DNA of 62,071 nucleotides, counting the filler, from an uncultured bacterium (lineage in GTDB: Bacteria; CAZSTA01), in NCBI GenBank assembly GCA_964609495.1. It is 6 parts of 6 records of this genome, joined end to end, with 100 filler letters (N's around TTAATTAATTAA, not from the genome) between each part and the next. Parts side by side here need not be neighbours in the genome. Positions count along the whole stretch, not along the records: positions 21,133 to 31,543 come from CAZSTA010000130.1; 5 more parts are not named here. The stretch is one strand, 5' to 3'. Of this stretch, positions 1 through 62,071 are shown one piece after another. Within the stretch, counting starts at the first letter, position 1; every line of letters starts with the position of its first letter. Made by a program: the position numbers and the translations under genes. Under the pieces are notes generated by a model. The model was not told the DNA's origin. It made no database searches and saw nothing but the letters and a program-made list of their open reading frames with translations.

Positions 1-466
1 CTATATTCTCCGTAATTACGTGTAGGATTGATCGTATAGGAGTTAAAAGCCAAGCGAGAAAATCCAGAGGCCCTGCTACCCAGCCAGAGATCCCACCAGC
101 ATATTGGACCGCTATCGATTTGGGAACGATCTCGCCCCAGATTATCACTAGAAAGGTCATTATCACTATAGCGATCTCAACTCCTCGACTACCCAATAAT
201 TTTATAGCTACCGAGGTGGTGAGAGATGTAGCCGCTATATTCACTAAAGTATTGCTAAATAGGATAGTAATTAGAGCCCTACTAGGAGAGAGCAATAACT
301 TTGCTATTCTCGCTCCTTTGACCTTATTTCTCTTCTCAATACTTTTGATCTGAATCTTGTTTAGGGAAAAGAGAGCGGCCTCTGAACCAGAAAAAAATGC
401 TGAAAGCATTAAAAGAAAAAGCAACACCGAAAATTGTAAGGCTAATATTCCCGAACCTTCCACCAT
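1..466 (-). CDS. CNNM/DUF21 (TlyC/CorC-like) membrane protein, N-terminal part, runs off the window edge
   Basis: Hand translation from ATG 466: MVEGSGILALQFSVLLFLLMLSAFFSGSEAALFSL...IIWGEIVPKSIA. These are the typical DUF21 motifs. Not in the ORF track. Confidence 0.85.
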   Translation of the reverse strand, partial: MVEGSGILALQFSVLLFLLMLSAFFSGSEAALFSLNKIQIKSIEKRNKVKGARIAKLLLSPSRALITILFSNTLVNIAATSLTTSVAIKLLGSRGVEIAIVIMTFLVIIWGEIVPKSIAVQYAGGISGWVAGPLDFLAWLLTPIRSILHVITENI

Positions 467-525
467 ATTAGGGGGAGGAATCCCCCCTCTACCCCTCCTA
501 TTTTATTTATAGTATCATCTTGAAT

Positions 526-628
526 AAAAGGAAAATTCCTAATTCTGGTAACTTTCTAACCTTATATATTTTGGGAAGCGAAGGTTACCAGAACACTTGA
601 GTTTTATTGCCGGCAAAAGTTCCCTTTT
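526..628. repeat. Family B palindrome (543-593) nested inside a degenerate outer family B copy
   Basis: Inner copy: TTCTGGTAACTTTC-TAACCTTATATATTTTGGGAAGC-GAAGGTTACCAGAA. Outer arms: AAAAGGAAAATT...AAAAGTTCCCTTTT. Confidence 0.65.
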
Positions 629-632
629 CTAT

Positions 633-1052
633 TTAGGGAAGCCCCTGGCTCTCTTTAATCTCTCCCTCCTCCGAGGGAATCCTTATACCCTGGACGTTTA
701 CATTTACCTCTACAACTTCTAAGCCAGTTATATTCCTTACGGCTTCTCTGACATTGTTCTGAACTTTGGTCGCCACTTGGGGGATATGAGAGCCATACTC
801 GACTATTATGTTCAAATCTATCACAGACTCTTTATCTCCGGCTTCCACCTTTACTCCTTTAGTCAAATTTTTCTTTTTTAACAGCTCAGCTATATCCCCA
901 GATATCCCTCCACTCATCCCAGCCACCCCTGGGACCTCTAAAGTAGCTATCCCAGCAGTTATAGCTATTACTTCATCCGCAACTTTGATGATACCTAAAC
1001 TCTCCTTCCCTTCCTCCTCAGAATTATCGCTCTTATTAATCTCGCTCTCCAT
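633..1052 (-). CDS. Asp23/Gls24 family envelope stress protein
   Basis: LGIIKVADEVIAITAG...KGVKVE...IDLNIIVEYG...VNVNVQGI. Start set at the ATG at 1052 with an upstream GGAG. Confidence 0.9.
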   Translation of the reverse strand: MESEINKSDNSEEEGKESLGIIKVADEVIAITAGIATLEVPGVAGMSGGISGDIAELLKKKNLTKGVKVEAGDKESVIDLNIIVEYGSHIPQVATKVQNNVREAVRNITGLEVVEVNVNVQGIRIPSEEGEIKESQGLP

Positions 1053-1515
1053 CTTCACTCCCCTTTCCTTCTCCACTCCTCAGTATCTCATTTATTCTCT
1101 CCTTCAGCTCCTGAAGGCTAAAGGGTTTAACTATATGCTCTTCTGCTCCCACGCTAAAGCTTATCTTCTTATATACATATTCACCCTTGACAGTTAAAAT
1201 GATTACAGGTATCTCCTTGGTATCCTCTCTAGCTTTTAGCTCGTGAAAGACTTCGTATCCATCCTTCTTAGGCATCATTATATCTAAGACGATGAGATCA
1301 GGCTTCTCCTCCTTTGCTATCTCGATCGTCTCTTCCCCATCTGTGGCCATTACTACCTCATATCCATCGCTTTCCAGAGAAAACCTGATAATATTCCTAA
1401 TATGTTCCTCATCATCAGCGATCAATATCTTCTTCTTCCCTATTATCTTCTTCCCTATTAAGGTATCATTCATGTAATTATCCTCCTCGAAGCCGAAACT
1501 TAAGTCCCTGTTCAT
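1036..1515 (-). CDS. Single-domain response regulator (receiver)
   Basis: ILIADD, LDIMMP (phospho-Asp), T and KPF motifs. The true start may be downstream of 1515. Confidence 0.9.
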   Translation of the reverse strand: MNRDLSFGFEEDNYMNDTLIGKKIIGKKKILIADDEEHIRNIIRFSLESDGYEVVMATDGEETIEIAKEEKPDLIVLDIMMPKKDGYEVFHELKAREDTKEIPVIILTVKGEYVYKKISFSVGAEEHIVKPFSLQELKERINEILRSGEGKGSEDGERD

Positions 1516-1553
1516 CAGGCGATATACTCCTTCTATTGTATTTAAGTGGCGGA

Positions 1554-1735
1554 CGAAGCATGTAAAACTTTGTGCTGGGGAATATGATTCTCCCCCTCAC
1601 CCTATCCCTCTCCCACGAGGGGAGAGGGAACATCGAGATAAACTCGCTCTCTTCATTTTCCCCTCCCTTGAACGGGAGGGGCTAGGGGAGGGTGATTTAT
1701 ATGAATTCAAGGTCTGATCTGATCTCAAACATCTC
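1554..1735. mobile_element. Family A miniature element flanked by 21-bp direct repeats that include the tRNA-Sec 3' end
   Basis: Left end CGAAGCATGTAAAACTTTGTGCT, followed by the CCCCTCACCCTATCCCTCTCCC..GGGAGAGGG hairpin core. Direct repeats 1533-1553 and 1736-1756 match at 20/21. Confidence 0.75.
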
Positions 1736-1749
1736 CTATCGTATTTAAG

Positions 1750-1846
1750 TGGCGGAAGTGTGTGGGAATCGAACCCACCACGGACTTACTTAGAGCCCGC
1801 TACTGGATTTGAAGTCCAGAAGGTCCACCAGGGCCTATCCACTTCC
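1750..1846 (-). tRNA. selC: tRNA-Sec (anticodon UCA)
   Basis: GGAAGTGG...CTGGA-CTTCAAA-TCCAG, long variable arm, GTGGG-TTCGATT-CCCAC T arm, ends GCCA. Lies 5 nt after the selB stop. Confidence 0.97.
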
Positions 1847-1851
1847 GCTAT

Positions 1852-3759
1852 CTATCTTAGAGTTCTTTTGTTACCAACCCTCCTTGTGAGAGAGAGTTCG
1901 TCGAAGTACTCCAACAAAGGTAGAGCATATTTGCGGCTAGTCTTCAATATATCCCTGAACTCTCCTAATGATATCTCCCCCTTAGAGGAGATCTCTTTTA
2001 AAAGAAGGTCCTTAGCCTCCTCTATAGCCTCTCGATGGAAAGATACTTCGGATGATACTTTGACCAAAATCTTCCTCTCGGACAATAATTGGACGATCTC
2101 CTCGATCTCCTCTTCTCCAAAGTTAAGCTCATCCTTTATATCCTCTATGCTAGGAGGGGAAAATTTATCAGTTAAAAATCTCCTCTCTATCTCCTTCTGA
2201 AGTTGCTCTTGAGCAGGAGAGAGACGGATCTTATGTTCTGAAAGCCTCACCAGATTCCCCTCCTCCTTTATCTTCCCCTCCTCTTCCATCTGCGATAATA
2301 TCCGTCCAAATATGCGAAGGTCTAGTGCTACCTTATTAGCCAACTCTGATTGGGATATCCCCACTTTAAGGGGGTTGATAGTATGAAATTGCGTCATTAT
2401 GTCTATTATCTTCCCCGCTATATCCTCATAAGTTTCATTCAATATAAATAAACGGGAGGTATCTTTGTCCAGAGCCTTTATTTTCCCCTTAACCATCAAC
2501 GTATCGAGAGCATCAGCTACTTCACCCTTAGTCAACCCACTTCGTTTAATTAACTCTTTCTCTGTCAGGGGATATCTCCTTGTTTCTCTAAGTATCTGTT
2601 CCAATAGTTGTTGAGGAGAACCACTCTCTTTAACAAGTAATCCCTTTATTATCTCCTGCTTAAACCTCTTATGCTTAGGGGGATTGCTCTCTAAGACCGT
2701 TCCCCCTCCTATAGTTCTCATCGGGGAATAACTGCGGATCACATATCTATCTCCCCTTTGGGTTACCAATTCCGCTTCCAAGCGAAATTGAACTAAAGCA
2801 GAATCGCCAGGTTTCAATTCCTCTTTATCTATGAGAGAAATCCTACCCATTATCTCGCTCGTCCCTAAGTGAACTCTGACCCTAGCTCTGTTGACGAGGG
2901 GTTTAGGGGCACTCGGAAGAAGTTCAAGCCTAGCGGTGAACATATAGGTTGGCTCTAGATAATCAGGGGTGGCAAGAACATCACCTCTTGTTACCTCCTC
3001 TTTAGCTATCCCTGCCAAGTTGATAGCAGTCCTCTGACCTTCAAAGGCCTCCTCTACATCTTTATTATGAGTTTGAATACCTCTAACCCTGGCTTTCTTC
3101 CCCTTCGGTAATATCTCGACTATATCACCGATCTTTACCAAACCCGATATCAGCGTTCCGGTAAGCACTGTTCCGAAACCCAGAACAGTGAAGACGCGAT
3201 CGATAGGAAGACGAAAGAATCCCTTGTTATCGCGTGGCTTCAACTTAAGAGCTACCTCATCGAGTTTCATTAGAAGCTCTGATATACCCTGCCCCGTCAC
3301 CGCTGATGTCTCTACGATCGGCGCATTCTCTAATCTGCTAGCTTTCAGTTCGTTGCGAATATCCTCCTTTATATATTCAAGCCATTCCTCATCTACTATA
3401 TCTATCTTCGATAGGGCTACCAATCCACTTCTTATCCTCAACAACTCTAAAATATCCAGATGCTCCCTGGTTTGAGGCATAAAACCCTCATCTGCCGCGA
3501 TGACTAACAGCGCTAGATCTATACCACTAGCTCCGGCCAACATATTTTTGATGAAGCGTTCATGCCCCGGAACATCTACTATACCTGCTCTCAAACCGCT
3601 GGGAAGGTCCAGATAGGCAAAACCTAAATCTATGGATATGCCTCTTTTCTTCTCCTCAGGTAACCTATCCGTATCAATCCCAGTTAGAGCAGAGATTAAC
3701 GCAGTCTTACCGTGATCGATATGCCCCGCAGTGCCTATTATTATATGTTTATCTTCCAT
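1852..3759 (-). CDS. selB: Selenocysteine-specific elongation factor SelB
   Basis: [20 protein letters not shown]-terminal winged helices with [13 protein letters not shown]. Confidence 0.98.
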
Positions 3760-3767
3760 CAGCTAAA

Positions 3768-4502
3768 TCAATATCTAAAATTCTCATGATAAGGCTCTTG
3801 CTTCTGAAAAAGCCTAACTAACGCTAAACCTACTACGAAACCCCCTATATGGGCAAACCAAGCTACTCCTCCGCCCTGCTCAACCGAAGCTGTTAAGGAA
3901 AGAATCCCACTGAAGAATTGGATGATTATCCAAAATCCCAATACATATAAAGCGGGTATCTCCACTAGACGAATGAAATATCCCAGGAAAAGCAAAGTTA
4001 GGACCCTAGCTCTAGGGAAGAGCAGGAGATAAGCTCCGAGAACACCAGCTATAGCTCCACTTGCCCCTATCGATGGGATCTGAGAATTAGGTCCGCTAAG
4101 GATATGAGCTAGGCTTGCCCCCACTCCACATATAAGATAGAAGATGACAAATCTAAATGGTCCCATTATATCCTCGATATTATTCCCAAATATCCAGAGA
4201 TAAAGCATATTACCAGCGATATGGACGAATCCAGCGTGCATAAACATCGAGGATAATATCGTAAGGTAGATGGGACTGGGTCCTGGCATATGGTATATTA
4301 TAGTTTGCCCATAGCGAACTGGATTGACAAGATCGACATTATGAACTATCTCATAGGGAGTAGTTCCCCAAGAGGCGATAAATAAGTTGAGTCTATCCCC
4401 TAAAGCAAGCTCATATAAGAAAACCAATACATTAATGGCTATGATCGCTATAGTAGCTACCGGGATATTTCGCGTGGGATTATTATCTTTCAAAGGAATC
4501 AT
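3768..4502 (-). CDS. Rhomboid intramembrane serine protease
   Basis: HxxxxHIAGNM, catalytic GASG, AHIGG. Confidence 0.95.
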   Translation of the reverse strand: MIPLKDNNPTRNIPVATIAIIAINVLVFLYELALGDRLNLFIASWGTTPYEIVHNVDLVNPVRYGQTIIYHMPGPSPIYLTILSSMFMHAGFVHIAGNMLYLWIFGNNIEDIMGPFRFVIFYLICGVGASLAHILSGPNSQIPSIGASGAIAGVLGAYLLLFPRARVLTLLFLGYFIRLVEIPALYVLGFWIIIQFFSGILSLTASVEQGGGVAWFAHIGGFVVGLALVRLFQKQEPYHENFRY

Positions 4503-5896
4503 AAGAATACCCCCAAAGCGGAGATTATCTCCTCAACTTCATCCTCAAAGACAGTTCGTAGGTCTAATAGCAATTTATCAGCGGAGATTCGGGCGAGAAT
4601 AGGAGGATCGTTAAATCTCAGTTTCATCTCTAACTCGTTCACCGAAGAATGTTTAGGGACGATGCCCACCAATTTAGTCGGTATGTCTGCCGTCGGGCAA
4701 CTCCCCCCTCCTATCCTAGAGCAACCATCGAGCATCTCTATATCCGCTCTATCTCCCACCTTCTCCTTTAGACGATCTATAAACCTAGAAAGTTTATTTG
4801 TGATATCGGGGAGAGATATAGATATCATATTCCATACGGGGATAGCCTCTATTCTCTTCTCCAAGTATAATCTAAGGGTAGCTTCTAAAGCAGCTATGGT
4901 CAACTTTCCCACTCGAAGGGCTCGGAGGAGATGATTTCGCTTCATCCTCTCGATATACTTCCTCTTACCAGCTATTAATCCGCACTGAGGACCACCCAGA
5001 AGTTTATCACCGCTACAGGTGATTATATCAGCTCCTGCTCTCACACTATCAGTAAGCAGAGGCTCCTCGCTTAAACCGTATCCCCTTAGATCTGATAAAG
5101 CTCCGCTACCTAAATCATACATAATTGGGATGGATCTTCTCTTTCCTAGCTCGACCAATTCATTTGGAGAAACGGAGGCGGTAAAACCTATGATATGAAA
5201 ATTGCTAGTATGAACTTTAAGTAATAAGGAGGTATTCTCCGATATAGCTTCCTCGTAATCCCTGAGGTAGGTCTTATTCGTGGTTCCCACCTCTACTAAT
5301 TCGGCAGAGCTCTTCTTCATAACCTCGGGGATACGGAACGAACCCCCGATCTCTATCAACTCTCCCCGAGATACTATTACCTCCCTCCCCTTAGCTATAG
5401 TATCCAAAGCCAGAAGCACTGCGGCGGCATTGTTATTAACTACTAAAACATCCTCAGCCCCGGTAAGTTTTACAAGTAACCTTTCAAGCGAAGCATATCT
5501 TGACCCACGCTGGCCCTGATTAAGATCGAACTCCAGATTAGTATAGCGACCTGCTGTTTTATCTAGCTCCTCGAGAGCTTCCTTGCTCAGAGGGGCTCTC
5601 CCTAGATTGGTATGCAATATCACCCCGGTAGCATTTATTAATCTCCTAAGAGATATTCTATCCTCTCTCTCCAACTCGTCTTCAATGAGATATAACATAT
5701 ATTCACAGGATAAATCGATCCTATCTAATTCACTCTCCTGACTTTCGAAGATACTCTGCCTGATCTTCCCTAATATCGAGCGCGTCGCCTCTACTAACTC
5801 TTGATGATCGCTAGAGGGGTTTCGCGATTTTAACCTGCCCACCAGCTCATTTACTGCTGGTAATCTTCTCAGGTAAATTTTTCTTTCCGATTTCAT
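4499..5896 (-). CDS. selA: L-seryl-tRNA(Sec) selenium transferase
   Basis: INATGVILHTNLGRAPL, GGSFRIP, SGDKLLGGPQ. Start at ATG 5896, overlapping the upstream stop (ATGA). Confidence 0.97.
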   Translation of the reverse strand: MKSERKIYLRRLPAVNELVGRLKSRNPSSDHQELVEATRSILGKIRQSIFESQESELDRIDLSCEYMLYLIEDELEREDRISLRRLINATGVILHTNLGRAPLSKEALEELDKTAGRYTNLEFDLNQGQRGSRYASLERLLVKLTGAEDVLVVNNNAAAVLLALDTIAKGREVIVSRGELIEIGGSFRIPEVMKKSSAELVEVGTTNKTYLRDYEEAISENTSLLLKVHTSNFHIIGFTASVSPNELVELGKRRSIPIMYDLGSGALSDLRGYGLSEEPLLTDSVRAGADIITCSGDKLLGGPQCGLIAGKRKYIERMKRNHLLRALRVGKLTIAALEATLRLYLEKRIEAIPVWNMISISLPDITNKLSRFIDRLKEKVGDRADIEMLDGCSRIGGGSCPTADIPTKLVGIVPKHSSVNELEMKLRFNDPPILARISADKLLLDLRTVFEDEVEEIISALGVFL

Positions 5897-6441
5897 ATCA
5901 AAAGGAGTATCAGAATTGTTATCGCTAAAGTTGGTAGAATAAAGCAACCAAACCTCTTCGCTATTCCCAAACCCTTGGGATTCCTTTTCCAAGAAGGGGA
6001 GGCTAATAACTTGTTGGCTTTCTTCATCTCATCTACTGCCTGACCGAACTTCTTCTGCTTTCGATATATTACTGCTAGGTTATTATGAGGAGTTGGATAA
6101 TTAGGCTCTAACTGGATCGCTTTGTTATAGCACTTTATAGCCTCCTCATAGTTCTCCTCCTCCTTGCATATATTACCCAAGTTATTGTAAGCTCTTGCGA
6201 ACTCAGGATCCATCTCTATTGCCTGCTCAAACTTTCTTCTCGCCTGATCGAACATCCCTTGCTCGGCATAGATAATGCCCAACTTATTATGACCCAGAGG
6301 AGATCCTGGATCCAGCTCGATCATTCTCCTGAATTGAGTTTCAGCTAATTCATATTCCTTTCGCCAGAGACACATCTCTCCTAATCTTAGTATCTCTAAT
6401 ATTTGCTTCTTTTGCTCATTTCTATCTTCTTCGTTGTTCAT
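5893..6441 (-). CDS. TPR repeat protein with C-terminal membrane anchor
   Basis: 3-4 TPRs (AYNNLG motifs) and a hydrophobic C-terminus. Confidence 0.85.
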   Translation of the reverse strand: MNNEEDRNEQKKQILEILRLGEMCLWRKEYELAETQFRRMIELDPGSPLGHNKLGIIYAEQGMFDQARRKFEQAIEMDPEFARAYNNLGNICKEEENYEEAIKCYNKAIQLEPNYPTPHNNLAVIYRKQKKFGQAVDEMKKANKLLASPSWKRNPKGLGIAKRFGCFILPTLAITILILLLI

Positions 6442-6836
6442 ATCTATCGAACTGAAATCCCCTCACAATTTAGGCTCAATGAAACCCTCTATTAGAGAGA
6501 TTCTGAGTTTTAACAAGAAGCATTCTCTACCTAAATATAACATACTTTCCCGCAAATTTCAAGTAATTTTCGGGTAGAGGATAATCGAAGCTCTCCCAGA
6601 GGGGAAGGGATCCTCCCCTCTACCCATCTTATATTATTAGTTCGATGGAATCAGAAGAGCTTCAGTAGATCACAAAGTTTAGATTTTATTCACTGACAAA
6701 TACATTTTGCAGTTGAAAATCATCGAACTTTTTCGGAAGAGAAACTGTTTTGTCTCGATTTTAGAATAGACTACCAGAAAAAGGGACGAAGATTATCCAC
6801 CTTTAGAATCTGCTGAGATTACTTAATGGCAACGTA

Positions 6837-7709
6837 TTATTCGTGTCTATGAGAGAGAAACCAGTTGTATAGATCCTCTCCCTCATATACACGCGTCCAA
6901 GCATTATGCCCTAGATCCTCGTGTATGGTCAAGCGAACTGTCTTGTGCCCTGCTTTCTCAAGAGCATTCGCCATTGTGTAGATCCACTGTGGTTTAACAA
7001 GGGAATCCCGTCCACCTTGAAAGATCCAAATGGGCATATCTACTTCTGCAAGTCGATGGGCAAGTTCTGGATTTCCACCTCCACAGATAGGTGCGATTGC
7101 TGCCCAGCGATCAGGATGGCTTGTTGCCATATACCAAGTGCCATAACCGCCATAGCTCAGGCCGGTCAGGTAAACACGATCCTGATCTGCACGATAATCG
7201 CGCAGTGTCGCATCGACCATGTTCAGAAGATCCTGTTCACATCTCTGCCAACCGTTTATTGCCCCTTCCTTTCCCCAAGCTTCTGTTGTTCCAGAAGGGG
7301 TATTATCCGGTGCGCGTGTCATAGGCTGATCAGGTCTCTCTTCATCCAGGCGCGGTGGCACACCGGATAGAAGGCGCTTCGGCTTTGGGGATCCTTCGCG
7401 CAAACGAGCCTGATCATGCATACCAAACACTGGTAGCTGTGGTCCGATCATAATAAATGGAAGGTCTCTGCGTTGAATCCAGGCTTCTCCAAGCGGACCG
7501 TGTAGTAATACGTAATCCAGATCCTCTAACCCGTCCCCACGTTCTCCTCCACCGTGAAGAAACAGAATCACAGGCCAGAGTTTTTCTCTTTCTGTTTCGT
7601 ATCCTGTGGGCAAATACAGAAAATACTCTCGTTGTTGGTTCGTAGCCATACTTTGATAAGACTTCCTCAGCAATTGCGCTTCAGATTTTTGCTCACCTGC
7701 GATTGCCAT
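6837..7709 (-). CDS. Alpha/beta hydrolase (predicted peptidase/esterase)
   Basis: PVILFLHGGGE, GLSYG nucleophile elbow, D..V and GH triad residues. Start at ATG 7709 with GGAGGG. Confidence 0.88.
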   Translation of the reverse strand: MAIAGEQKSEAQLLRKSYQSMATNQQREYFLYLPTGYETEREKLWPVILFLHGGGERGDGLEDLDYVLLHGPLGEAWIQRRDLPFIMIGPQLPVFGMHDQARLREGSPKPKRLLSGVPPRLDEERPDQPMTRAPDNTPSGTTEAWGKEGAINGWQRCEQDLLNMVDATLRDYRADQDRVYLTGLSYGGYGTWYMATSHPDRWAAIAPICGGGNPELAHRLAEVDMPIWIFQGGRDSLVKPQWIYTMANALEKAGHKTVRLTIHEDLGHNAWTRVYEGEDLYNWFLSHRHE

Positions 7710-7835
7710 CACCGAACCCTCCCGTTTTGATTTTGAAGGCATATTTTGTATATACATTCCCTGGATGAAATTCTACCTTTGATTTCACCTCCTTGTTTTT
7801 CAAATAGTCCATCAAGTGGACTTTTTATAGATGCC

Positions 7836-7942
7836 CAGTAGATCGCAAAGTTTAGATTTTATTTACTGACAAATCCATTTGGAAGAGAGACTGTTCTGTT
7901 TCGATTTTAAATAGACTATCAGAAAAGCTGAGATTACTTAAT
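7836..7942 (+). repeat. Internal, deleted copy of the left end of the 6663-8746 element
   Basis: CAGTAGATCGCAAAGTTTAGATTTTATT...GCTGAGATTACTTAAT aligns to 6663-6828 with two internal deletions. Confidence 0.85.
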
Positions 7943-7947
7943 TTACC

Positions 7948-8655
7948 TCACTTCTTCTTTTTCTCTTTCTTCTCCTTCTTCTCCTCTTTCTTTTCCTCCT
8001 GCTTAATAAGCCCCTTCTTCTTGCCTTTTCCCTTCCAACCCTTAACTTTAGCTATCTCCAATTTCTTCACTCTACCACTCTTTACATCTATAGTCAATTT
8101 GATCGGAGCCCCTGGTTTTAATAGCAATATCTTACCTAGGAGCTTAGCAGAGATCGGAAGATAAATCTCTTCACCCTTATAGCTAACAACTAAAAGGGGA
8201 GGAGTTACACTGGTATTGACTTCAATAAAATTCGCAACGATCTTAGGTTTAAGGATATTCACTATCACTGGAGTGATAGATATCTCCTCTGGGCTCTCAT
8301 AATCGACGATTATTATCTCTTCATAAGCGATTGTGGGTTGCTCCATCCTTATCTCTACCATCTTCTTAGTGGTATCATCTATGGATATATCTATCGGAGC
8401 ACCTATCTCATACTGTTTAAGTTCAATAAGAGCATCCTTAGTTAGAGGGATATCTATATAATCACCCTCATGAAGCACAGTAATCTTGGGACTAGTGATC
8501 TCGATATTGATCTCCGCGATTATTCCAATGATCTGGGTATCCTCGGTCTCCACAACGGGAGCTTCGGCAGGATTAATCGCTATATCAGCCATAGCAGAGG
8601 TTGGAAAGGAAAAGAGGCTGATGACAACTGATGCTAATATCAAATATCTTCTCAT
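7948..8655 (-). CDS. Hypothetical secreted protein with two similar small beta domains and a Lys/Glu-rich tail
   Basis: Signal peptide (..SAMA-D), internal similarity (IDIPLT..IGAPIDISID / IYLPIS..PGAPIKLTID), poly-K C-terminus. Confidence 0.7.
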   Translation of the reverse strand: MRRYLILASVVISLFSFPTSAMADIAINPAEAPVVETEDTQIIGIIAEINIEITSPKITVLHEGDYIDIPLTKDALIELKQYEIGAPIDISIDDTTKKMVEIRMEQPTIAYEEIIIVDYESPEEISITPVIVNILKPKIVANFIEVNTSVTPPLLVVSYKGEEIYLPISAKLLGKILLLKPGAPIKLTIDVKSGRVKKLEIAKVKGWKGKGKKKGLIKQEEKKEEKKEKKEKKKK

Positions 8656-8774
8656 CTGTTTTGTTCACTCCTTTCCATCAATTAGGTAAAAGAGGGACGG
8701 AAAATTATCCCCTTTAAGCTTAAATTATACACTTTGTGATCTACTGAGCTTCAACTTCATCCCTCAAATCACGA

Positions 8775-10322
8775 TCACATCTCCTCCAAACTAGCGGTTA
8801 CACTAACTTGCTGACCAGCTTTCACGTATATACTTTCCACCCAGGCTTTATAATTTGGCTTAGTTATCACTATCTGATGAACTCCCTGAGCCACATTTTC
8901 AATGGTGATAGGAGTATTACCTACCTCGCTACCATCCAAAAATATTCTGCCTCCTCGAGGAACAGAGGAGATTGATATCGAGCCATCTTTGGCGATCTCC
9001 ACTAACTCAACGGTGTAAGATACGTTCTGACCAGGGGGTATATTCGCCTTTCTGACCCAGTCCAAATATCCTTCCTTAGAGACTCTTATTATATGTTCAC
9101 CTCGGGAAACCTTGATTCTATCAAGGGGAGTGTTTCCTAATAGGCGCTCATCTAAGAAGATTGTAGCCCCTGATGGAATAGAAGCCAGGCTTAGATATCC
9201 GCTTTCCACCCCACTAGGAGTAAGCACAGCATCAATATAGACGGTCTGTCCAGCTTTTACCTCGACACTTCTCTGCCAGGCCCTATACCCCTCCATCCTT
9301 ATCTCAATTTCGTATCTTCCCGCCTCGACTTTCTTCTCCAACTTGGTTCTTCCTATCATCGCTCCGTTCCAGTAAAGATCAGCTCCTCGAGGCTGGGAAT
9401 CGACCGATACTATCCCCTGATAGACCTCGGGATAAGTTGGATTCAGTATGATATGGATTGAATTGGGAATATCAGCTTTAATGGTAATACTACTCTCCCA
9501 CCTATTATATCCATCCTTGAGGATATCAAGGCGATGAAGTCCGACAGATATATCATATAGAGCTAAAGGAGTATTCCCCACATACTTCCCATCTAGGTAA
9601 ATTTGCGCTCCCTCAGGATCTGAGGTCAGCTCTACCCGTGTTTTAGCTTTCTTCTCTTCGGTGATGCTGGGAATGGGAACAACCTGACTGAATCTCTCCC
9701 TCTCAGTGGAATCCATATAAGGAACAACCTGACTGAATTCCTCCCTCTCAGCGAAATCCACATGGAAGATGGTTGTATCCTCAGCCCAATCTTCCGGAGC
9801 AGTAGGTCTTATTATTTTACTGGAAGGGGCTATCGTTATTAGAGCGCCGGTATCCACCTCAAATCTGGAAAGATCGGCGATCGTCAAAGATCCTGGCTGA
9901 ATAGTAGCGATTGCTTTGATTATCTCCACTCCAATAGGCTCTCTAACCTTAAATTCGAAATTAGAGCCCGATGATGGGAAACAATAGACTTCATTCTTGA
10001 CTATGAAGTTATCAGTAAGATACCTATTGGGAAATATCACTTGGACTCTACCATCTGGAGTTATATCGAAGAGCGTTAGATAACAATCCTGATTAGATTT
10101 GAAATAGATGACTAGATTCTCTCCCGGCTTATAGGTAGCCATATCGCCCTTATCCACCCACACATCTATATCGAATCCTGTGGGAGAGGGATATAAAATA
10201 GTATCTTTCTCAACTGGCTCAAGAGTTAAATTGGTCTTCATATCAACCGCTATAGCGGAAGAAGATATGATAATCACCAGAAGTGAGGATAATATGGTTA
10301 TTGTTAGATATTTCATAAACAC
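8775..10322 (-). CDS. Secreted DUF4384 + PEGA-repeat protein
   Basis: Signal peptide, YKPGE..YLTLFDI..VIFPN (DUF4384), then four SxPxGA..GxTP PEGA domains. Confidence 0.85.
   Translation of the reverse strand: MFMKYLTITILSSLLVIIISSSAIAVDMKTNLTLEPVEKDTILYPSPTGFDIDVWVDKGDMATYKPGENLVIYFKSNQDCYLTLFDITPDGRVQVIFPNRYLTDNFIVKNEVYCFPSSGSNFEFKVREPIGVEIIKAIATIQPGSLTIADLSRFEVDTGALITIAPSSKIIRPTAPEDWAEDTTIFHVDFAEREEFSQVVPYMDSTERERFSQVVPIPSITEEKKAKTRVELTSDPEGAQIYLDGKYVGNTPLALYDISVGLHRLDILKDGYNRWESSITIKADIPNSIHIILNPTYPEVYQGIVSVDSQPRGADLYWNGAMIGRTKLEKKVEAGRYEIEIRMEGYRAWQRSVEVKAGQTVYIDAVLTPSGVESGYLSLASIPSGATIFLDERLLGNTPLDRIKVSRGEHIIRVSKEGYLDWVRKANIPPGQNVSYTVELVEIAKDGSISISSVPRGGRIFLDGSEVGNTPITIENVAQGVHQIVITKPNYKAWVESIYVKAGQQVSVTASLEEM
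9677..9764. repeat. 45-bp in-frame tandem duplication within the PEGA gene
   Basis: GGAACAACCTGACTGAAT..TCCCTCTCAG..AATCCA occurs twice. Peptide: EREEFSQVVP / ERERFSQVVP. Confidence 0.8.
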
Positions 10323-10344
10323 TCTGCGGTTCGAAAACTCCCCT

Positions 10345-10395
10345 AAAAGGTAACTTTTGCTTCATAAGAAATTTAAGGTTAAAAAGTTACCTTTT
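10345..10395. repeat. Family B palindrome (reverse orientation)
   Basis: AAAAGGTAACTTTT-GCTTC...GGTTA-AAAAGTTACCTTTT. Confidence 0.85.
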
Positions 10396-10511
10396 ATTAT
10401 ATGTCAAGGCACAGTCGAACTTCTAATCGTGGAGAGAAGAACCGCCCTCCTTTCCCTTAAAGAATACCTGCTTACCTATTTAGGCTAGCAATCCAGATTG
10501 CTCTTTGAAAA

Positions 10512-10611
10512 NNNNNNNNNNNNNNNNNNNNNNNNNNNNNNNNNNNNNNNNNNNNTTAATTAATTAANNNNNNNNNNNNNNNNNNNNNNNNNNNNNNNNN
10601 NNNNNNNNNNN
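10512..10611. other. Artificial contig linker
   Basis: N-run with a TTAATTAATTAA all-frame stop spacer. Confidence 0.99.
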
Positions 10612-10706
10612 GAGTTAAGGGAGCGCCTTCTGGAACAGCTTTAGAGGTGTTAGGAGATGATCCAGTGGGAATAGTTCTATTCGGCAAGGCTGGAGAGAAG
10701 GAATAA
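10612..10706 (+). pseudogene. Possible frameshifted minimal nucleotidyltransferase N-terminal remnant
   Basis: ELRERLLE in one frame and ALEVLGDDPVGIVLFGK* in another. Resembles the MNT start ...VVLFGS. Confidence 0.3.
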
Positions 10707-10823
10707 CTCCTAAAATCTTATTGTTCACCGAACATATAAAATGCGAAACCAAAAGGATATAAAAATCTTATTAGGGTTAAAAGTGTATCTTCATCAGGAT
10801 ACTAAAATTAGGAGGCTGAAAGA

Positions 10824-11885
10824 ATGTTTCATAAGGAGATTACTATAGCCATTTCAGTTACAGTTACCTTGATTCTGTTATTCCTACCAAGAGCAGTATC
10901 GGCTCAAGAGGATATTTCCTCTGCTCTAGTGATCGATGCTGTTCAAGGGAAACATAAGCCGATATCGATTCGAATCTTCAACAACACTGATGAGGTGATC
11001 ATCCTCTCTGGCATAAGCACTGGAGGGAAAAGACCTATAAGCGTATCCTTCCTGAGACCTCTATATGGTTCAATGGCTGTCCGTGAAGATAAATTATATT
11101 GGAACACTATAGCTCAGATGGCAACTTATAATTATGTAGAAGCCCATGGCATTATCTTACCCAGAGGGACATTTACAACTTCGCTCACTATACGACCTCT
11201 GGAGGCAGGTTCGATCACTCGAGATATCTACATCCGTTATTATAAAGTTACTATTCCTGAGCTAGCAGAGATCGGATGGATTCCTGAGCTAGCGCCATTC
11301 CCAGAGCTAGAAGAGGAAGAGATCGAGTCATCTGAGACGGAGTTTAGAGACTTCTTCGAGGAAATATATCGCCATCCAACTGTTGAGGAATTGAAGAAGA
11401 ACTTCTTCTTACCCATCATCACCCATCCAGCGACTGCAGGCCAAACCCAAACGATGAAGATCACGCTGGAGGTAGAACCGTTACCCTTCTCCCTAGAGGA
11501 AGCTATAGTGAAGGTGGGCTTTGAACCTGAGGATTACACCTACAACGAAACCTTTGCCTGCTGGATCCTGAAGGGTGAAGGACAGGTCGTATTAGTTAGT
11601 GAGGAAAAGGAACTCCGCTTCAAGAACATCGATCTATCCGTATTCGATTTTATCTCCGCTAAGGCAGGAGATATATATGATGTGGTGGGGGTATGGATAG
11701 ATTTCGATAGTTCCCTAACGGATAAATATGAGAATGTGCATGATCCCTCCGACGGTCATCACATTTATGTGCCTCGTCGTGATCTCCTCGGGGTTCTGAA
11801 GATGCTCGACGATAAAGGATATTTCATATCCATTGGAGACTGGTATTTAAGGGATAGTATCCTAGTTCATGAGAAAGAGGATTGA
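10824..11885 (+). CDS. Hypothetical secreted protein
   Basis: 353-aa ORF, AGGAGG RBS, signal peptide ending AVSA-Q. Confidence 0.75.
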   Translation: MFHKEITIAISVTVTLILLFLPRAVSAQEDISSALVIDAVQGKHKPISIRIFNNTDEVIILSGISTGGKRPISVSFLRPLYGSMAVREDKLYWNTIAQMATYNYVEAHGIILPRGTFTTSLTIRPLEAGSITRDIYIRYYKVTIPELAEIGWIPELAPFPELEEEEIESSETEFRDFFEEIYRHPTVEELKKNFFLPIITHPATAGQTQTMKITLEVEPLPFSLEEAIVKVGFEPEDYTYNETFACWILKGEGQVVLVSEEKELRFKNIDLSVFDFISAKAGDIYDVVGVWIDFDSSLTDKYENVHDPSDGHHIYVPRRDLLGVLKMLDDKGYFISIGDWYLRDSILVHEKED

Positions 11886-11901
11886 TCCTTGATAGAATCG
11901 A

Positions 11902-11933
11902 ACTAGTCACTGGATAAAAGCCCAGCGACTAGT
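11902..11933. terminator. Hairpin between convergent genes
   Basis: ACTAGTCACTGG...CCAGCGACTAGT. Confidence 0.55.
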
Positions 11934-11972
11934 AAGTTGCTTATACACACTATCCCATAAATAAAGCATTAT

Positions 11973-14900
11973 TTAGGGTAATTCCCTCAAATTTGTCATC
12001 ACGCTATAATCCTCGGGGTTGATCTTATTATCTCTGATTATGAGATAGCTAACTATCTCTTTGGCTTCTTCGGGCTTTAACGTAAACTCTTTTGAGATCG
12101 TAGGATGCATTCCCAAATCTTCGCTGTAATCGAAGGCGAAGATATCGATTCCCCTAGCCACGACTATTATTTCTAGCTCATTAGTCTTGGGATTCTCCAG
12201 AGCGGCCCAAGAACCACAGTTCACACCACTTGCATAACGGTTCGTTCTCTTCTTCCGATAAGACTTGCCATCCCTCTGGAAGTGAAGGATCGAATCTCGC
12301 TCACAGCCTATCCGTAAGAAGATCCTTATTCCACCATTAAACTTCTGGGAAGCAGTTGTCTTATTGATATAGCGAGATATGATAGCGATAATATCGCTAT
12401 CAGAGGCGGTTAAATATTCTGTCTCTAAGCGAAGCCATCGGTATAATCTATGTTCAGGCTCACATAATACTTTAACTCCTCTCCATTCGACTCCTTGCAG
12501 ACCGATCTTCTCGACTATCTCGTATGCAAACTTCTCTTTATGCAACTGGAATGACTCACCATTTATAACAGGTTGGATACCTCCATACCAGGGTCTTTCC
12601 TGACCAAAGTTACCCGGCTTCGGGAAGCTGGAGAGAATCCGCTCGATTCCGTTCCTCTCTATTGAGAAGATAGAGCCTTTGTAATCAGGAGCAGATTTCA
12701 TCGTCAAGTTCCCATTATCTACCTCGATTATACGCCCCTCTTCCCTTATATTAAACTCAGCTTTCTTATCCTCCAACAATATAAGAGGTAATTCGTTCGC
12801 AGTGGTAAGCACTTCCTCATCGATCTCAGCTTTAATCATATATACTCTGGAGGGTAGATCATTATCATTGCACTTCAGGGTGAGTCTCTTAGAGAATGAT
12901 TTATTCAGATTGATCCCTTCAAGAGTGAGTTTATCTTCACTGAGAGCAATGCCTTCTGGCGCCTCTAGTTTCAACTCGCCGTTAAGTTCGATTATCCTCC
13001 GATTATTCACGGTCAACTGAACTTCATTATTCCCCCTCTCAATAACTAGGGGATTATGGTCAAATCCGATTTGGATGACTCCCTCCGCTTCTAATTCCTT
13101 CTCCTCCTCAATATCTCCTCTGATTAACTTCTGCCAGTAGTGTCGAACAGTCCTCCATCCACCTTCTCCAGCGTAGAAGTATATAGGAGGAAGATCTGTG
13201 TGACTTTGTCTCTTCACTTCAGGGGCATTAAAGATCAAAGAGGTCCAATAATCATCTAACAATATCTCCTCAGCATGATGCCAACCGATCACACCAGTTG
13301 CAAATCGCTCGCTTTCGATACAAACCCAATCTTCAGGATAATCCTTTGGGTCATCGGAGATATCTCCCCAATCGGGAAATGATGAAGCTATCATTAGAGG
13401 CTCATCGATAATCCCTTTCTCGGTTACTATAACAAAGCGACGAGAACCACTTTGACAGTGAGCATTAAGGCTGACCTGAAGTGATTTATAATCCAGTGAA
13501 GAATTATTGATTATGCGATCCTTGATCTCTATAACGGGCAAGGCACTCATTATTATCGTCCTCTGAAGGATTAAGCCCTCTTTCTTCGGAGATTCAATGG
13601 AGAGGACACATTTTGCTTTTCCGTCTTCCACAGATACCTCTCCTTCGAACTTTCGCTTATCAAGCCAATCCTCCCAAGGCATAATGAAAGGTGGTCCTAT
13701 TTCCCCTTTGGTTATCTTCGCTACTCGTTTATTATCGCTCTTGCGGAGAACATTGAAGACACATCCCTTTAGAGGTATCTCTAGTCTTAGATCATCATTC
13801 TCCAGCACCACCTCATCATCACAGAGCTTACCTATAGCTTCTCCAAGAGGAAGGGATATTATAGAAAAAGTTCGCTTCTTCGTCTTAATCTCTTTATCTT
13901 GCAGTTTCAATTGCCCATAAACATCAAAGTTTTTCACTCCCTTATCTTCCGCTTTTATGGAAAATGGTAGCTCGATAACTTCCTTAGCTTCTAACTCAAA
14001 ATCGGCTTCCCTCTTATCAAAAGTAAGAGAAGGATCGGAAGTGATGAAGAGCGAACCAGCTATACTCTCCGCGGAGTTGTTAGATAATTTCAAGCCGAAC
14101 TTGCCTTCCCGATTCGGCTTTAAACAGAGATGTTTCGGATTGGGTTCGATATCAACAGCTTGCTTAAGCTCCGTGCTTATTCCTAAAGGAAGCACTCTGC
14201 CATCTATCACCAAATCGGTCTTTATCTGTCCTCGGCCCTCGCTCTTTTTATCAATAGTGAACTTCTCCTCGATCACCCTCTTCCCTTCTAATTGGAAGCT
14301 CTCTTCCTTAGATAGAGTGAAACCATCTTCTCCTTTAGCTAGAAGGGTGATCGCTAGGGGCTTGTTACTCTTATTCTCTAACTCCCACTTGACGGTATTC
14401 TCATCTCCAGCGATAACTTTCTCCTCACCGATATAGCAGGATACCGCGAAGTCGTTGTTTTCAAATTCAACAAAGGTCTTGGCTTCCATATCGACTCTGA
14501 CCTTCAGCAGATCACCATCGGCTTGCCAGATGTAAGGTATAGCTTTGATCCCACGCCAATCGAGATCATCCTCCTCTTGCTTTAGCCCTCGCTGGAAGGT
14601 TTTATACCAATCGTGTTTGGTAAAGTAATCCTTGGCAAAGGAGTTGCGTCGTATCTTAGGGATGAAGTTCTTCATCCATACCCCCTCGGTTTCTGGAAGC
14701 CAGTAGAAGCCTACCTTCTTATAGAGGGGGACTGACTTCATATTAGAGGGCCAAGTTCCTATCTCGACCATCTCAAATCCCTCTTCGGTAGCGGAATCGA
14801 TTGTCTTAAGAAGCAACTGCTTGCCGTATCCTTTGCCATGGCAATCAGGACTCACATTGAGAAGGTCAATATAAAGAGTATCCTTCGCCCCAACCTTATT

Positions 14901-15098
14901 TTTGCAGTAGCCAACTATTCTATCATCCTTCTCTATCAGATAGAAGGAGTGACTATGAGATTTCTTCTCCCATTTACGAACTAACTCAGGAGTAAGTCCT
15001 CCCCTTCCACCAAAACTGCCAGGCCAGGCCTCATCGCTCTCCCGCCACATCTGAGCGATTTTCGGTATATCACTCTCTTTGAACCCACGTAGTGTCAT
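11973..15098 (-). CDS. Large GNAT N-acetyltransferase fusion protein (~1040 aa)
   Basis: N-terminal GNAT (HGKGYGKQLL, LYKKVGF) and a long beta-rich C-terminal region. Start at ATG 15098 with GGAGG. Confidence 0.8.
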   Translation of the reverse strand: MTLRGFKESDIPKIAQMWRESDEAWPGSFGGRGGLTPELVRKWEKKSHSHSFYLIEKDDRIVGYCKNKVGAKDTLYIDLLNVSPDCHGKGYGKQLLLKTIDSATEEGFEMVEIGTWPSNMKSVPLYKKVGFYWLPETEGVWMKNFIPKIRRNSFAKDYFTKHDWYKTFQRGLKQEEDDLDWRGIKAIPYIWQADGDLLKVRVDMEAKTFVEFENNDFAVSCYIGEEKVIAGDENTVKWELENKSNKPLAITLLAKGEDGFTLSKEESFQLEGKRVIEEKFTIDKKSEGRGQIKTDLVIDGRVLPLGISTELKQAVDIEPNPKHLCLKPNREGKFGLKLSNNSAESIAGSLFITSDPSLTFDKREADFELEAKEVIELPFSIKAEDKGVKNFDVYGQLKLQDKEIKTKKRTFSIISLPLGEAIGKLCDDEVVLENDDLRLEIPLKGCVFNVLRKSDNKRVAKITKGEIGPPFIMPWEDWLDKRKFEGEVSVEDGKAKCVLSIESPKKEGLILQRTIIMSALPVIEIKDRIINNSSLDYKSLQVSLNAHCQSGSRRFVIVTEKGIIDEPLMIASSFPDWGDISDDPKDYPEDWVCIESERFATGVIGWHHAEEILLDDYWTSLIFNAPEVKRQSHTDLPPIYFYAGEGGWRTVRHYWQKLIRGDIEEEKELEAEGVIQIGFDHNPLVIERGNNEVQLTVNNRRIIELNGELKLEAPEGIALSEDKLTLEGINLNKSFSKRLTLKCNDNDLPSRVYMIKAEIDEEVLTTANELPLILLEDKKAEFNIREEGRIIEVDNGNLTMKSAPDYKGSIFSIERNGIERILSSFPKPGNFGQERPWYGGIQPVINGESFQLHKEKFAYEIVEKIGLQGVEWRGVKVLCEPEHRLYRWLRLETEYLTASDSDIIAIISRYINKTTASQKFNGGIRIFLRIGCERDSILHFQRDGKSYRKKRTNRYASGVNCGSWAALENPKTNELEIIVVARGIDIFAFDYSEDLGMHPTISKEFTLKPEEAKEIVSYLIIRDNKINPEDYSVMTNLRELP

Positions 15099-15264
15099 CT
15101 TTTTCCTCCCTAAAGCTCTAATTTTCATAAGTGATATTCGATAAGATTAGCTCTATCCGGCACTATTCCACCTAGTTCAACCTAGATAAGCGAAAATAAA
15201 TAATAGGCTAGTCCTAGATAGAGCTAGCCCGCTTGTTACTAATCTTTTCTAGTTAACTCTAATT

Positions 15265-16131
15265 CTACCCCTTAAGTCCAGTGGTAGCCACTCCTTGGAC
15301 ATAATACTTCTGAAGCGCCATAAAGATGAAGATCGTTGGCAAACAAGCTACTACCGAGGCGGCCATAATCACATTCCAGAAACCGGAGTAGGTCTGCTGT
15401 CCCACAATCAGAGCTAGACCTATTTGAACTACTCTCATCTCCTCGCTGGTAATAACGATTAGCGGCCAGAGGAAGGAATCCCAGTTCCACATAAAGGTTA
15501 GCACGCTTAGGGTCAGTAGAGCTGGCTTAGCCAAGGGGAGGGCGATTCTCCAGTAGATCCCGAAGCGGGAGCAACCATCTATCGTCGCCGCTTCTTCTAA
15601 CTCTACAGGGAGTCCCTTGAAGAACTGCCGCAAAAGGAAGATCCCGAAGGGGCTCACTACTCCAGGAAAGATAAGGGCATTATAGGTGTTAAACCAGCCG
15701 AATGATTTCACGATAAGAAATAGGGGCAATATGATCATCTCGCCGGGGATCATCATAGTAGCTAAAATCAGGACGAATATTACAGTGCTACCCTTAAATG
15801 GAATTCGAGCAAAGGAGTATCCAGCGAGAGAGTTGACGAATAGGCCTAATATAACTACACTACTGGAAACGAAAAAGCTGTTCAACATATAACGGGCAAA
15901 GGGAAGTTCCTTGAAGATACGAGCATAATTTTCCCACATTATCTTGGGGGGAATAAATATCGGGGGATAGACAAATACCAGCTCAGAGCTTTTCAATGAG
16001 CCAGAGACCATCCAAGCAAAGGGAGCTATCATAACTACGATGATCACAACAGTTATTATAGTTAATAATATATATTTAAGAAGATCCAGAGGCGTTTTGA
16101 TCCCCTTATTACGTCCAGCCATAATTCTCAC
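15265..16131 (-). CDS. Carbohydrate ABC transporter permease (MalG-like)
   Basis: EAA loop ELEEAATIDGCS, WDSFLWPLI. Confidence 0.95.
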   Translation of the reverse strand: MRIMAGRNKGIKTPLDLLKYILLTIITVVIIVVMIAPFAWMVSGSLKSSELVFVYPPIFIPPKIMWENYARIFKELPFARYMLNSFFVSSSVVILGLFVNSLAGYSFARIPFKGSTVIFVLILATMMIPGEMIILPLFLIVKSFGWFNTYNALIFPGVVSPFGIFLLRQFFKGLPVELEEAATIDGCSRFGIYWRIALPLAKPALLTLSVLTFMWNWDSFLWPLIVITSEEMRVVQIGLALIVGQQTYSGFWNVIMAASVVACLPTIFIFMALQKYYVQGVATTGLKG

Positions 16132-16139
16132 CTCGTATT

Positions 16140-17003
16140 CTATCTAAAAGCAGAGCGGAACACTCTAAGCTGAATTAGAGTTAGAACTAACAAAAGGACG
16201 AATAGAACAACAGCCATCGCGGCGGCGTATCCCATCTTATACATTCGGAAGGCCGCGTTGTAAATATATAAGACCATAGTGTGAGTGGCATTTGCTGGTC
16301 CTCCTCGGGTCATAACATAAACCTCTCCGAATATTCTGAAAGCATTTATAACCTGAAGGAGGAAGATGAAGAAACTGGCATATTTCAAGAGAGGAAAAGT
16401 GATATATGCAAAGGACTGCCATTTATTCGCTCCATCTATGAGCGCGGCCTCATAATACTCGTTGGGGATGTCCTGTAAGCCAGCTAAGAAGATGATCATA
16501 TAGAATCCCAATGCTCTCCAGATAACCACTGCTGATACTGAAGGCAAAGCCTGAGTGAAACTTGTGAGAAATTCCATCTTGGGCAATCCGATCGATCTTA
16601 AGATGAAATTTAACAATCCCCAAGAGGGATCATAGACGAACATCCAAACGATAGAAACTACGATCACCGAGGTTACTACCGGTAGATAACAGGAGGTGCG
16701 GATGAATCCTATCCCTCTTACCTTCCGGTTGACAAATATGGCTAATGCTAGAGACAGAATAAATTGAAAAGGAACAACCCATAACACGAATTTGACCGTA
16801 TTCCATAGGGAAGTCCACCATAGTTCATCGGAGAACATCTTTTGGAAATTACGTAATCCTATCCATTTCATAGAGCCTACCATGCTCCATTGGTAGAACC
16901 CTAGATAGAAAGCCATAATCATTGGAATAAAGAGGAAGATCATCAGACCGACCAGAGCAGGTGTTATAAATAAATAACCATAGAGTTGATCCCTTTTTCT
17001 CAT
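16140..17003 (-). CDS. Carbohydrate ABC transporter permease (MalF-like)
   Basis: YYEAALIDGA, MTRGGP. Confidence 0.95.
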   Translation of the reverse strand: MRKRDQLYGYLFITPALVGLMIFLFIPMIMAFYLGFYQWSMVGSMKWIGLRNFQKMFSDELWWTSLWNTVKFVLWVVPFQFILSLALAIFVNRKVRGIGFIRTSCYLPVVTSVIVVSIVWMFVYDPSWGLLNFILRSIGLPKMEFLTSFTQALPSVSAVVIWRALGFYMIIFLAGLQDIPNEYYEAALIDGANKWQSFAYITFPLLKYASFFIFLLQVINAFRIFGEVYVMTRGGPANATHTMVLYIYNAAFRMYKMGYAAAMAVVLFVLLLVLTLIQLRVFRSAFR

Positions 17004-17023
17004 TTTGTTATCTCCTAATCCAA

Positions 17024-17060
17024 TAAAGCCTGCGATGAATTATCATCACCGCAGGCTTAT
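17024..17060. terminator. Intercistronic hairpin after the SBP gene
   Basis: AAGCCTGCGATGA...TCACCGCAGGCTT. Confidence 0.6.
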
Positions 17061-17088
17061 TGACAAAATTTCTACATCNNNNNNNNNN

Positions 17089-18324
17089 CGTCTCCTCTAT
17101 ATGTTCGTTGATCTTCTTTTCCATTATGGCAGCGGCTTCTTCCCCAGTCGCTCCCTTGAATATGACCTCCTGCATCGATTCATAGATAGCCTTGTTGATC
17201 TCAGGATCAAACGGAGGCTCGATGCGAGGTTTATCGAAATTCTCCAGCATATAGACGAAGGATTTCTTCTTGGCATCCTTCCCCTCGAAATCCAGCATAG
17301 CGGCTGAAGATTTAAGGGGAGGAATAGTCCCTAATACCTCGTTCCAACCATGGATGCGCTTTGTATCAGCAGCTAACCAGACGGTGAAGTCTATCGCTTC
17401 TTTCATATGCTTCGTAGTTGTAGCAACTGAGGTAGCCCATCCACCGATGGTAGTGGCAGTCTGCACTGGACCCTTGGGTAGAGGAACGACATCGAAAGGC
17501 AGATCGGGCGCATTAGCGTTTATGTAACCCAATTGCCAGGGGCCGGTCATCGATATCGCGGTTGTGCCTGTTATCAAGGGATCTCTTATCTCAGCGGCGG
17601 TTGCGACTTTATACTTGGTGTAGAAATCACCGAGGAATTGCAAAGCTCTAGCTACTTCAGGAGTGTTGCAGATAGCCTTGGTTGGTTTGTAGTATTTATC
17701 AACATAATCGCCGCCCGACTGCCAGATGAAGGAGTTGATATACATCAGAGCGTGGGCATCCTGAATGTGAGCTGAGGAGGTGAAACCCCAACGCTTATCG
17801 GGTATAGTCAACTTCTGAGTGGTATCGAGTAATTCATCCCAATCCTGCGGAGGCTCGGCGATACCAGCTTCTTCAAAGAAGTCGGTGCGGTAGAAGAGAG
17901 CTATAGGTGCAGTCTCTGCTGATAGAGCGTATAGCTCGCCCTCGAAGAACCATCCTAACCGGACCGCCTCATAAAGATCGTCGAAATACTCGGCGGGTAT
18001 ATGAGGTTTGAGATCTTCAATTAATCCTGCATTGAGGAATGGGGGCAAGTAAGGTGGAGCCATATGAAGAACATCAGGTCCCACTCCTCCCGCATAGGAG
18101 ACCAGCAGTTTCTCAACATACTCTCCAGGAACAGCAGTGAGCTTTACCTCGATATCGGGATGCTCCTTATTATACTCCTCAACTTGGGCAGCATACCAGT
18201 TGTCCAGATGAGGCGGCCAGGAGGGTTTCCAGAACTCCAGGTTTACCTTAGCAGCTAAAGCTGATTCTAGGGATACTAGGAGCATTGCTGCCACTAGAAG
18301 TACCAATACCTTACTAATTCTCAT
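17089..18324 (-). CDS. Sugar ABC transporter substrate-binding protein; 3' end falls in the small gap 17079-17088
   Basis: Signal peptide, ALFYRTDFFEEAGI..PQDWDEL, GPW motifs. Confidence 0.92.
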
Positions 18325-18515
18325 ATTTTCTTCTCTCCTTTCTTCATTATTCAAATTACTGTTTAGGTTATGCCCAGATGCTTATTGCTTTGATTTATAC
18401 ACCTCCTTCCCTAAATGATAAAGATAAGAAAACAGATTTCGCAAAGACTTCTCTGAAGAAGCACTTTGCGAAACCGTCCTTTATCAATAAAAGTTTATAC
18501 TTGTCCCTTGAAATG

Positions 18516-18544
18516 ATTATAGCACAAAGAGATCGAACTGTCAA
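18516..18544 (-). promoter_or_regulatory. Sigma70 promoter of sugar ABC operon 1
   Basis: TTGACA-17-TATAAT with extended -10 TG. Confidence 0.8.
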
Positions 18545-18576
18545 CACCAAAAGCTAATAAATTTGAATTTATATCT

Positions 18577-18763
18577 GTAAGTATGTAAAGTTTGTGCTAA
18601 GGGATTTTTAAGGGACTTTTTGCTATTACTCCCTCTCCCATGAGGGGAGAGGGAATACAAAGAGAGAGCCTATCTTCTTGTTCCCCCGCCCTTGATGGGA
18701 GGGGGAAAGGGGGAGGGTGGAAATTGTTTAATTTATACCTAGCACAAAGTTTTACATGCTTCC
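18577..18763. mobile_element. Family A MITE, complete, 187 bp
   Basis: TIRs GTAAGTATGTAAAGTTTGTGCTA / TAGCACAAAGTTTTACATGCTTCC. 9-bp TSD TTTATATCT (18568-18576, 18764-18772). Double-hairpin core. Confidence 0.85.
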
Positions 18764-18816
18764 TTTATATCTCATCCCTATAGCAAGGAGTATCTATCTT
18801 AATGTTATCTGCTAGC

Positions 18817-19431
18817 TTAGGAACCATCACCCTTATCGGGCTCCTCAGGCTCTTCATCCTCCCCCTGAGCCCAAGGTGGCTTAACTTTCTTAGGCATTTG
18901 ATATTGCATTATCATCCCCATCTTCATCTTAGTCATAACAACTAGCTCGTCAGGGGGGTTAAGAGTAAGAACAACGTTATATTCATCCAAAGCTTTTTCA
19001 AATTCGCCTTTGAATTCATATATGCTCCCTCTAAGAAAGTGAACTTGAGGGCTCTGGGGAGCTAACTCCATCGCCTCTTCGACGACCTCTTGAGCCTCAT
19101 CTATCTTATTATTCTGTATATAAAATGCTCCCAAAGAGGTCAAGTATTTAACCTCATCCTTAAAATGCGTCCTAAGTTGATCCTTTATTTGCTGGGCATT
19201 AGCTTCATCCCCATTGCTCTCATAGGCTAACATTAAGTTCATAAGAGCATCAATATTTTCAGGTTCTAGTTTCAAGACGCTCTTAAATTCGCTAATAGCT
19301 TTATCAAATTCTCCTTCTTCAAGAGCTTTCTCTCCTTCCCTCATATAGGTATCAGCTGGCTTCTCTTGACATCCACTTACGATCAGCATCAGCAACGATA
19401 AAGCTAGAGCTATAATAAGGATCTTTTTCAT
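18817..19431 (-). CDS. TPR lipoprotein
   Basis: MKK..IVSG-C lipobox followed by TPRs. Confidence 0.85.
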   Translation of the reverse strand: MKKILIIALALSLLMLIVSGCQEKPADTYMREGEKALEEGEFDKAISEFKSVLKLEPENIDALMNLMLAYESNGDEANAQQIKDQLRTHFKDEVKYLTSLGAFYIQNNKIDEAQEVVEEAMELAPQSPQVHFLRGSIYEFKGEFEKALDEYNVVLTLNPPDELVVMTKMKMGMIMQYQMPKKVKPPWAQGEDEEPEEPDKGDGS

Positions 19432-19489
19432 TCTCAGCGAATTCCTCCTTCCTCGGGAAGATGTTACAATGTCAGGGTGAAAAGTTGAT

Positions 19490-20680
19490 TTAATCACTTC
19501 CCCAATCCCCTTCTTCCAAAGTTACTCGGACGGTCATCCTCTTTTTTTCTCTGTATATAACTATCTCCACTGTATCTCCCACATCTTTTTCCAGGGGGAT
19601 ACTAAAGATATCATCAGCAGAATCGACCTTTTGCCCATCGATCTCAACTATTATATCTCCTCCAATTACGAATACTCGATTGCGGATTAGGACGCGAGTA
19701 TCTCCTGCTCTTAATCCAGCTTTATGCGCCGGGCCATTTCTAACGATATTAGTTATCACTATTCCTTCATTGACAGGTAACTTGAGGACCCTACCGAGAG
19801 TCTCATCTAGAGGAAAACCTCCGGTTATCCCCAACCAAGGTCTGATAACTCTGCCCCTGGATATTATATCCCTGGCTACTTTCTTAGCTGTGTTTACAGG
19901 AATAGCGAAACCTATACCTTGATTTCCTCCGGTGGTGGAGAATATAGCAGTATTGATACCGATCACTTCTCCTTGAGAGTTGATGAGTGGCCCTCCACTA
20001 TTACCAGGATTAATGGAGGCATCGGTCTGGATGATATTTCTAAGCTCAAAATCTCCATAAGTTTTGAGTGTTCGAGAGAGAGAACTGATCACTCCTGTCG
20101 TTACGGTGCGTTCCAATCCAAAAGGATTACCGATCGCTATAGCTCTCTGTCCCACCCTTAGATGATCGGAGTCTCCCAATCTAACTGGAGTTATATCAGA
20201 TGGTAAGTCATCAACTTTGATAACTGCTAGATCGGTGTAGGGATCGCTTCCCACCAACTTTGCCTCTAACTGCGCCCCAGATAAGGTTACCTCGATCTTA
20301 TCAGCCTCTTTTACAACATGATTATTGGTGAGAATGTATCCTCGAGAATCGATAACTACCCCTGATCCCTGTCCTTCTCTAGGGAATACATCCCCCCAGA
20401 AGAAGAAATTTATCTCCATTGTAGTAGAGATAATGTTGACGACCGCTGGACTTACTTTCTCATAGATGCTAGTGACGATCCTCTCCTCGGGATCATCAAA
20501 GCTGTTATGGGAGGAAAATGAGATAGGCTCTGGTGAGGCAACTTGATTTGTTTTAATCTCTGAAGGGAGCTCTTCAGTGGTATTCCTGCGATCAAGGTAA
20601 TTTATTCCCAGTAAGGTGCCTAAGGCACCGATTGCGCTACTTATAATTATAGTTACTATATAAAGCTTCCAATTCCTCAT
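19490..20680 (-). CDS. htrA: HtrA/DegP-family serine protease with PDZ domain
   Basis: TNNHV, DLAV, GNSGG, C-terminal PDZ, N-terminal TM. Confidence 0.93.
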   Translation of the reverse strand: MRNWKLYIVTIIISSAIGALGTLLGINYLDRRNTTEELPSEIKTNQVASPEPISFSSHNSFDDPEERIVTSIYEKVSPAVVNIISTTMEINFFFWGDVFPREGQGSGVVIDSRGYILTNNHVVKEADKIEVTLSGAQLEAKLVGSDPYTDLAVIKVDDLPSDITPVRLGDSDHLRVGQRAIAIGNPFGLERTVTTGVISSLSRTLKTYGDFELRNIIQTDASINPGNSGGPLINSQGEVIGINTAIFSTTGGNQGIGFAIPVNTAKKVARDIISRGRVIRPWLGITGGFPLDETLGRVLKLPVNEGIVITNIVRNGPAHKAGLRAGDTRVLIRNRVFVIGGDIIVEIDGQKVDSADDIFSIPLEKDVGDTVEIVIYREKKRMTVRVTLEEGDWGSD

Positions 20681-20785
20681 AACTTACTCCTTGAGCGATC
20701 AGGGGGAAAATCTCCGTTTAAGAGTAAATCCTGCTTGACGCGGGGAGATCTCTCAGATCTATGAAATTAGAGTTTCCTCAATATA

Positions 20786-20814
20786 ATTATAACGAAAATT
20801 CCTCAAATCGTCAA
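20786..20814 (-). promoter_or_regulatory. Sigma70-like promoter of htrA
   Basis: TTGACG-17-TATAAT. Confidence 0.6.
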
Positions 20815-20826
20815 GATGTATGGAGA

Positions 20827-21032
20827 TTAGATATGCCATCTTGGCACTACTACTTCAAGAGCATCAGGTATAGCTTCAAATCTCATCGGTAATTCTCTGA
20901 ATACCTCCCCGTCTATCTGAACTAAGGTGGGGGGAGATGAAGTTATCTCCACTCCTTTAGTCCTTACATATTCTATATCTCTATACTTTAGATGTCTATT
21001 CGTAAGTACCCCAACTGTGTAAACAAGGGTAC
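20827..21032 (-). CDS. Diacylglycerol kinase family (YegS/DagK) protein, C-terminal fragment at contig edge
   Basis: Hand translation ...VRTKGVEITSSPPTLVQIDGEVFRELPMRFEAIPDALEVVVPRWHI*. Not in the ORF track. Confidence 0.8.
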
Positions 21033-21132
21033 NNNNNNNNNNNNNNNNNNNNNNNNNNNNNNNNNNNNNNNNNNNNTTAATTAATTAANNNNNNNNNNNN
21101 NNNNNNNNNNNNNNNNNNNNNNNNNNNNNNNN
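21033..21132. other. Artificial contig linker
   Basis: N-run with TTAATTAATTAA. Confidence 0.99.
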
Positions 21133-21551
21133 ATGATCCTAGATGGTCACCAGATGGGAAGAGAATCGCTTTTGTCTCTTGGCAAGATGGTAACCGAGAG
21201 ATCTATGTGATGAATGCTGATGGGAGTGGACAGGCTAACTTGACTAATAATCTCGCAAGTCGATATCCTGCGTGGTCACCAGATGGGAAGAGAATCGCTT
21301 TTGAATCTCATCGAGATGGTAATAGTGATATATATGTGATGAATGATGATGGCAGTGAACAGACTAACTTGACTAATTATCCTGGATGGGATCTTGATCC
21401 TGCCTGGTCACCAGATGGGAGGAAAATCGCTTTTGTCTCTTGGCGAGATGGCAATGGTGAGATCTATGTAATGAATGCTGATGGCAGTGGACAGACCAAC
21501 TTGACTAATAATCCTGCGTGGGATCTTAATCCTGTATGGTCACCTGAATAG
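21133..21551 (+). CDS. TolB-like beta-propeller (PD40 repeat) protein, C-terminal part
   Basis: Repeats of [14 protein letters not shown]..[14 protein letters not shown]; frame open to the contig edge. Confidence 0.9.
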
Positions 21552-21646
21552 ATAGCCTCAGTGATCGTTAGATGTAAATGGATTAAGTAGTTTCAAGTAG
21601 ATAATTTGTTATTCTTAGTTTTCTAATTGTGAGTTAAAGGCATAAA

Positions 21647-23464
21647 GTGATTCTCAGTTTGCTAGGGTGGGTGAAGATAGTTCACCTAAGGTCGTTATTT
21701 CTATTAAGGGGGCTGAGGAAATTGATCAATATATCGAAAGAATTTAAACAAGCTCGCTTTAGATCATTCTTTATCGTAGCGTTTTTATTCACCTTTATAG
21801 TCTTGGGGAGTGTTGTCACCTCTGCCCAAGATGTGTTGCAGGAAGCTTTAAAAACAGTTGAGGAAAATCCTGAGAGTCTAGAAGCCCGCCTTAACCTAGC
21901 CCAAGCCCTTCAAAGAGAGGATATGCTGGATGAGGCGATTCAACAGTATAATGATATACTTGCTCAAGATTTCAAGAATGTAGAGGCTCATTATCAGCGG
22001 GGCAGGATATATCTGGAGAAGGGCTTACTAGATGAGGCTGTCAGTGATTTTCAATGGGTTATAAGTGTGGATTATCGTCACTTGGATGCTCGCTATAATC
22101 TAGCTCAGATATATCAGCGTCAGGGGAAGCTAGAGGAGGCTATACTGGAGTATAGTATAATTAATACCCTAAACCCAGATCTAGTGACTGTGCACTTCAA
22201 TTTAGGTTACATCTATAACGAGAAGAATCTTCCCAAGGACGCTATCAGAGAATTTGAGCTAGCTAAGGAGTTGAATCCTGGGGATTGGTTCGTTCACCAT
22301 CTTTTAGGCGTAGCATATTCCGATCTGGGAGATTTCGACAATGCCATCAGAAATTTCACGAGAGCTAAGGAGATAGCCCCAGATAATAGAGATGTCCATT
22401 TCAATCTCGGAAATGCCTATATGGGAGCGGCTATTGCTATCGAGTGGCAAGCAATCGAGCAAGCTGGGGGAGAAGAGGAAATCCCCTTGGAAAGGAGCGA
22501 GGATGAGCGAAAGAAGGAGGAATTTCTCACCAAAGCTATAATAGAGTATAAGCAAACCCTTGCTCTTGACCCTAATAATGGAGTAGCGCATAATAATCTG
22601 GGGATTATATATCTCAAGCTGAATATACTGGAGGAGGCGATAAATGAGTTCCAGATAGCTGTACTTCAAGACCCTATGAACGTCGAGGCTCGTCTGAACT
22701 TGGGCAATATCTACTTCAGACAGGATCTATTGGAGAAAGCCTCGAAGGAGTATCAGCAGGTTTTAAAGTTCGCTCCAGATAACCCGGATGCTCATCGAGC
22801 CTTAGGATTGGTCTTCGTCCGTCAGGATAGAATAGATGAGGCTGAGGCTGAGTTCAGATATGTAGTAGAGGTGCTTGCTCCTCAGGATGAAGTTGCCCGT
22901 AAGCAACTAGGGTTAATTTATATGAGAGAGGGGAGATATGAAGAGGCTATCGCGCAATTCAGGTTCCTGCTTGCTATGATAGAGCAAGAGGTAATACCTG
23001 ATGATTTTGAGGTGCACTACAATTTAGCAGATGCCTACTATGCTCTGGGTTACTACGAAGATGCGGTAACTGAGTATCAGAAGGTTGTAGAGGCGAATCC
23101 AGACGATTTCTATGCCAATTTCAAATTGGGCAACTCTTACTACAACTTGAACGATTATGAGCTAGCTATATCTGCCTATCAAGAAGCTACAAGATTAGCC
23201 CCAGATAATATAGAGGCTCGCTATAATTTAGGGGGTGCTTATCTCCTCAATAACGAGTCGGATAGGGCAATAGACGAATTCAATTGGGTTATATGGCATA
23301 AACCGGATGATGCGGGGGCTTATTTTAACCTAGGGCAGGCTTATTATGAGAGCAACTTTATAGGTGAGGCTATAAGTGCTTGGGAGACGACTCTAGCGAT
23401 AGATCCTAATTATCCAGGAGCCAAGGAGAGACTAGATCGGGCTTTGAAGAGTGGAGGATATTGA
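21647..23464 (+). CDS. Long multi-TPR exported protein
   Basis: About 14 TPRs after a hydrophobic signal/anchor. Start uncertain. Confidence 0.9.
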   Translation: MILSLLGWVKIVHLRSLFLLRGLRKLINISKEFKQARFRSFFIVAFLFTFIVLGSVVTSAQDVLQEALKTVEENPESLEARLNLAQALQREDMLDEAIQQYNDILAQDFKNVEAHYQRGRIYLEKGLLDEAVSDFQWVISVDYRHLDARYNLAQIYQRQGKLEEAILEYSIINTLNPDLVTVHFNLGYIYNEKNLPKDAIREFELAKELNPGDWFVHHLLGVAYSDLGDFDNAIRNFTRAKEIAPDNRDVHFNLGNAYMGAAIAIEWQAIEQAGGEEEIPLERSEDERKKEEFLTKAIIEYKQTLALDPNNGVAHNNLGIIYLKLNILEEAINEFQIAVLQDPMNVEARLNLGNIYFRQDLLEKASKEYQQVLKFAPDNPDAHRALGLVFVRQDRIDEAEAEFRYVVEVLAPQDEVARKQLGLIYMREGRYEEAIAQFRFLLAMIEQEVIPDDFEVHYNLADAYYALGYYEDAVTEYQKVVEANPDDFYANFKLGNSYYNLNDYELAISAYQEATRLAPDNIEARYNLGGAYLLNNESDRAIDEFNWVIWHKPDDAGAYFNLGQAYYESNFIGEAISAWETTLAIDPNYPGAKERLDRALKSGGY

Positions 23465-23473
23465 TATTCAGAG

Positions 23474-23526
23474 AAAAGGTAACTTTTTTAACCGTGAGTT
23501 CTATTTGAAGCAAAAAGTTACCTTTT
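23474..23526. repeat. Family B palindrome, identical to the copy at 37567-37619
   Basis: AAAAGGTAACTTTTTTAACCGTGAGTTCTATTTGAAGCAAAAAGTTACCTTTT. Confidence 0.9.
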
Positions 23527-23552
23527 AGATGTAGTTAAAAGAGGTGTGAATT

Positions 23553-24443
23553 ATGTCCACTAATATAAAGAGAAGACCAAGGAGGAAAAGAAGGCTGCCA
23601 GATTGGTTAGATGGGGCTATTATAGTTTTAGCCATTCTCCTGGTAGCCGCAGCCTATCTGACTTTTCCCATTATATTTCCTGGTTTGACTAGAGGAGGAG
23701 GAGAGGAGGAGGAAAAAAGACCGGTAGTTTTAGAGGAGGGCGAGGCTAGACCCCAGGTTCCTCGGGAAGAGGAGAAAATATCTCCTCCAAAGATAGCTTC
23801 TACTGCACAGGAAAGGAAGACGGTTGAGGAGGAAGTTCAACCTCAAGAGGGGGCTGAGGAAGTAGCTGAAGTTCCGAAGACCGAGGAGAAGGTGGAGGAA
23901 GAAGCAACTAAGCCAGAAGAGGAGGAGGTCAAAGTAGCTACTGTGGCAGAGAAAGTTCCCTCTCAACCGAAGGAGGAGGTTGTTTCTTCCCCTGAGAAGG
24001 TCGAATATTATGAGATAAGAACTGGATCTTTCCTTAACAAAGATAACGCGGACAGACAAGCCGCTTCTTTAAAAGCGAAAGGATATCAGGTTCAGGTCTA
24101 TAAGTCTGGTGAGTACTATGTCCCTATAGTAACGCTTAAGAGCGAGGAAGAAGTTGAGGCTTTAGGGCGAGAACTCTCCTCTGGAGTAGTGGTTGCTGCC
24201 CCTAAGAAGGAGATAAGCTCTTCTCCAACTTATGGGATTCAAGTAGGGGCTTTCTCAGTTGAGAGCAATGCTAGTAACTTTGAGAGAGAATTAAAATCTA
24301 AGGGATACGATACTTATATTGAGGTGAAAAGTGCTCCTAAGAAGATATACCGAGTTGGAGTTAAGGCTTCTAGCAAGACCGAAGCCTTGAAGTTCGCAGA
24401 GAAGCTGAAGGAGCAAGGATATGATGTTCTTGTTCCTAGGTAG
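23553..24443 (+). CDS. SPOR-domain membrane protein (FtsN-like architecture)
   Basis: Basic N-terminus, TM, E/K-rich linker, two SPOR domains (TGSF..NA, IQVGAF..NA). Confidence 0.85.
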   Translation: MSTNIKRRPRRKRRLPDWLDGAIIVLAILLVAAAYLTFPIIFPGLTRGGGEEEEKRPVVLEEGEARPQVPREEEKISPPKIASTAQERKTVEEEVQPQEGAEEVAEVPKTEEKVEEEATKPEEEEVKVATVAEKVPSQPKEEVVSSPEKVEYYEIRTGSFLNKDNADRQAASLKAKGYQVQVYKSGEYYVPIVTLKSEEEVEALGRELSSGVVVAAPKKEISSSPTYGIQVGAFSVESNASNFERELKSKGYDTYIEVKSAPKKIYRVGVKASSKTEALKFAEKLKEQGYDVLVPR

Positions 24444-24576
24444 ATTATATAGTTCTAGTTATCAATAAATATCATTCTTTTCGAGCGGTTAGCCTCCTCT
24501 AGGTCGAATTCTGGGTGCTCACCTCTTTGGAAGGAGGTGAGTTTTTACATATCTGAGGATAGGAGGGGATGAGCTT

Positions 24577-25878
24577 ATGGCTACGAAAAGGAAGCGGAGA
24601 AGACCTCCAGATTGGCTCGATTTCGCAGTAGTATTATTTATTATCCTGATTATTGCGGGTATTTATTGGATTATCCCTTCGGTGTTTCCTGGATTAGGAG
24701 TGAAGAAGATGGCGATCGAGGGAAGCACCAAGACCGATAAGGGGGAGGAGATAATCGCCGCTAAAATAGTATTATATGATGAAAAGGGGAATATTATCGG
24801 TACTAAACAGAGCGATGAAGAGGGGGAATTTAAATTTGAGGATGTTGAAGCCGGTTTATATTCGCTCCAAGCAGAGAAAGATGGATATAAAGGGGAAGAG
24901 ATAATCAAGGTGGAGGATAGAGATATAAGGGGATTGATTTTAGCTCTAGTTCCACCTGTGGAGAGAGTTGTTACCACTAATTTTGGCGAACTATCGATCA
25001 GCTCGACCCCTGCCGAGGCTGTGGTGTATCTCGATGGTGAGAAAGAAGCTCGGGGGATAACGCCTCTAACTATAGGGGATTTGGAGCAAGGTGAGTATAA
25101 GATAAAACTTGTATTGGAGGGTTATCAGGCTTGGGAGGGACTCGCTCAGGTGAGGGCAGGGGAGGCCACTCCTCTCAAAGCTGAGTTGAGTGCTATACCA
25201 GTTGTGAAGCCAAAGACAGCTATCCTTGCGGTTACTTCTGAGCCAACAGGGGCCTTGGTTCGGGTAGATAGATTTTTGATAGGTAGGACTCCCGTTCAGC
25301 GCATAATAAATAGGGTGGGAGAAAGAGAGTTGATTTTAAATAAAGATGGATATGAGAGTTGGAGGAAGAAGGTAGAGTTTTTAGCTGGAGGAAAGGTTGC
25401 CGAATTTGTAAAATTAGAAGAGGTTTCTGAGAAGGGGGCAGAAGAGGTCTATAGAGTTCAGACTGGCTCCTTCACTTATGAAGACAACGCGAAGAGGCAG
25501 GCGGCGAGGTTTGAGAGGAGAGGATATAAAGCCGAGATATATAAATCGGGCAAATATTATGTGGTAATAGTAACTTTAACCAATAGAGAGGAAGCGGAGG
25601 CTCTGAAAAAGGAAGTTGGAGGGGTCAATATTAGCAGGAGTAGTGTCAAATCTTCTCTTCCTTATAGGGTGCAAATAGGAGCTTTCAAGGTTAAGGATAA
25701 TGCCGTCGGTCGTAGGAATGAACTTATTGCGATGGGATATAAGGCGGCGATAGAGCAACGAAAGGAGAATCTCCTATATCGAGTTGTTATTAGAACTTTG
25801 AGTAGGGAGGAGGCGGTTAAATTATCCGATGAAATCAGAGAAGGGGGTTTTGCAACTTTTACCTCTCTCAATCGTTAG
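24577..25878 (+). CDS. Membrane protein with Ig-like, 2 PEGA and 2 SPOR domains
   Basis: TM, G.F.FEDV.AG.Y beta-sandwich, PEGA motifs, VQTGSF and VQIGAF SPOR motifs. Confidence 0.82.
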   Translation: MATKRKRRRPPDWLDFAVVLFIILIIAGIYWIIPSVFPGLGVKKMAIEGSTKTDKGEEIIAAKIVLYDEKGNIIGTKQSDEEGEFKFEDVEAGLYSLQAEKDGYKGEEIIKVEDRDIRGLILALVPPVERVVTTNFGELSISSTPAEAVVYLDGEKEARGITPLTIGDLEQGEYKIKLVLEGYQAWEGLAQVRAGEATPLKAELSAIPVVKPKTAILAVTSEPTGALVRVDRFLIGRTPVQRIINRVGERELILNKDGYESWRKKVEFLAGGKVAEFVKLEEVSEKGAEEVYRVQTGSFTYEDNAKRQAARFERRGYKAEIYKSGKYYVVIVTLTNREEAEALKKEVGGVNISRSSVKSSLPYRVQIGAFKVKDNAVGRRNELIAMGYKAAIEQRKENLLYRVVIRTLSREEAVKLSDEIREGGFATFTSLNR

Positions 25879-25930
25879 AATATAGTTGCTTAATTCAAGG
25901 AAATTGATTATAATTAAGTAGAGGTGTTTT

Positions 25931-26125
25931 TTGCTTAGGTTACATATAGGCGATGTGATCGAATTGAAGAAGAGCCATCCTTGCGGGCATAATGAGTGGG
26001 AGGTATGGAGGCTGGGAATGGACATCGGTCTGGAGTGCCTAGGTTGTGGTCGGAAAGTTCGTATCCCTCGAGAAAGATTAGAGAGACTGGTGAAGAAGAT
26101 TTTAAGAGAGGGATATTCGAGGTGA
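25931..26125 (+). CDS. DUF951 family protein
   Basis: GDVIELKKSHPCG..WEV.R.GMDI.LECLGCGR. Confidence 0.9.
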   Translation: MLRLHIGDVIELKKSHPCGHNEWEVWRLGMDIGLECLGCGRKVRIPRERLERLVKKILREGYSR

Positions 26126-26131
26126 TATTAG

Positions 26132-28702
26132 ATGTTTGGAGATAGTGATATAAAGTTACCTCTCGTTATCTCTCTTATCATTCATTCTTTGTTGCTTATC
26201 GTATTTTCTTATATTGTATTTACCCCTGTAGAGGAGGAGGAATTAATAAGTATAAATCTTGTAGAGCTGATAGATACCTCTATTCCTCAACTTGAGGAGT
26301 CTACTCTCGTCGCCACTCAACCAGAGAAGCCCGAGGCCGAGGAAATTCCCGAGAGTTCTACTTCAGAGGAGAGGATATCTGCTATCCCTGAGGTGGTAAC
26401 TGAAAAGGAAGTAACAGAGGCCAAAGTCTCGAGTGAGAAAGTAGAACCCTTAAGTGAAATAGGAGGGGTAGAGGGGAGGATTCCTCCCCCTATAGAAACG
26501 AATATCGTTCCCGAAGAGGGGGAGATAGCTCAAGCTCAGGTCAAGCCCGAGGTGAGTGTGAAAGAGGGATCTACCTTCCCTGCTGCTAAAGTGCCGACAG
26601 TTATTAAAGAGGAGCTCAAGGAAAAGTCCGCCCTTGAGCTATCTAGGGAGGAAGTAGCTGCTCCTCAGCCTTCTCTACCCTCTGTTGCAGTGAAGAGTGC
26701 TTCTCAAGGCGGGGGGGAGGAACTGGCTCCTAAGAAAGGAGAGACTATCACCGAGAGCATAGTTAGAGTCATCACTAAGAAGCTCTCGGAGATAGGTATT
26801 GCTCCCACTGTTAGCGAGAAAAAGTTATCCTCCGATGAAACTTCTGTGGCAAAGCTTGAGACCCCCCTTGAGGTGGGAGCAAGGGAGGTATCATCTGAGA
26901 TTAGGGAGAGTTCCGCTTCTGAAGAGGTCGAAAAGGGATTGGGAGTAAAGGGGGAAGAAGTTTCTCCTGTAGTTACCTCTCAGGAGGTTGATAAGAGGGA
27001 GAGTGCTGTTGTCCCAAGTGGTGCTAAAACTCCCAATGTTATCATCTCTAAGGAGGAAGTGCCTGTAGTATCTCTTCCTAAGGCGAAGGACGAGAAAGGG
27101 CTGTCGGAACGAGGAGAGGTTTTGAAAAAGCCTCAAAAAGAGGCGGAGAAGATAGAGAGCTCGGAGGGTTCAAAGGTGGATGTTATCGGTTCGGCGATCC
27201 CTGAGGAAAAGGTTTCTGAGGAAAGAAGGGTACCCGAAAAGGTAGGGGGACCTGCGGTGATTAAGGGGGAGATAGGGGGCAAGGGAACTGAGGAAGCCAG
27301 TGATGTCTCGGAAGATATAGTGCTTGAGAAGCCTCAGAAGGTTAAGGAGGTAGGGAAGGAGGAGATATCAGCCCCTCAGAAGATTGAGACTGAGATAGGT
27401 GAGCCACTTGTTTCTGGGAGGAAACAAATCGAGGAGAAGATAATCCAGCCCAAAGCTTCCCCGGTACTTAGGGAGATCGAGGAAGCCCAGGAGAGAAAGA
27501 CAGAAGAGGTCGAGGCTCTTAAGAGAGGGGAGGATATTGAAAAACCTCAAGGCAACGAGGTTGTTCCCTCAGAGGAAGAGGAGAGATATGGTAAAGAGGA
27601 GGTGAGTGAACTCGAGGTTGTAAAGGTGATTAGTGGTCCTGAGGAACTGCCTAAGAAGGAGGTTCTGTCTGAACTCGATATTACTCCTCAAGTTAAGGAT
27701 GAAGGGGGAGAAGTTCAGAAGGAGACTAAGGGGGAGGCAGAGGAGGAGAGAATTGCCACTGTCCATAAAAAACCTCGAGAGGAGGAAGTAGTCGAGCAAA
27801 AGATTTCCTCGAAGATGGAGGAAGTGGAACCACCCTCGCGAAGAGAGGTTACTGAGCCGACTGTTTCTAAGGAGATCCCTAATGATCAATGGATGACAAA
27901 AGGGATGATCATTAAGCAGGGGAAAGACGAGAGGCAAGGAGTAATAGTCGTCTCTCAAAAGGAGGCTCCTACTATGAAGATATCTTCCTCCATTGAAGAA
28001 GCAGGAGATGTGAAATCAGGTGGTAAAACCGCTCCTATAATAGAGGAGAGCTCTCGAAGAACTGAGAAGTTTGAGGATAGTGGCGAGATTATCCCGAAGG
28101 AGGAGATAGCTAAAGCTAGTCAGATATTATCTGTCATAGAAGAGGGACAGAAGGAGATAGTGGCGATACCTATCTCCGAGAGGAAAGCCACTAAAGAGCC
28201 TATTCAAGAGAGGATCGATCTAAAAGCATCGGAGAAGAAGGAACAGATCTCAGCGCCAGAGAAGGGGGCTCCTATAATCGAAGAGCGGAGGGAAACCCTG
28301 ATTGTCCCTGAAAAGTCGGAGCCAGAGAAGAAGGAAGCTATGGAGATGGGTGAGACCCCTCGAAAAGGAAAGTTGGAGGAGATTGTCTCTTCTAAGGAGA
28401 GGCCTAAGATCACGATAGAATTGGGTAAGCCTAAGGTCAAATCCGATTTCTATCCTGCTTTCGTGCGTCCAGTGGCGATCGAGTATCCTCAATGGGCTCA
28501 GGAGGAGGGAATTGAGGGAGCAATGGAATTGACTGTTTTGGTGGGGAGCGATGGAAAGGTGATGGAAGTCAATATTAGTAGGACTTCGGGACATAAAAAG
28601 CTCGATCTTGTAGCAGTGGAGGCTTTACAACAGGCTCAATTTACCTCCTATGAAACGCAATATATAGTTAAGATACTGATAAAATTCACTTTAGGAGGTT
28701 AG
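26132..28702 (+). CDS. TonB-family protein with a very long E/K/P/S-rich linker
   Basis: TM with SxxxH (ISLIIH). C-terminal YP..A...GIEG....V...G.V....SG...LD..A TonB_C domain. Confidence 0.82.
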   Translation: MFGDSDIKLPLVISLIIHSLLLIVFSYIVFTPVEEEELISINLVELIDTSIPQLEESTLVATQPEKPEAEEIPESSTSEERISAIPEVVTEKEVTEAKVSSEKVEPLSEIGGVEGRIPPPIETNIVPEEGEIAQAQVKPEVSVKEGSTFPAAKVPTVIKEELKEKSALELSREEVAAPQPSLPSVAVKSASQGGGEELAPKKGETITESIVRVITKKLSEIGIAPTVSEKKLSSDETSVAKLETPLEVGAREVSSEIRESSASEEVEKGLGVKGEEVSPVVTSQEVDKRESAVVPSGAKTPNVIISKEEVPVVSLPKAKDEKGLSERGEVLKKPQKEAEKIESSEGSKVDVIGSAIPEEKVSEERRVPEKVGGPAVIKGEIGGKGTEEASDVSEDIVLEKPQKVKEVGKEEISAPQKIETEIGEPLVSGRKQIEEKIIQPKASPVLREIEEAQERKTEEVEALKRGEDIEKPQGNEVVPSEEEERYGKEEVSELEVVKVISGPEELPKKEVLSELDITPQVKDEGGEVQKETKGEAEEERIATVHKKPREEEVVEQKISSKMEEVEPPSRREVTEPTVSKEIPNDQWMTKGMIIKQGKDERQGVIVVSQKEAPTMKISSSIEEAGDVKSGGKTAPIIEESSRRTEKFEDSGEIIPKEEIAKASQILSVIEEGQKEIVAIPISERKATKEPIQERIDLKASEKKEQISAPEKGAPIIEERRETLIVPEKSEPEKKEAMEMGETPRKGKLEEIVSSKERPKITIELGKPKVKSDFYPAFVRPVAIEYPQWAQEEGIEGAMELTVLVGSDGKVMEVNISRTSGHKKLDLVAVEALQQAQFTSYETQYIVKILIKFTLGG

Positions 28703-28706
28703 GTCA

Positions 28707-29627
28707 ATGCTCGCTAGATTAAGTATAATCCTTTCAATATCTTTAATTTTCTTGACTAGTAACTTAGGTTGGGCGGAAGAGCCGTCGCTCACTATCCTCT
28801 ATACTAACGATGTCAGCGGATATTTAGCCCCCTGTGGGTGAAGAATTCCTCTAGGAGGGGTGGCTCGGCGAGCCACGAAGATCAATTCTATAAGGGCGGT
28901 TGAATCCGATGTTCTCGTCCTAGAGGTCGGGAATTCCATCTCTGGAGCGAGGCTAGCGAATCAGTTCAAAGGAAAGCCCAATATAGAGGCGATGAATCTT
29001 ATGGGCTATTCTGCGATGGCTATAGGGGAGAACGAGTTAATATTTCTAGGGATAGACAATTTAAAGGAAAGGGCTAAGGAGGCTAAATTCCCCTTTCTCT
29101 CAGCGAATATAGTGGAAGCAAAGACGGGGAGGACTATCTTCACTCCCTTTATAATAAAGGAAATTGGAGATGAGAGGATAGCGATTATCGGAATTACCTC
29201 TGCTTCCATGCCCCAAACGGAACAGGACAGATTAGGGATATCTCTGTTAGACCCGATAGACACAGCTAAGGGATATGCTGATATGTTGAGGAAGGATGTC
29301 GATTTGATAATTGTTCTCTCTAACTTGGGATACAGTATCGATCAACAGCTTGCTCAACAGGTGGAGTCCATAGATGTTATCATAGGAGCGAATAATAGAA
29401 GCACTGAAGCCAAACCAGTGAAGATCAATGAATCGATCATTGCTCAAGGTTATGTGCAAGGTAGGTATCTCGGATATCTTCGCTTAAAGCTGGCTGGAAA
29501 GGCACATGTCACATCTTACGAGGGAGAATTGATAAAGTTAGATCCTGATATTGCTGATGATAAGGAAGCCAGCAAATTGGTGGAAAGATATGAGGAACTT
29601 TATGATAAGGAGATTGGTAATCGTTAA
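28707..29627 (+). CDS. Secreted UshA/5'-nucleotidase-fold selenoprotein, Sec at codon 45 (TGA 28839-28841)
   Basis: ATG 28707 with AGGAGG RBS, signal peptide, ILYTNDVSGYLAPCG-TGA-RIPLGGVARRAT in frame with ORF 28860-29627. SECIS-like hairpin follows; selABC are present on another contig of this window. Confidence 0.88.
28860..28876 (+). promoter_or_regulatory. Candidate bacterial SECIS hairpin
   Basis: GTGGCTC-GGC-GAGCCAC begins 18 nt after the UGA and has a G-containing apical loop. Confidence 0.6.
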
Positions 29628-29872
29628 TTCGAAAAACAGAAAATAGTAGTTAGCCAGTGGTGATACCTGATTACTAATAAGGAGATGGGAGATCGATAGG
29701 GATCTTAGTGTGAATTGGTTATAAGCAGAAAATCTAAAATGTTCCTTGAATCATAAAATATTTATGATTTACAAAGGGTTAAAATTATGAACAGTCGATC
29801 TTGGAAGGGCGGATATTGAAGACAAAGTTCAGATCAGCTCAACGAAGATCGGAAACTCAAAGGAGGTTTTAC

Positions 29873-30175
29873 ATGTTTGAGGATAAGGTTTTACAGTGTA
29901 GGGATTGCGGAAAGGACTTTGTCTTCACTGCCGGAGAGCAGGAGTTCTATGCCAAGAAGGGATTCAGTGACCCAGCTCGATGTCGAGACTGCCGCATAGC
30001 TAGAAAGAAAGCAAGAGGCGATTATGATAGGCCTCGGCAGATGTACGAGGTTATATGCGACGATTGCGGGAAAAAGACTATGGTTCCTTTCAAACCTCGG
30101 GGCGATAGGCCAGTATATTGCAAAGAATGCTTTGAGGCTAGAAGAAATAGAGATTCTAGAAGGTCTGATTTCTAG
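29873..30175 (+). CDS. Zinc-ribbon protein with CxxC-x17-CxxC domain
   Basis: MFEDKVLQCRDCGKDFVFTAGEQEFY..., C..CGK..VPFKP...PVYC.EC. AGGAGG RBS. Confidence 0.92.
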   Translation: MFEDKVLQCRDCGKDFVFTAGEQEFYAKKGFSDPARCRDCRIARKKARGDYDRPRQMYEVICDDCGKKTMVPFKPRGDRPVYCKECFEARRNRDSRRSDF

Positions 30176-30196
30176 AGGAACAAGATGCTAATTTAT

Positions 30197-30228
30197 AAGT
30201 CCGAAGGGTATTCTCTTCGGGCTTTTTT
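30197..30228 (+). terminator. Rho-independent terminator
   Basis: AAGTCCGAAGGG...CTCTTCGGGCTT followed by a T tract. Confidence 0.8.
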
Positions 30229-30309
30229 ATGAAATCTTGAGTTTGAGCCTCAGCACTTCCGAATATCTTACTGAATTTCGCTGGTTAGGTATTTAGAGAG
30301 GGAGAAGAT

Positions 30310-31266
30310 ATGAAAAGATCCGAATTAGGAAATACAGGATTGGAAGTCACAGAGTTATGCTTTGGAACACTGATCTTTGGTAAGTTACAAGCGAATATAT
30401 CTCCTGAAGAAGGAGCTAGGGCGATTCGGAGAGCGAGAGAATTGGGGATCAACTTCTTCGACACAGCTCAGATATATGGGACCTATCCCCATCTTAGAGA
30501 GGGTTTAAAAGGAGATAAAGATGATTTAGTTATCGCCTCCAAATCCAGAGTGAAAAGTTATGAGGAGATGAAAGATGCGGTGGAGGAGGCTTTGCTTGCT
30601 ATGGAGTTAGAGCATATCGATATCTTCCATCTTCATCTTGTGAAATCTGACGAGGATTTACGGCAACGTGAGGATGCTTTAGAATGTTTACAGGATTACA
30701 AGGAGAGGGGAATAATCAGCGCAATCGGTATATCTGCTCATTCACCCAAAGGAGTAAAAGCTGTATTGGATAGGGATGAGATCGAGGTTGTCTTCCCAGT
30801 TATCAACAAGAAGGGGATTGGGATCATAGATGGCACTTTCCAAGAGATGCTGTCAGTGATTAAGGCGGCGAAGGAGAGGGGAAAAGCTTTATACGCGATG
30901 AAGCCTTTGGGAGGAGGACATCTGATTAATGACATCAAATCTTCTATAGACTATGTGAGGGGATTAGGGATATTTGATTCTATCTCCGTAGGAATGAAGA
31001 CTCCTGAAGAGGTGGAGATGGATGTCGGAATATTCGAGGGAGATGAGAACTATATAAAACAGGCTGAGAAATTAGGAATAATTAAGAGGACTCTCAAGAG
31101 ATTGGTGATTTATGACACTTGTATTGCCTGCGGAACTTGTGAGGAGAATTGTGATCAGGGAGCTATCAAGGTGGTTGATAATAAGGCAAGAGTGGATAGA
31201 GATAAGTGCATCCTATGTGGATACTGTGCGAGTAGTTGTCCAGTATTCTGCATAAGGGTGGTTTAG
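30310..31266 (+). CDS. Aldo/keto reductase with C-terminal 2x[4Fe-4S] domain
   Basis: FDTAQIYG, MKPLGGG, two CxxCxxCxxxC motifs. Confidence 0.92.
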   Translation: MKRSELGNTGLEVTELCFGTLIFGKLQANISPEEGARAIRRARELGINFFDTAQIYGTYPHLREGLKGDKDDLVIASKSRVKSYEEMKDAVEEALLAMELEHIDIFHLHLVKSDEDLRQREDALECLQDYKERGIISAIGISAHSPKGVKAVLDRDEIEVVFPVINKKGIGIIDGTFQEMLSVIKAAKERGKALYAMKPLGGGHLINDIKSSIDYVRGLGIFDSISVGMKTPEEVEMDVGIFEGDENYIKQAEKLGIIKRTLKRLVIYDTCIACGTCEENCDQGAIKVVDNKARVDRDKCILCGYCASSCPVFCIRVV

Positions 31267-31365
31267 CGATAGAGGTGGTAATATTCGTCCTCTGAAAGAT
31301 ATAAACTTCTGAGAAATAGATTGGGCGTGAGTAAATACTGCCCAGAATTCATCTCGTTTATCCTC

Positions 31366-31543
31366 GTGAGCATGTAGAATATTGTGCTAGCGGTTTGAAC
31401 TCCCTTAAATCACCCTCCCGTCTTGGTTTTTGCTGAATTAATAAGGCTATCAAAGAATCTTGCTAATTATCACCCTCCCCCTAACCCCCCCATCGAGGGA
31501 GGGGGGACGAGAAATAGGGCGAAGCATAGACTTAAGCTCTATC
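31366..31543. mobile_element. Family A element, degenerate, cut by the contig end
   Basis: GTGAGCATGTAGAATATTGTGCTAG end, then TCACCCTCCCCCTAACCCCCCCATCGAGGGAGGGG. Confidence 0.7.
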
Positions 31544-31643
31544 NNNNNNNNNNNNNNNNNNNNNNNNNNNNNNNNNNNNNNNNNNNNTTAATTAATTAAN
31601 NNNNNNNNNNNNNNNNNNNNNNNNNNNNNNNNNNNNNNNNNNN
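31544..31643. other. Artificial contig linker
   Basis: N-run with TTAATTAATTAA. Confidence 0.99.
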
Positions 31644-32404
31644 CGATATTTCGTTCCCGCAACTAAAGAAGCGAGATCTAAGCTCAGCACCCTTCTGTTT
31701 CTAAGAAGCTCTGGCACCTCCATATTGACGATTCGTTGAGCCAAGCCCTCAACGATAGCGGTCTTTCCTACCCCGGGTTCACCGATCAGACAGGGATTGT
31801 TCTTTGTTCGTCGGCTCAACACTTGCATCACTCGCTGGATCTCATTATGCCTACCTATCACCGGATCCAACTTATCCTCCCTAGAGAGCTGGGTTAGATC
31901 GCGACCAAATTCATCCAGATATGGGGTGCGACTAGCTTGCTTAGTTTTCCTAGAGAAGGAGGCGCTATTGCTATCTCCCAGAAGCCGAACAGTATGTTCT
32001 CGCACCTTATCCAAAGTTACTCCTAGTCTGCTAAGAGATTGGGACGCTATCCCTTCCCCTTCCCGCACTAATCCCAACAAAATGTGCTCGGTGCCAACAT
32101 AGTTATGACCTAGAGTGCGAGCTTCATCGAAGGATAGGTCCAGAACTCTCTTAGCCTGCTCTGTAAAGGAGATCTCCCCTGGCCAAGAATTTCCCCTCCT
32201 GATAGAACTCTCCACCTGCTTCCTAACTTTATCCAGATTTGCTCCTAGACTCTCTAATACTCTTACTGCTACTCCATTACCTTCTTTGATCAGCCCTAAC
32301 AATAGATGTTCCGTACCTACATAATTATGGTTTAATCGTCGCGCTTCCTCTTGAGCTAGAACGATGACCTTTCGGGCTCTTTGGGTATATCGACTAAAAG
32401 ACAT
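31644..32404 (-). CDS. clpC: ATP-dependent Clp protease ATPase ClpC, N-terminal part
   Basis: Two Clp-N repeats (HNYVGTEH), [15 protein letters not shown]. Confidence 0.92.
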
Positions 32405-32651
32405 GATATTCCACTCCTTTTCCGTAACCCGACTTCGATAATTAATAATTTCCTATCCTCAAAATCGGGTTCTATAAACCATCTTTACTCGATCTAGCAG
32501 ATTTCGACCTGGGCGATTGCTCATTACAAAAACTCTCGGAAATATCACCCTTATAAACCAGGTTTATAGCTTAACATTCATCTCGAAGTTTTTTTTTCGT
32601 TCACCTTTATTATAACCTTATATGCACTATTTTGTCAACTGTTTTTTCACG

Positions 32652-33233
32652 TTAGAGGAAGTTAGCTGATATTAATAGGCTTAACACCACAGCATATAGT
32701 ATGACTAATACTCCTAAGACGATCACTCCCAACCCGACTGAGGTTACTAAGGTAACTAAAGCTTGTCCACTAGAGAATAAATAGGTTTCCTTCAGAGCTA
32801 GAAGCACTAGCCATATAGACCATATAAATATGACCAGCCAGAAGGTATCATAGATCAATACCTCCAGATCTCCAAAGACGGAGGATAAAATAGTAATAGG
32901 AGCGATAAATATCTGAGGGATGAAACTCACCCCTAGAGTTATAAAGAGATTCAAGGAGGTGCCTTCCCCTCCCCAAGCCTCAGCAACAAAGTGAAGGATA
33001 GCGGCTCCTATAAACCATATTAATAGCAAGGTTATGAACTTAGCCAGAAGGCCGATAGTAAGAGATATTTGAACCGTAGGAAGATTAAGTTCCTGCTTAA
33101 ATAGGGAGCCAACAGTCTGACTTAATAGAGCTAGTAGCACCAAAAACATCACCTTGAGAAATGATCTTTCCTCAGTAACTCGGCGCAGTGCTCGGGAGGG
33201 AGAAGTTAATGTCTCATAAACTAAGTCTAACAT
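32652..33233 (-). CDS. Yip1-family membrane protein
   Basis: Five TM segments, N-terminal L.SP..A motif, located downstream of sppA. Confidence 0.75.
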   Translation of the reverse strand: MLDLVYETLTSPSRALRRVTEERSFLKVMFLVLLALLSQTVGSLFKQELNLPTVQISLTIGLLAKFITLLLIWFIGAAILHFVAEAWGGEGTSLNLFITLGVSFIPQIFIAPITILSSVFGDLEVLIYDTFWLVIFIWSIWLVLLALKETYLFSSGQALVTLVTSVGLGVIVLGVLVILYAVVLSLLISANFL

Positions 33234-33246
33234 AATTGCCTCCTAG

Positions 33247-34200
33247 CTAAGGAGCATAACGATACTCAAGGGTGACTCCTTCGAGTTTCAGAGATGAGAG
33301 AGGTGAATAGTGAGTTTCCATCCGAAGCATATCAAATAGCCAACGTAAATCCCACTCCTCAGGGAGCACATAAGGTTCTATCCCCGCCAGATCAGCCGCA
33401 AGTTGGACCGCTTCCTGATACCCTCCCAACTCATCTATTAACCCCTTCTCCTTCGCCTCTTCCCCAATGAAGATACGACCATCAGCTAATTCTCTGACTT
33501 TCTCCTCGTCCATACCGCGTCCATCTACTATAGCCTGGATGAACTGATTATAGGTATTATCTATTATCCCTCGCAACATATCTTTCTCCTCATCCGTCAT
33601 ATCTCGATAAGGAGAGCCTATATCCTTAAATTCCCCACTTTTTATAACCGTGGTTTCGATCCCGATCTTCTTATATAGCTCCTCGAATTTATTGAAGGTC
33701 ATTATCACTCCAATGCTACCAGTCAAGGTCCCTGGATTAGCGATGATCTTATCGGCAGCACAAGCGATATAATATCCACCCGAGGCCGCCATATCTCCCA
33801 TAGAAGCTACTATTAACTTCCCCTTTTCCCGGGCCCTAAGGATAGCTTCATATACCTCCTGAACAGCCGCAATCGTCCCTCCGGGGCTATCTATCCTCAG
33901 CACTATCGCCTTTACCCGAGAATCCTCCTCGGCTCGCTCCAATCGTTTTATAATACTATCCGAACCAACGGTAATACCGAACAATCCCCTCTGATCTATC
34001 CCCCCAGCTATAGACCCATAGATACGAATCACCTTTATCCCTTCTTTGCCAGTTGGAAATATCTCCGTTCGAGATATCTCCCTAAGATAAGAAGGATATC
34101 TCGGAGCTTTCTCGGCTCGAGTGAAGATGAGATATATACCTGCTGATATAGATAGCAGACAGGAGGCTAATATTATTCCTGCCCATAATCTTCTTCCCAT
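33247..34200 (-). CDS. sppA: Signal peptide peptidase SppA (36K type)
   Basis: IDSPGG, AASGGYY, GSIGV, KSGEFKD. Confidence 0.95.
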   Translation of the reverse strand: MGRRLWAGIILASCLLSISAGIYLIFTRAEKAPRYPSYLREISRTEIFPTGKEGIKVIRIYGSIAGGIDQRGLFGITVGSDSIIKRLERAEEDSRVKAIVLRIDSPGGTIAAVQEVYEAILRAREKGKLIVASMGDMAASGGYYIACAADKIIANPGTLTGSIGVIMTFNKFEELYKKIGIETTVIKSGEFKDIGSPYRDMTDEEKDMLRGIIDNTYNQFIQAIVDGRGMDEEKVRELADGRIFIGEEAKEKGLIDELGGYQEAVQLAADLAGIEPYVLPEEWDLRWLFDMLRMETHYSPLSSLKLEGVTLEYRYAP

Positions 34201-34239
34201 TGCAGATCTCCTCTTAATCCTATCAGATTGTTCAATAAA

Positions 34240-34268
34240 ATTATATCACTATTAACAGTTATTGTCAA
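34240..34268 (-). promoter_or_regulatory. Sigma70 promoter of sppA
   Basis: TTGACA-17-TATAAT. Confidence 0.75.
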
Positions 34269-34289
34269 CCATTAGTGGATTAAAAATAG

Positions 34290-34492
34290 GGAAGTATGTA
34301 AAATTTCGTGCTAGTAGATTTTCACTAAGAAGTCAAGATATGATTCTCCCCTCACCCTATCCCTCTCCCCTTGTGGGAGAGGGATAGGGTGAGATTGAAC
34401 TAAAGCCCTTTAGTTCCCCCTCCCTCGATGGGAGGGGGGGAGGGTGATTTAAGGGAAGTTCAATTTCCCAGCACGGAGTTTTACATGCTTAC
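34290..34492. mobile_element. Family A MITE with both TIRs
   Basis: GGAAGTATGTAAAATTTCGTGCT...AGCACGGAGTTTTACATGCTTAC around the hairpin core. No TSD seen. Confidence 0.8.
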
Positions 34493-34630
34493 GCTCGATT
34501 ACGTCGATCTTCCAGTTTCTATCCCTTAAACCTAGAATTTCTAATATAATAGTTGATCTTTTTCCCTATTTATGTTATTATCTAGCTATGCTAGTATTGA
34601 CTCACATAACATAGTGAAGAGGATATAAAA

Positions 34631-35401
34631 ATGTTAGCTAAGCGTATAATCCCCTGTCTTGATGTTACCGCGGGAAGGGTAGTGAAAGGAACGAAGTTTT
34701 TGAACTTAAGAGATGCTGGTGATCCAGTTGAATTAGGAAAATTCTACGATGAACAAGGGGCAGATGAGCTAGTCTTTCTCGATATAACCGCCTCCTCTGA
34801 TGCTCGAGGGATTATGTTGGATGTGGTGAGAAGAACATCGGAGACCGTCTTTATCCCCTTCACTGTAGGAGGAGGGATCCGGACAGTCGAGGACTTCCGC
34901 CAGATATTGAAGGCGGGAGCAGATAAGATAGCGATCAACACCGCGGCGGTGCAGAATCCCCAGTTGATAAGCGAGGCGGCAAAGAGGTTCGGGAGCCAAT
35001 GCGTGGTAGTACCTATCGATGCGAAGGGGCATCCCAATGAGCCCGATATGCCCCGCTGGGAGGTATATATTCACGGAGGGAGGACTCCTACTGGAATAGA
35101 TGCCCTTGAGTGGGCAAAGAGGGCGGAGAGGCTAGGAGCAGGAGAGATACTTCTTACCAGTATGGATACGGACGGAACTAAGGAGGGATATGATATTCCG
35201 CTTACGAGAGCGATCTCCGAAGCCGTTCAGATCCCAGTTATCGCCTCTGGAGGAGCGGGGAAACCCGAACATCTATACGAGGTGTTAGTTGAGGGCAAAG
35301 CAGATGCAGTTCTAGCCGCCTCTATTCTGCACTACGAGGAGTACACAATTGAATATCTGAAGAGATATCTAGCGGAAAAAGGAGTGAATGTTAGGTTATG
35401 A
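34631..35401 (+). CDS. hisF: Imidazole glycerol phosphate synthase subunit HisF
   Basis: [37 protein letters not shown]. Confidence 0.98.
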
Positions 35402-35784
35402 AAGCTATAGATGAGATATTCGCCAAGGAAAAGCTGGTACCAGCTATCGCCCAAGATTATGAGACTGGGGAGGTGCTGATGCTCGCTTATATGAATAAGC
35501 AATCCTTCGAGAAGATGCTGGAGATAGGAAAAGCTTGCTACTGGCGTCGCAGTACCAATAGGCTTTGGCTAAAAGGAGAAGAATCTGGGCACTTCCAAGC
35601 GGTGAAGGAGATATATGTTGACTGCGATCCCATCGATACCATCCTGATAAAAGTTCTTCAGAAGGGGGGAGCATGTCACACTGGATATAGGAGTTGTTTT
35701 TATCGGCGATTTAACTCCGAAGGAGAGTTCGAGGTAGTAGGGGAGAAGGTATTTGATGCTGAAGAAGTTTATGGAAAGAGATGA
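35398..35784 (+). CDS. hisI: Phosphoribosyl-AMP cyclohydrolase
   Basis: [21 protein letters not shown]. Confidence 0.95.
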
Positions 35785-35921
35785 TCAATAAAAAAACTCA
35801 GATTTAGCAAGGAGGATATCGAGAAGGAGAAAAGTGAAACCACTAATTTTATAATCGGCGAGCGAGGAAATTGCTAAATGAGAATGACTGAATTAGGGAA
35901 GATAAAAATTAGATTATTTTT

Positions 35922-35950
35922 TTGACAAAAATCAATCTCTATGATATAAT
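35922..35950 (+). promoter_or_regulatory. Sigma70 promoter of sugar ABC operon 2
   Basis: TTGACA-17-TATAAT with extended -10 TG. Confidence 0.8.
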
Positions 35951-36099
35951 ATCACATAATCATATCGAAACAGATTCAAATTAGATCGGAGCTGGATATG
36001 AGCGTAAAAGGGAGGTGATATATAGCCAGATAGATGAGAAACTAGATGTTCAGAAGTGTATTTAAGATGTAATTTCAAAATTTAAAGGAGGTTGAAGAA

Positions 36100-37380
36100 G
36101 TGAGAAAGGTTGTATTTTTGGTAGGAGTAACTTTGCTTATTTTGGCTCTGACCCTGAGCTCCGCCGCGGCTAAAACAAAGATAGTTTATTGGCATACCCA
36201 TGGTGGTAAATATAAAGAGGTCACCGAAGCTATAGCCGCAAAGTTCTCGGAGATGAATCCTGATATCGAGGTGGAGCCAAAATTTGTGGCTTATGGAGGA
36301 GGTTTCCAATCCTATGATAAACTATTAGCTGCTATTGCTGCTGGCGATCCTCCTGATGTTTCCCACTTCGAGAGATCATTAGTAGTTGACTGGGTTGCGT
36401 CCAAAGCTTTTATGCCTCTAGACGATTATTTAACCGACGAGGAGAAATCGGGAGAGATGTTCCTCCCTGCCGCTTGGAGAGAGGTTGCTCTCTTTGATAA
36501 AGTTTGGGCGATGCCCTTTAATACCGATATTCGAGGATTCCTCTGGAACAAAGGGCTGTTCAAGAAAGCCGGGTTAGATCCTGATATCCCTCCCAAGACC
36601 CTAGAGGAATTGGATGCCTTTGCCGAGAAGACAACTAAGTATGATGAGACTGGAAAGAAGGTCGAGGAGATCGGGTTTATCCCCTGGACTGGAAACTGGT
36701 ACTTCCCTGCTTGGAGCTGGACCTTCGGAGGAAAGCTTTATGATTATGATACCAGGAAAGCTACCTTCACCGATCCCGAGAATCTCGCCGCTCTGGAATG
36801 GATGGTCTCCTATGCAAAAAAATATGATATAGAGGTTGTAGCTAGCTTCAGCGCAGGATTTACGGGAGGAGTTAGTGATCCCTTCTTTATGGGCTTCTTG
36901 GCAATGGAGGCTAATGGTAACTGGCAGATAGGGAATATGAAACAGTATGCTCCTGATATAGACTACGGAGTTGCTGAAGTTCCTCATCCTCCCGGAGGAA
37001 CTAATGGGACTTGGTGCGGAGGTTTTTCGCATGTTGTTCCCAGAGGAGTAAAGCATCCTGACGAGGCCGCCAAGTTTGTCAGATGGATGGGAAGCAAAGA
37101 GGCTCAAATGATATGGTATAAAGAGTTAGTATCCACCCCAACTAATATCGAAGCTCTTAAAGAAGCCATAGAAATAGCTGAGCCTAAGGATAGGATCTTT
37201 ATGGAGCAGTGGGAGATAGCTAATGGTCGTTATCCTCTCTGGATGCACTTCTTCCTGGAATGCCTACCTATGGTGGAGAACGCTATTCACTTCAAGAAGA
37301 CCCCCGAGCAAGCCCTTGCTGATACTCAGGCGATCGTCCAAAGAGGTTTGGATGAGCTCTTTGCTAGTATGGAAGAATAA
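36100..37380 (+). CDS. Sugar ABC transporter substrate-binding protein
   Basis: Signal peptide, AAIAAGDPPDV, WNKGLFKKAGLDP..PPKT.EEL. Confidence 0.93.
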   Translation: MRKVVFLVGVTLLILALTLSSAAAKTKIVYWHTHGGKYKEVTEAIAAKFSEMNPDIEVEPKFVAYGGGFQSYDKLLAAIAAGDPPDVSHFERSLVVDWVASKAFMPLDDYLTDEEKSGEMFLPAAWREVALFDKVWAMPFNTDIRGFLWNKGLFKKAGLDPDIPPKTLEELDAFAEKTTKYDETGKKVEEIGFIPWTGNWYFPAWSWTFGGKLYDYDTRKATFTDPENLAALEWMVSYAKKYDIEVVASFSAGFTGGVSDPFFMGFLAMEANGNWQIGNMKQYAPDIDYGVAEVPHPPGGTNGTWCGGFSHVVPRGVKHPDEAAKFVRWMGSKEAQMIWYKELVSTPTNIEALKEAIEIAEPKDRIFMEQWEIANGRYPLWMHFFLECLPMVENAIHFKKTPEQALADTQAIVQRGLDELFASMEE

Positions 37381-37397
37381 GGGGAAAGTAAATTATC

Positions 37398-37425
37398 AGT
37401 GGTTGCCGGCTCTCCGGCAACCACT
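37398..37425. terminator. Intercistronic hairpin
   Basis: AGTGGTTGCCGG-CTCT-CCGGCAACCACT. Confidence 0.7.
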
Positions 37426-37482
37426 ATATTAATCTCTATCGCTCTTGACCTCACTCCTTTCCGAGGGATAGGACGAGTTACC

Positions 37483-37718
37483 TTAAGTAATAATTGGTTA
37501 TTCTTAGTTTTTCGCTAGTGAGTTCAAGGTATATCCCCCTCACCCTATCCCTCTCCCACGAGGGGAAAAAGGTAACTTTTTTAACCGTGAGTTCTATTTG
37601 AAGCAAAAAGTTACCTTTTAGGGAACATTGAGATAAGCTTGCTCTCTTTATTTCCCCTCCCTCGATGGGAGGGGTTAGGGGAGGGTGATTACTATACTTC
37701 GTATTAGAAACCACTTAA
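37483..37718. mobile_element. Hairpin-core element with TTAAGTRRT-type ends, interrupted by a family B palindrome (37567-37619)
   Basis: TTAAGTAATAATTGGTTATTCTTAG...core...ACCACTTAA. The core hairpin is split by the 53-bp palindrome. Confidence 0.75.
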
Positions 37719-37756
37719 ACTGGAAGTGAATAACCTCAACTGAGAGGAGAGAATAT

Positions 37757-38671
37757 TTGATGGCTAAGAGAAAGAAAATGTCCCAAATGCAGAAATTCGC
37801 CCTTAGAGACGGATTGGTCTTTGCCTCCCCCTATATAATCGGATTCTTCGGATTCACTCTCTATCCGATCATCGCCTCGTTATACTACAGTTTTACCAAA
37901 TATACCGTTTTAGCCCCTCCCAAATGGGTAGGATTGCTCAATTATAAAAGGATGTTCTTCAGTCCTGAAGATGCTCTATACCGCTACTCCATGTATAACA
38001 CTCTCTATTATAGCGCTTTTGCTATCCCCTTAGGATTAGTGGTTGGTATCTCTATTGCCTTGTTACTGAATATGAAAGTAAGGGGGATGGCTATCTATCG
38101 AACTATCTATTATCTTCCTTCGATAGTTCCCATCGTAGCTAGCTCCGTCCTCTGGCGATGGATCCTGAATCCCCAATGGGGAATATTAAATGCCGCTTTG
38201 GAGAAAATTGGAATACCTGGGCCACCGTGGATCGCCTCGCCGGAGTGGTCAAAACCTGCTATCATATTAATGAGTTGTTGGGCAGTAGGAGGAGCAATGG
38301 TGATCTATCTAGCAGGACTACAAGATATACCAAAGGAGCTATATGAAGCCGCCGATATAGATGGAGCGAATTCGTTCCAGAAGATTATAAATATAACTAT
38401 ACCTATGCTCACTCCTACTATATTTTTCAATTTAATAATGGGACTTATAGGGGCTTTCCAGTTCTTCGCTCCTGTATATATTTTAACTCAAGGTGGCCCA
38501 GCGGATTCGACTACTTTGTATGCTTTTCACTTATATAAGACGGCCTTTGCTTACTTTAGGATGGGATATGCCTCAGCTATGGCTTGGATATTGTTTCTTC
38601 TAATCGCCTTTTTTACCCTTATACTCTTTAAGACCTCAGCTAGATGGGTATATTATGGAGGGCAGAGATAA
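37757..38671 (+). CDS. Carbohydrate ABC transporter permease
   Basis: LYEAADIDGA EAA loop. Confidence 0.95.
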   Translation: MMAKRKKMSQMQKFALRDGLVFASPYIIGFFGFTLYPIIASLYYSFTKYTVLAPPKWVGLLNYKRMFFSPEDALYRYSMYNTLYYSAFAIPLGLVVGISIALLLNMKVRGMAIYRTIYYLPSIVPIVASSVLWRWILNPQWGILNAALEKIGIPGPPWIASPEWSKPAIILMSCWAVGGAMVIYLAGLQDIPKELYEAADIDGANSFQKIINITIPMLTPTIFFNLIMGLIGAFQFFAPVYILTQGGPADSTTLYAFHLYKTAFAYFRMGYASAMAWILFLLIAFFTLILFKTSARWVYYGGQR

Positions 38672-39532
38672 ATGGAAAGAGTTACAACTAGAAAAAAAAG
38701 GATAATTTGGAAGAGAATTTTAGGGAGGATTCTAGCTCACCTGATTTTGATCGGCCTAGGAGTGATATTTTTCTTCCCTTTCTATTGGTTAGCTAGCACG
38801 TCTATGAAACCCGATCCAGAGATATTTGTCCTCCCTCCCAAGTTGATACCCTCGAGGTGGCTGTGGTCTAACTATGTTAAGGCGGTAAATTTCTTTCCCT
38901 TCTTTCTCTATCTGAAAAATACTCTGATTGTTTCTGGAGCAAGTATGGTGGGAGCAGTATTTTGCTCGGCCGCGGTGGGCTACAGCTTTGCCCGGATAAG
39001 ATGGCCCGGACGGAATATCGTCTTCGGAATTATGCTTTCAACCTTGATGCTTCCCTTCCAAGTTAGAATGATTCCTCTATTTTTACTATTCAAGCGCATA
39101 GGCTGGATAGGGACATTTCTTCCCTTGACTGTTCCTGCTTATTTTGGGAATCCATTCTTTATCTTTCTCTTACGCCAGTTCTTCCTCAGTTTTCCATTTG
39201 AGCTATCGGACGCGGCGAAGATAGATGGTTGCTCTGAGTATGGTATCTTTTGGAGGATACTCCTTCCCCTCTCCAAACCAGCGTTAGCTACTGTAGCTTT
39301 ATTCCAATTTATCTTTAGCTGGCAGGATTTTATAGGACCTCTGATTTATCTGAGTGATACGAAGACGTATACCTTATCCCTAGGATTACAACAATTTCTA
39401 ACTGAACATGGTGCGGAATGGGCCTTATTAATGGCTGCCTCAACTTTGACTACGCTCCCGATAATCATCTTGTTCTTCTTTGCTCAGCGAACCTTTATTC
39501 AGGGAATAACCTTAACGGGGCTAAAGGGGTGA
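38672..39532 (+). CDS. Carbohydrate ABC transporter permease
   Basis: LSDAAKIDGCS EAA loop. Confidence 0.95.
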   Translation: MERVTTRKKRIIWKRILGRILAHLILIGLGVIFFFPFYWLASTSMKPDPEIFVLPPKLIPSRWLWSNYVKAVNFFPFFLYLKNTLIVSGASMVGAVFCSAAVGYSFARIRWPGRNIVFGIMLSTLMLPFQVRMIPLFLLFKRIGWIGTFLPLTVPAYFGNPFFIFLLRQFFLSFPFELSDAAKIDGCSEYGIFWRILLPLSKPALATVALFQFIFSWQDFIGPLIYLSDTKTYTLSLGLQQFLTEHGAEWALLMAASTLTTLPIIILFFFAQRTFIQGITLTGLKG

Positions 39533-39555
39533 TATAGTTTTTCTTTCCCAACCTG

Positions 39556-39680
39556 ATTTCCCCCTCACCCTACCCCTTTCCCACAAGGGGAGAGAGAACA
39601 TAATTGAGAGGAGTTAGGGGAAGGTGAGTTAGAAACCTAATCTGCTCTCGAACACTTCAGACAGAAAATTTTGAAACTAC
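39556..39680. repeat. Degenerate hairpin-core repeat
   Basis: CCCCTCACCCTACCCCTTTCCCACAAGGGGAGAGAG...TTAGGGGAAGGTGA. Confidence 0.7.
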
Positions 39681-39706
39681 CTGAAGTTGTCAAAGTCAGA
39701 TATAAA

Positions 39707-40648
39707 TTAGGTTTTTCTCTTGATAGCTATCTTCCTCTCCACTTCCTCTAGGATCGCTTGATGTAACTCTGGGGTAGAGGTAGCTATACAAGATCGGATA
39801 TTATCGAGCTTATTGTCCAGCAATGACATATCCTGCAAACTATTCCCATAAGCATCAGTTATTACTGCTCCAGCTTCGGAGATAAGAAGGGTAATCGCCG
39901 CTAGATCGTAGGGGAATAGGCCGAGGATGCTTCCTGCGCCAGAGCGACGAAAATATATCCCGGTTTCGGGGAAATCTCGTAGGAGTCGATTCCCAACATC
40001 GACATAGGCGTCAAGTTGCCCAGTGATAATTCTGGTTAGGGAGAAGCAAGAGCTACAGAAGGCGAACATCCCTCCTCGAACTGAACATAGATCCATCAAC
40101 TCCGTAAGAATCTCACAGACTAAGGCGCTTGGTCTCCCACAAAATTCCACACTCCAAGCCATATTCTCCAAGCTCTGTTTTTCGGATAGTCTGGGAGGAT
40201 TTACCTCACCATCCTCTATTATCTTCACCCCCTCTCCTACCGCTGTTATAAAGGTTCTATCCGCCTTTAGTTCGGTGATACAGGCATGTTTTACATCTCT
40301 AATACAAGGGGCTTCTTTATAATCAGCTAGAGCGACTGAGACAACGCAGGACTCTAATCCCGCCAAAGCTGATCTAGTGCCATCAATGGGATCTACTATA
40401 AGGATGCGTCTCGGATTTGGGACGAGCTCAACCAATCCTTTGTCCTCTGAGTAGAAGGCAAGGGGTAACTCGCGCTCTTTGACAAAATCTACTAGAGCCT
40501 GTTCCGCGACTTCGTCTATCTCAAAGGTGAGATCGCCACTGGCCGCAATCCCCTTAGTCCTTCTACTCTCAACTTTGCCTAGGAGAGGCCGAACCTTTTC
40601 CCTAATGGTTTGAGCTAATTCAAAGACTATATCCCTCTCATCCATCAT
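39707..40648 (-). CDS. Inositol monophosphatase/FBPase family protein
   Basis: SED, VDPIDGT, YDLAA..L..EAG motifs. Confidence 0.88.
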   Translation of the reverse strand: MMDERDIVFELAQTIREKVRPLLGKVESRRTKGIAASGDLTFEIDEVAEQALVDFVKERELPLAFYSEDKGLVELVPNPRRILIVDPIDGTRSALAGLESCVVSVALADYKEAPCIRDVKHACITELKADRTFITAVGEGVKIIEDGEVNPPRLSEKQSLENMAWSVEFCGRPSALVCEILTELMDLCSVRGGMFAFCSSCFSLTRIITGQLDAYVDVGNRLLRDFPETGIYFRRSGAGSILGLFPYDLAAITLLISEAGAVITDAYGNSLQDMSLLDNKLDNIRSCIATSTPELHQAILEEVERKIAIKRKT

Positions 40649-40836
40649 ACGCCTTTCTTGCTTCTAGATTCCTTGGCCAATAGGGATTTAATGATAATTA
40701 TATCCTCATCGGTATAATTATCTCCAGCTTTGGAGATCTTGAGTCTTCCTTTCCTCTTCAATTTCTCTATGAGCTTAGGATCAGCCCCAGTTATCTTAGC
40801 CACCTGGTTCACATCATATATCTCCATCTCCATCAC
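40645..40836 (-). CDS. Small MerR-type HTH protein
   Basis: YDVNQVAKITG...YTDEDI; overlaps the next gene (ATGA). Confidence 0.55.
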   Translation of the reverse strand: MMEMEIYDVNQVAKITGADPKLIEKLKRKGRLKISKAGDNYTDEDIIIIKSLLAKESRSKKGV

Positions 40837-40861
40837 TCACCCTATTTTCTAGGAACTTAAT

Positions 40862-41884
40862 TTATTTTAGGCTATTTATCACCTGGTCGATAGTTGTTCT
40901 TATCTTCTCGTAGTTATCGACAGGAGTAGAGATCACCAAGGCAATAACAGCGTTCCCCTTAGGCAGTGCATAGCCAAGTATATAGTAATTTTTCTTAATC
41001 TCTGGGGCCGCAGGAAGTCCCTGAGTTTGGACAACTGCTATCGCCCCTTGCGCCCCTTGAGGATAATTCTGAGGTTGGGTGATTATCTGAAAGCCTGGCA
41101 TCTGCATAGATTGTATCTCAGAGATACCTTCGTTGAGGTATTGAGTGACTCCTCCTGCAGGAAGAACATCGTAGGATATATATATTTCCGAGAGGGTGGA
41201 TTTATCTATGAAATATACTTCATCCTCTGTCTCCTCGGCCTTCTGCCATCCCGAGGGGATGTTGGCGCTGAAGTAGCCCTGCGGATTATTATAGGTAGTA
41301 AATCCTCCCGGAGGTTGAACAGGCTCAGTGGGAACGGTAACAGCTTCTCCAGTCAGCTTAAAGCTATTTATGATCTCCTTGAAGAGAGGCTCCTCCTCCG
41401 CATAGAGGGAAGCACTGGTCTCACAGACCACACTGAAGCCATAATTCCCCTTCACGGCATAGACCTCCAGAGTCTTAGTGGGATATTCCTTCCCATCTTG
41501 CCCCACAAAATCATAGGTATAGCTACGAATGAAGCCCTTCTCCCCACTGGAGAGAGTTATCGGGTCCATAGATAGTTCTTGGTAATTTTTATGCTTATTC
41601 CTCAGCCAGTTTCCTGTTCCCTCGACATACTGATCTAGGGCGACATTAGCTTGAAGTGCTTCCCTTAGGACAAGGAAATAGGTAACAGAGCCATCATCAG
41701 CACTAAAGACGATGTTCTCCTCAGGAGGAGAAGTATCCCAGCCCTTAGGATAGGAGATCGAGAAACCACTCTGGGGATCACTATGCACCTCAAGCTCGAA
41801 TTTAGCTCCGATCGTCGGTGGTTTTTTCCGCAATCCTTCCGAAACAACAGCAGGAGTTGTGAACTTGAAGCTCTCTATTACCCC
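40862..41884 (-). CDS. Multi-domain PsbP/DcrB-like protein, 5' truncated by the contig edge
   Basis: Two FSI.YP.GW...I.NSF/LK domains. The frame is open to the contig edge with the end of a third domain (VIESFKF). Confidence 0.7.
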   Translation of the reverse strand, partial: GVIESFKFTTPAVVSEGLRKKPPTIGAKFELEVHSDPQSGFSISYPKGWDTSPPEENIVFSADDGSVTYFLVLREALQANVALDQYVEGTGNWLRNKHKNYQELSMDPITLSSGEKGFIRSYTYDFVGQDGKEYPTKTLEVYAVKGNYGFSVVCETSASLYAEEEPLFKEIINSFKLTGEAVTVPTEPVQPPGGFTTYNNPQGYFSANIPSGWQKAEETEDEVYFIDKSTLSEIYISYDVLPAGGVTQYLNEGISEIQSMQMPGFQIITQPQNYPQGAQGAIAVVQTQGLPAAPEIKKNYYILGYALPKGNAVIALVISTPVDNYEKIRTTIDQVINSLK

Positions 41885-41984
41885 NNNNNNNNNNNNNNNN
41901 NNNNNNNNNNNNNNNNNNNNNNNNNNNNTTAATTAATTAANNNNNNNNNNNNNNNNNNNNNNNNNNNNNNNNNNNNNNNNNNNN
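41885..41984. other. Artificial contig linker
   Basis: N-run with TTAATTAATTAA. Confidence 0.99.
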
Positions 41985-42071
41985 AGAGAAGTTATTGAAA
42001 GCCCTTATTATGCATCTAAAAGGGGGTATCCCACTAGATCTCACAATCTTAAGAGGCAACAAAGGAAGTGA
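41985..42071 (+). pseudogene. HEPN-domain remnant, frameshifted and truncated
   Basis: EKLLKALIMHLK in one frame, then YPTRSHNL in a shifted frame across AAAAGGGGG, followed by a premature TGA. Confidence 0.55.
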
Positions 42072-42075
42072 GGGA

Positions 42076-42429
42076 ATGGTTAAAGGGAAAATTAACCTAG
42101 ATGAGATCATACTAGATTATGTCGATAAACTCAGCAATAGGATAAAGGTAGATAAGGTAATACTTTTTGGCTCCAGAGCTAGAGGGGAGGCTTTAAACGA
42201 TAGCGATGTTGACCTGATAATAATATCAGATGACTTTAAGGATATGGATTTTATTAGGAGGTTGGAGTTTCTGTCCTTGAACTGGAGGTATCCACATTTA
42301 GCCGCCGATTGTTTGGGATATACTCCCCAAGAGTATGAGGAGTTATCCAAGCGATTGGGTATTATAGCCGAGGTAAGGCAATATGGTAAAGTGATCTATG
42401 ATCGCTTGAACCATCATAATAATCAGTAG
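42076..42429 (+). CDS. Minimal nucleotidyltransferase (MNT antitoxin-like)
   Basis: ILFGSRARG...SDVDLIIIS motif. Confidence 0.9.
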   Translation: MVKGKINLDEIILDYVDKLSNRIKVDKVILFGSRARGEALNDSDVDLIIISDDFKDMDFIRRLEFLSLNWRYPHLAADCLGYTPQEYEELSKRLGIIAEVRQYGKVIYDRLNHHNNQ

Positions 42430-42445
42430 TTGTTAAATCAGCCTA

Positions 42446-42496
42446 AAAAGGAAACTTTTTAACCTTATATATCTCGGGAAGCAAAAGTTTCCTTTT
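42446..42496. repeat. Family B palindrome
   Basis: AAAAGGAAACTTTT-TAACCTTATATATCTCGGGAAGC-AAAAGTTTCCTTTT. Confidence 0.85.
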
Positions 42497-42512
42497 AAGA
42501 GGGGGAAAGATA

Positions 42513-43472
42513 ATGTCTGACGAGAAGTTGAAGGTCTTGGTTTCACTCGATCTCGACGATAAATATATCGAGCAGATCAAAAACACCATTCCTAATGTGG
42601 AGGTATCCAAGAGTGACGATGAGGGAAAGCTTCCGGCCCTCTTCGAGGAAGCAGATATAGCTTTTGTTGGAAGATTAAAACCGTCCCTATTCGCTAGAGC
42701 CTCTAAGCTCAAATGGATTCACAATGCTAGTGCCGGGGTAGAGGGATTGCTCTTCCCAGAGGTGGTGGAAAGCGGCGTTATGATCACCAATTCCAGCGGA
42801 GTCCATCCTATAAACATCTGCGAGCATACTCTAGCGATGATGCTATCCTTCGTTCGAAAACTTCATCTTTGTATCAGATATCAACTCAAACGTGAGTGGC
42901 ATAGAGGCTTCGAAGTCGATGAGATATCCGGTAGAACTGTCGGAGTAGTAGGACTGGGAAGCATCGGAGAGGAGATCGCTCGGAAATGTAAGGCTTTAGG
43001 GATGAGAGTTATTGCTACCAGGAGGAGATCAACGCTCAAGCCCGATTATGTAGATGAGCTATATCTTCCCGAGGGATTACCAAAGCTACTGTCTGAATCC
43101 GACTTTGTAGTGCTCGCTGTTCCCTTTACGAAGGAGAACGAAGGACTGATCGGCGAGAAGGAATTGAAGGTGATGAAGAAGAGCGCCTATATAATCAACA
43201 TCGGCAGAGGGAAGGTCATCCAACAGGATGTCTTGATAAGAGCTTTGCAGGAGGGATGGATAGCTGGGGCTGGTCTCGATGTGTTTGAGGAAGAGCCATT
43301 GCCTAGCGATTCTCCTTTGTGGGAGATGGAGAATGTTATAATAACCCCCCATATCGCAGGTCTTACCCCCTACTATATGGATCGGGCAGTGGGGATCTTC
43401 TGCGATAATTTGAAACGCTTTGTCAGAGGAGAGAATCTCTACAACCTGGTGGATAAGCACGTTGGTTATTGA
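42513..43472 (+). CDS. D-2-hydroxyacid dehydrogenase
   Basis: GLGSIG, NIGRG, DVFEEEPL, TPHIAG. Confidence 0.95.
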   Translation: MSDEKLKVLVSLDLDDKYIEQIKNTIPNVEVSKSDDEGKLPALFEEADIAFVGRLKPSLFARASKLKWIHNASAGVEGLLFPEVVESGVMITNSSGVHPINICEHTLAMMLSFVRKLHLCIRYQLKREWHRGFEVDEISGRTVGVVGLGSIGEEIARKCKALGMRVIATRRRSTLKPDYVDELYLPEGLPKLLSESDFVVLAVPFTKENEGLIGEKELKVMKKSAYIINIGRGKVIQQDVLIRALQEGWIAGAGLDVFEEEPLPSDSPLWEMENVIITPHIAGLTPYYMDRAVGIFCDNLKRFVRGENLYNLVDKHVGY

Positions 43473-43548
43473 TTTTTTCCTGTAATAGTAAGCAAGGGCG
43501 GTGGAGTGAATGATCCACCGCCGCTCTTATATACTGTTATTCTTAATT

Positions 43549-45481
<1,933 letters not shown>

Positions 45482-45506
45482 CGAAATCCCTCCTTATCCT
45501 CGAATG

Positions 45507-45887
45507 CTAACTTTGATATTTCCAGGTTTGGAATATCTCCTTAACCAGCTTCCTCAGGTTATATATATCAAATGGCTTAATCATAAACGAGTAAGCTCCG
45601 GCATCCAGAATCTCAAGTAGTATCTCCTTAGATGGTTGACCAGTTATCATAACCACTGGCAGATCACGTCTGATTACCTTGATCTCCTTCAGGGTTTCAA
45701 TGCCACTCTTTCGAGGTACATTAATATCGAGTATAGCCAAATCGACGTTCTCATGCCGAACTATCTTAATAGCTATCATGCCATCCTCGGCTAACCGAGT
45801 ATTATATCCATCTCTTCTCATTAATCGGCCTAGCGATATTCTGGTTGGCTTATCATCTTCTGTGATTAAGACTGTTCGCCTCTCCAT
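45507..45887 (-). CDS. Single-domain response regulator
   Basis: EDD, LDI..P, TG, KPF motifs. Confidence 0.9.
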   Translation of the reverse strand: MERRTVLITEDDKPTRISLGRLMRRDGYNTRLAEDGMIAIKIVRHENVDLAILDINVPRKSGIETLKEIKVIRRDLPVVMITGQPSKEILLEILDAGAYSFMIKPFDIYNLRKLVKEIFQTWKYQS

Positions 45888-45953
45888 TTCTATCCCCTAT
45901 TAACCGGTGGATTTTATATTTACTATGAGGGAAGTTAGTCATCTATAAATACC

Positions 45954-45969
45954 AGCAAATTATATACCA
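45954..45969 (-). promoter_or_regulatory. Candidate sigma54 (-24/-12) promoter
   Basis: TGGTATA-TAAT-TTGCT matches the TGGYAYR-N4-TTGCW spacing, ~65 nt upstream of the RR start. Confidence 0.6.
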
Positions 45970-46039
45970 ATTGAGGCAAAAATTGGCTATAAAGATGAAA
46001 TAAACATCTCTTCCGAATTCATATCCTCTACATGAAAAA

Positions 46040-46197
46040 TAATTTCATTTTCTTAGTTTTTCGCTAGTGAGTTCGAGATGCAATTCCCCCTCACCCTATC
46101 CTTCTCCTACCAGGGGAGGGTGATTTAAGGTGAGTTCAAAACCCGATCTGATCTCGAATATCTCAGACCAAACAACCAGAAACTTTTTTGGAACTAC
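46040..46197. repeat. Internally deleted hairpin-core element
   Basis: TTCTTAGTTTTTCGCTAGTGAGTTC...CCCCTCACCCTATCC...GGGGAGGGTGATTTAAGG...GATCTGATCTC, shared with the 1554 and 37483 copies. Confidence 0.75.
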
Positions 46198-46568
46198 TCA
46201 AATCATAGCTATACTGTCATTTTGACATATAAGTAATCTCTGTATTACTGGATGCGTCATATTGACCACTTGACATCTATTTTCGGATATGTTATATTTT
46301 CTGAAGATGCTAAACTGAAAACTCAGTTTCCAAACGGATTTTTGGGTAGAGGGTATGTGTGATACAAACCCCACCAAAACCCGTATTAATAGTGGATTTT
46401 TGAAAAATCTGTCTTAGCTATAGGAATTATAGCTCTATTATGGTATAATATATAAGATAATAACCTTAGCTGATTACCCTTTTGTATAAAATCACTTATC
46501 CTATTATTTGGATACTTGTTTCCTCCAGAGGAGTAGATCGAGATCCGAAATTGAAAGGAGAACCGATA

Positions 46569-47762
46569 ATGTCAGATACTTTAGCGATAGAAGGAGGAGA
46601 TCCAGTTCGAGAAGATTTTCTCCTTTGGCATCGTCCCTTCTTTGGAGAAGAGGAGGAGAAGGAGATAATAGACACCCTTCGCTCAGGATGGATCACAACC
46701 GGACCAAAGACGGTTAAATTTGAGGAGGCCTTCAAAAAATATATAGGCAGTAAATATGCCATAGGAGTGAATTCTTGCACTGCTGGTCTGCACCTATCCC
46801 TAGTCGCTTTGGGAATAGGGGAGGGTGATGAGGTTATAACAACTCCTATGACCTTCGCCGCCTCCGCTAATGTTGTGATCCACCAGAGAGCGAAACCGAT
46901 CTTTGTCGATATAGAGAGGGATACGTTGAATATAGATCCAAATCTCATAGAGGAGAAGATAACCCCCAGGACTAAAGCTATCTTGATCGTTCATTTTGGA
47001 GGGCATCCCTGCGCTATGGATGAGATCATGGCTATCGCTCGTAAATACAACTTAGCGGTGATCGAGGATGCCGCCCATGCTCTGGAGGCGGAATATAAGG
47101 GGCAGAAGATCGGAGCTATCGGAGATGCTGGCGCTTTCAGCTTCTATGCGAATAAGAATATAACCACCGCTGAGGGAGGAATGGTCACTACCTCTAATAG
47201 TGAACTAGCCGATAAGATCACCATTCTCAGATTGCATGGCCTCAGCAGGGATGCTTGGAAACGGTTTTCAGCTAAAGGATCTACTCGCTACGAAGTCGTC
47301 CTTCCCGGTTATAAGTATAACCTGACCGATCTTCAATCCTCGTTAGGGTTACATCAGCTAGCTAAAGTAGATCAATTTTATGAGCTTCGGTGCAAATATG
47401 CTAAGATATATGATGAGGCTTTAAAGGATGTAGAGGAGATAACCCTCTTCAAGCCAAGAGAAGGAGTTAAGCATGCCTATCATCTCTATATCGTATCTCT
47501 CAATCTCGATCAGCTAAGGGTCACCAGGGATGAATTCACCGAAGCATTGAAGGCGGAGAATATAGGCACTACCTTCCATTTTCCGCTCCATTTACATCCG
47601 TATTATCAAGAGACTTATGGCTTCAAACGAGGGGATTTCCCTGTCGCCGAATGGGCTGGAGATAGTATTTTTTATCTTCCTCTCTATCCTAAGATGACCG
47701 AGAAGGATCAGGAAGATGTTATAACTGCGGTAAAGAAATTATATCGAGCATACTCACGCTGA
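46569..47762 (+). CDS. DegT/DnrJ/EryC1/StrS PLP aminotransferase
   Basis: NSCTAGL, EDAAHA, FSFYANKNITTAEGG. Confidence 0.95.
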   Translation: MSDTLAIEGGDPVREDFLLWHRPFFGEEEEKEIIDTLRSGWITTGPKTVKFEEAFKKYIGSKYAIGVNSCTAGLHLSLVALGIGEGDEVITTPMTFAASANVVIHQRAKPIFVDIERDTLNIDPNLIEEKITPRTKAILIVHFGGHPCAMDEIMAIARKYNLAVIEDAAHALEAEYKGQKIGAIGDAGAFSFYANKNITTAEGGMVTTSNSELADKITILRLHGLSRDAWKRFSAKGSTRYEVVLPGYKYNLTDLQSSLGLHQLAKVDQFYELRCKYAKIYDEALKDVEEITLFKPREGVKHAYHLYIVSLNLDQLRVTRDEFTEALKAENIGTTFHFPLHLHPYYQETYGFKRGDFPVAEWAGDSIFYLPLYPKMTEKDQEDVITAVKKLYRAYSR

Positions 47763-47849
47763 ATGGAAGATAGAGGGTAGAAGATGAAAATTGATATCGG
47801 TAGTTGTGTTTATTCCCCGATCATCTCAAATAATAAGGAAGGAGGTATT

Positions 47850-49067
47850 ATGGGCAAATTAGCGATTAACGGAGGAAAAGCTCACCGGCAAAAACCCTTT
47901 CCCGACTGGCCAGTGCATGGAGAGAGGGAAAGAGAATTATTGCTAGAGGTATTAGAGAGCGGCAAGTGGTGGTTTGGCGATAAAGTCCACGAGTTCGAAG
48001 CTAAATTCGCCGAATATCACCAGGCGCGATATGGGATCACCACCTCCAACGGGACTGCTAGCTTGCAAATATCACTTCAGGCTTTAGAGGTCGCAGATGA
48101 TGAAGTTATAATTCCTGCCTACACCTTCATCGCTACTGCTACCTGCATTATGCAACTTGGGGCAGTTCCAGTCTTTATCGATATCGATCCCGAAACCTAC
48201 TGTATGGACCCCGCCCGTATCGAGGAAGCGATCACCGATAGGACTAAGGTTATTATGCCTGTTCACTTTGGAGGTCGTCCCACGGATATGGATGGAGTGC
48301 TGAAGGTCGCCAATCTGCATAATTTGAGAGTGGTGGAGGATGCTGCTCAAGCTCATAGCGCTGAATGGAATGAGCATAAGGTGGGAGCTATCGGCGATTG
48401 TGGAGGCTTCAGCTTCCAGATGAGCAAGAATATAACTGCTGGAGAAGGAGGTATAATATTAACTAACGATGAGAAGCTAGCGGATCTTTGTTGGTCTTAC
48501 TCCAACTGTGGGAGAAGCAAGAAGAGCGGGGATTATGGACATCATCTAGCGGCTGGAAATTATCGGATGACAGAGTTTCAAGCGGCTATCCTCCTTGCTC
48601 AACTGGAGAGGCTTGAGGAACAGTCGCAAACAAGACATAGGAACGCCGAATTCTTAACTGACGAATTATCAAGGATAGAGGGAATCAGAACTTTGAAACA
48701 GGATCCGCGTATAACCCGAAATACAGTCCACATCTATATCTTCACCTATGATAAGAAAGGCTTTGGCGATCTACCTAGAGAGAAGTTCTTAGAAGCCCTA
48801 AGAGCAGAAGGCATCCCCTGTAGCCCCGGCTATGATCGTCCGATATATGGACATCCTTTATTCCATCAAGGGGAAAATGAAGCTCTCCCTGGTCATCATG
48901 GGAGGAGAGTTAAATATAGAAAGATGGATTGTCCCTCTGTGGAAAGGTTATGTCAAGAGGCGGTCTGGTTCAAGCAGAGTATGTTCTTAGGAACTGAAGA
49001 GGATATGAACGATATAGTTGAGGCGATCAAGAAGATTCAGAAATATTCTGGAGAAATATCAAGTTAG
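47850..49067 (+). CDS. DegT/DnrJ/EryC1/StrS PLP aminotransferase (second paralog)
   Basis: NGTASL, EDAAQAH, FSFQMSKNITAGEGG, NYRMTEFQAA. Confidence 0.95.
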   Translation: MGKLAINGGKAHRQKPFPDWPVHGERERELLLEVLESGKWWFGDKVHEFEAKFAEYHQARYGITTSNGTASLQISLQALEVADDEVIIPAYTFIATATCIMQLGAVPVFIDIDPETYCMDPARIEEAITDRTKVIMPVHFGGRPTDMDGVLKVANLHNLRVVEDAAQAHSAEWNEHKVGAIGDCGGFSFQMSKNITAGEGGIILTNDEKLADLCWSYSNCGRSKKSGDYGHHLAAGNYRMTEFQAAILLAQLERLEEQSQTRHRNAEFLTDELSRIEGIRTLKQDPRITRNTVHIYIFTYDKKGFGDLPREKFLEALRAEGIPCSPGYDRPIYGHPLFHQGENEALPGHHGRRVKYRKMDCPSVERLCQEAVWFKQSMFLGTEEDMNDIVEAIKKIQKYSGEISS

Positions 49068-49082
49068 GAGGATAAAATAGGA

Positions 49083-49961
49083 ATGGCATTAGGAAATCCT
49101 TTCAACATTTCTGGAGATTGGTATAAAGGAAATCTCCATGTCCATACTACCAATTCGGATGGACTGATATCCGCTGAGGAAGTAGTAAAACGCTATCGTG
49201 ATAATGGATATAGCTTCTTAGCGATAACAGATCACAATCTGATTACTGATGCAAGTGAGTATTCATCTCAGGATTTTTTGCTTATTAGGGGGACCGAATT
49301 AGATGTAGATCGGACTGAGTTAGGGGACACCTTTCACCTCATAGGATTTGATATGAGGGATGGTGTCGAATTACCTAAAAGCCTCGATGTTCAACAAACT
49401 ATCGATTTTCTTATCAAAGGAGGAGGAAAGGTTTTTGTTGCCCATCCTTATTGGTCTGGGTTGACTGCTAAGGATATGATCTCTCTGGAAGGATATCTAG
49501 GAGTGGAAGTATTTAACACTGGGTGCCAGTTAGAGATCGCTAAAGGTATATCCTCTGTTCATTGGGACGACCTTCTAGCCAGGGGGAAGAGGCTTTGGGG
49601 CTTCGCAGTTGATGACGCTCATTGGCGCACCGATGATGGTTTTAAAGGTTGGATTATGGTGAAAGCAGTTGAGCTTACGAAGCCTGCGATCGTAGATGCT
49701 ATAGAGAAGGGATATTTCTATTCAAGTTGTGGTCCTTGGATCTACAACATCGAGCTGGATGATCGTCATATCTCAGTAAAGTGTTCTGCGGTCAAGAAGA
49801 TAAACTTCGTGTGCAATACTCATCGAGGTAAGAGCTTCCAAGCTAAGGATGAAATCCTAACCTTCGCCGAGCATACTTTGAAGGGCGATGAGAAATACGT
49901 TAGGATCGAATGTATAGATGGTGAGGGGAACATAGCTTGGAGTAACCCTTTGTTTCTTTAG
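49083..49961 (+). CDS. PHP-fold metallohydrolase (CehA/McbA-like)
   Basis: GNLHVHTTNSDG, ITDHN, AHP, DDAH, AWSNP. Confidence 0.88.
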   Translation: MALGNPFNISGDWYKGNLHVHTTNSDGLISAEEVVKRYRDNGYSFLAITDHNLITDASEYSSQDFLLIRGTELDVDRTELGDTFHLIGFDMRDGVELPKSLDVQQTIDFLIKGGGKVFVAHPYWSGLTAKDMISLEGYLGVEVFNTGCQLEIAKGISSVHWDDLLARGKRLWGFAVDDAHWRTDDGFKGWIMVKAVELTKPAIVDAIEKGYFYSSCGPWIYNIELDDRHISVKCSAVKKINFVCNTHRGKSFQAKDEILTFAEHTLKGDEKYVRIECIDGEGNIAWSNPLFL

Positions 49962-50073
49962 ATGGCGAGTGGAGTGATTTAATTCTTTGAAAATAAGTCT
50001 TGCGAATTATGGCTATATATAGTATAATCTAAGCTGATGTTTTAATTTTGTCTTTAAGAAAGGAGAGAAAAGG

Positions 50074-50871
50074 GTGAAACTATCTGCCCAAGAAAATCTA
50101 ATTCCGGGTGATACCGTAGCAGAAAAATTCGCTAATGCTGAGAAGTATGGTTTAGAGGGGATCGAATTTTGGGGGAACAGGCTTACTGATGAGAAGATGG
50201 TGGAGATAAAGAAGGTTGCCGCTTCCAGTAAGGTTAAGGTTAGCACTGTCTGTTCTGGACAGAGGGGGTGTCTTCTCGGTACCCAGAAGTCGGAGAGGGA
50301 TCTGGCTATGTCCGATATTATGAGGTTCTTAGAGATAACGGCAGATCTCGGAGCAGTGGGGCTGGTAATGGTTCCTATCTTCGGTCCACCTCGGATCAAT
50401 GATCTTTCTCCCCTCACCACTGCGGTTGAGTTGGAGAAGAAGCTATTAATCGAGTTGGGCAAGGAGATAGGGAAGAAAGCCGAAGAGGTGAATATGACTC
50501 TATTAATCGAGCCTCTGAATAGGTATGAGACGCATCTCTTGAAAACCCTGAATGATGCAGTTGAAATCTGCAAGGCGGTGGATAATGATCATATCAAGAT
50601 TATGGCTGATTTCTTCCATATGAGCATAGAGGAGAGGAATATCCCCGCTAGCATTGAGAAAGCTGGTCCTTACATCTATCATGTTCACCTAGCGGAGTCC
50701 ACTAGACTCTTCCCTGGCAAGGAGTATGGTCATACCGACTTCAAATCTGGATTCTCCGCCTTGAAGAAGATAGGCTACGATAAGTATATGGCCTTAGAGT
50801 GCTCATCGCCTGGGCCACTAGAGGAGGAGCTACCTAAGACCATAAGCTATCTGAAAGAGTGTATGAAGTAG
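50074..50871 (+). CDS. Sugar phosphate isomerase/epimerase (xylose isomerase-like TIM barrel)
   Basis: EPLNRYE, DFFHM, HVHLA, ALEC. Confidence 0.92.
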   Translation: MKLSAQENLIPGDTVAEKFANAEKYGLEGIEFWGNRLTDEKMVEIKKVAASSKVKVSTVCSGQRGCLLGTQKSERDLAMSDIMRFLEITADLGAVGLVMVPIFGPPRINDLSPLTTAVELEKKLLIELGKEIGKKAEEVNMTLLIEPLNRYETHLLKTLNDAVEICKAVDNDHIKIMADFFHMSIEERNIPASIEKAGPYIYHVHLAESTRLFPGKEYGHTDFKSGFSALKKIGYDKYMALECSSPGPLEEELPKTISYLKECMK

Positions 50872-50899
50872 TTTTTGAGAGCGGTGAGGCGATCATGTG

Positions 50900-50935
50900 A
50901 CTAGGAGAGAATATAATTCTCTCCTAGTTTGTTTA
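50900..50935 (+). terminator. Rho-independent terminator
   Basis: ACTAGGAGAGAAT-ATA-ATTCTCTCCTAGT followed by TTGTTT. Confidence 0.75.
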
Positions 50936-51089
50936 TTGCGGTTCTACATCATAAACCTGAAGACATCAATTGTCCCCTCTCCTGAGGGGCTCTCCTTCGC
51001 TTCAACTTCCATTCGCACCTCATTATCGCCCTTCTCACATATTCCTTGAGATCAACGAGTTGAAGCACCTCCCTATTTTCCTCTATCTC

Positions 51090-51203
51090 TTCTTGTTCCC
51101 TCTCCCCTCGTGAGAGAGGGCCAGGGTGAGGGGGAATTTATATCTTGAACTCCCTAGCGAAAAGCTACTTAAAATCTACTAGCGCAAATTTTTGCATGCT
51201 TAC
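51090..51203. mobile_element. Family A element, partial, reverse orientation
   Basis: TTCCCTCTCCCCTCGTGAGAGAGGGCCAGGGTGAGGGGG...TAGCGCAAATTTTTGCATGCTTAC. Confidence 0.75.
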
Positions 51204-51304
51204 TTTTGTTAAATAGATATTGAAAGAGCCTCCATCTTTTGCTATAATCATTATAGGTATTCTCTATTCGAAATAATATATGACCTAATTAAGGAGGGAT
51301 TCAA

Positions 51305-52039
51305 ATGAAGAAGAGAATCCTTCAGGCAGTTCTGATCATCCTTTTTCTGCTAACTCTAGCACTCTCAGCAGAAGCAGTTGATCGACTTGTACCATCCGTT
51401 TACTCTACCATTCAAGATGCGGTCAATGCGGCTAATATTAGTGGAGATACTATCATTATTGACCCTGCTAGTGGGTCCTATAGTGAGAATGTAACTGTAA
51501 TGAATAAGTCCCTGACCTTCCAATCCGCTACTCCAGGGACACTAGTAGTTGTAGATGGCTCTGGCGGTGGAGGTAACTGCTTCGATCTCAGCGCTACTGA
51601 TGGTAATAGCTATACTGTAGTCTTCAATGAGACCGAGATTGATGGAAGAAGCTTAGCTGACGATGGTATCCACGTCGGTGCCTCCTCAGGGAATATGGCG
51701 ATCGAGATCTATAATTGCGATATTCACCACAATACCGGTGATGGGATAGAGTTGAATGGCGTGAATGGTAGTATTATAGGTGATATTGATAACGGAAACA
51801 CCATCTATGGGAATGTTTATGGGATTTATGTGTATGATTCGTCTTCCACTACCATCGCCAACAACACCATCTATGAGAATTATTATGATGGGATTTATGT
51901 GGTGTCTTCGTCTTCCAATACCATCGCCAACAACACCATCTATGAGAATGATTATGGGATTTTTGTGTCTTCTTCGTCTTCCACTACCATCGAATACAAC
52001 ACCATCTATGAGAATGATTGGAATGGGATTTATGTGTCT
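51305..52039 (+). CDS. Secreted right-handed parallel beta-helix (NosD/pectin lyase-like) protein, truncated by the contig end
   Basis: Signal peptide, YSTIQDAVNAA, repeats of GIYVxSSSxTIANNTIYEN. Confidence 0.88.
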
Positions 52040-52139
52040 NNNNNNNNNNNNNNNNNNNNNNNNNNNNNNNNNNNNNNNNNNNNTTAATTAATTAANNNNN
52101 NNNNNNNNNNNNNNNNNNNNNNNNNNNNNNNNNNNNNNN
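52040..52139. other. Artificial contig linker
   Basis: N-run with TTAATTAATTAA. Confidence 0.99.
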
Positions 52140-53780
52140 AAGGACAATGGTTTTCTTATGCAGAGAGCTGCGCCGCTTGTGGAGCAGATGACAAAATGGA
52201 ACTATTCGACTTCTGAAGCAATGGAACGGTTCAAAAAAGAAGGCTTAGTCTTTCCACCCCATGAACAAGTGGTCGAAAACTTCTACAATGAAATCTTGGA
52301 ACTTGAAAAACAAGGTAAAAATGGTATATGGGCACGGTTTCTTAAAAACTCCTTTGCGCCAATGATTGCTGGCAAATTTGACTTCGTTGTTGGAAATCCT
52401 CCATGGATTATGTGGGACTATCTCTCCCAAGACTATAAAAATGCGACTTTACAACTATGGAAAGATTATGGACTCTTTTCGCTTAGTGGCTTTGGTGGAT
52501 GGCTGAGTGGAAGTAAAAAAGATTTTTCAATGCTATTTACTTACGCTTCTGCTGATTATTATCTAAAAGATGGTGCTAAGTTAGGGTTTTTGATAACTAG
52601 GGGTGTTTTAAAATCAGGCACTCGAGCAGAAGGTTTTAGACGATTTAAGATCGGAGATAAAGCATATCTGAAAGTATTAAAGGCTCACGATTTAGTTTCT
52701 ATACAACCTTTCGAGGGAGCAACTAATAAAACTGCTGCAATTATTCTGAAAAAAGGAGAAAAAACAGAATACCCACTGCCTTATATTTTTTGGACTAAGA
52801 AAAAGGGGGTTGGCAAAATTGCTACTGATAAATTACTCAACGAAGTTCTGCCACTTTTACAAAAGAAAAGGTGTATTGCTCAACCAATTGGTTCAGAAGT
52901 TGGTGCGTGGCAACATTTATTAGAAGAAGAAAAGAATCTAAGTGCAGTAGAAGGTAAGAATAATTATAAGGCAATTGCTGGTGCATTTGCTTCTCCTTAT
53001 GGAGTATTCTGGCTTGAGATTGACGAGGTTTTATCTGATGGAAATGTAATAATTAAGAACTTAACCGAAAAGGGCAAAATTAAAATTGCTTCGCTTCGCG
53101 AAAAAATAGAGCCTGATTTGATATATCCTGCGCTAAGGGGCTCCGATCTGAAAAGATGGGACTACGAACAGGAAATTTTCCTTTTAATGACCCAAGATCC
53201 TGAAACCCGTAAACCATACCCCCTATCTGTAATGAAACAAAATTGGCCAAGAACATATGGGTATCTCCTTTATTTTAAGGAAATAATTCCAAAATATGGT
53301 TCTAAAGCGAAAAAGAAACTAGCAGAAAGAACTGAATTTTATGCACTATTTAATATAGGAAAAGAAACTATTTCTCCTTATAAGGTTGTTTGGAAAGCAA
53401 TGTCAAACGATATTTTCGCAGCAGTTGTATCAACTATTAAAACCGATCTTGGATACAAAATTGCAGTTCCTCTTCATACAACTTCCTTTTTTGCTACCAA
53501 CAATGAATCCGAAGCCCATTATCTTTGTGCCATTATTAACTCGACTCCCGTGCGGGAATTTATCAAATCGTTTTCTTCCGCTGGTCGTGGCTTTGGTACA
53601 CCTTCAGTAATGAAGCATGTCGGCATTCCTGAGTTTGATCCCGAAGACGAACTCCATCAAAAACTGGCTCAACTTTCTAGAACTCTCCACGACCTCAAGC
53701 CGAAGAATAAACTTGGTGAAGTTGCAAGGTTGGAAAAAGAAGTAGATAATTTTGTTCGTAAACTATTTGGTATAAAATAG
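52140..53780 (+). CDS. Type IIG-like restriction-modification enzyme (N6-adenine MTase + target recognition domain), 5' truncated
   Basis: FDFVVGNPPW motif IV, FEGATN, YLCAIINS. Frame open to the contig edge. Confidence 0.85.
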   Translation, partial: KDNGFLMQRAAPLVEQMTKWNYSTSEAMERFKKEGLVFPPHEQVVENFYNEILELEKQGKNGIWARFLKNSFAPMIAGKFDFVVGNPPWIMWDYLSQDYKNATLQLWKDYGLFSLSGFGGWLSGSKKDFSMLFTYASADYYLKDGAKLGFLITRGVLKSGTRAEGFRRFKIGDKAYLKVLKAHDLVSIQPFEGATNKTAAIILKKGEKTEYPLPYIFWTKKKGVGKIATDKLLNEVLPLLQKKRCIAQPIGSEVGAWQHLLEEEKNLSAVEGKNNYKAIAGAFASPYGVFWLEIDEVLSDGNVIIKNLTEKGKIKIASLREKIEPDLIYPALRGSDLKRWDYEQEIFLLMTQDPETRKPYPLSVMKQNWPRTYGYLLYFKEIIPKYGSKAKKKLAERTEFYALFNIGKETISPYKVVWKAMSNDIFAAVVSTIKTDLGYKIAVPLHTTSFFATNNESEAHYLCAIINSTPVREFIKSFSSAGRGFGTPSVMKHVGIPEFDPEDELHQKLAQLSRTLHDLKPKNKLGEVARLEKEVDNFVRKLFGIK

Positions 53781-53830
53781 GTAAGACAATTTTAATCTCC
53801 TGAAGCCCCGTAGTATTCCTTTGAGGACTA

Positions 53831-54439
53831 TTACATCTGCCAATAAGGATTATTCTTCCGTTCATATCCAATCGAGGTCTCCGGGCCATGTCCTGGATAG
53901 ACCCTTACCTCATCAGGAAGTAGCGACAGCTTTTCTCTAAGCGAGTGCCTCAAATCCTCCCACGATCCACCGGGGAGGTCTGTCCTCCCCACCGATCCTC
54001 TGAAGAGGGTATCGCCCGAAAAGAGGACGGTGCCCAATAATAGACAGATACTCCCGGGTGTGTGCCCGGGAGTATGTATCACCCTCAAAGTAAGACGGCC
54101 CAGAGAGATCCCATCTCCATCCTCTAAAACCCTGTCTATCGGATAATCCTCCGCCTCGAAGAAGGATGGCATCATTCTCGCTAAACCCTCATCAGCCCGG
54201 TGCATAAGGATCTCGGATCCTTTAATCTCCTTCAATCTTTGAACTACGGCGGTGTGATCGGGGTGATTATGCGTTAGAATTATATAACGTAATGTTAACC
54301 CTCTCTCCTCCAGTATCTTTATGATATCCTGATAACCACCCCCTGGATCGATCACAGCCGCCTGATTGCTATCCTCATCAGCTAGGATATAACAGTTAGT
54401 CGCTAAAAGCCCCACCACGAGAGATCTTAGGAACATCAT
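53831..54439 (-). CDS. MBL-fold metallo-hydrolase (glyoxalase II-like)
   Basis: THNHPDH, TPGHTPG, SGDTLF, PGHG. Confidence 0.95.
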   Translation of the reverse strand: MMFLRSLVVGLLATNCYILADEDSNQAAVIDPGGGYQDIIKILEERGLTLRYIILTHNHPDHTAVVQRLKEIKGSEILMHRADEGLARMMPSFFEAEDYPIDRVLEDGDGISLGRLTLRVIHTPGHTPGSICLLLGTVLFSGDTLFRGSVGRTDLPGGSWEDLRHSLREKLSLLPDEVRVYPGHGPETSIGYERKNNPYWQM

Positions 54440-54449
54440 TTCACCTCTC

Positions 54450-55241
54450 CTAAACTTGGGCCACTCTCTTTAGCTTTTCCTCCAATGTCCCTCTTATCTC
54501 TTTCACCTTCTCTACTAACTGAGGAGATATATCATAGGGAGATACCCCTTCCAGATCAGCCTGGATTATCTCTTCGGAGAAGGGGATGAATCCTAGCACA
54601 TCCTTCGGATCAACATGGGATAAGATCAAGGCCTTATCGGACTCGCTCCGAATCTTATTTCCCACGACGAAAACTCTCTTAATCCCCAGATCCTTGGCTA
54701 ATTTCCTGATCGTGGACACCGTTTTGAGGCTCCGCCGACCGGGTTCAACAACTCCGATCATCGCATCAACCCCTTGCGCAGTTCCCCGTCCGAGGTGTTC
54801 CACTCCAGCGACCATATCCATAATAACAATCTCATCTCGAAGTAGAACCATATAACCGATCAAAGCTCTGACGAGTGCGTTCTCCGGACAATAGCATCCT
54901 GTCCCTCCGATCTTTATCGCTCCCATCACGAGAAGTTTGATCCCCTCATATTTCTGGGAGAAGTTATCAGGGATATCATCAACGCGGGGATTGAGCTTGA
55001 AATATGTCCCAACCGATCCAGGAGCCGCCCCGGTTCTTTCCTCGATCAAGTCCCTCATTTTTATGAGTGGTGTTATCTCATCAGCCACCTCGGGAGGGAA
55101 TCCGATCGCTGAGGCTAAATTAGCGTTCGGATCAGCATCAACCGCTAGAATCTCTCGCCCCTCTGCGGCATAGATTCTAGCTAGCACTCCAGCTAGCGTT
55201 GTCTTTCCCACCCCTCCCTTGCCAGCTATCGCTATCTTCAA
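54450..55241 (-). CDS. cooC: CooC/AcsF-type nickel insertion ATPase
   Basis: GKGGVGKT, DADP, GCYCP, DMVAGVEHLGRGT. TTG start at 55241. Confidence 0.88.
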   Translation of the reverse strand: MKIAIAGKGGVGKTTLAGVLARIYAAEGREILAVDADPNANLASAIGFPPEVADEITPLIKMRDLIEERTGAAPGSVGTYFKLNPRVDDIPDNFSQKYEGIKLLVMGAIKIGGTGCYCPENALVRALIGYMVLLRDEIVIMDMVAGVEHLGRGTAQGVDAMIGVVEPGRRSLKTVSTIRKLAKDLGIKRVFVVGNKIRSESDKALILSHVDPKDVLGFIPFSEEIIQADLEGVSPYDISPQLVEKVKEIRGTLEEKLKRVAQV

Positions 55242-55278
55242 GGATAACACTTCCTTTCTTGGTTCAGTTCTCCTTTTC

Positions 55279-56286
55279 CTAAAGCATAATTGCTTCTCCC
55301 CTCCGAGCGGATTCTCGAACTGCATCTATAACCTGCATCACCTTTCTTGTCTCGGAGGGCTTTACGATAAGCTCTTCTTTCTTCTCTAAAACTCCTCTAA
55401 GATTTACGTAGTAATCATTCCAACTACTTATCACTGGATCAACGATATATTCTCCCTTTAACCCTTTCGCCTCTGTCCTCACGCGAACTTTATCCTCAAG
55501 GGAAAAGTTGTTCTTCACCGCAGTTCCCTTATCACCGATCACATACCAGCGAGGAACTGGGTAGCGAGATACCCCGCTCGCCTCAGCCTGAGCGACAACG
55601 CCGTTCTCGAAACGAATCAAACACTTAAAGTAGTCATCCACCTCGTTCGTCCATACAAATCCCCCCATCTGTCCATAGACACTCTTCACTGGTGAGGGAA
55701 CCATCTGAAGCAATTGATCAAGAATGTGCGAGCCCCAGTCGTAAAGCACACCTCCTCCATAGGCTTTCTGCAATCGCCAGCGGGTATCGAATTCACGCAC
55801 CGCGTATCCCTCGGAGGAACCATAGCTATTTATCCTGCTCTCGATAGCGAAGACCTCGCCCAATAATCCATCCTCGATCACCTTTCGGATCGTTAGATAG
55901 TCGGAGTCCCAGCGTCTATTTTGGAAGCTACTAATTATGACTCCGTTCTCCTCCGCTACCGCGATCATATCGTCTGCCTCTGCGGTTGAGAGTGCAATCG
56001 GCTTTTCTACAACCACGTGTTTTCCTGCTTTCATCATCTTAACTGCTAAGTCGTGATGGGTGTTGGTAGGAGTAGAGATTATCACCAGATCCGCGCCCGA
56101 TTCGGTCAAAAATAGATCGAGATCGGAGTAAGCCTTTACTCCATAGTGTTCTTCTGCGAACTGTCTCCTCTTATCGATAATATCGTATACTCCCGCCAAC
56201 TCCACCCCCTCGGTGCAACATATCATCGGACAATGCACATCTTGAGCGATACGTCCCATCCCAATTACCCCAATTTTAATTGACAT
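55279..56286 (-). CDS. Gfo/Idh/MocA oxidoreductase
   Basis: GxGxxA, EKP, QNRRWD, GG.LYDWGSH. Confidence 0.95.
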   Translation of the reverse strand: MSIKIGVIGMGRIAQDVHCPMICCTEGVELAGVYDIIDKRRQFAEEHYGVKAYSDLDLFLTESGADLVIISTPTNTHHDLAVKMMKAGKHVVVEKPIALSTAEADDMIAVAEENGVIISSFQNRRWDSDYLTIRKVIEDGLLGEVFAIESRINSYGSSEGYAVREFDTRWRLQKAYGGGVLYDWGSHILDQLLQMVPSPVKSVYGQMGGFVWTNEVDDYFKCLIRFENGVVAQAEASGVSRYPVPRWYVIGDKGTAVKNNFSLEDKVRVRTEAKGLKGEYIVDPVISSWNDYYVNLRGVLEKKEELIVKPSETRKVMQVIDAVRESARRGEAIML

Positions 56287-56313
56287 TTATCTCGCTTCCT
56301 CCTTAAAATAAAG

Positions 56314-58194
56314 TTATAGATCCACTTCCTGATAGATCATTCCATTCAAATATATCTGCGCCTTCCCTCTTCCCTTCCAACGAAGATCGATGGTTACTTC
56401 CTCTCCCGGCTCATAGATTCTGTTATAGATCTGACGCAATCCCTCTTCATCGCTCAATAAGACCTTGACCTCGACTGGTGCCTCTCCCTCGGGAATAACG
56501 AAATTAATAGATTTATAGCTGTAACCAGGTTCAGGAAGCTCGATTTCCACTGGAGGTTTGGTCTCCTCTGGAGGAGGAAGCACCTTCTCCTCCGGGGAAG
56601 AAGGGGATTTCTCCTCTTCAGACTCCATCGGTGATCCCTTGCTAACAACGAAGCTGATCTCTTGTCCCTCACTCACAAACTCGCCGAATTCTGGCTTCTG
56701 CTCAATTATCAAGCCTTCCGGAACGAGGACGGAATTTCTCTCGGTCATCTCACCCAAAGTCAAACCCACTTTCAGCAAGGCTTCCTCTGCTAGAGCTAGA
56801 GGAGCACCTCTGAAATTGGCTAAAGGAAACGTTCTGGGTTTTGGTCCCAAGCTTATCAACATATTGACCGTTGTCTCTCGAGGAACCTCCGTTCCAGTCG
56901 GCGGATCGAGAGCGATAACTCTACCCCTAGGAATACTGGAGTGATGAACATAGGCTTTTCCTCCAACCTTCAGCTTACTTCTATGAAGAGCTATCTCTGC
57001 CTGTCGCGTCAGATTTCCTTCTAGTTTAGGAACCTCTTCCAGTTTCACCCCTAAGCTCACTATAACTCTTATCTCACGCCCCTCTTTTACCCTAGAGCCC
57101 GCTTGAGGATCTTGAGACATGATATATCCTGCTGGGAAGTTCTCGCTATAAACCTGCTCATCCATTTTAAGCTCTAATTTAAGATCTCGTAGCTTCTTAT
57201 CAGCCTCACTCAAGCGCTCTCCAACTAAATCGGGAACCTTCGCCTCTCCTACGTTAAGATACCCCTCTATTAGGTTAGAAACCCATATAGTAGCTCCCAC
57301 AAAAACTCCGAGGATGATGAGAACTATCGCTAGTTTTAAAAGATAGGAGATAATTCTCCTCCTTTTGGCAAAGGTAGAAGTAGCAGGAGGATCAACAGTA
57401 GCTGTGCTTTTAGTTGCTTTAATTTCGTCTGCCTTACTCCTTCTCCTGATCTGAGTGGTAAGTTTGCTATTTTTTAAATCCTGTAAAAGCTCATAAGGGG
57501 AATACTTCTCACTTGGATCAAGGGCTCCCATTATAATTCGATCTAAAGAAGCACTCAAACGAGGATTGAGAGCAGAAGGCGTTGGGGGAGCGATCCTACC
57601 CAATGAGGAGGGATTTTGCGATAGTTTATCCTTGAAAGGAGATGTCCCAGTGGAGAAGAAATAGAGGACCTGTCCTAGAAGGTCTCTCTCTATCTGAGAG
57701 GTAGAGAGATTATTCTCATCCATAAGATCTCCTACTGTAGCGATCTTAACATTTCCCTCTTTATCTATCAAGAGATCATCTAATCCCCAAAGGGAATTCT
57801 CCAATCCCCGACTAGAGATAAATCCCCAAAAATCTGCTATTTCTTCTGCGTTTTTCACCGCTTTTTGAGGAGATATCTTTCCTCTCCTTTCCTGATTCTT
57901 TGCGCTCTCACCTTGGAAATCCTCCCTCACTAGACAATGAAGACTCCTGATCTCCTCTATTTCCAAGATGCTTACAAGATTGGGATGACGGACTCCCTTC
58001 CACCTCTCAGCAAATCGCTTGAACTCTCTTATCAATTCCTCGCTTGCGGCAGGATCGAGGATCTCTAAGATCACTGGGACTCCTCCTGGATCGCTCTTCG
58101 CCTCATAAAGGACGGTATCTTTGCTCTCTGTAAGCGGCTTGCCCAATTTATACCTAGGGGATAATTCCTCAGTTAGACTCTGTTGTTCCATCAT
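56314..58194 (-). CDS. PknB-like membrane protein with degenerate kinase domain and 3 PASTA domains
   Basis: Kinase-like N-terminus, TM, VPDLVG/VPKLEG/LANFRG PASTA repeats. Confidence 0.85.
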   Translation of the reverse strand: MMEQQSLTEELSPRYKLGKPLTESKDTVLYEAKSDPGGVPVILEILDPAASEELIREFKRFAERWKGVRHPNLVSILEIEEIRSLHCLVREDFQGESAKNQERRGKISPQKAVKNAEEIADFWGFISSRGLENSLWGLDDLLIDKEGNVKIATVGDLMDENNLSTSQIERDLLGQVLYFFSTGTSPFKDKLSQNPSSLGRIAPPTPSALNPRLSASLDRIIMGALDPSEKYSPYELLQDLKNSKLTTQIRRRSKADEIKATKSTATVDPPATSTFAKRRRIISYLLKLAIVLIILGVFVGATIWVSNLIEGYLNVGEAKVPDLVGERLSEADKKLRDLKLELKMDEQVYSENFPAGYIMSQDPQAGSRVKEGREIRVIVSLGVKLEEVPKLEGNLTRQAEIALHRSKLKVGGKAYVHHSSIPRGRVIALDPPTGTEVPRETTVNMLISLGPKPRTFPLANFRGAPLALAEEALLKVGLTLGEMTERNSVLVPEGLIIEQKPEFGEFVSEGQEISFVVSKGSPMESEEEKSPSSPEEKVLPPPEETKPPVEIELPEPGYSYKSINFVIPEGEAPVEVKVLLSDEEGLRQIYNRIYEPGEEVTIDLRWKGRGKAQIYLNGMIYQEVDL

Positions 58195-58202
58195 CTTCCT
58201 CT

Positions 58203-58395
58203 CAAATCACCCTTCCCTACCCCCTCCCCTCAAGGGAGGGGGGAAACAGAAGGTAACTTCTCCCATTAAGGGAAGGAGAAATAAAGAGATCAGCCTTATC
58301 TCAAGTAACCCTCTCCCCTGGTGGAAGAGGGAATCATATCTTGAACTCGCTAGCAAAAAACTAAGAATAACCAATTACTACTTAAAGCTACTTAA
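58203..58395. repeat. Hairpin-core element with TTAAGTAG-type end, reverse orientation
   Basis: TCACCCTTCCCTACCCCCTCCCCTCAAGGGAGGGGG...CTAAGAATAACCAATTACTACTTAA. Confidence 0.75.
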
Positions 58396-58536
58396 TAATA
58401 CAATATTTCAGATAATAAGTCAAGTAAGAATCCTACCACTAATATTTAGGAAATATAACTATTGGAAAATATAATTACTTATGTTATAATTAGATGGAGT
58501 CAACTTCTTCTTAATTCGAGGAGGTTAAGGACCAGA

Positions 58537-59373
58537 ATGGCTAGACTAAAATTGCAAAATTATCGCCGAGAACAGATGAAAAAGTTGATCTTCGCTTCCA
58601 TCGATTCCAGCGTCATCTTTGTGCTCTTATTTGGCTTGATTTTGGGTATCATAATGAAGATATACCCATATCTCCCCCTTCCTAGTTGGTCCCTCCCTTT
58701 GTTGGGATTAATCGCTGGAGCCATAATTTGGTGGCTTAATCTAACCGATCCTAAATTCGCCGCTAGGGTTATCAATCCAAAACCGCTTCAGAATGATATC
58801 CTTAATATGAAGAGGCGTAGCTTCATTCCTCCCAGTATTACCGAGCCTAATTTGAGGAGGTTATTAGAGGAGATATTTAAGAAAGGTCAGAGGGCATTAG
58901 GAGCCGCTCGAGTTATCGAGCAATCTTTGCCAGATACGATCGAGGAGGAGCGAATAAGCACGTTGGTGGAAAAGAGTCTTTTACTTGCTGGTCGAGCGCA
59001 AGATGGATTGCGAGCCTTAAATGAGATCGATGAGCGAGATTTAGAGAATACAGTTCGAGAGTTAGAAGCGAACCTCGAGAGATTATCGCCCAATGATCCC
59101 AGTTTGAAACAGAGAAAGGAGATACTTGAGAGTCGCAGGGAGGAGCTGTCTGCCTATGGAAAGATAGAGGATAACTGTGATATACTGATCGCGCAATTGG
59201 AGAAGATCGCAAGCGTTTTAGGAGTGATTTACCTAAAATTAACTGGAGTGAATATCTCCGAGGAACTCTCTGTTATCTCTGCTAGCAAGGAGATTTCCGA
59301 TACTTTGGGGGAGTTAACTGATTCGGTTAATACCTTAGAGGTTACCCTGCAGGATGTGAAATCGATTACCTAG
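58537..59373 (+). CDS. Two-TM coiled-coil membrane protein
   Basis: Two N-terminal TMs, long helical C-terminus, GGAGG RBS. Confidence 0.75.
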   Translation: MARLKLQNYRREQMKKLIFASIDSSVIFVLLFGLILGIIMKIYPYLPLPSWSLPLLGLIAGAIIWWLNLTDPKFAARVINPKPLQNDILNMKRRSFIPPSITEPNLRRLLEEIFKKGQRALGAARVIEQSLPDTIEEERISTLVEKSLLLAGRAQDGLRALNEIDERDLENTVRELEANLERLSPNDPSLKQRKEILESRREELSAYGKIEDNCDILIAQLEKIASVLGVIYLKLTGVNISEELSVISASKEISDTLGELTDSVNTLEVTLQDVKSIT

Positions 59374-59402
59374 TTCCTCAAATTTTCTCTGGGAGGTGTT
59401 GT

Positions 59403-61094
59403 ATGAGGAAGCGGGGATTATTCTTGGTTTTAAGTTTAATATTGATCGTGTTAGTGATAGTTATCACGGAATATCTTGATAAGGAGGGGATCGGCCCTCG
59501 GAAGACAAAGCAGTTAAGCGAAAATCTAACTGAGAAGGAAAGTGTCTTGGCTACGATCTTTGTCGATCCAATACTCGCCTCATGGGTTAATAAGGTCATC
59601 GTTACCGCTAACGGTAAGGAGCTTGAGGTGAATGGGAAACGGGTTTTTTATCATTATGTTCCCATTGAGCCTTGGGAAGCATGGGAGGCTATAAAGGCGA
59701 AAAGAGGACAGCCTACGATCTGGATAACAGGAGGTAGAGTCTGGTCAAGCTTAGCTGATAAGGATGATCCCAAGCTAATAGCCTCGACAACTGTCCTTGC
59801 TCGCACTCCTTTAGTGATCGCGATGTGGGAATCTCTTGCCAAGGCCTTAGGTTGGCCGAATAAGGAGATAGGATGGAGAGACCTAGAGAGATTAGCCACT
59901 GACCCCAAGGGATGGGGATTATATGGTTATCCAGAGATAGGCAAATTACGTTGGGGACATCCCAATCCCGATACCACCGCTGGTATATCCACCTTTGCCG
60001 CGATGGCTTACGCCGCCTCGGGCTCGAAGGGGAAACTAGCCGTAGCTCAAGTGAGGAGTGGAGAAGCGGTAAAGCTGGCAGAGGAATTGGAACAGGCGGT
60101 AGTGCGCTATGATGCCCCTGCCGAGCTACTGGAGGCGATGTTCGATGGTAAATGGGGCTATATGCAGGCGGCTGCGGTCCCTGAATTCTATGTCGCTGAA
60201 GCTAACGAGATATACTCCGAGAAGTTGGTGGCGATCTACCCCGAAGATGGAACGATATGGAATGAGATACTTCTTTGCGCCTTAGGAGCTGAGTGGATCA
60301 GCGACGAGCAACGAAAAGCCGCTGAGTTGCTAGCCGATATCTTCCTGGATCAGGATCAGCAGATTGAGACGATGGCTAATTACAACTTGAGACCTGTTGC
60401 CGCGGGAGAGGTATTCACCTTGACTTTGGGCGAGGGATTAGACGCGAAACGCACCCCTGAGGGGGGATTGACCTCTATAGACAGGGAAGCTTGGACTGAG
60501 CTTCTCGCCCTTTCCGCTGATACGAAACAGACAGCTATGATCGTAGTTGCCCTTGATCAATCGGGAAGTATGAAGGGGATCAAGCTCCAGCGAGCTAAGG
60601 AGGCGGCTATTCAGTTCTTAGATCAGGTTAATCCCAAAGATAAGGTATGGTTTCTCACCTTTGGGGGAAGAATATATCAGTTGAATGATACTTTTCAGGT
60701 GTTAGAGAAGGATAAAGACGAATTGATAAGGAATATAAATCGACTTAAAGCGGGTGGGAATACTCCTCTGAGGGATACTATTATCATCTCTGTGGATAAG
60801 ATGGTCAAGCTTCGAGGACAATCTGGTCAGATGGTGATAGTTGTCCTTACAGATGGGGAGGATACCTCAAGTAGTATTGGAGAGGAAGATTTCTTCGCTC
60901 GTTTGCCCAGCGATGCGGAAGCCAGATTGAATTTCCCTCGCATCTTCACCATACCTCTGGGAGAGAGACCAGACGGAGGAGATGCCAATACCGAATTTTT
61001 GAATAAAGTAGCTGTTTTAACTGGAGCGAAGATGTATCCTGCTACTCCAGAGAACATTGCGATGATATATAAAGAGGTATCTAAGAGATTTTAA
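59403..61094 (+). CDS. Solute-binding-like domain fused to von Willebrand A domain
   Basis: RTPLVIAMW..A.ALGWP, YPEDGT; MIDAS DQSGS, T, TDG. Confidence 0.88.
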   Translation: MRKRGLFLVLSLILIVLVIVITEYLDKEGIGPRKTKQLSENLTEKESVLATIFVDPILASWVNKVIVTANGKELEVNGKRVFYHYVPIEPWEAWEAIKAKRGQPTIWITGGRVWSSLADKDDPKLIASTTVLARTPLVIAMWESLAKALGWPNKEIGWRDLERLATDPKGWGLYGYPEIGKLRWGHPNPDTTAGISTFAAMAYAASGSKGKLAVAQVRSGEAVKLAEELEQAVVRYDAPAELLEAMFDGKWGYMQAAAVPEFYVAEANEIYSEKLVAIYPEDGTIWNEILLCALGAEWISDEQRKAAELLADIFLDQDQQIETMANYNLRPVAAGEVFTLTLGEGLDAKRTPEGGLTSIDREAWTELLALSADTKQTAMIVVALDQSGSMKGIKLQRAKEAAIQFLDQVNPKDKVWFLTFGGRIYQLNDTFQVLEKDKDELIRNINRLKAGGNTPLRDTIIISVDKMVKLRGQSGQMVIVVLTDGEDTSSSIGEEDFFARLPSDAEARLNFPRIFTIPLGERPDGGDANTEFLNKVAVLTGAKMYPATPENIAMIYKEVSKRF

Positions 61095-61114
61095 TTTTAA
61101 AGGGAGGAGCTATT

Positions 61115-62071
61115 GTGTTCAAAAGATCATTAACTCTAACAGTTATTTTGACCCTCTGCTTAATATTTCCTCCTCTCCCGACATTTAGTCAAGATAAGTT
61201 TGAGTGGAAGATGGGAACAGGAAGCGTAGGAGGGGTATATTTTCCAACTGGCTGTACCATAACAGAGTTGATAAACTGGTTCACAAGTGATACCGCTTAT
61301 GTCTTTAGCTCCAAAGGTTCTGGTGATAATGTCAACAAAGTCGATTCTGGCGAATATAACCTCGCCATCGCTCAAAATGATGTCAGTGGTGATGCCTATG
61401 AAGGAGTGGGAAGCTACAAGGATAAAGAGGCGAGTAACATCAGAGGGGTGGTAAGTCTATATCCAGAACTTATCCAGATCGCCACTCGAAGAAGTTCCGA
61501 GATCAGGAGTATCGAAGATCTGAGGGGCAAAAAGATCTCGATAGGTCCAGAAGGGAGTGGAACTGCGGTTAACGCCGAATTAATATTAAAAATCGCGGGA
61601 ATCTGGAATCAGATAGGTGAGATCAAATATCTCTCCTTTGATGAACATGCCGAAGAAATGATAAAGGAGAATCTCGACGCGGCTTTCTTCACCGCGGGAA
61701 CTCCTGCTCCCATAGTGGAGAATTTAGCTAAGCGCTCTGATATCTCCCTTCTCTCTCTAAACGATTCCTTGATCTCAAAACTTCAGAATGAGAATCCCTA
61801 TTTCGTCTCGGTCAAGATCCCGGCGGGGACTTATAAAGGGATGGATAGGGATGCGAGGACGGTAGGAGTTGCTGCCATCCTGATAACCAATATAGGTGTC
61901 CCAGAGGATAAATTATATGAGCTGGTGAAGTTGATCTTCTCTCATCTCGATTATATACGCTATGGGACTCCCATCGGAGGGAATATCACCTTACCTGGCG
62001 CTTTAGATGGAATCCCGATTCCGCTTCACCCAGGCGCTAAGAAATATTTTGAAGAAGTAGGACTTCTTTAA
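61115..62071 (+). CDS. TAXI family TRAP transporter solute receptor
   Basis: TGSVGGVYFP.G, GS..N, AQND, GSGT, PLHPGA..YF.E. Confidence 0.95.
   Translation: MFKRSLTLTVILTLCLIFPPLPTFSQDKFEWKMGTGSVGGVYFPTGCTITELINWFTSDTAYVFSSKGSGDNVNKVDSGEYNLAIAQNDVSGDAYEGVGSYKDKEASNIRGVVSLYPELIQIATRRSSEIRSIEDLRGKKISIGPEGSGTAVNAELILKIAGIWNQIGEIKYLSFDEHAEEMIKENLDAAFFTAGTPAPIVENLAKRSDISLLSLNDSLISKLQNENPYFVSVKIPAGTYKGMDRDARTVGVAAILITNIGVPEDKLYELVKLIFSHLDYIRYGTPIGGNITLPGALDGIPIPLHPGAKKYFEEVGLL

Follow-up and report, generated by a model that had tools for sequence, protein, structure and literature searches.

The stretch of DNA analysed here, 62,071 nucleotides long and referred to as the window, holds a segment of 2084 bp at 6663-8746 that combines inverted-repeat ends (TIRs), an AGCTT duplication and two genes, and encodes no transposase. 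This segment probably belongs to the mobile insertion cassettes (MICs), as a non-autonomous ISH3-type element moved in trans. It has IS-type TIRs at both ends and a target-site duplication (TSD), lacks a transposase and carries at least one passenger CDS, which is the set of features that defines a MIC. Elements of this kind are known, and this is an uncommon one and no new class. That the element moves in trans, that it does so by cut and paste, and the sequence of steps set out below are my inferences.

Boundaries and insertion site

The window consists of ~10 kb MAG contigs strung together via N/TTAATTAATTAA linkers; the contig at 1-10511 contains the element. An earlier, sequence-only reading of this DNA had reported perfect 16-bp TIRs, and CAGTAGATCACAAAGT was indeed found at 6663-6678 (+) and 8731-8746 (-) with 0 mismatches, and a third time at 7836-7851 (+) with 1 mismatch. 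These 3 matches in the window compare with a mean of 0.06 after shuffling, and at least 3 were reached in 0 of 100 shuffles. A longer, imperfect repeat reaches 26 bp: the left TIR (6663-6688, + strand, tip CAGT) and the right TIR (8721-8746, - strand) are identical at 23 of 26 positions, with the first 16 perfect. The ends are of the CAGTAGATC type. AGCTT follows immediately beyond both tips, at 6658-6662 on the left and 8747-8751 on the right, the same when both are read directly, as had been described before.

Logan contigs of four runs (X2, X3, X4, and X5) were compared with the locus. The occupied junctions are bridged by contigs of independent runs (6612-7008, 6456-6778, and 8487-8768), the last of these being an X2 contig that crosses the right junction 8746|8747, and L002, a contig from another metagenome, corresponds to window positions 4886-6830 with 4 differences in 1945 nt. 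An empty-site joint was absent from the contigs of the four runs, which drop rare variants and which, in X3-X5, do not cover 8721-9323. The target would have been the spacer that extends from the stop codon of a PEGA-domain gene to the hairpin and promoter preceding TPR-selA-rhomboid-selB. Both cargo genes read in the same direction as the host genes. The host itself is an uncultured, deep-branching bacterium from a salt marsh.

ISH3-type ends

Members of the ISH3 family have CRGT termini and a 5-bp duplication that runs from A to T (PMC2266710, Table 1). Both tips of the element read CAGT and its duplication reads AGCTT, which fits the family on either count. The TIRs of haloarchaeal ISH3 copies begin with CAGTAGTTGC in 4 of 4 cases (L004-L007, with 4-bp duplications), and their first six bases, CAGTAG, are identical to those of the element; tip, duplication and haloarchaeal copies together support the ISH3-type assignment that the earlier reading had made. 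The family encodes a DDE transposase with the signature Y-(2)-R-(3)-E-(3)-(R), and since a transposase is absent from both the element and the window, the element is at most a non-autonomous ISH3 derivative and no IS. It is also longer, at 2084 bp, than the 1225-1500 bp of the family. A 2008 account restricts the ISH3 family to archaea (PMC2266710), and a 2022 account places it in fewer than nine phyla, mostly Stenosarchaea (PMC9208149). No family match above cut-off was obtained in any of 401 Pseudomonadota genomes sampled. Here, in contrast to a family that is treated as essentially archaeal, the host is bacterial, and ISH3-type ends carry ordinary genes in a deep-branching lineage. The 26-bp end pair is concrete enough to be used now for finding other members of this element family.

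Repeat anatomy and the origin of the block

The left-end unit (6663-6827, + strand, 165 bp) lies 3' of the hydrolase gene and aligns to an internal, deleted copy at 7836-7942 (+), which lies 3' of the orphan gene and retains an intact TIR core (15/16). The internal copy departs from the left end by two deletions (27 and 29 bp), a single 1-nt indel and 7 substitutions, and at position 10 of its TIR it has the G variant that L003, a metagenome contig discussed below, also shows. The presence of a left-end copy after each gene, as claimed by the sequence-only reading, was thus confirmed. The same reading had pointed out a direct motif of ~28 bp near both ends, which proved real and part of a longer match: positions 6745-6810 (+), including this hairpin motif, are a direct repeat of the right subterminal region at 8656-8718 (+), with a local alignment score that was reached in 0 of 500 shuffles. 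At the right end the match stops exactly at the ATG of the orphan gene, which the subterminal region adjoins, and a terminator-like hairpin is located there on the - strand (8712-8693). Directly 3' of the hairpin motif in the left unit, 6808-6817 (+) resembles the outer tip of the right TIR plus 2 flank bases, being identical to 8739-8748 at 9 of 10 positions. Searching both strands of the window for this 10-mer with up to 1 mismatch returned 5 matches, namely the 3 TIR tips, 1 unrelated site and 6808-6817. The 12 bp past the tip-like remnant (6816-6827) are common to the left and internal units.

Two further candidates were rejected. The stretch 7758-7835, which separates the hydrolase gene from the internal end copy, is unlike the element ends, with 40 to 390 of 500 shuffles reaching its alignment scores, and the motif hairpins are no more stable than shuffled sequences (z -0.36 and -0.63; -0.36 to -0.76 over all hairpins). 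An Rfam search of 6300-9000 gave no match.

The left-end unit looks like a whole miniature element whose inner (right) end was crippled by an internal deletion, and taken alone (165 bp) it is similar to a MITE that has lost its right TIR by deletion. MITEs are non-coding, have TIRs and a TSD and are at most a few hundred bp long, while the whole element measures 2084 bp and contains 2 genes. Judged from the repeats, the interior suggests three partial MITE units that form a chain and flank genes: unit 1 (6663-6827) would have kept its outer TIR intact while its right end was reduced to the tip, unit 2 (7836-7942) would be more deleted, and unit 3 would be a right half-unit (8656-8746). In the likeliest history, MITE copies would have occupied the spacers flanking two adjacent genes at an earlier site, where the inner MITE ends decayed before the outer pair moved everything between them. 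An ISH3-family DDE transposase, encoded elsewhere, would then recognise the two intact outer TIRs, and the 2084-bp block would be excised from the earlier site and pasted into the present spacer, duplicating the 5 bp AGCTT. The left and internal copies differ by 7 substitutions over ~107 nt while the TSD is perfect, which indicates that the block had been put together before it arrived here.

The sequence-only reading had instead proposed stepwise accretion, in which a MITE of ~200 bp captures genes singly, each with a fresh left-end copy, and so acts as a cassette-collecting vehicle. Behind each gene, within 5-9 bp, stands a left-end unit whose final 16 bases (GCTGAGATTACTTAAT) are the same in both cases, a shared junction for which independent MITE insertions do not account, and L002 breaks off at 6830, where the left unit has its inner edge, which hints weakly at a variable point. 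Against this, the units number only two, at a single locus, and these ends were not seen around any other cargo; the junction between the left unit and the hydrolase gene is crossed without variation by contigs of X2, X3, and X4, the window ORFs include no recombinase or integrase, and the G at position 10 that the internal copy shares with L003 hints at a separate MITE lineage rather than at duplication in place. There is no known mechanism for a DDE transposon to add units of gene plus end. The empty MITE copies and the other cargo that the earlier reading had suggested looking for were not recovered, nor was a second full copy or an empty allele, and capture by gene-plus-end steps was not borne out and is unlikely. 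It is quite improbable that the alternation of genes and left ends reflects real capture, in which ISH3-type miniature elements would build up transposable arrays gene by gene, each gene with a new end and no integrase involved; given that near-identical ends lie beside an archaeal-type transposase, arrays of this kind could carry genes across the divide between archaea and bacteria in sediments. MITE units that flanked genes and lost their inner ends explain the anatomy at least as well as accretion does, and this flanking-MITE route is one known origin of MICs and composite elements. What speaks against independent MITE insertions is the stretch 6816-6827, whose presence in both the left and internal units they leave unexplained.

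Search for a cognate transposase

That the element lacks a transposase, as stated in the earlier reading, was borne out by the ORF scans, which detected none in the region's ORFs or in another 38 window ORFs of at least 150 aa, and by tblastn with three ISH3 transposases, which found no remnant in the window (best E 0.072, outside the element). The ORFs scanned in the window also contained no recombinase or integrase.

A transposase close to a matching end was found in the metagenome contig L003. Here, CAGTAGATCGCAAAGTGTAGATTATA, which is identical to the internal copy at 25 of 27 positions, lies ~0.8 kb 3' of a transposase of 382 aa whose best family is ISH3 (NF033541, E 1.6e-52), at 178.5 bits and thus under the cut-off of 225. 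The protein carries Y-x2-R-x3-E-x3-R, as YSNRWGIETSYR, and two passenger genes (DUF5678 and an aspartyl protease) are situated between it and the shared end. A left TIR was not found in L003, where the only match at up to 3 mismatches is the right one. For the transposase with the same ends that the sequence-only reading had called for, this ISH3-like enzyme near one such end, without the left TIR, is a candidate; since that TIR is missing and the score stays below 225, transposase and end are linked by proximity alone. Relatives of the L003 transposase numbered 0 in the viral contig collection.

L003, with its ISH3-like transposase followed by two passenger genes before the shared end, might be taken as a model for a decayed autonomous element, i.e., an ISH3-type IS with passenger genes (a transporter IS) from which the transposase gene was later deleted. 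The left-end copies in X2 and X5 are moreover followed by RBS- and start-codon-like sequence reading inward, as judged from a 30-letter consensus only. This origin is nevertheless rather unlikely: the tblastn searches revealed no transposase remnant in either the element or the window, the left unit is built like a miniature element, from a left part, a right part and the remnant of a tip, and not like the leader of a transposase gene, and the L003 element itself is without a located left boundary, having no left TIR match.

Recurrence of the ends elsewhere

Contigs from three of the runs (1 from X2, 2 from X3, and 1 from X5) match the left end inward from 6663, or from 6661 in the case of X5. 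Their outside flanks differ, none of them being the sequence that precedes the internal copy, and they diverge again past 6733, 6701, and 6696. Because contigs of other runs match from exactly 6663 inward with different flanks outside, the left end is a repeated, mobile terminus. Its occurrence at other loci is the only indirect support for the proposed movement in trans.

Scanning collections with a strict 21-nt TIR pattern yielded 1 match in genome contigs and 2 in metagenome contigs, where roughly 2 chance matches are expected per collection. One of the two metagenome matches is the same locus as the window. The genome-contig match, in L001 (Pseudomonas carbonaria), with no transposase within ~3 kb, was taken as a chance match. 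The TIR pattern had 0 matches in the viral contig collection, and the element DNA had no match in the plasmid collection.

That no mobile element exists here, and that 3' UTR or terminator modules shared by host genes coincide with a fortuitous TIR and AGCTT, is hardly credible: the repeat units do lie 3' of genes, one terminator-like hairpin is present and TIR copies in the 62 kb number only three, but the chance of a perfect 16-bp TIR together with an exact 5-bp duplication is estimated at <1e-4 for the window, the boundary 6662|6663 is common to unrelated loci in three runs, tip and duplication match one specific IS family, and the hairpin motif does not occur above chance elsewhere in the window.

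Relation to known systems

MIC231 from the Bacillus cereus group is derived from IS231, and the qnrS2 and qnrD MICs are further examples of elements that are presumed to be mobilised by a cognate transposase in trans. The element resembles these MICs in having IS-type TIRs, a TSD, no transposase and one or more unrelated passenger genes, whereas the ends of MIC231 are of the IS231/IS4 type and those of the element are ISH3-type, in a deep-branching uncultured bacterium. The additional near-intact left end and the crippled right end in its interior make it a chain of miniature units, unlike a two-ended MIC. In Tn10/Tn5-like composites and in MITE-flanked integrons, the outer ends of repeated units mobilise the intervening DNA, and as in composites of the Tn10/Tn5 type, the inner ends of the element are dispensable, and here they are decayed. 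Two clean, independent and complete flanking copies were not seen, given that there is only a half-unit on the right and that 12 bp are common to the left units. Integron cassette arrays have an integrase gene (IntI) beside the array and an attC site after each gene; the element differs from them in that no integrase was present among the scanned ORFs and that directly oriented transposon ends stand behind its genes. PMC3129680 lists MICs, together with MITEs and solo IRs, among the derivatives that are open to activation by a related IS. The element documents one path that accessory and orphan genes take when they move in uncultured sediment microbes.

Cargo genes

The hydrolase and orphan genes are the only long ORFs in the element, and their co-orientation, claimed earlier, was verified, both being on the - strand. 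The first (6837-7757, -, likely start at 7709, 290 aa) encodes an alpha/beta hydrolase that is carboxylesterase/PHB-depolymerase-like. Its Pfam matches are Peptidase_S9 (2.8e-14), Esterase, and DLH, its NCBIfam matches are under cut-off, and comparison with the PDB esterases 3wyd, 4q82, and 3doh gave E values of 1e-23 to 1e-25.

The second gene (7948-8655, -) encodes an orphan protein of 235 aa with a Lys/Glu-rich tail, which may be secreted according to its signal-peptide-like N-terminus. It comprises two tandem domains of ~55 aa (internal repeat E 6e-08). No relatives other than itself were detected in 5.8 billion clusters, phmmer against 1.84 billion representatives returned the protein itself only, and nothing was found in Pfam at E values up to 10. 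Leads in the Atlas were all <0.9 (DUF5666, BOF, and CusF-like), and the AlphaFold model is unusable at a pLDDT of 39.

The GC and GC3 z values of the two cargo genes (1.56/-0.93 and -1.59/-0.32) are within the host range, and composition was rejected as a mark of foreign origin, as both genes are host-like in this respect. The hydrolase has 4715 homologues, with 75-76% identity to the best non-self ones, and these relatives are about as close as those of the host GroEL, whose best matches show 71-75% identity and are scattered over several phyla.

Ends, duplication and insertion site

The element proper spans 6663-8746 (2084 bp) and lies wholly inside the first contig (1-10511). The sequence-only reading had described 16-bp perfect TIRs flanked by an AGCTT duplication, and both were recovered without mismatch: CAGTAGATCACAAAGT occurs at 6663 (+) and 8746 (-), with AGCTT adjoining both tips on the outside. 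A further match with one mismatch lies at 7836 (+), and three TIR matches were reached in 0 of 100 shuffles. The inverted repeat reaches 26 bp, of which 23 match. The insertion point lies between the stop codon of a PEGA/DUF4384 protein gene (8775-10322, - strand) and a strong hairpin (6596-6625, -19.4 kcal/mol) that precedes the promoter-like site of a TPR protein gene (5893-6441, - strand). Part of this region (6608-6638) resembles intergenic 477-507 (81% over 31 nt), and the two may represent a recurrent terminator-type motif of the host.

No transposase was found among the local ORFs and 38 further ORFs of at least 150 aa (Pfam, NCBIfam), and tblastn with three ISH3 transposases returned no remnant in the window under E 0.07. 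Transposase-less, TIR-bounded, gene-carrying elements are described in PMC3129680 as mobile insertion cassettes (MICs). The element probably belongs to this known kind, sharing TIRs, passenger genes and an absent transposase, but is less usual in having ISH3-type ends in a bacterium and nested miniature units. No paper listed in searches of the literature outside subscription journals describes an ISH3-derived MIC or a bacterial ISH3 MITE.

Nested miniature units

As had been claimed, a version of the left end stands downstream of each cargo gene, the second one deleted: the internal copy (7836-7942) aligns to the left unit (6663-6827), but 7 bases are substituted, a single-base indel occurs and two stretches of 27 and 29 bp are missing. 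Both units end 5-9 bp past a gene's stop codon. The 28-bp directly repeated motif noted earlier is likewise present, within a longer direct repeat (6745-6810 and 8656-8718) whose score was reached by 0 of 500 shuffles, and whose right-end copy adjoins the orphan cargo gene exactly at its start codon. Immediately past the motif in the left unit stands ATCTGCTGAG. Nine of its 10 positions agree with the right TIR's outer tip and the two flank bases next to it; with both strands considered, the window holds just one unrelated site that matches this 10-mer equally well. The left "end" is thus built like a complete miniature element, with a left TIR, a left part, a right part and a tip-only right TIR. 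A terminator-like hairpin lies just within the right end of the element.

On the likeliest reading, the block is a string of MITE units that lost their inner ends to decay, with the outer ends moving the whole. The perfect duplication, set against the 7 substitutions between left units, indicates that the 2.1-kb block was assembled before its arrival. Independent insertions of the units fit poorly, since 12 bp past the tip remnant are common to both left units. These shared bases are the best argument for stepwise capture of gene+end units, as first proposed, or for internal duplication. An intact internal left end means that 7836-8746, a sub-element of 0.9 kb, might be able to move as well.

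Left ends at other loci

Logan contigs from four marsh and salt-marsh runs (X2-X5) were compared with window 4500-10500. Both occupied junctions are spanned, the left one by contigs of X3 (6612-7008) and X5 (6456-6778), the right one by a contig of X2 (8487-8768); among the contigs compared, none ran from flank to flank skipping the element. Others match from 6663 (6661 in X5) inward with unrelated sequence outside (one contig in X2, two in X3, one in X5), and part from the window again after 6733, 6701 and 6696. As their outside flanks differ mutually and from the sequence preceding the internal copy, the left end occurs at other loci in these communities, in the same or different organisms, with its boundary exactly at the TIR tip.

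ISH3 assignment and a candidate transposase

The assignment of the ends to ISH3 held up: the CAGT tip and AGCTT duplication fit the CRGT termini and A-to-T 5-bp duplications given for the family in PMC2266710, and TIRs starting CAGTAGTTGC, with 4-bp duplications, were seen in 4 of 4 haloarchaeal ISH3 copies examined, which are close kin and count as one subfamily. Two of the four (L004 and L006, haloarchaeal plasmids) sit inside short-palindrome loops, CCCGCCG-TAAA-CGGCGGG in one case and CACGGC-TTTA-GCCGTG in the other, a hint that hairpin loops are preferred as targets. The family model was tested on 401 sampled Pseudomonadota genomes and 14 control genomes; it exceeded its cut-off in none of the 401, with weak matches in 14, and was positive in Haloferax and Methanosarcina among the controls.

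A strict 21-nt pattern matched two metagenome contigs. One (L002, 1945 nt, from another metagenome) is the same locus, equal to window 4886-6830 with 4 differences and ending 3 bases beyond the inner boundary of the left unit. The other (L003) carries the end CAGTAGATCGCAAAGTGTAGATTATA, which directly follows a stop codon. A 382-aa transposase lies 0.8 kb upstream of this end and scores best in NCBIfam against ISH3 (E 1.6e-52; 178.5 bits, under the cut-off of 225). It contains YSNRWGIETSYR, which has the Y-x2-R-x3-E-x3-R pattern reported for the ISH3 family in PMC2266710, and as a tblastn query it returned 211 plasmid records, with a haloarchaeal source for all 25 of those listed (27-34% identity).

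Chance has to be weighed here: by rough estimate, about two chance matches to the pattern are expected per collection, and the single match in genome_contigs, a Pseudomonas contig without a transposase nearby, was taken as a picture of one. A chance match beside a member of the rare ISH3 family would be a remarkable coincidence; transposase and end are linked by proximity only, with genes for a DUF5678 protein and an aspartyl protease between them. No matching left TIR was found in L003, and the contig may stop short of it. In L003 (1-3657), the genes that come before the shared end encode an N6/N4 DNA methylase that includes a LexA-like domain, a 50-aa ORF product, the transposase and the DUF5678 and aspartyl-protease pair. 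The contig may represent an element that carries passengers alongside its own transposase.

Cargo genes

The first cargo gene (6837-7757, - strand) encodes a serine alpha/beta hydrolase (motif GLSYG) that matches Peptidase_S9, Esterase and DLH in Pfam, PHA-depolymerase models below threshold, and the PDB esterases 3wyd, 4q82 and 3doh. Its homologues number 4715; leaving out the protein itself, the closest are 75-76% identical, and those named are from Anaerolineae MAGs. The esterase-like hydrolase is as close to outside proteins as the host GroEL is to its best relatives, a hint of lateral origin; GC and GC3 lent no support to a foreign origin of the cargo.

The second (7948-8655, - strand) encodes an orphan 235-aa protein, for which no relative was found in 5.8 billion clusters, among 1.84 billion representatives (phmmer) or in Pfam. 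No usable fold prediction was obtained, and the Atlas gave just weak leads to small beta-barrel domains. An internal duplication of ~55 residues (E 6e-08) and a start that is signal-peptide-like, provided translation begins at 8655, argue for a real protein that is predicted to be secreted.

Host and remaining features of the locus

The window consists of ~10-kb contigs ordered from longest to shortest, with N44-TTAATTAATTAA-N44 linkers between them (10512-10611, 21033-21132, 31544-31643, 41885-41984 and 52040-52139; an N10 also lies at 17079-17088). As contigs are merely joined at these points, gene neighbourhoods spanning them are not real. After the TPR gene follow the genes for SelA, a rhomboid protease and SelB, all on the - strand (selA/selB region 1852-5992). 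SelA, SelB and GroEL identify the host as a bacterium. Its GroEL reaches 71-75% identity at best in 5.8 billion clusters, with named matches scattered across several phyla, and all 8 host proteins checked fall at 90% identity into clusters without a named relative (7 singletons, one two-member cluster), leaving no close relative for synteny comparison. A match to the UshA-like "(seleno)protein" family NF041198 (28860-29627, E 1e-49, below cut-off), together with SelA and SelB in one genome, suggests that the organism probably makes selenoproteins.

The PEGA/DUF4384 gene contains a 45-bp tandem duplication (9676-9763, 88% identical) with the repeated peptide ...REEFSQVVP.... Just upstream of its start lies a palindrome of ~50 bp (10340-10395), at which X3 and X4 contigs are loose-ended on both sides; it is another repeated sequence in these communities, perhaps a further small mobile or terminator-like repeat.

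Follow-up and report, generated by a model that had tools for sequence, protein, structure and literature searches.

At the locus examined here, within a window of 62,071 nucleotides (the whole stretch of DNA analyzed, joined from parts of one uncultured bacterial genome), a table-11 ORF list contains only a GTG-started ORF of 255 amino acids (28860-29627). Direct reading of the sequence reveals a longer gene (Table 1): an ATG at 28707 opens a frame of 306 codons that is closed by a TAA (29625-29627) and interrupted by a single in-frame TGA (28839-28841), with a Shine-Dalgarno element positioned 8 nt 5' of the ATG, i.e., within the last codons of an upstream TonB-like gene. An ATG with its own ribosome-binding site upstream of the listed start at 28860, and a 306-aa frame continuing through the TGA, had been proposed in the first-pass annotation; the AGGAGG at 28693-28698 and a recoded translation running to the TAA confirm the two. 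With the TGA taken as U45, the translated frame reads ...ILYTNDVSGYLAPCGU..., so that residues 41-45 (A-P-C-G-U) carry a P-C-G-U motif; the entire protein holds one Cys (C43) and one His (H267). Its N-terminus has the make-up of a predicted signal peptide (R4, a hydrophobic core, G-W-A, and then EE), and the N-termini of homologues are likewise hydrophobic. What looks like a truncated gene is one encoding a predicted secreted selenocysteine protein on a dead nucleotidase scaffold.

Table 1. Features of the selenoprotein locus and of the selenocysteine machinery, in window coordinates
Feature	Position	Strand	Basis and remarks
tRNA-Sec (selC), anticodon TCA	1750..1846	-	ARAGORN; Rfam RF01852, 76.8 bits
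selB, Sec-specific elongation factor	1852..3759	-	TIGR00475, 428.9 bits vs cutoff 242
selA, Sec synthase	4499..5992	-	TIGR00474, 580.3 bits vs cutoff 268
TonB-like gene, 856 aa	26132..28702	+	TM anchor, ~740-aa acidic low-complexity spacer, TonB_C domain
Shine-Dalgarno AGGAGG	28693..28698	+	read directly
Selenoprotein CDS, 306 codons, TGA = Sec	28707..29627	+	sequence, NF041198 best match, CD73 homology, AF2
Predicted Sec-type signal peptide, residues 1-23	28707..28775	+	inferred from sequence
TGT-GGG-TGA codons = Cys43-Gly44-Sec45	28833..28841	+	sequence; conserved in clade
Small 5-bp hairpin from Pro and Gly-Gly codons	28847..28859	+	folding; 79% of cells paired, 12 sequences
SECIS-like hairpin, 7-bp stem GTGGCTC/GAGCCAC, loop GGC	28860..28876	+	folding, covariation

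The stop codon of the TonB-like gene (28700-28702) leaves a gap of 4 nt before the ATG, and no terminator-like site was found between the two coding sequences, which are probably co-transcribed. The early observation that the gene sits 4 nt after a TonB gene thus stands for this genome, but the adjacency is not conserved, being absent at all 15 of the related Sec loci described below.

Genes for selenocysteine incorporation lie in the same window: selA, selB, and selC, which the first-pass annotation had placed in this assembly, were all three found with ARAGORN, Rfam, and TIGR profiles, while no selD was seen in the window. As a taxonomic marker, GroEL is most similar, at 74-75% identity, to proteins whose names point to several different phyla. 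Genome-wide reassignment of TGA was considered and rejected: TGA is the ordinary stop for 12 of the 46 large ORFs of the window, and a scan for long TGA-interrupted frames listed ten, the selenoprotein CDS among them, of which the other nine, judged by coordinates and piece lengths alone, do not resemble TGA-split genes. Among 80 related genomic loci from a search with a four-sequence alignment as query, 15 carry an in-frame TGA at the equivalent codon; these Sec loci are 35-47% identical to the window protein over the best tblastn segment, and across the related loci the block L-T-[IV]-L-[HYF]-T-N-D...P-C-G immediately 5' of the TGA is conserved. Alignment of homologues had been suggested at the outset as the way to see whether a Cys stands opposite the UGA; those with intact N-termini do have one (in CGC, CDC, CAC, and CSC motifs), and the sequence upstream is conserved as well. 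Among the 36 clade rows that cover the site, Cys or Sec is retained at position 43 in 34 and at position 45 in 35. On the sequence evidence, a reading of the TGA at 28839-28841 as selenocysteine is supported.

The first-pass annotation had also pointed to a 7-bp hairpin with a GG-containing loop following the TGA, and both folding and compensatory changes bear this out. The stem begins 18 nt after the TGA, with 25 nt from the TGA to the first loop base, a geometry that fits what we take to be the spacing and loop-G criteria for a bacterial SECIS. This hairpin (28860-28876) is the minimum-energy fold of positions 28839-28880 (-16.1 kcal/mol, z = -2.07, with 9 of 200 shuffles as good), although the stability of a 71-nt fold around the TGA is unremarkable (z = -0.85). 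In an alignment of 12 sequences, 96.4% of the cells of the 7-bp stem are paired and two-sided changes occur at two pairs: columns 27/33, each a third codon position where the change is synonymous, are CG in seven sequences and UA in five, and columns 22/38 go from CG (six) to GC (four). All seven pairs are present at 8 of the 10 Sec loci in the same register, compared with 1 of 62 non-Sec loci. The A-R-R-A peptide alone does predispose to the hairpin, with 4-7 of 7 pairs formed in nine non-Sec loci; of these nine loci with the same peptide, one reaches 7/7. The small hairpin at 28847-28859 could possibly, on weak evidence, be the lower part of the SECIS. At the Rfam gathering threshold, tRNA-Sec was the sole match, with no SECIS family reported. 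The SECIS-like element lies within a conserved G-G-[VL]-A-R-R-A-[TS] peptide, and RNA pairing here shapes synonymous sites as well as amino-acid choice (V...T versus L...S).

These data bear on a rival account of the locus, namely that the TGA genuinely ends translation or is erroneous, in which case the product would be either a peptide of 44 residues or the GTG-started ORF of 255 aa (28860-29627), with the upstream frame being fortuitous or a pseudogene remnant. Standard ORF calling indeed yields only 28860-29627, and among 326 aligned domain rows the database has 48 gene calls similarly cut short at the N-terminus. Yet a GTG start would (i) deprive the protein of its signal peptide and of strand β1, part of a fold modelled with confidence (see below), and (ii) coincide with the codon that opens the conserved hairpin; moreover, (iii) the 44 upstream codons have a ribosome-binding site, and their conservation runs on through the TGA at 15 loci of 35-47% identity, and (iv) Sec machinery lies ~23 kb away in the coordinates of the window, itself a set of joined parts. 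We therefore consider termination or error at this codon very improbable.

The read-through protein was modelled with AlphaFold2 at high confidence (pLDDT 93.8, pTM 0.90), with a detached helix at residues 3-18 (pLDDT 64-66), a domain that starts at residue 27, and a linker helix (286-304) at the end. Foldseek matched this model to CD73 and the Thermus 5'-nucleotidase with TM-scores of 0.80-0.82 when normalized to the query and 0.46-0.51 when normalized to the target, and phmmer against the PDB returned the CD73 N-domain (E 1.9e-31). Judged from the model, the protein comprises just two elements of a 5'-nucleotidase, its N-terminal metallophosphatase domain and its linker helix; the UshA fold assigned at first pass therefore holds for these two elements but not for a whole UshA/CD73 enzyme, for want of a C-terminal domain. 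A Pfam scan of the read-through protein at an E-value limit of 0.01 gave no match, neither to PF00149 (Metallophos) nor to PF02872 nor to any other family.

The near-total loss of His/Asp ligands claimed in the first-pass annotation was upheld by alignment and extends across the whole CxC/CxU clade. Opposite the DVH, GD, GNH[ED], SH, and GGH motifs of CD73 and canonical homologues, the window protein has DVS, GN, GENE, SN, and GANN; i.e., the canonical residues D, H, D, N, H, H, and H correspond to D35, S37, N76, E108, N109, N206, and N229, with six of the seven replaced. With the dimetal site thus dismantled, the protein should not be a phosphoesterase. For it to be a phosphoesterase or nucleotidase still, albeit with an unusual ligand set, would accord with the clear relationship to 5'-nucleotidases in both sequence and fold and with the retention of D35 and E110, but it would have to work with six of seven canonical residues replaced (including Asn in place of the catalytic His of GNH), no Pfam Metallophos match, and no C-terminal substrate-binding domain, and from within a clade split from the N-H enzymes by one well-supported branch. 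Retained enzymatic activity of this kind is extremely improbable.

This split emerged from a comparison of 326 aligned domains from 270 proteins, in which none of the 46 CxC domains keeps the N-H of GNHE and none of the 198 N-H domains has CxC. On the tree, the N-H domains (35 sampled) make up one side of a branch with an SH-aLRT of 99, the same result being obtained with the trait columns dropped. At least four switches between Sec and Cys are required on this tree, with the motif itself kept. By phylum, 13 of the 15 Sec loci are from Chloroflexota.

Relatives of the window protein are fused to redox modules. Four CxxCH motifs are present in a C-terminal module of 7 of 43 CxC proteins; among 18 CxC proteins scanned with Pfam, seven have Cytochrome_C554, and AhpC/TSA-redoxin, DsbA-like, or Thioredoxin_4 domains are found in four at or above the Pfam cutoff and in four more below it. 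As the fused thioredoxin-fold domains are reductase-like in some relatives (AhpC/TSA-redoxin) and oxidase-like in others (DsbA), electron flow in either direction would be possible. Gene context offers no functional lead, since no gene partner recurs among 53 neighbouring ORFs chosen from the 86 listed around the 15 Sec loci; the repeats seen there are methyltransferases near two loci, and patatin plus B12-radical-SAM genes at two closely related CPxU loci. In the window itself, no CxxCH-bearing ORF or c-type cytochrome gene is present, and scans of 52 window ORFs, by Pfam (7 at E 0.01 and 38 at E 1e-15) or NCBIfam (10 at E 1e-5, three of these shared with the first Pfam set), revealed neither a thioredoxin-fold nor a cytochrome domain; both results count against the redox reading set out next.

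The family probably has an extracytoplasmic redox function, and we regard it as reasonably likely that the gene at 28707-29627 specifies an exported selenoprotein that is not a phosphoesterase but a Cys43-Sec45 redox protein. In the scheme that we infer for its export, its selenenylsulfide cycle, and its redox partners, SelB and tRNA-Sec would decode the UGA at 28839-28841 as selenocysteine, guided by the hairpin embedded in the G-G-V-A-R-R-A-T codons. The mature protein would comprise residues ~24-306, with C43 and U45 as the reactive centre, in the loop following the former D-x-H ligand motif. This pair would alternate between a selenol/thiol form and a Cys43-Sec45 selenenylsulfide, and the protein would thus serve as an extracytoplasmic oxidoreductase, exchanging electrons with periplasmic thiol-disulfide proteins or c-type cytochromes.

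The first-pass annotation had left "redox-active" and "metal-binding" side by side; comparison of relatives, via their domain fusions, would favour the former. In the metal-binding alternative, the Cys-x-Sec pair and the surviving carboxylates (D35, E108, E110) would constitute a new soft-metal or metalloid site, making the protein a periplasmic metal/metalloid binding or sensing protein, or a remodelled metalloenzyme, as opposed to a disulfide-type redox protein. D35 is kept, all 77 clade rows have an acidic residue at position 110, and 43 of the 77 have D or E at position 108; together with His206, kept in 35 of 46 CxC domains, these acidic positions make a remodelled metal site possible for the clade. 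The motif also occupies the loop just after the former D-x-H ligands, and one Sec locus (L007) adjoins genes for ArsP-type and SBF-type permeases while another (L001) adjoins a TauE sulfite exporter gene. Each of these neighbourhood hints occurs once, however, and within the Sec subgroup the ligands other than C/U vary (N/D/S at 76, H/N/R/Y at 206, and H/R/G/N at 229). The single His of the window protein is far from the site in sequence, and fusion to thioredoxin folds is more typical of thiol-disulfide relays. A metal or metalloid site is accordingly a rather unlikely function for this protein.

It could also be argued that the protein is a noncatalytic envelope scaffold or binding protein, in which Cys-x-Sec only tethers a partner, such as the TonB-like protein, or stabilizes the loop. 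In the phmmer alignment, C43 falls opposite a CD73 Cys in the same loop, with a second CD73 Cys six residues on, the two presumably forming a structural disulfide. The closely spaced TonB-like gene, with no intervening terminator-like site, would supply a candidate to be tethered, and a catalytic partner is not encoded nearby. Sec is costly, though, and lies almost always in catalytic redox sites; its repeated interchange with Cys while the motif persists is likewise at odds with a purely structural role, as are the electron-transfer modules to which relatives are fused. The missing TonB adjacency at the related Sec loci argues in the same direction, most of those loci being from Chloroflexota, a phylum not known to have TonB systems. 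We hold a scaffold role to be improbable.

Returning to the redox reading, a broader version can be envisaged, in which the CxC/CxU branch represents an unrecognized and widespread class of extracytoplasmic reductases. Here, the dimetal pocket would have been turned into a Cys/Sec site that draws its electrons from tetraheme cytochromes or TlpA-type thioredoxins, and its substrate would be a small compound, either phosphate-like or a chalcogen species. This version is speculative, and we think it unlikely as it stands. Were it true, (i) the partners would be fused in some lineages and separate for the window protein, (ii) candidate substrates would include arsenate, selenite, thiosulfate, and polysulfide, and (iii) the window protein would be a minimal Sec-boosted catalytic module.

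Ultimately, the locus illustrates how a selenoprotein can be missed by standard ORF calling, as is the case for the N-truncated database entries of the same type. Because the stand-alone form scores under both of the pertinent NCBIfam cutoffs (detailed below), cutoff-based annotation would probably pass it off as a nucleotidase that has been truncated. The mutual exclusivity of the CxC/CxU and phosphatase motifs, the one supported branch between them, and the repeated fusions to tetraheme and thioredoxin-fold modules give rise to a testable hypothesis, namely that a dead phosphatase scaffold has taken on a new role in the periplasm, as a Cys/Sec redox module.

Several known systems invite comparison. 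The second-best NCBIfam match of the window protein is SoxB (TIGR04486; 117.8 bits versus a cutoff of 550), which is also second for 17 of 22 relatives scanned and, at E 1e-25 or better, unlisted for the other five; in pairwise comparison with SoxB structures it scores a low 43 bits. This thiosulfohydrolase belongs to the same superfamily as the window protein, acts on cysteine-bound sulfur species in the periplasm, and retains its dimanganese site. UshA, CD73, and the Thermus 5'-nucleotidase have an N-domain and a linker helix folded like those of the window protein, and an extracytoplasmic location is typical of such 5'-nucleotidases; unlike them, the window protein is without the C-terminal substrate-binding domain, has its metal-binding and catalytic residues replaced, and has a Cys-x-Sec pair in the loop after β1.

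Closer relationships are found among annotated selenoproteins. NF049981 (UshA-like (seleno)protein family 2) is a single-domain family of similar length (a 262-position profile, of which the window match spans 1-261), but the window protein reaches only 58.2 of the 140 bits set as the cutoff, and the motif of that family, according to the available part of PMC13188914, is CxxU as opposed to the CxU of the window protein. The best NCBIfam match is NF041198 (UshA_like_PCGU; E 8.5e-64, 216 bits, below the 275-bit cutoff), an equivalog for an UshA-like (seleno)protein with a 519-position profile. The N-terminal UshA-like domain and P-C-G-U/C motif are common to both, yet the window protein covers profile positions 9-268 alone. 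Positions 398-519 constitute a tetraheme c554-like module, identified as such since the last 145 residues of one relative (P0021) alone match that part, whereas the window protein ends at the linker helix, without CxxCH; the proteins that pass the cutoff, P0021 (366 bits) and P0257 (294 bits), carry four CxxCH motifs. An UshA-like (COG0737) CxU family is listed as a predicted bacterial selenoprotein in the 2008 GOS survey (PMC2398784) and in two reviews (PMC9312934, PMC13188914), as far as the available portions of these sources extend, and these listings, with NF041198, substantiate the earlier remark that such proteins are known as predicted selenoproteins. The same portions of the survey lists give no function, architecture, ligand loss, or fusions for the family, which has thus stood on selenoprotein lists since at least 2008 with no function assigned in them. 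Literature searches on such selenoproteins brought up family listings of this kind and nothing further. With that family the window protein has in common its COG0737 homology, a UGA in a C-x-U motif, a SECIS-like stem-loop, and the accompanying Sec machinery, and it is a domain-only variant of this already listed UshA-like selenoprotein family.

Translated with TGA as Sec, the frame proposed by the first-pass annotation, an RBS-preceded ATG opening 306 codons immediately after a giant TonB gene (856 aa), is present as described (see table), and its product begins MLARLSIILSISLIFLTSNLGWAEEPSLTILYTNDVSGYLAPCGU. Table-11 ORF calling reports only a GTG-started, 255-aa ORF for this gene (28860-29627), matching the ORF-track start of that annotation. 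The selA, selB and selC genes that it had placed in the assembly all lie inside the window, in a compact minus-strand cluster (1750-5992) ordered tRNA-Sec, selB, a 244-aa membrane protein and selA; the membrane protein weakly resembles a rhombosortase, at 29 bits against a cutoff of 84, and no selD was seen within the window. No terminator-like site separates the TonB-like and selenoprotein genes, the first on the plus strand being at 30197-30224, past the zinc-ribbon gene; promoter-like matches were in no excess over shuffles (8 found versus 5.5 ± 2.2 expected).

Features of the selenoprotein locus and residues of protein relatives opposite its Sec motif
Feature	Position or source	Strand	Remark
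tRNA-Sec	1750-1846	-	in window
selB	1852-3759	-	in window
selA	4499-5992	-	in window
TonB-like ORF	26132-28702	+	TAG at 28700-28702
Shine-Dalgarno AGGAGG	28693-28698	+	read in sequence; within last codons of TonB-like gene
Selenoprotein CDS	28707-29627	+	ATG 28707, TAA 29625-29627; 306 residues with TGA = Sec
Sec codon TGA (U45)	28839-28841	+	in-frame
5-bp hairpin	28847-28859	+	fold of 28839-28880
7-bp hairpin GTGGCTC-GGC-GAGCCAC	28860-28876	+	fold of 28839-28880
Covarying peptide G-G-[VL]-A-R-R-A-[TS]	window 28854-28877; related loci L001-L013, Sec codon ~3046-3067
124-aa treble-clef CxxC-x17-CxxC zinc-ribbon protein, then aldo-keto reductase	29801-31266	+	downstream of selenoprotein gene
270-aa ORF, two Clp_N repeats, start only of an AAA domain	31592-32404	-	adjoins convergent aldo-keto reductase gene
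CGC	P0005, P0021		opposite C43-G44-U45
CDC	P0006, P0010		opposite C43-G44-U45
CAC	P0015, P0016		opposite C43-G44-U45
CSC	P0050		opposite C43-G44-U45

A reassigned code was ruled out: TGA is the ordinary stop of 12 of the 46 large ORFs of the window, and among ten long TGA-interrupted frames listed in the window scan, the nine besides the selenoprotein frame did not resemble a TGA-split gene, as judged on coordinates and piece lengths alone. Recoding at this codon is therefore site-specific. Protein searches and alignment placed Cys opposite U45 in homologues with intact N-termini, the outcome that the first-pass annotation had looked for, while many homologues of ~250-260 aa start just past the equivalent position, as is characteristic of gene predictions cut short by a TGA. 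Turning to DNA, we scanned genome contigs, kept 80 loci from 289 confirmed, and read each matched frame upstream. An in-frame TGA occupies the aligned codon in 15 of these (the Sec loci), reading P-C-G-U in 12 (L001-L008, L011, L013, L038 and L041, all Anaerolineae or other Chloroflexota), S-G-U in L009, with a Cys four residues further on, and C-P-x-U in L012 and L015; the remaining 65 have a canonical D-x-H motif and no TGA. Though identity to the window protein, taken over the best tblastn segment, is just 35-47% in the Sec loci, the block L-T-[IVL]-L-[HYF]-T-N-[DN] upstream of the TGA is kept in 15/15, the conservation whose absence would have spoken against the earlier proposal. That the TGA is a true stop, a sequencing error or the mark of a pseudogene, as the truncated ORF call might suggest, is thus very improbable. 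The two deltaproteobacterial-type relatives with C-P-x-U (L012:3070-4296 and L015:3064-4290) have their own SECIS hairpin with a GGUCUG loop, an additional helical insertion of ~120 residues, and a B12-binding radical SAM gene after each.

The predicted 7-bp hairpin with a GG-containing loop also follows the TGA, its G-G-C loop lying 25 nt from the UGA, an arrangement which we take to be compatible with bacterial SECIS rules. Folding of 28839-28880 gave -16.1 kcal/mol (z = -2.07; 9/200 shuffles equally stable); the stability of a 71-nt piece around the TGA was not unusual (z = -0.85). When the window was aligned with 11 loci of the same register, the 7-bp helix was paired in 96.4% of cells, compared with 35-58% in slid registers, and was independently recovered by RNAalifold; none of 500 shuffles did as well in paired fraction or in covariation score. 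Two-sided changes occur at columns 27/33 (C-G in seven sequences, U-A in five), both synonymous as third positions of an Ala and an Arg codon, and at columns 22/38 (C-G in six, G-C in four). The latter couple Val with Thr, or Leu with Ser, within the covarying peptide, because base 1 of the Val/Leu codon pairs with base 2 of the Thr/Ser codon in the stem; to judge from these alignments, amino-acid choice in this peptide is dictated by RNA structure in Sec-type homologues. As a control, the same 17 nt were scored in 76 loci whose alignment starts at most four residues off (L013, L018, L029 and L049 dropped). All seven pairs formed in 8 of 10 same-register Sec loci (the other two having 6 and 5), in 1 of 62 non-Sec loci (mean 4.1), and in 1 of the 9 non-Sec loci with an A-R-R-A peptide (range 4-7). 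The peptide therefore favours the hairpin, yet full pairing is specific to Sec genes. The remaining four Sec loci (L012, L015, L038 and L041) have hairpins in other registers.

Pfam returned no family match for the window protein; phmmer against PDB sequences aligned its residues 13-290 with CD73 and bacterial 5'-nucleotidases (E 1.9e-31). Its AlphaFold2 model (pLDDT 93.8, pTM 0.90; 77-sequence alignment) comprises a detached N-terminal helix (3-18, pLDDT 64-66), an alpha/beta sandwich, and a long last helix (286-304). Export would be expected, as the N-terminus resembles a signal peptide and members of the family typically lie outside the cytoplasm. Foldseek matched the N-domain and interdomain helix of CD73, Thermus 5'-NT and UshA, with TM-scores of 0.80-0.82 query-normalised and just 0.46-0.51 target-normalised; the UshA fold named in the first-pass annotation thus holds for these parts, but unlike those enzymes the window protein lacks the C-terminal nucleotide-binding domain. 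The claimed loss of nearly all His/Asp ligands was evident in alignments: only D35 is kept among the residues compared, with S37 for His, N76 for Asp, E108-N109 for Asn-His, and N206 and N229 each for His. Besides Sec45, the protein contains a single Cys (C43) and a single His (H267). Residual phosphoesterase activity, for which the fold and D35 might speak, is the least probable of the readings weighed here.

An exhaustive profile search yielded 15,653 relatives at E ≤1e-3 (279 at E ≤1e-30), and 270 proteins, returned as best hits to the window protein by this and the initial protein search, were aligned to it, giving 326 domain rows. C-x-C at positions 43/45 occurs in 46 domains, none of which keeps the N-H of the phosphatase motif G-N-H-E, and in none of the 198 domains that keep N-H, five of which have Cys at position 43 or 45 but not at both. 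A further 48 rows are N-truncated non-N-H calls, which are probably Sec genes, and 34 are other or partial. Conserved in the CxC/CxU clade are C43, C/U45, P48, G50-G51, A-R-R-A, D73, G75, Y101, G107, an acidic residue at 110, and N134; former ligand positions drift. In a maximum-likelihood tree of 96 domains ("quick" search, unrooted, six long branches), the 35 N-H domains, randomly sampled from the 270 best matches, all fall on one side of a branch (SH-aLRT 99), a grouping that persists with 22 columns around the trait positions removed. The Sec/Cys label requires six changes, at least four forced by supported branches, and the window protein lies near a Chloroflexota group without resolved placement.

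Extracytoplasmic redox modules recur as fusion partners of the CxC relatives. Four CxxCH motifs lie C-terminal to the domain in 7 of 43 CxC proteins; among 18 scanned, seven contain Pfam Cytochrome_C554 and four a thioredoxin-fold domain at or above the Pfam cutoff, with four more below it. The four at or above it are AhpC/TSA-redoxin with a CEPC motif (P0006, P0161), DsbA/Thioredoxin_4 (P0123) and Thioredoxin_4 (P0261). Two CxC UshA-like domains, a DsbA-like region and a C-terminal tetraheme module are combined in P0123, P0131 and P0135 (~1,190-1,210 aa), which look like multi-centre extracytoplasmic redox proteins; their domain types are E-H-C-x-C-G-D-E-E and N-N-C-x-C. Alongside the recoding signals, fold, ligand loss, Cys/Sec conservation and fusions documented here, we propose that the window protein is first exported, and that Cys43 and Sec45, its sole redox-capable residues, would cycle between selenol/thiol and selenenylsulfide. 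Placed in the beta1-alpha1 loop, which bears the D-x-H ligands in active enzymes, they may exchange electrons with periplasmic thiol-disulfide proteins or cytochromes, which here would be encoded elsewhere. Against so simple a redox picture point the retention in many clade members of His206 and acidic residues at 108 and 110, alongside which a remodelled soft-metal site is conceivable, if unlikely given the fusions. Also against it are the presence of both reductase-like and oxidase-like types among the fused thioredoxin folds, the lack of a CxxCH-bearing ORF in the window, and the lack of a recurrent gene among the 53 neighbouring ORFs scanned at the 15 Sec loci; a non-catalytic envelope protein, its Cys-Sec pair serving tethering or structure, is more doubtful still, the same fusions favouring redox exchange.

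The upstream TonB-like protein comprises an N-terminal membrane helix, an acidic, low-complexity spacer of ~740 residues rich in E/K/S/V/P, and a TonB_C domain (783-843); ordinary TonB proteins have a far shorter spacer. Envelope proteins with PEGA, SPOR and DUF4384 domains (8775-10322, minus; 23553-25878, plus) and a 605-aa TPR protein (21647-23464) lie around the locus and suggest a cell-envelope gene neighbourhood. The aldo-keto reductase, after the terminator-like hairpin, is fused to a 2x[4Fe-4S] ferredoxin domain, and the Clp_N ORF, far shorter than ClpA/B/C, may have arisen through gene decay or at an assembly junction. GroEL did not place the host in one phylum, its best matches (74-75% identical) carrying the names of several phyla, including NC10/Methylomirabilales, Nitrospinota, Tectomicrobia and Latescibacterota.

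The basic finding is not new, since the family is already listed: as the first-pass annotation stated, UshA-like proteins are known predicted selenoproteins. In the sections of the GOS selenoproteome study dealing with it (PMC2398784), the UshA-like (COG0737) CxU family has a table entry of 76, 20 and 92 (values quoted without column headings) and, unlike most, falls outside those described with conserved Cys-based redox motifs; NF041198 with CxU and NF049981 with CxxU appear in the lists of two reviews (PMC13188914, PMC9312934), and no functional study emerged among the records and extracts returned by our literature search. The window adds mutual exclusivity of CxC/CxU and the phosphatase motif across the clade, fusions as evidence for redox partners, a SECIS inside a conserved peptide with which it co-evolves, and a domain-only architecture missed by both curated models. 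The window protein scores 216 bits on its top NCBIfam match, NF041198 ("UshA_like_PCGU, UshA-like (seleno)protein"; cutoff 275), over profile positions 9-268 of 519, and 58 bits on NF049981 ("family 2"; cutoff 140). All 14 Sec-locus translations tested likewise fall below the NF041198 cutoff (131-239 bits), and 12 of the 15 Sec loci have 250-271 residues after U; these 12 and the window protein therefore represent a stand-alone, domain-only form. The NF041198 cutoff is passed by P0021 (366 bits) and P0257 (294 bits), and a search with just the final 145 residues of P0021 hits profile positions 398-519. The curated family is thus the cytochrome fusion itself, complete with a tetraheme module, whereas the window protein consists of the domain only.
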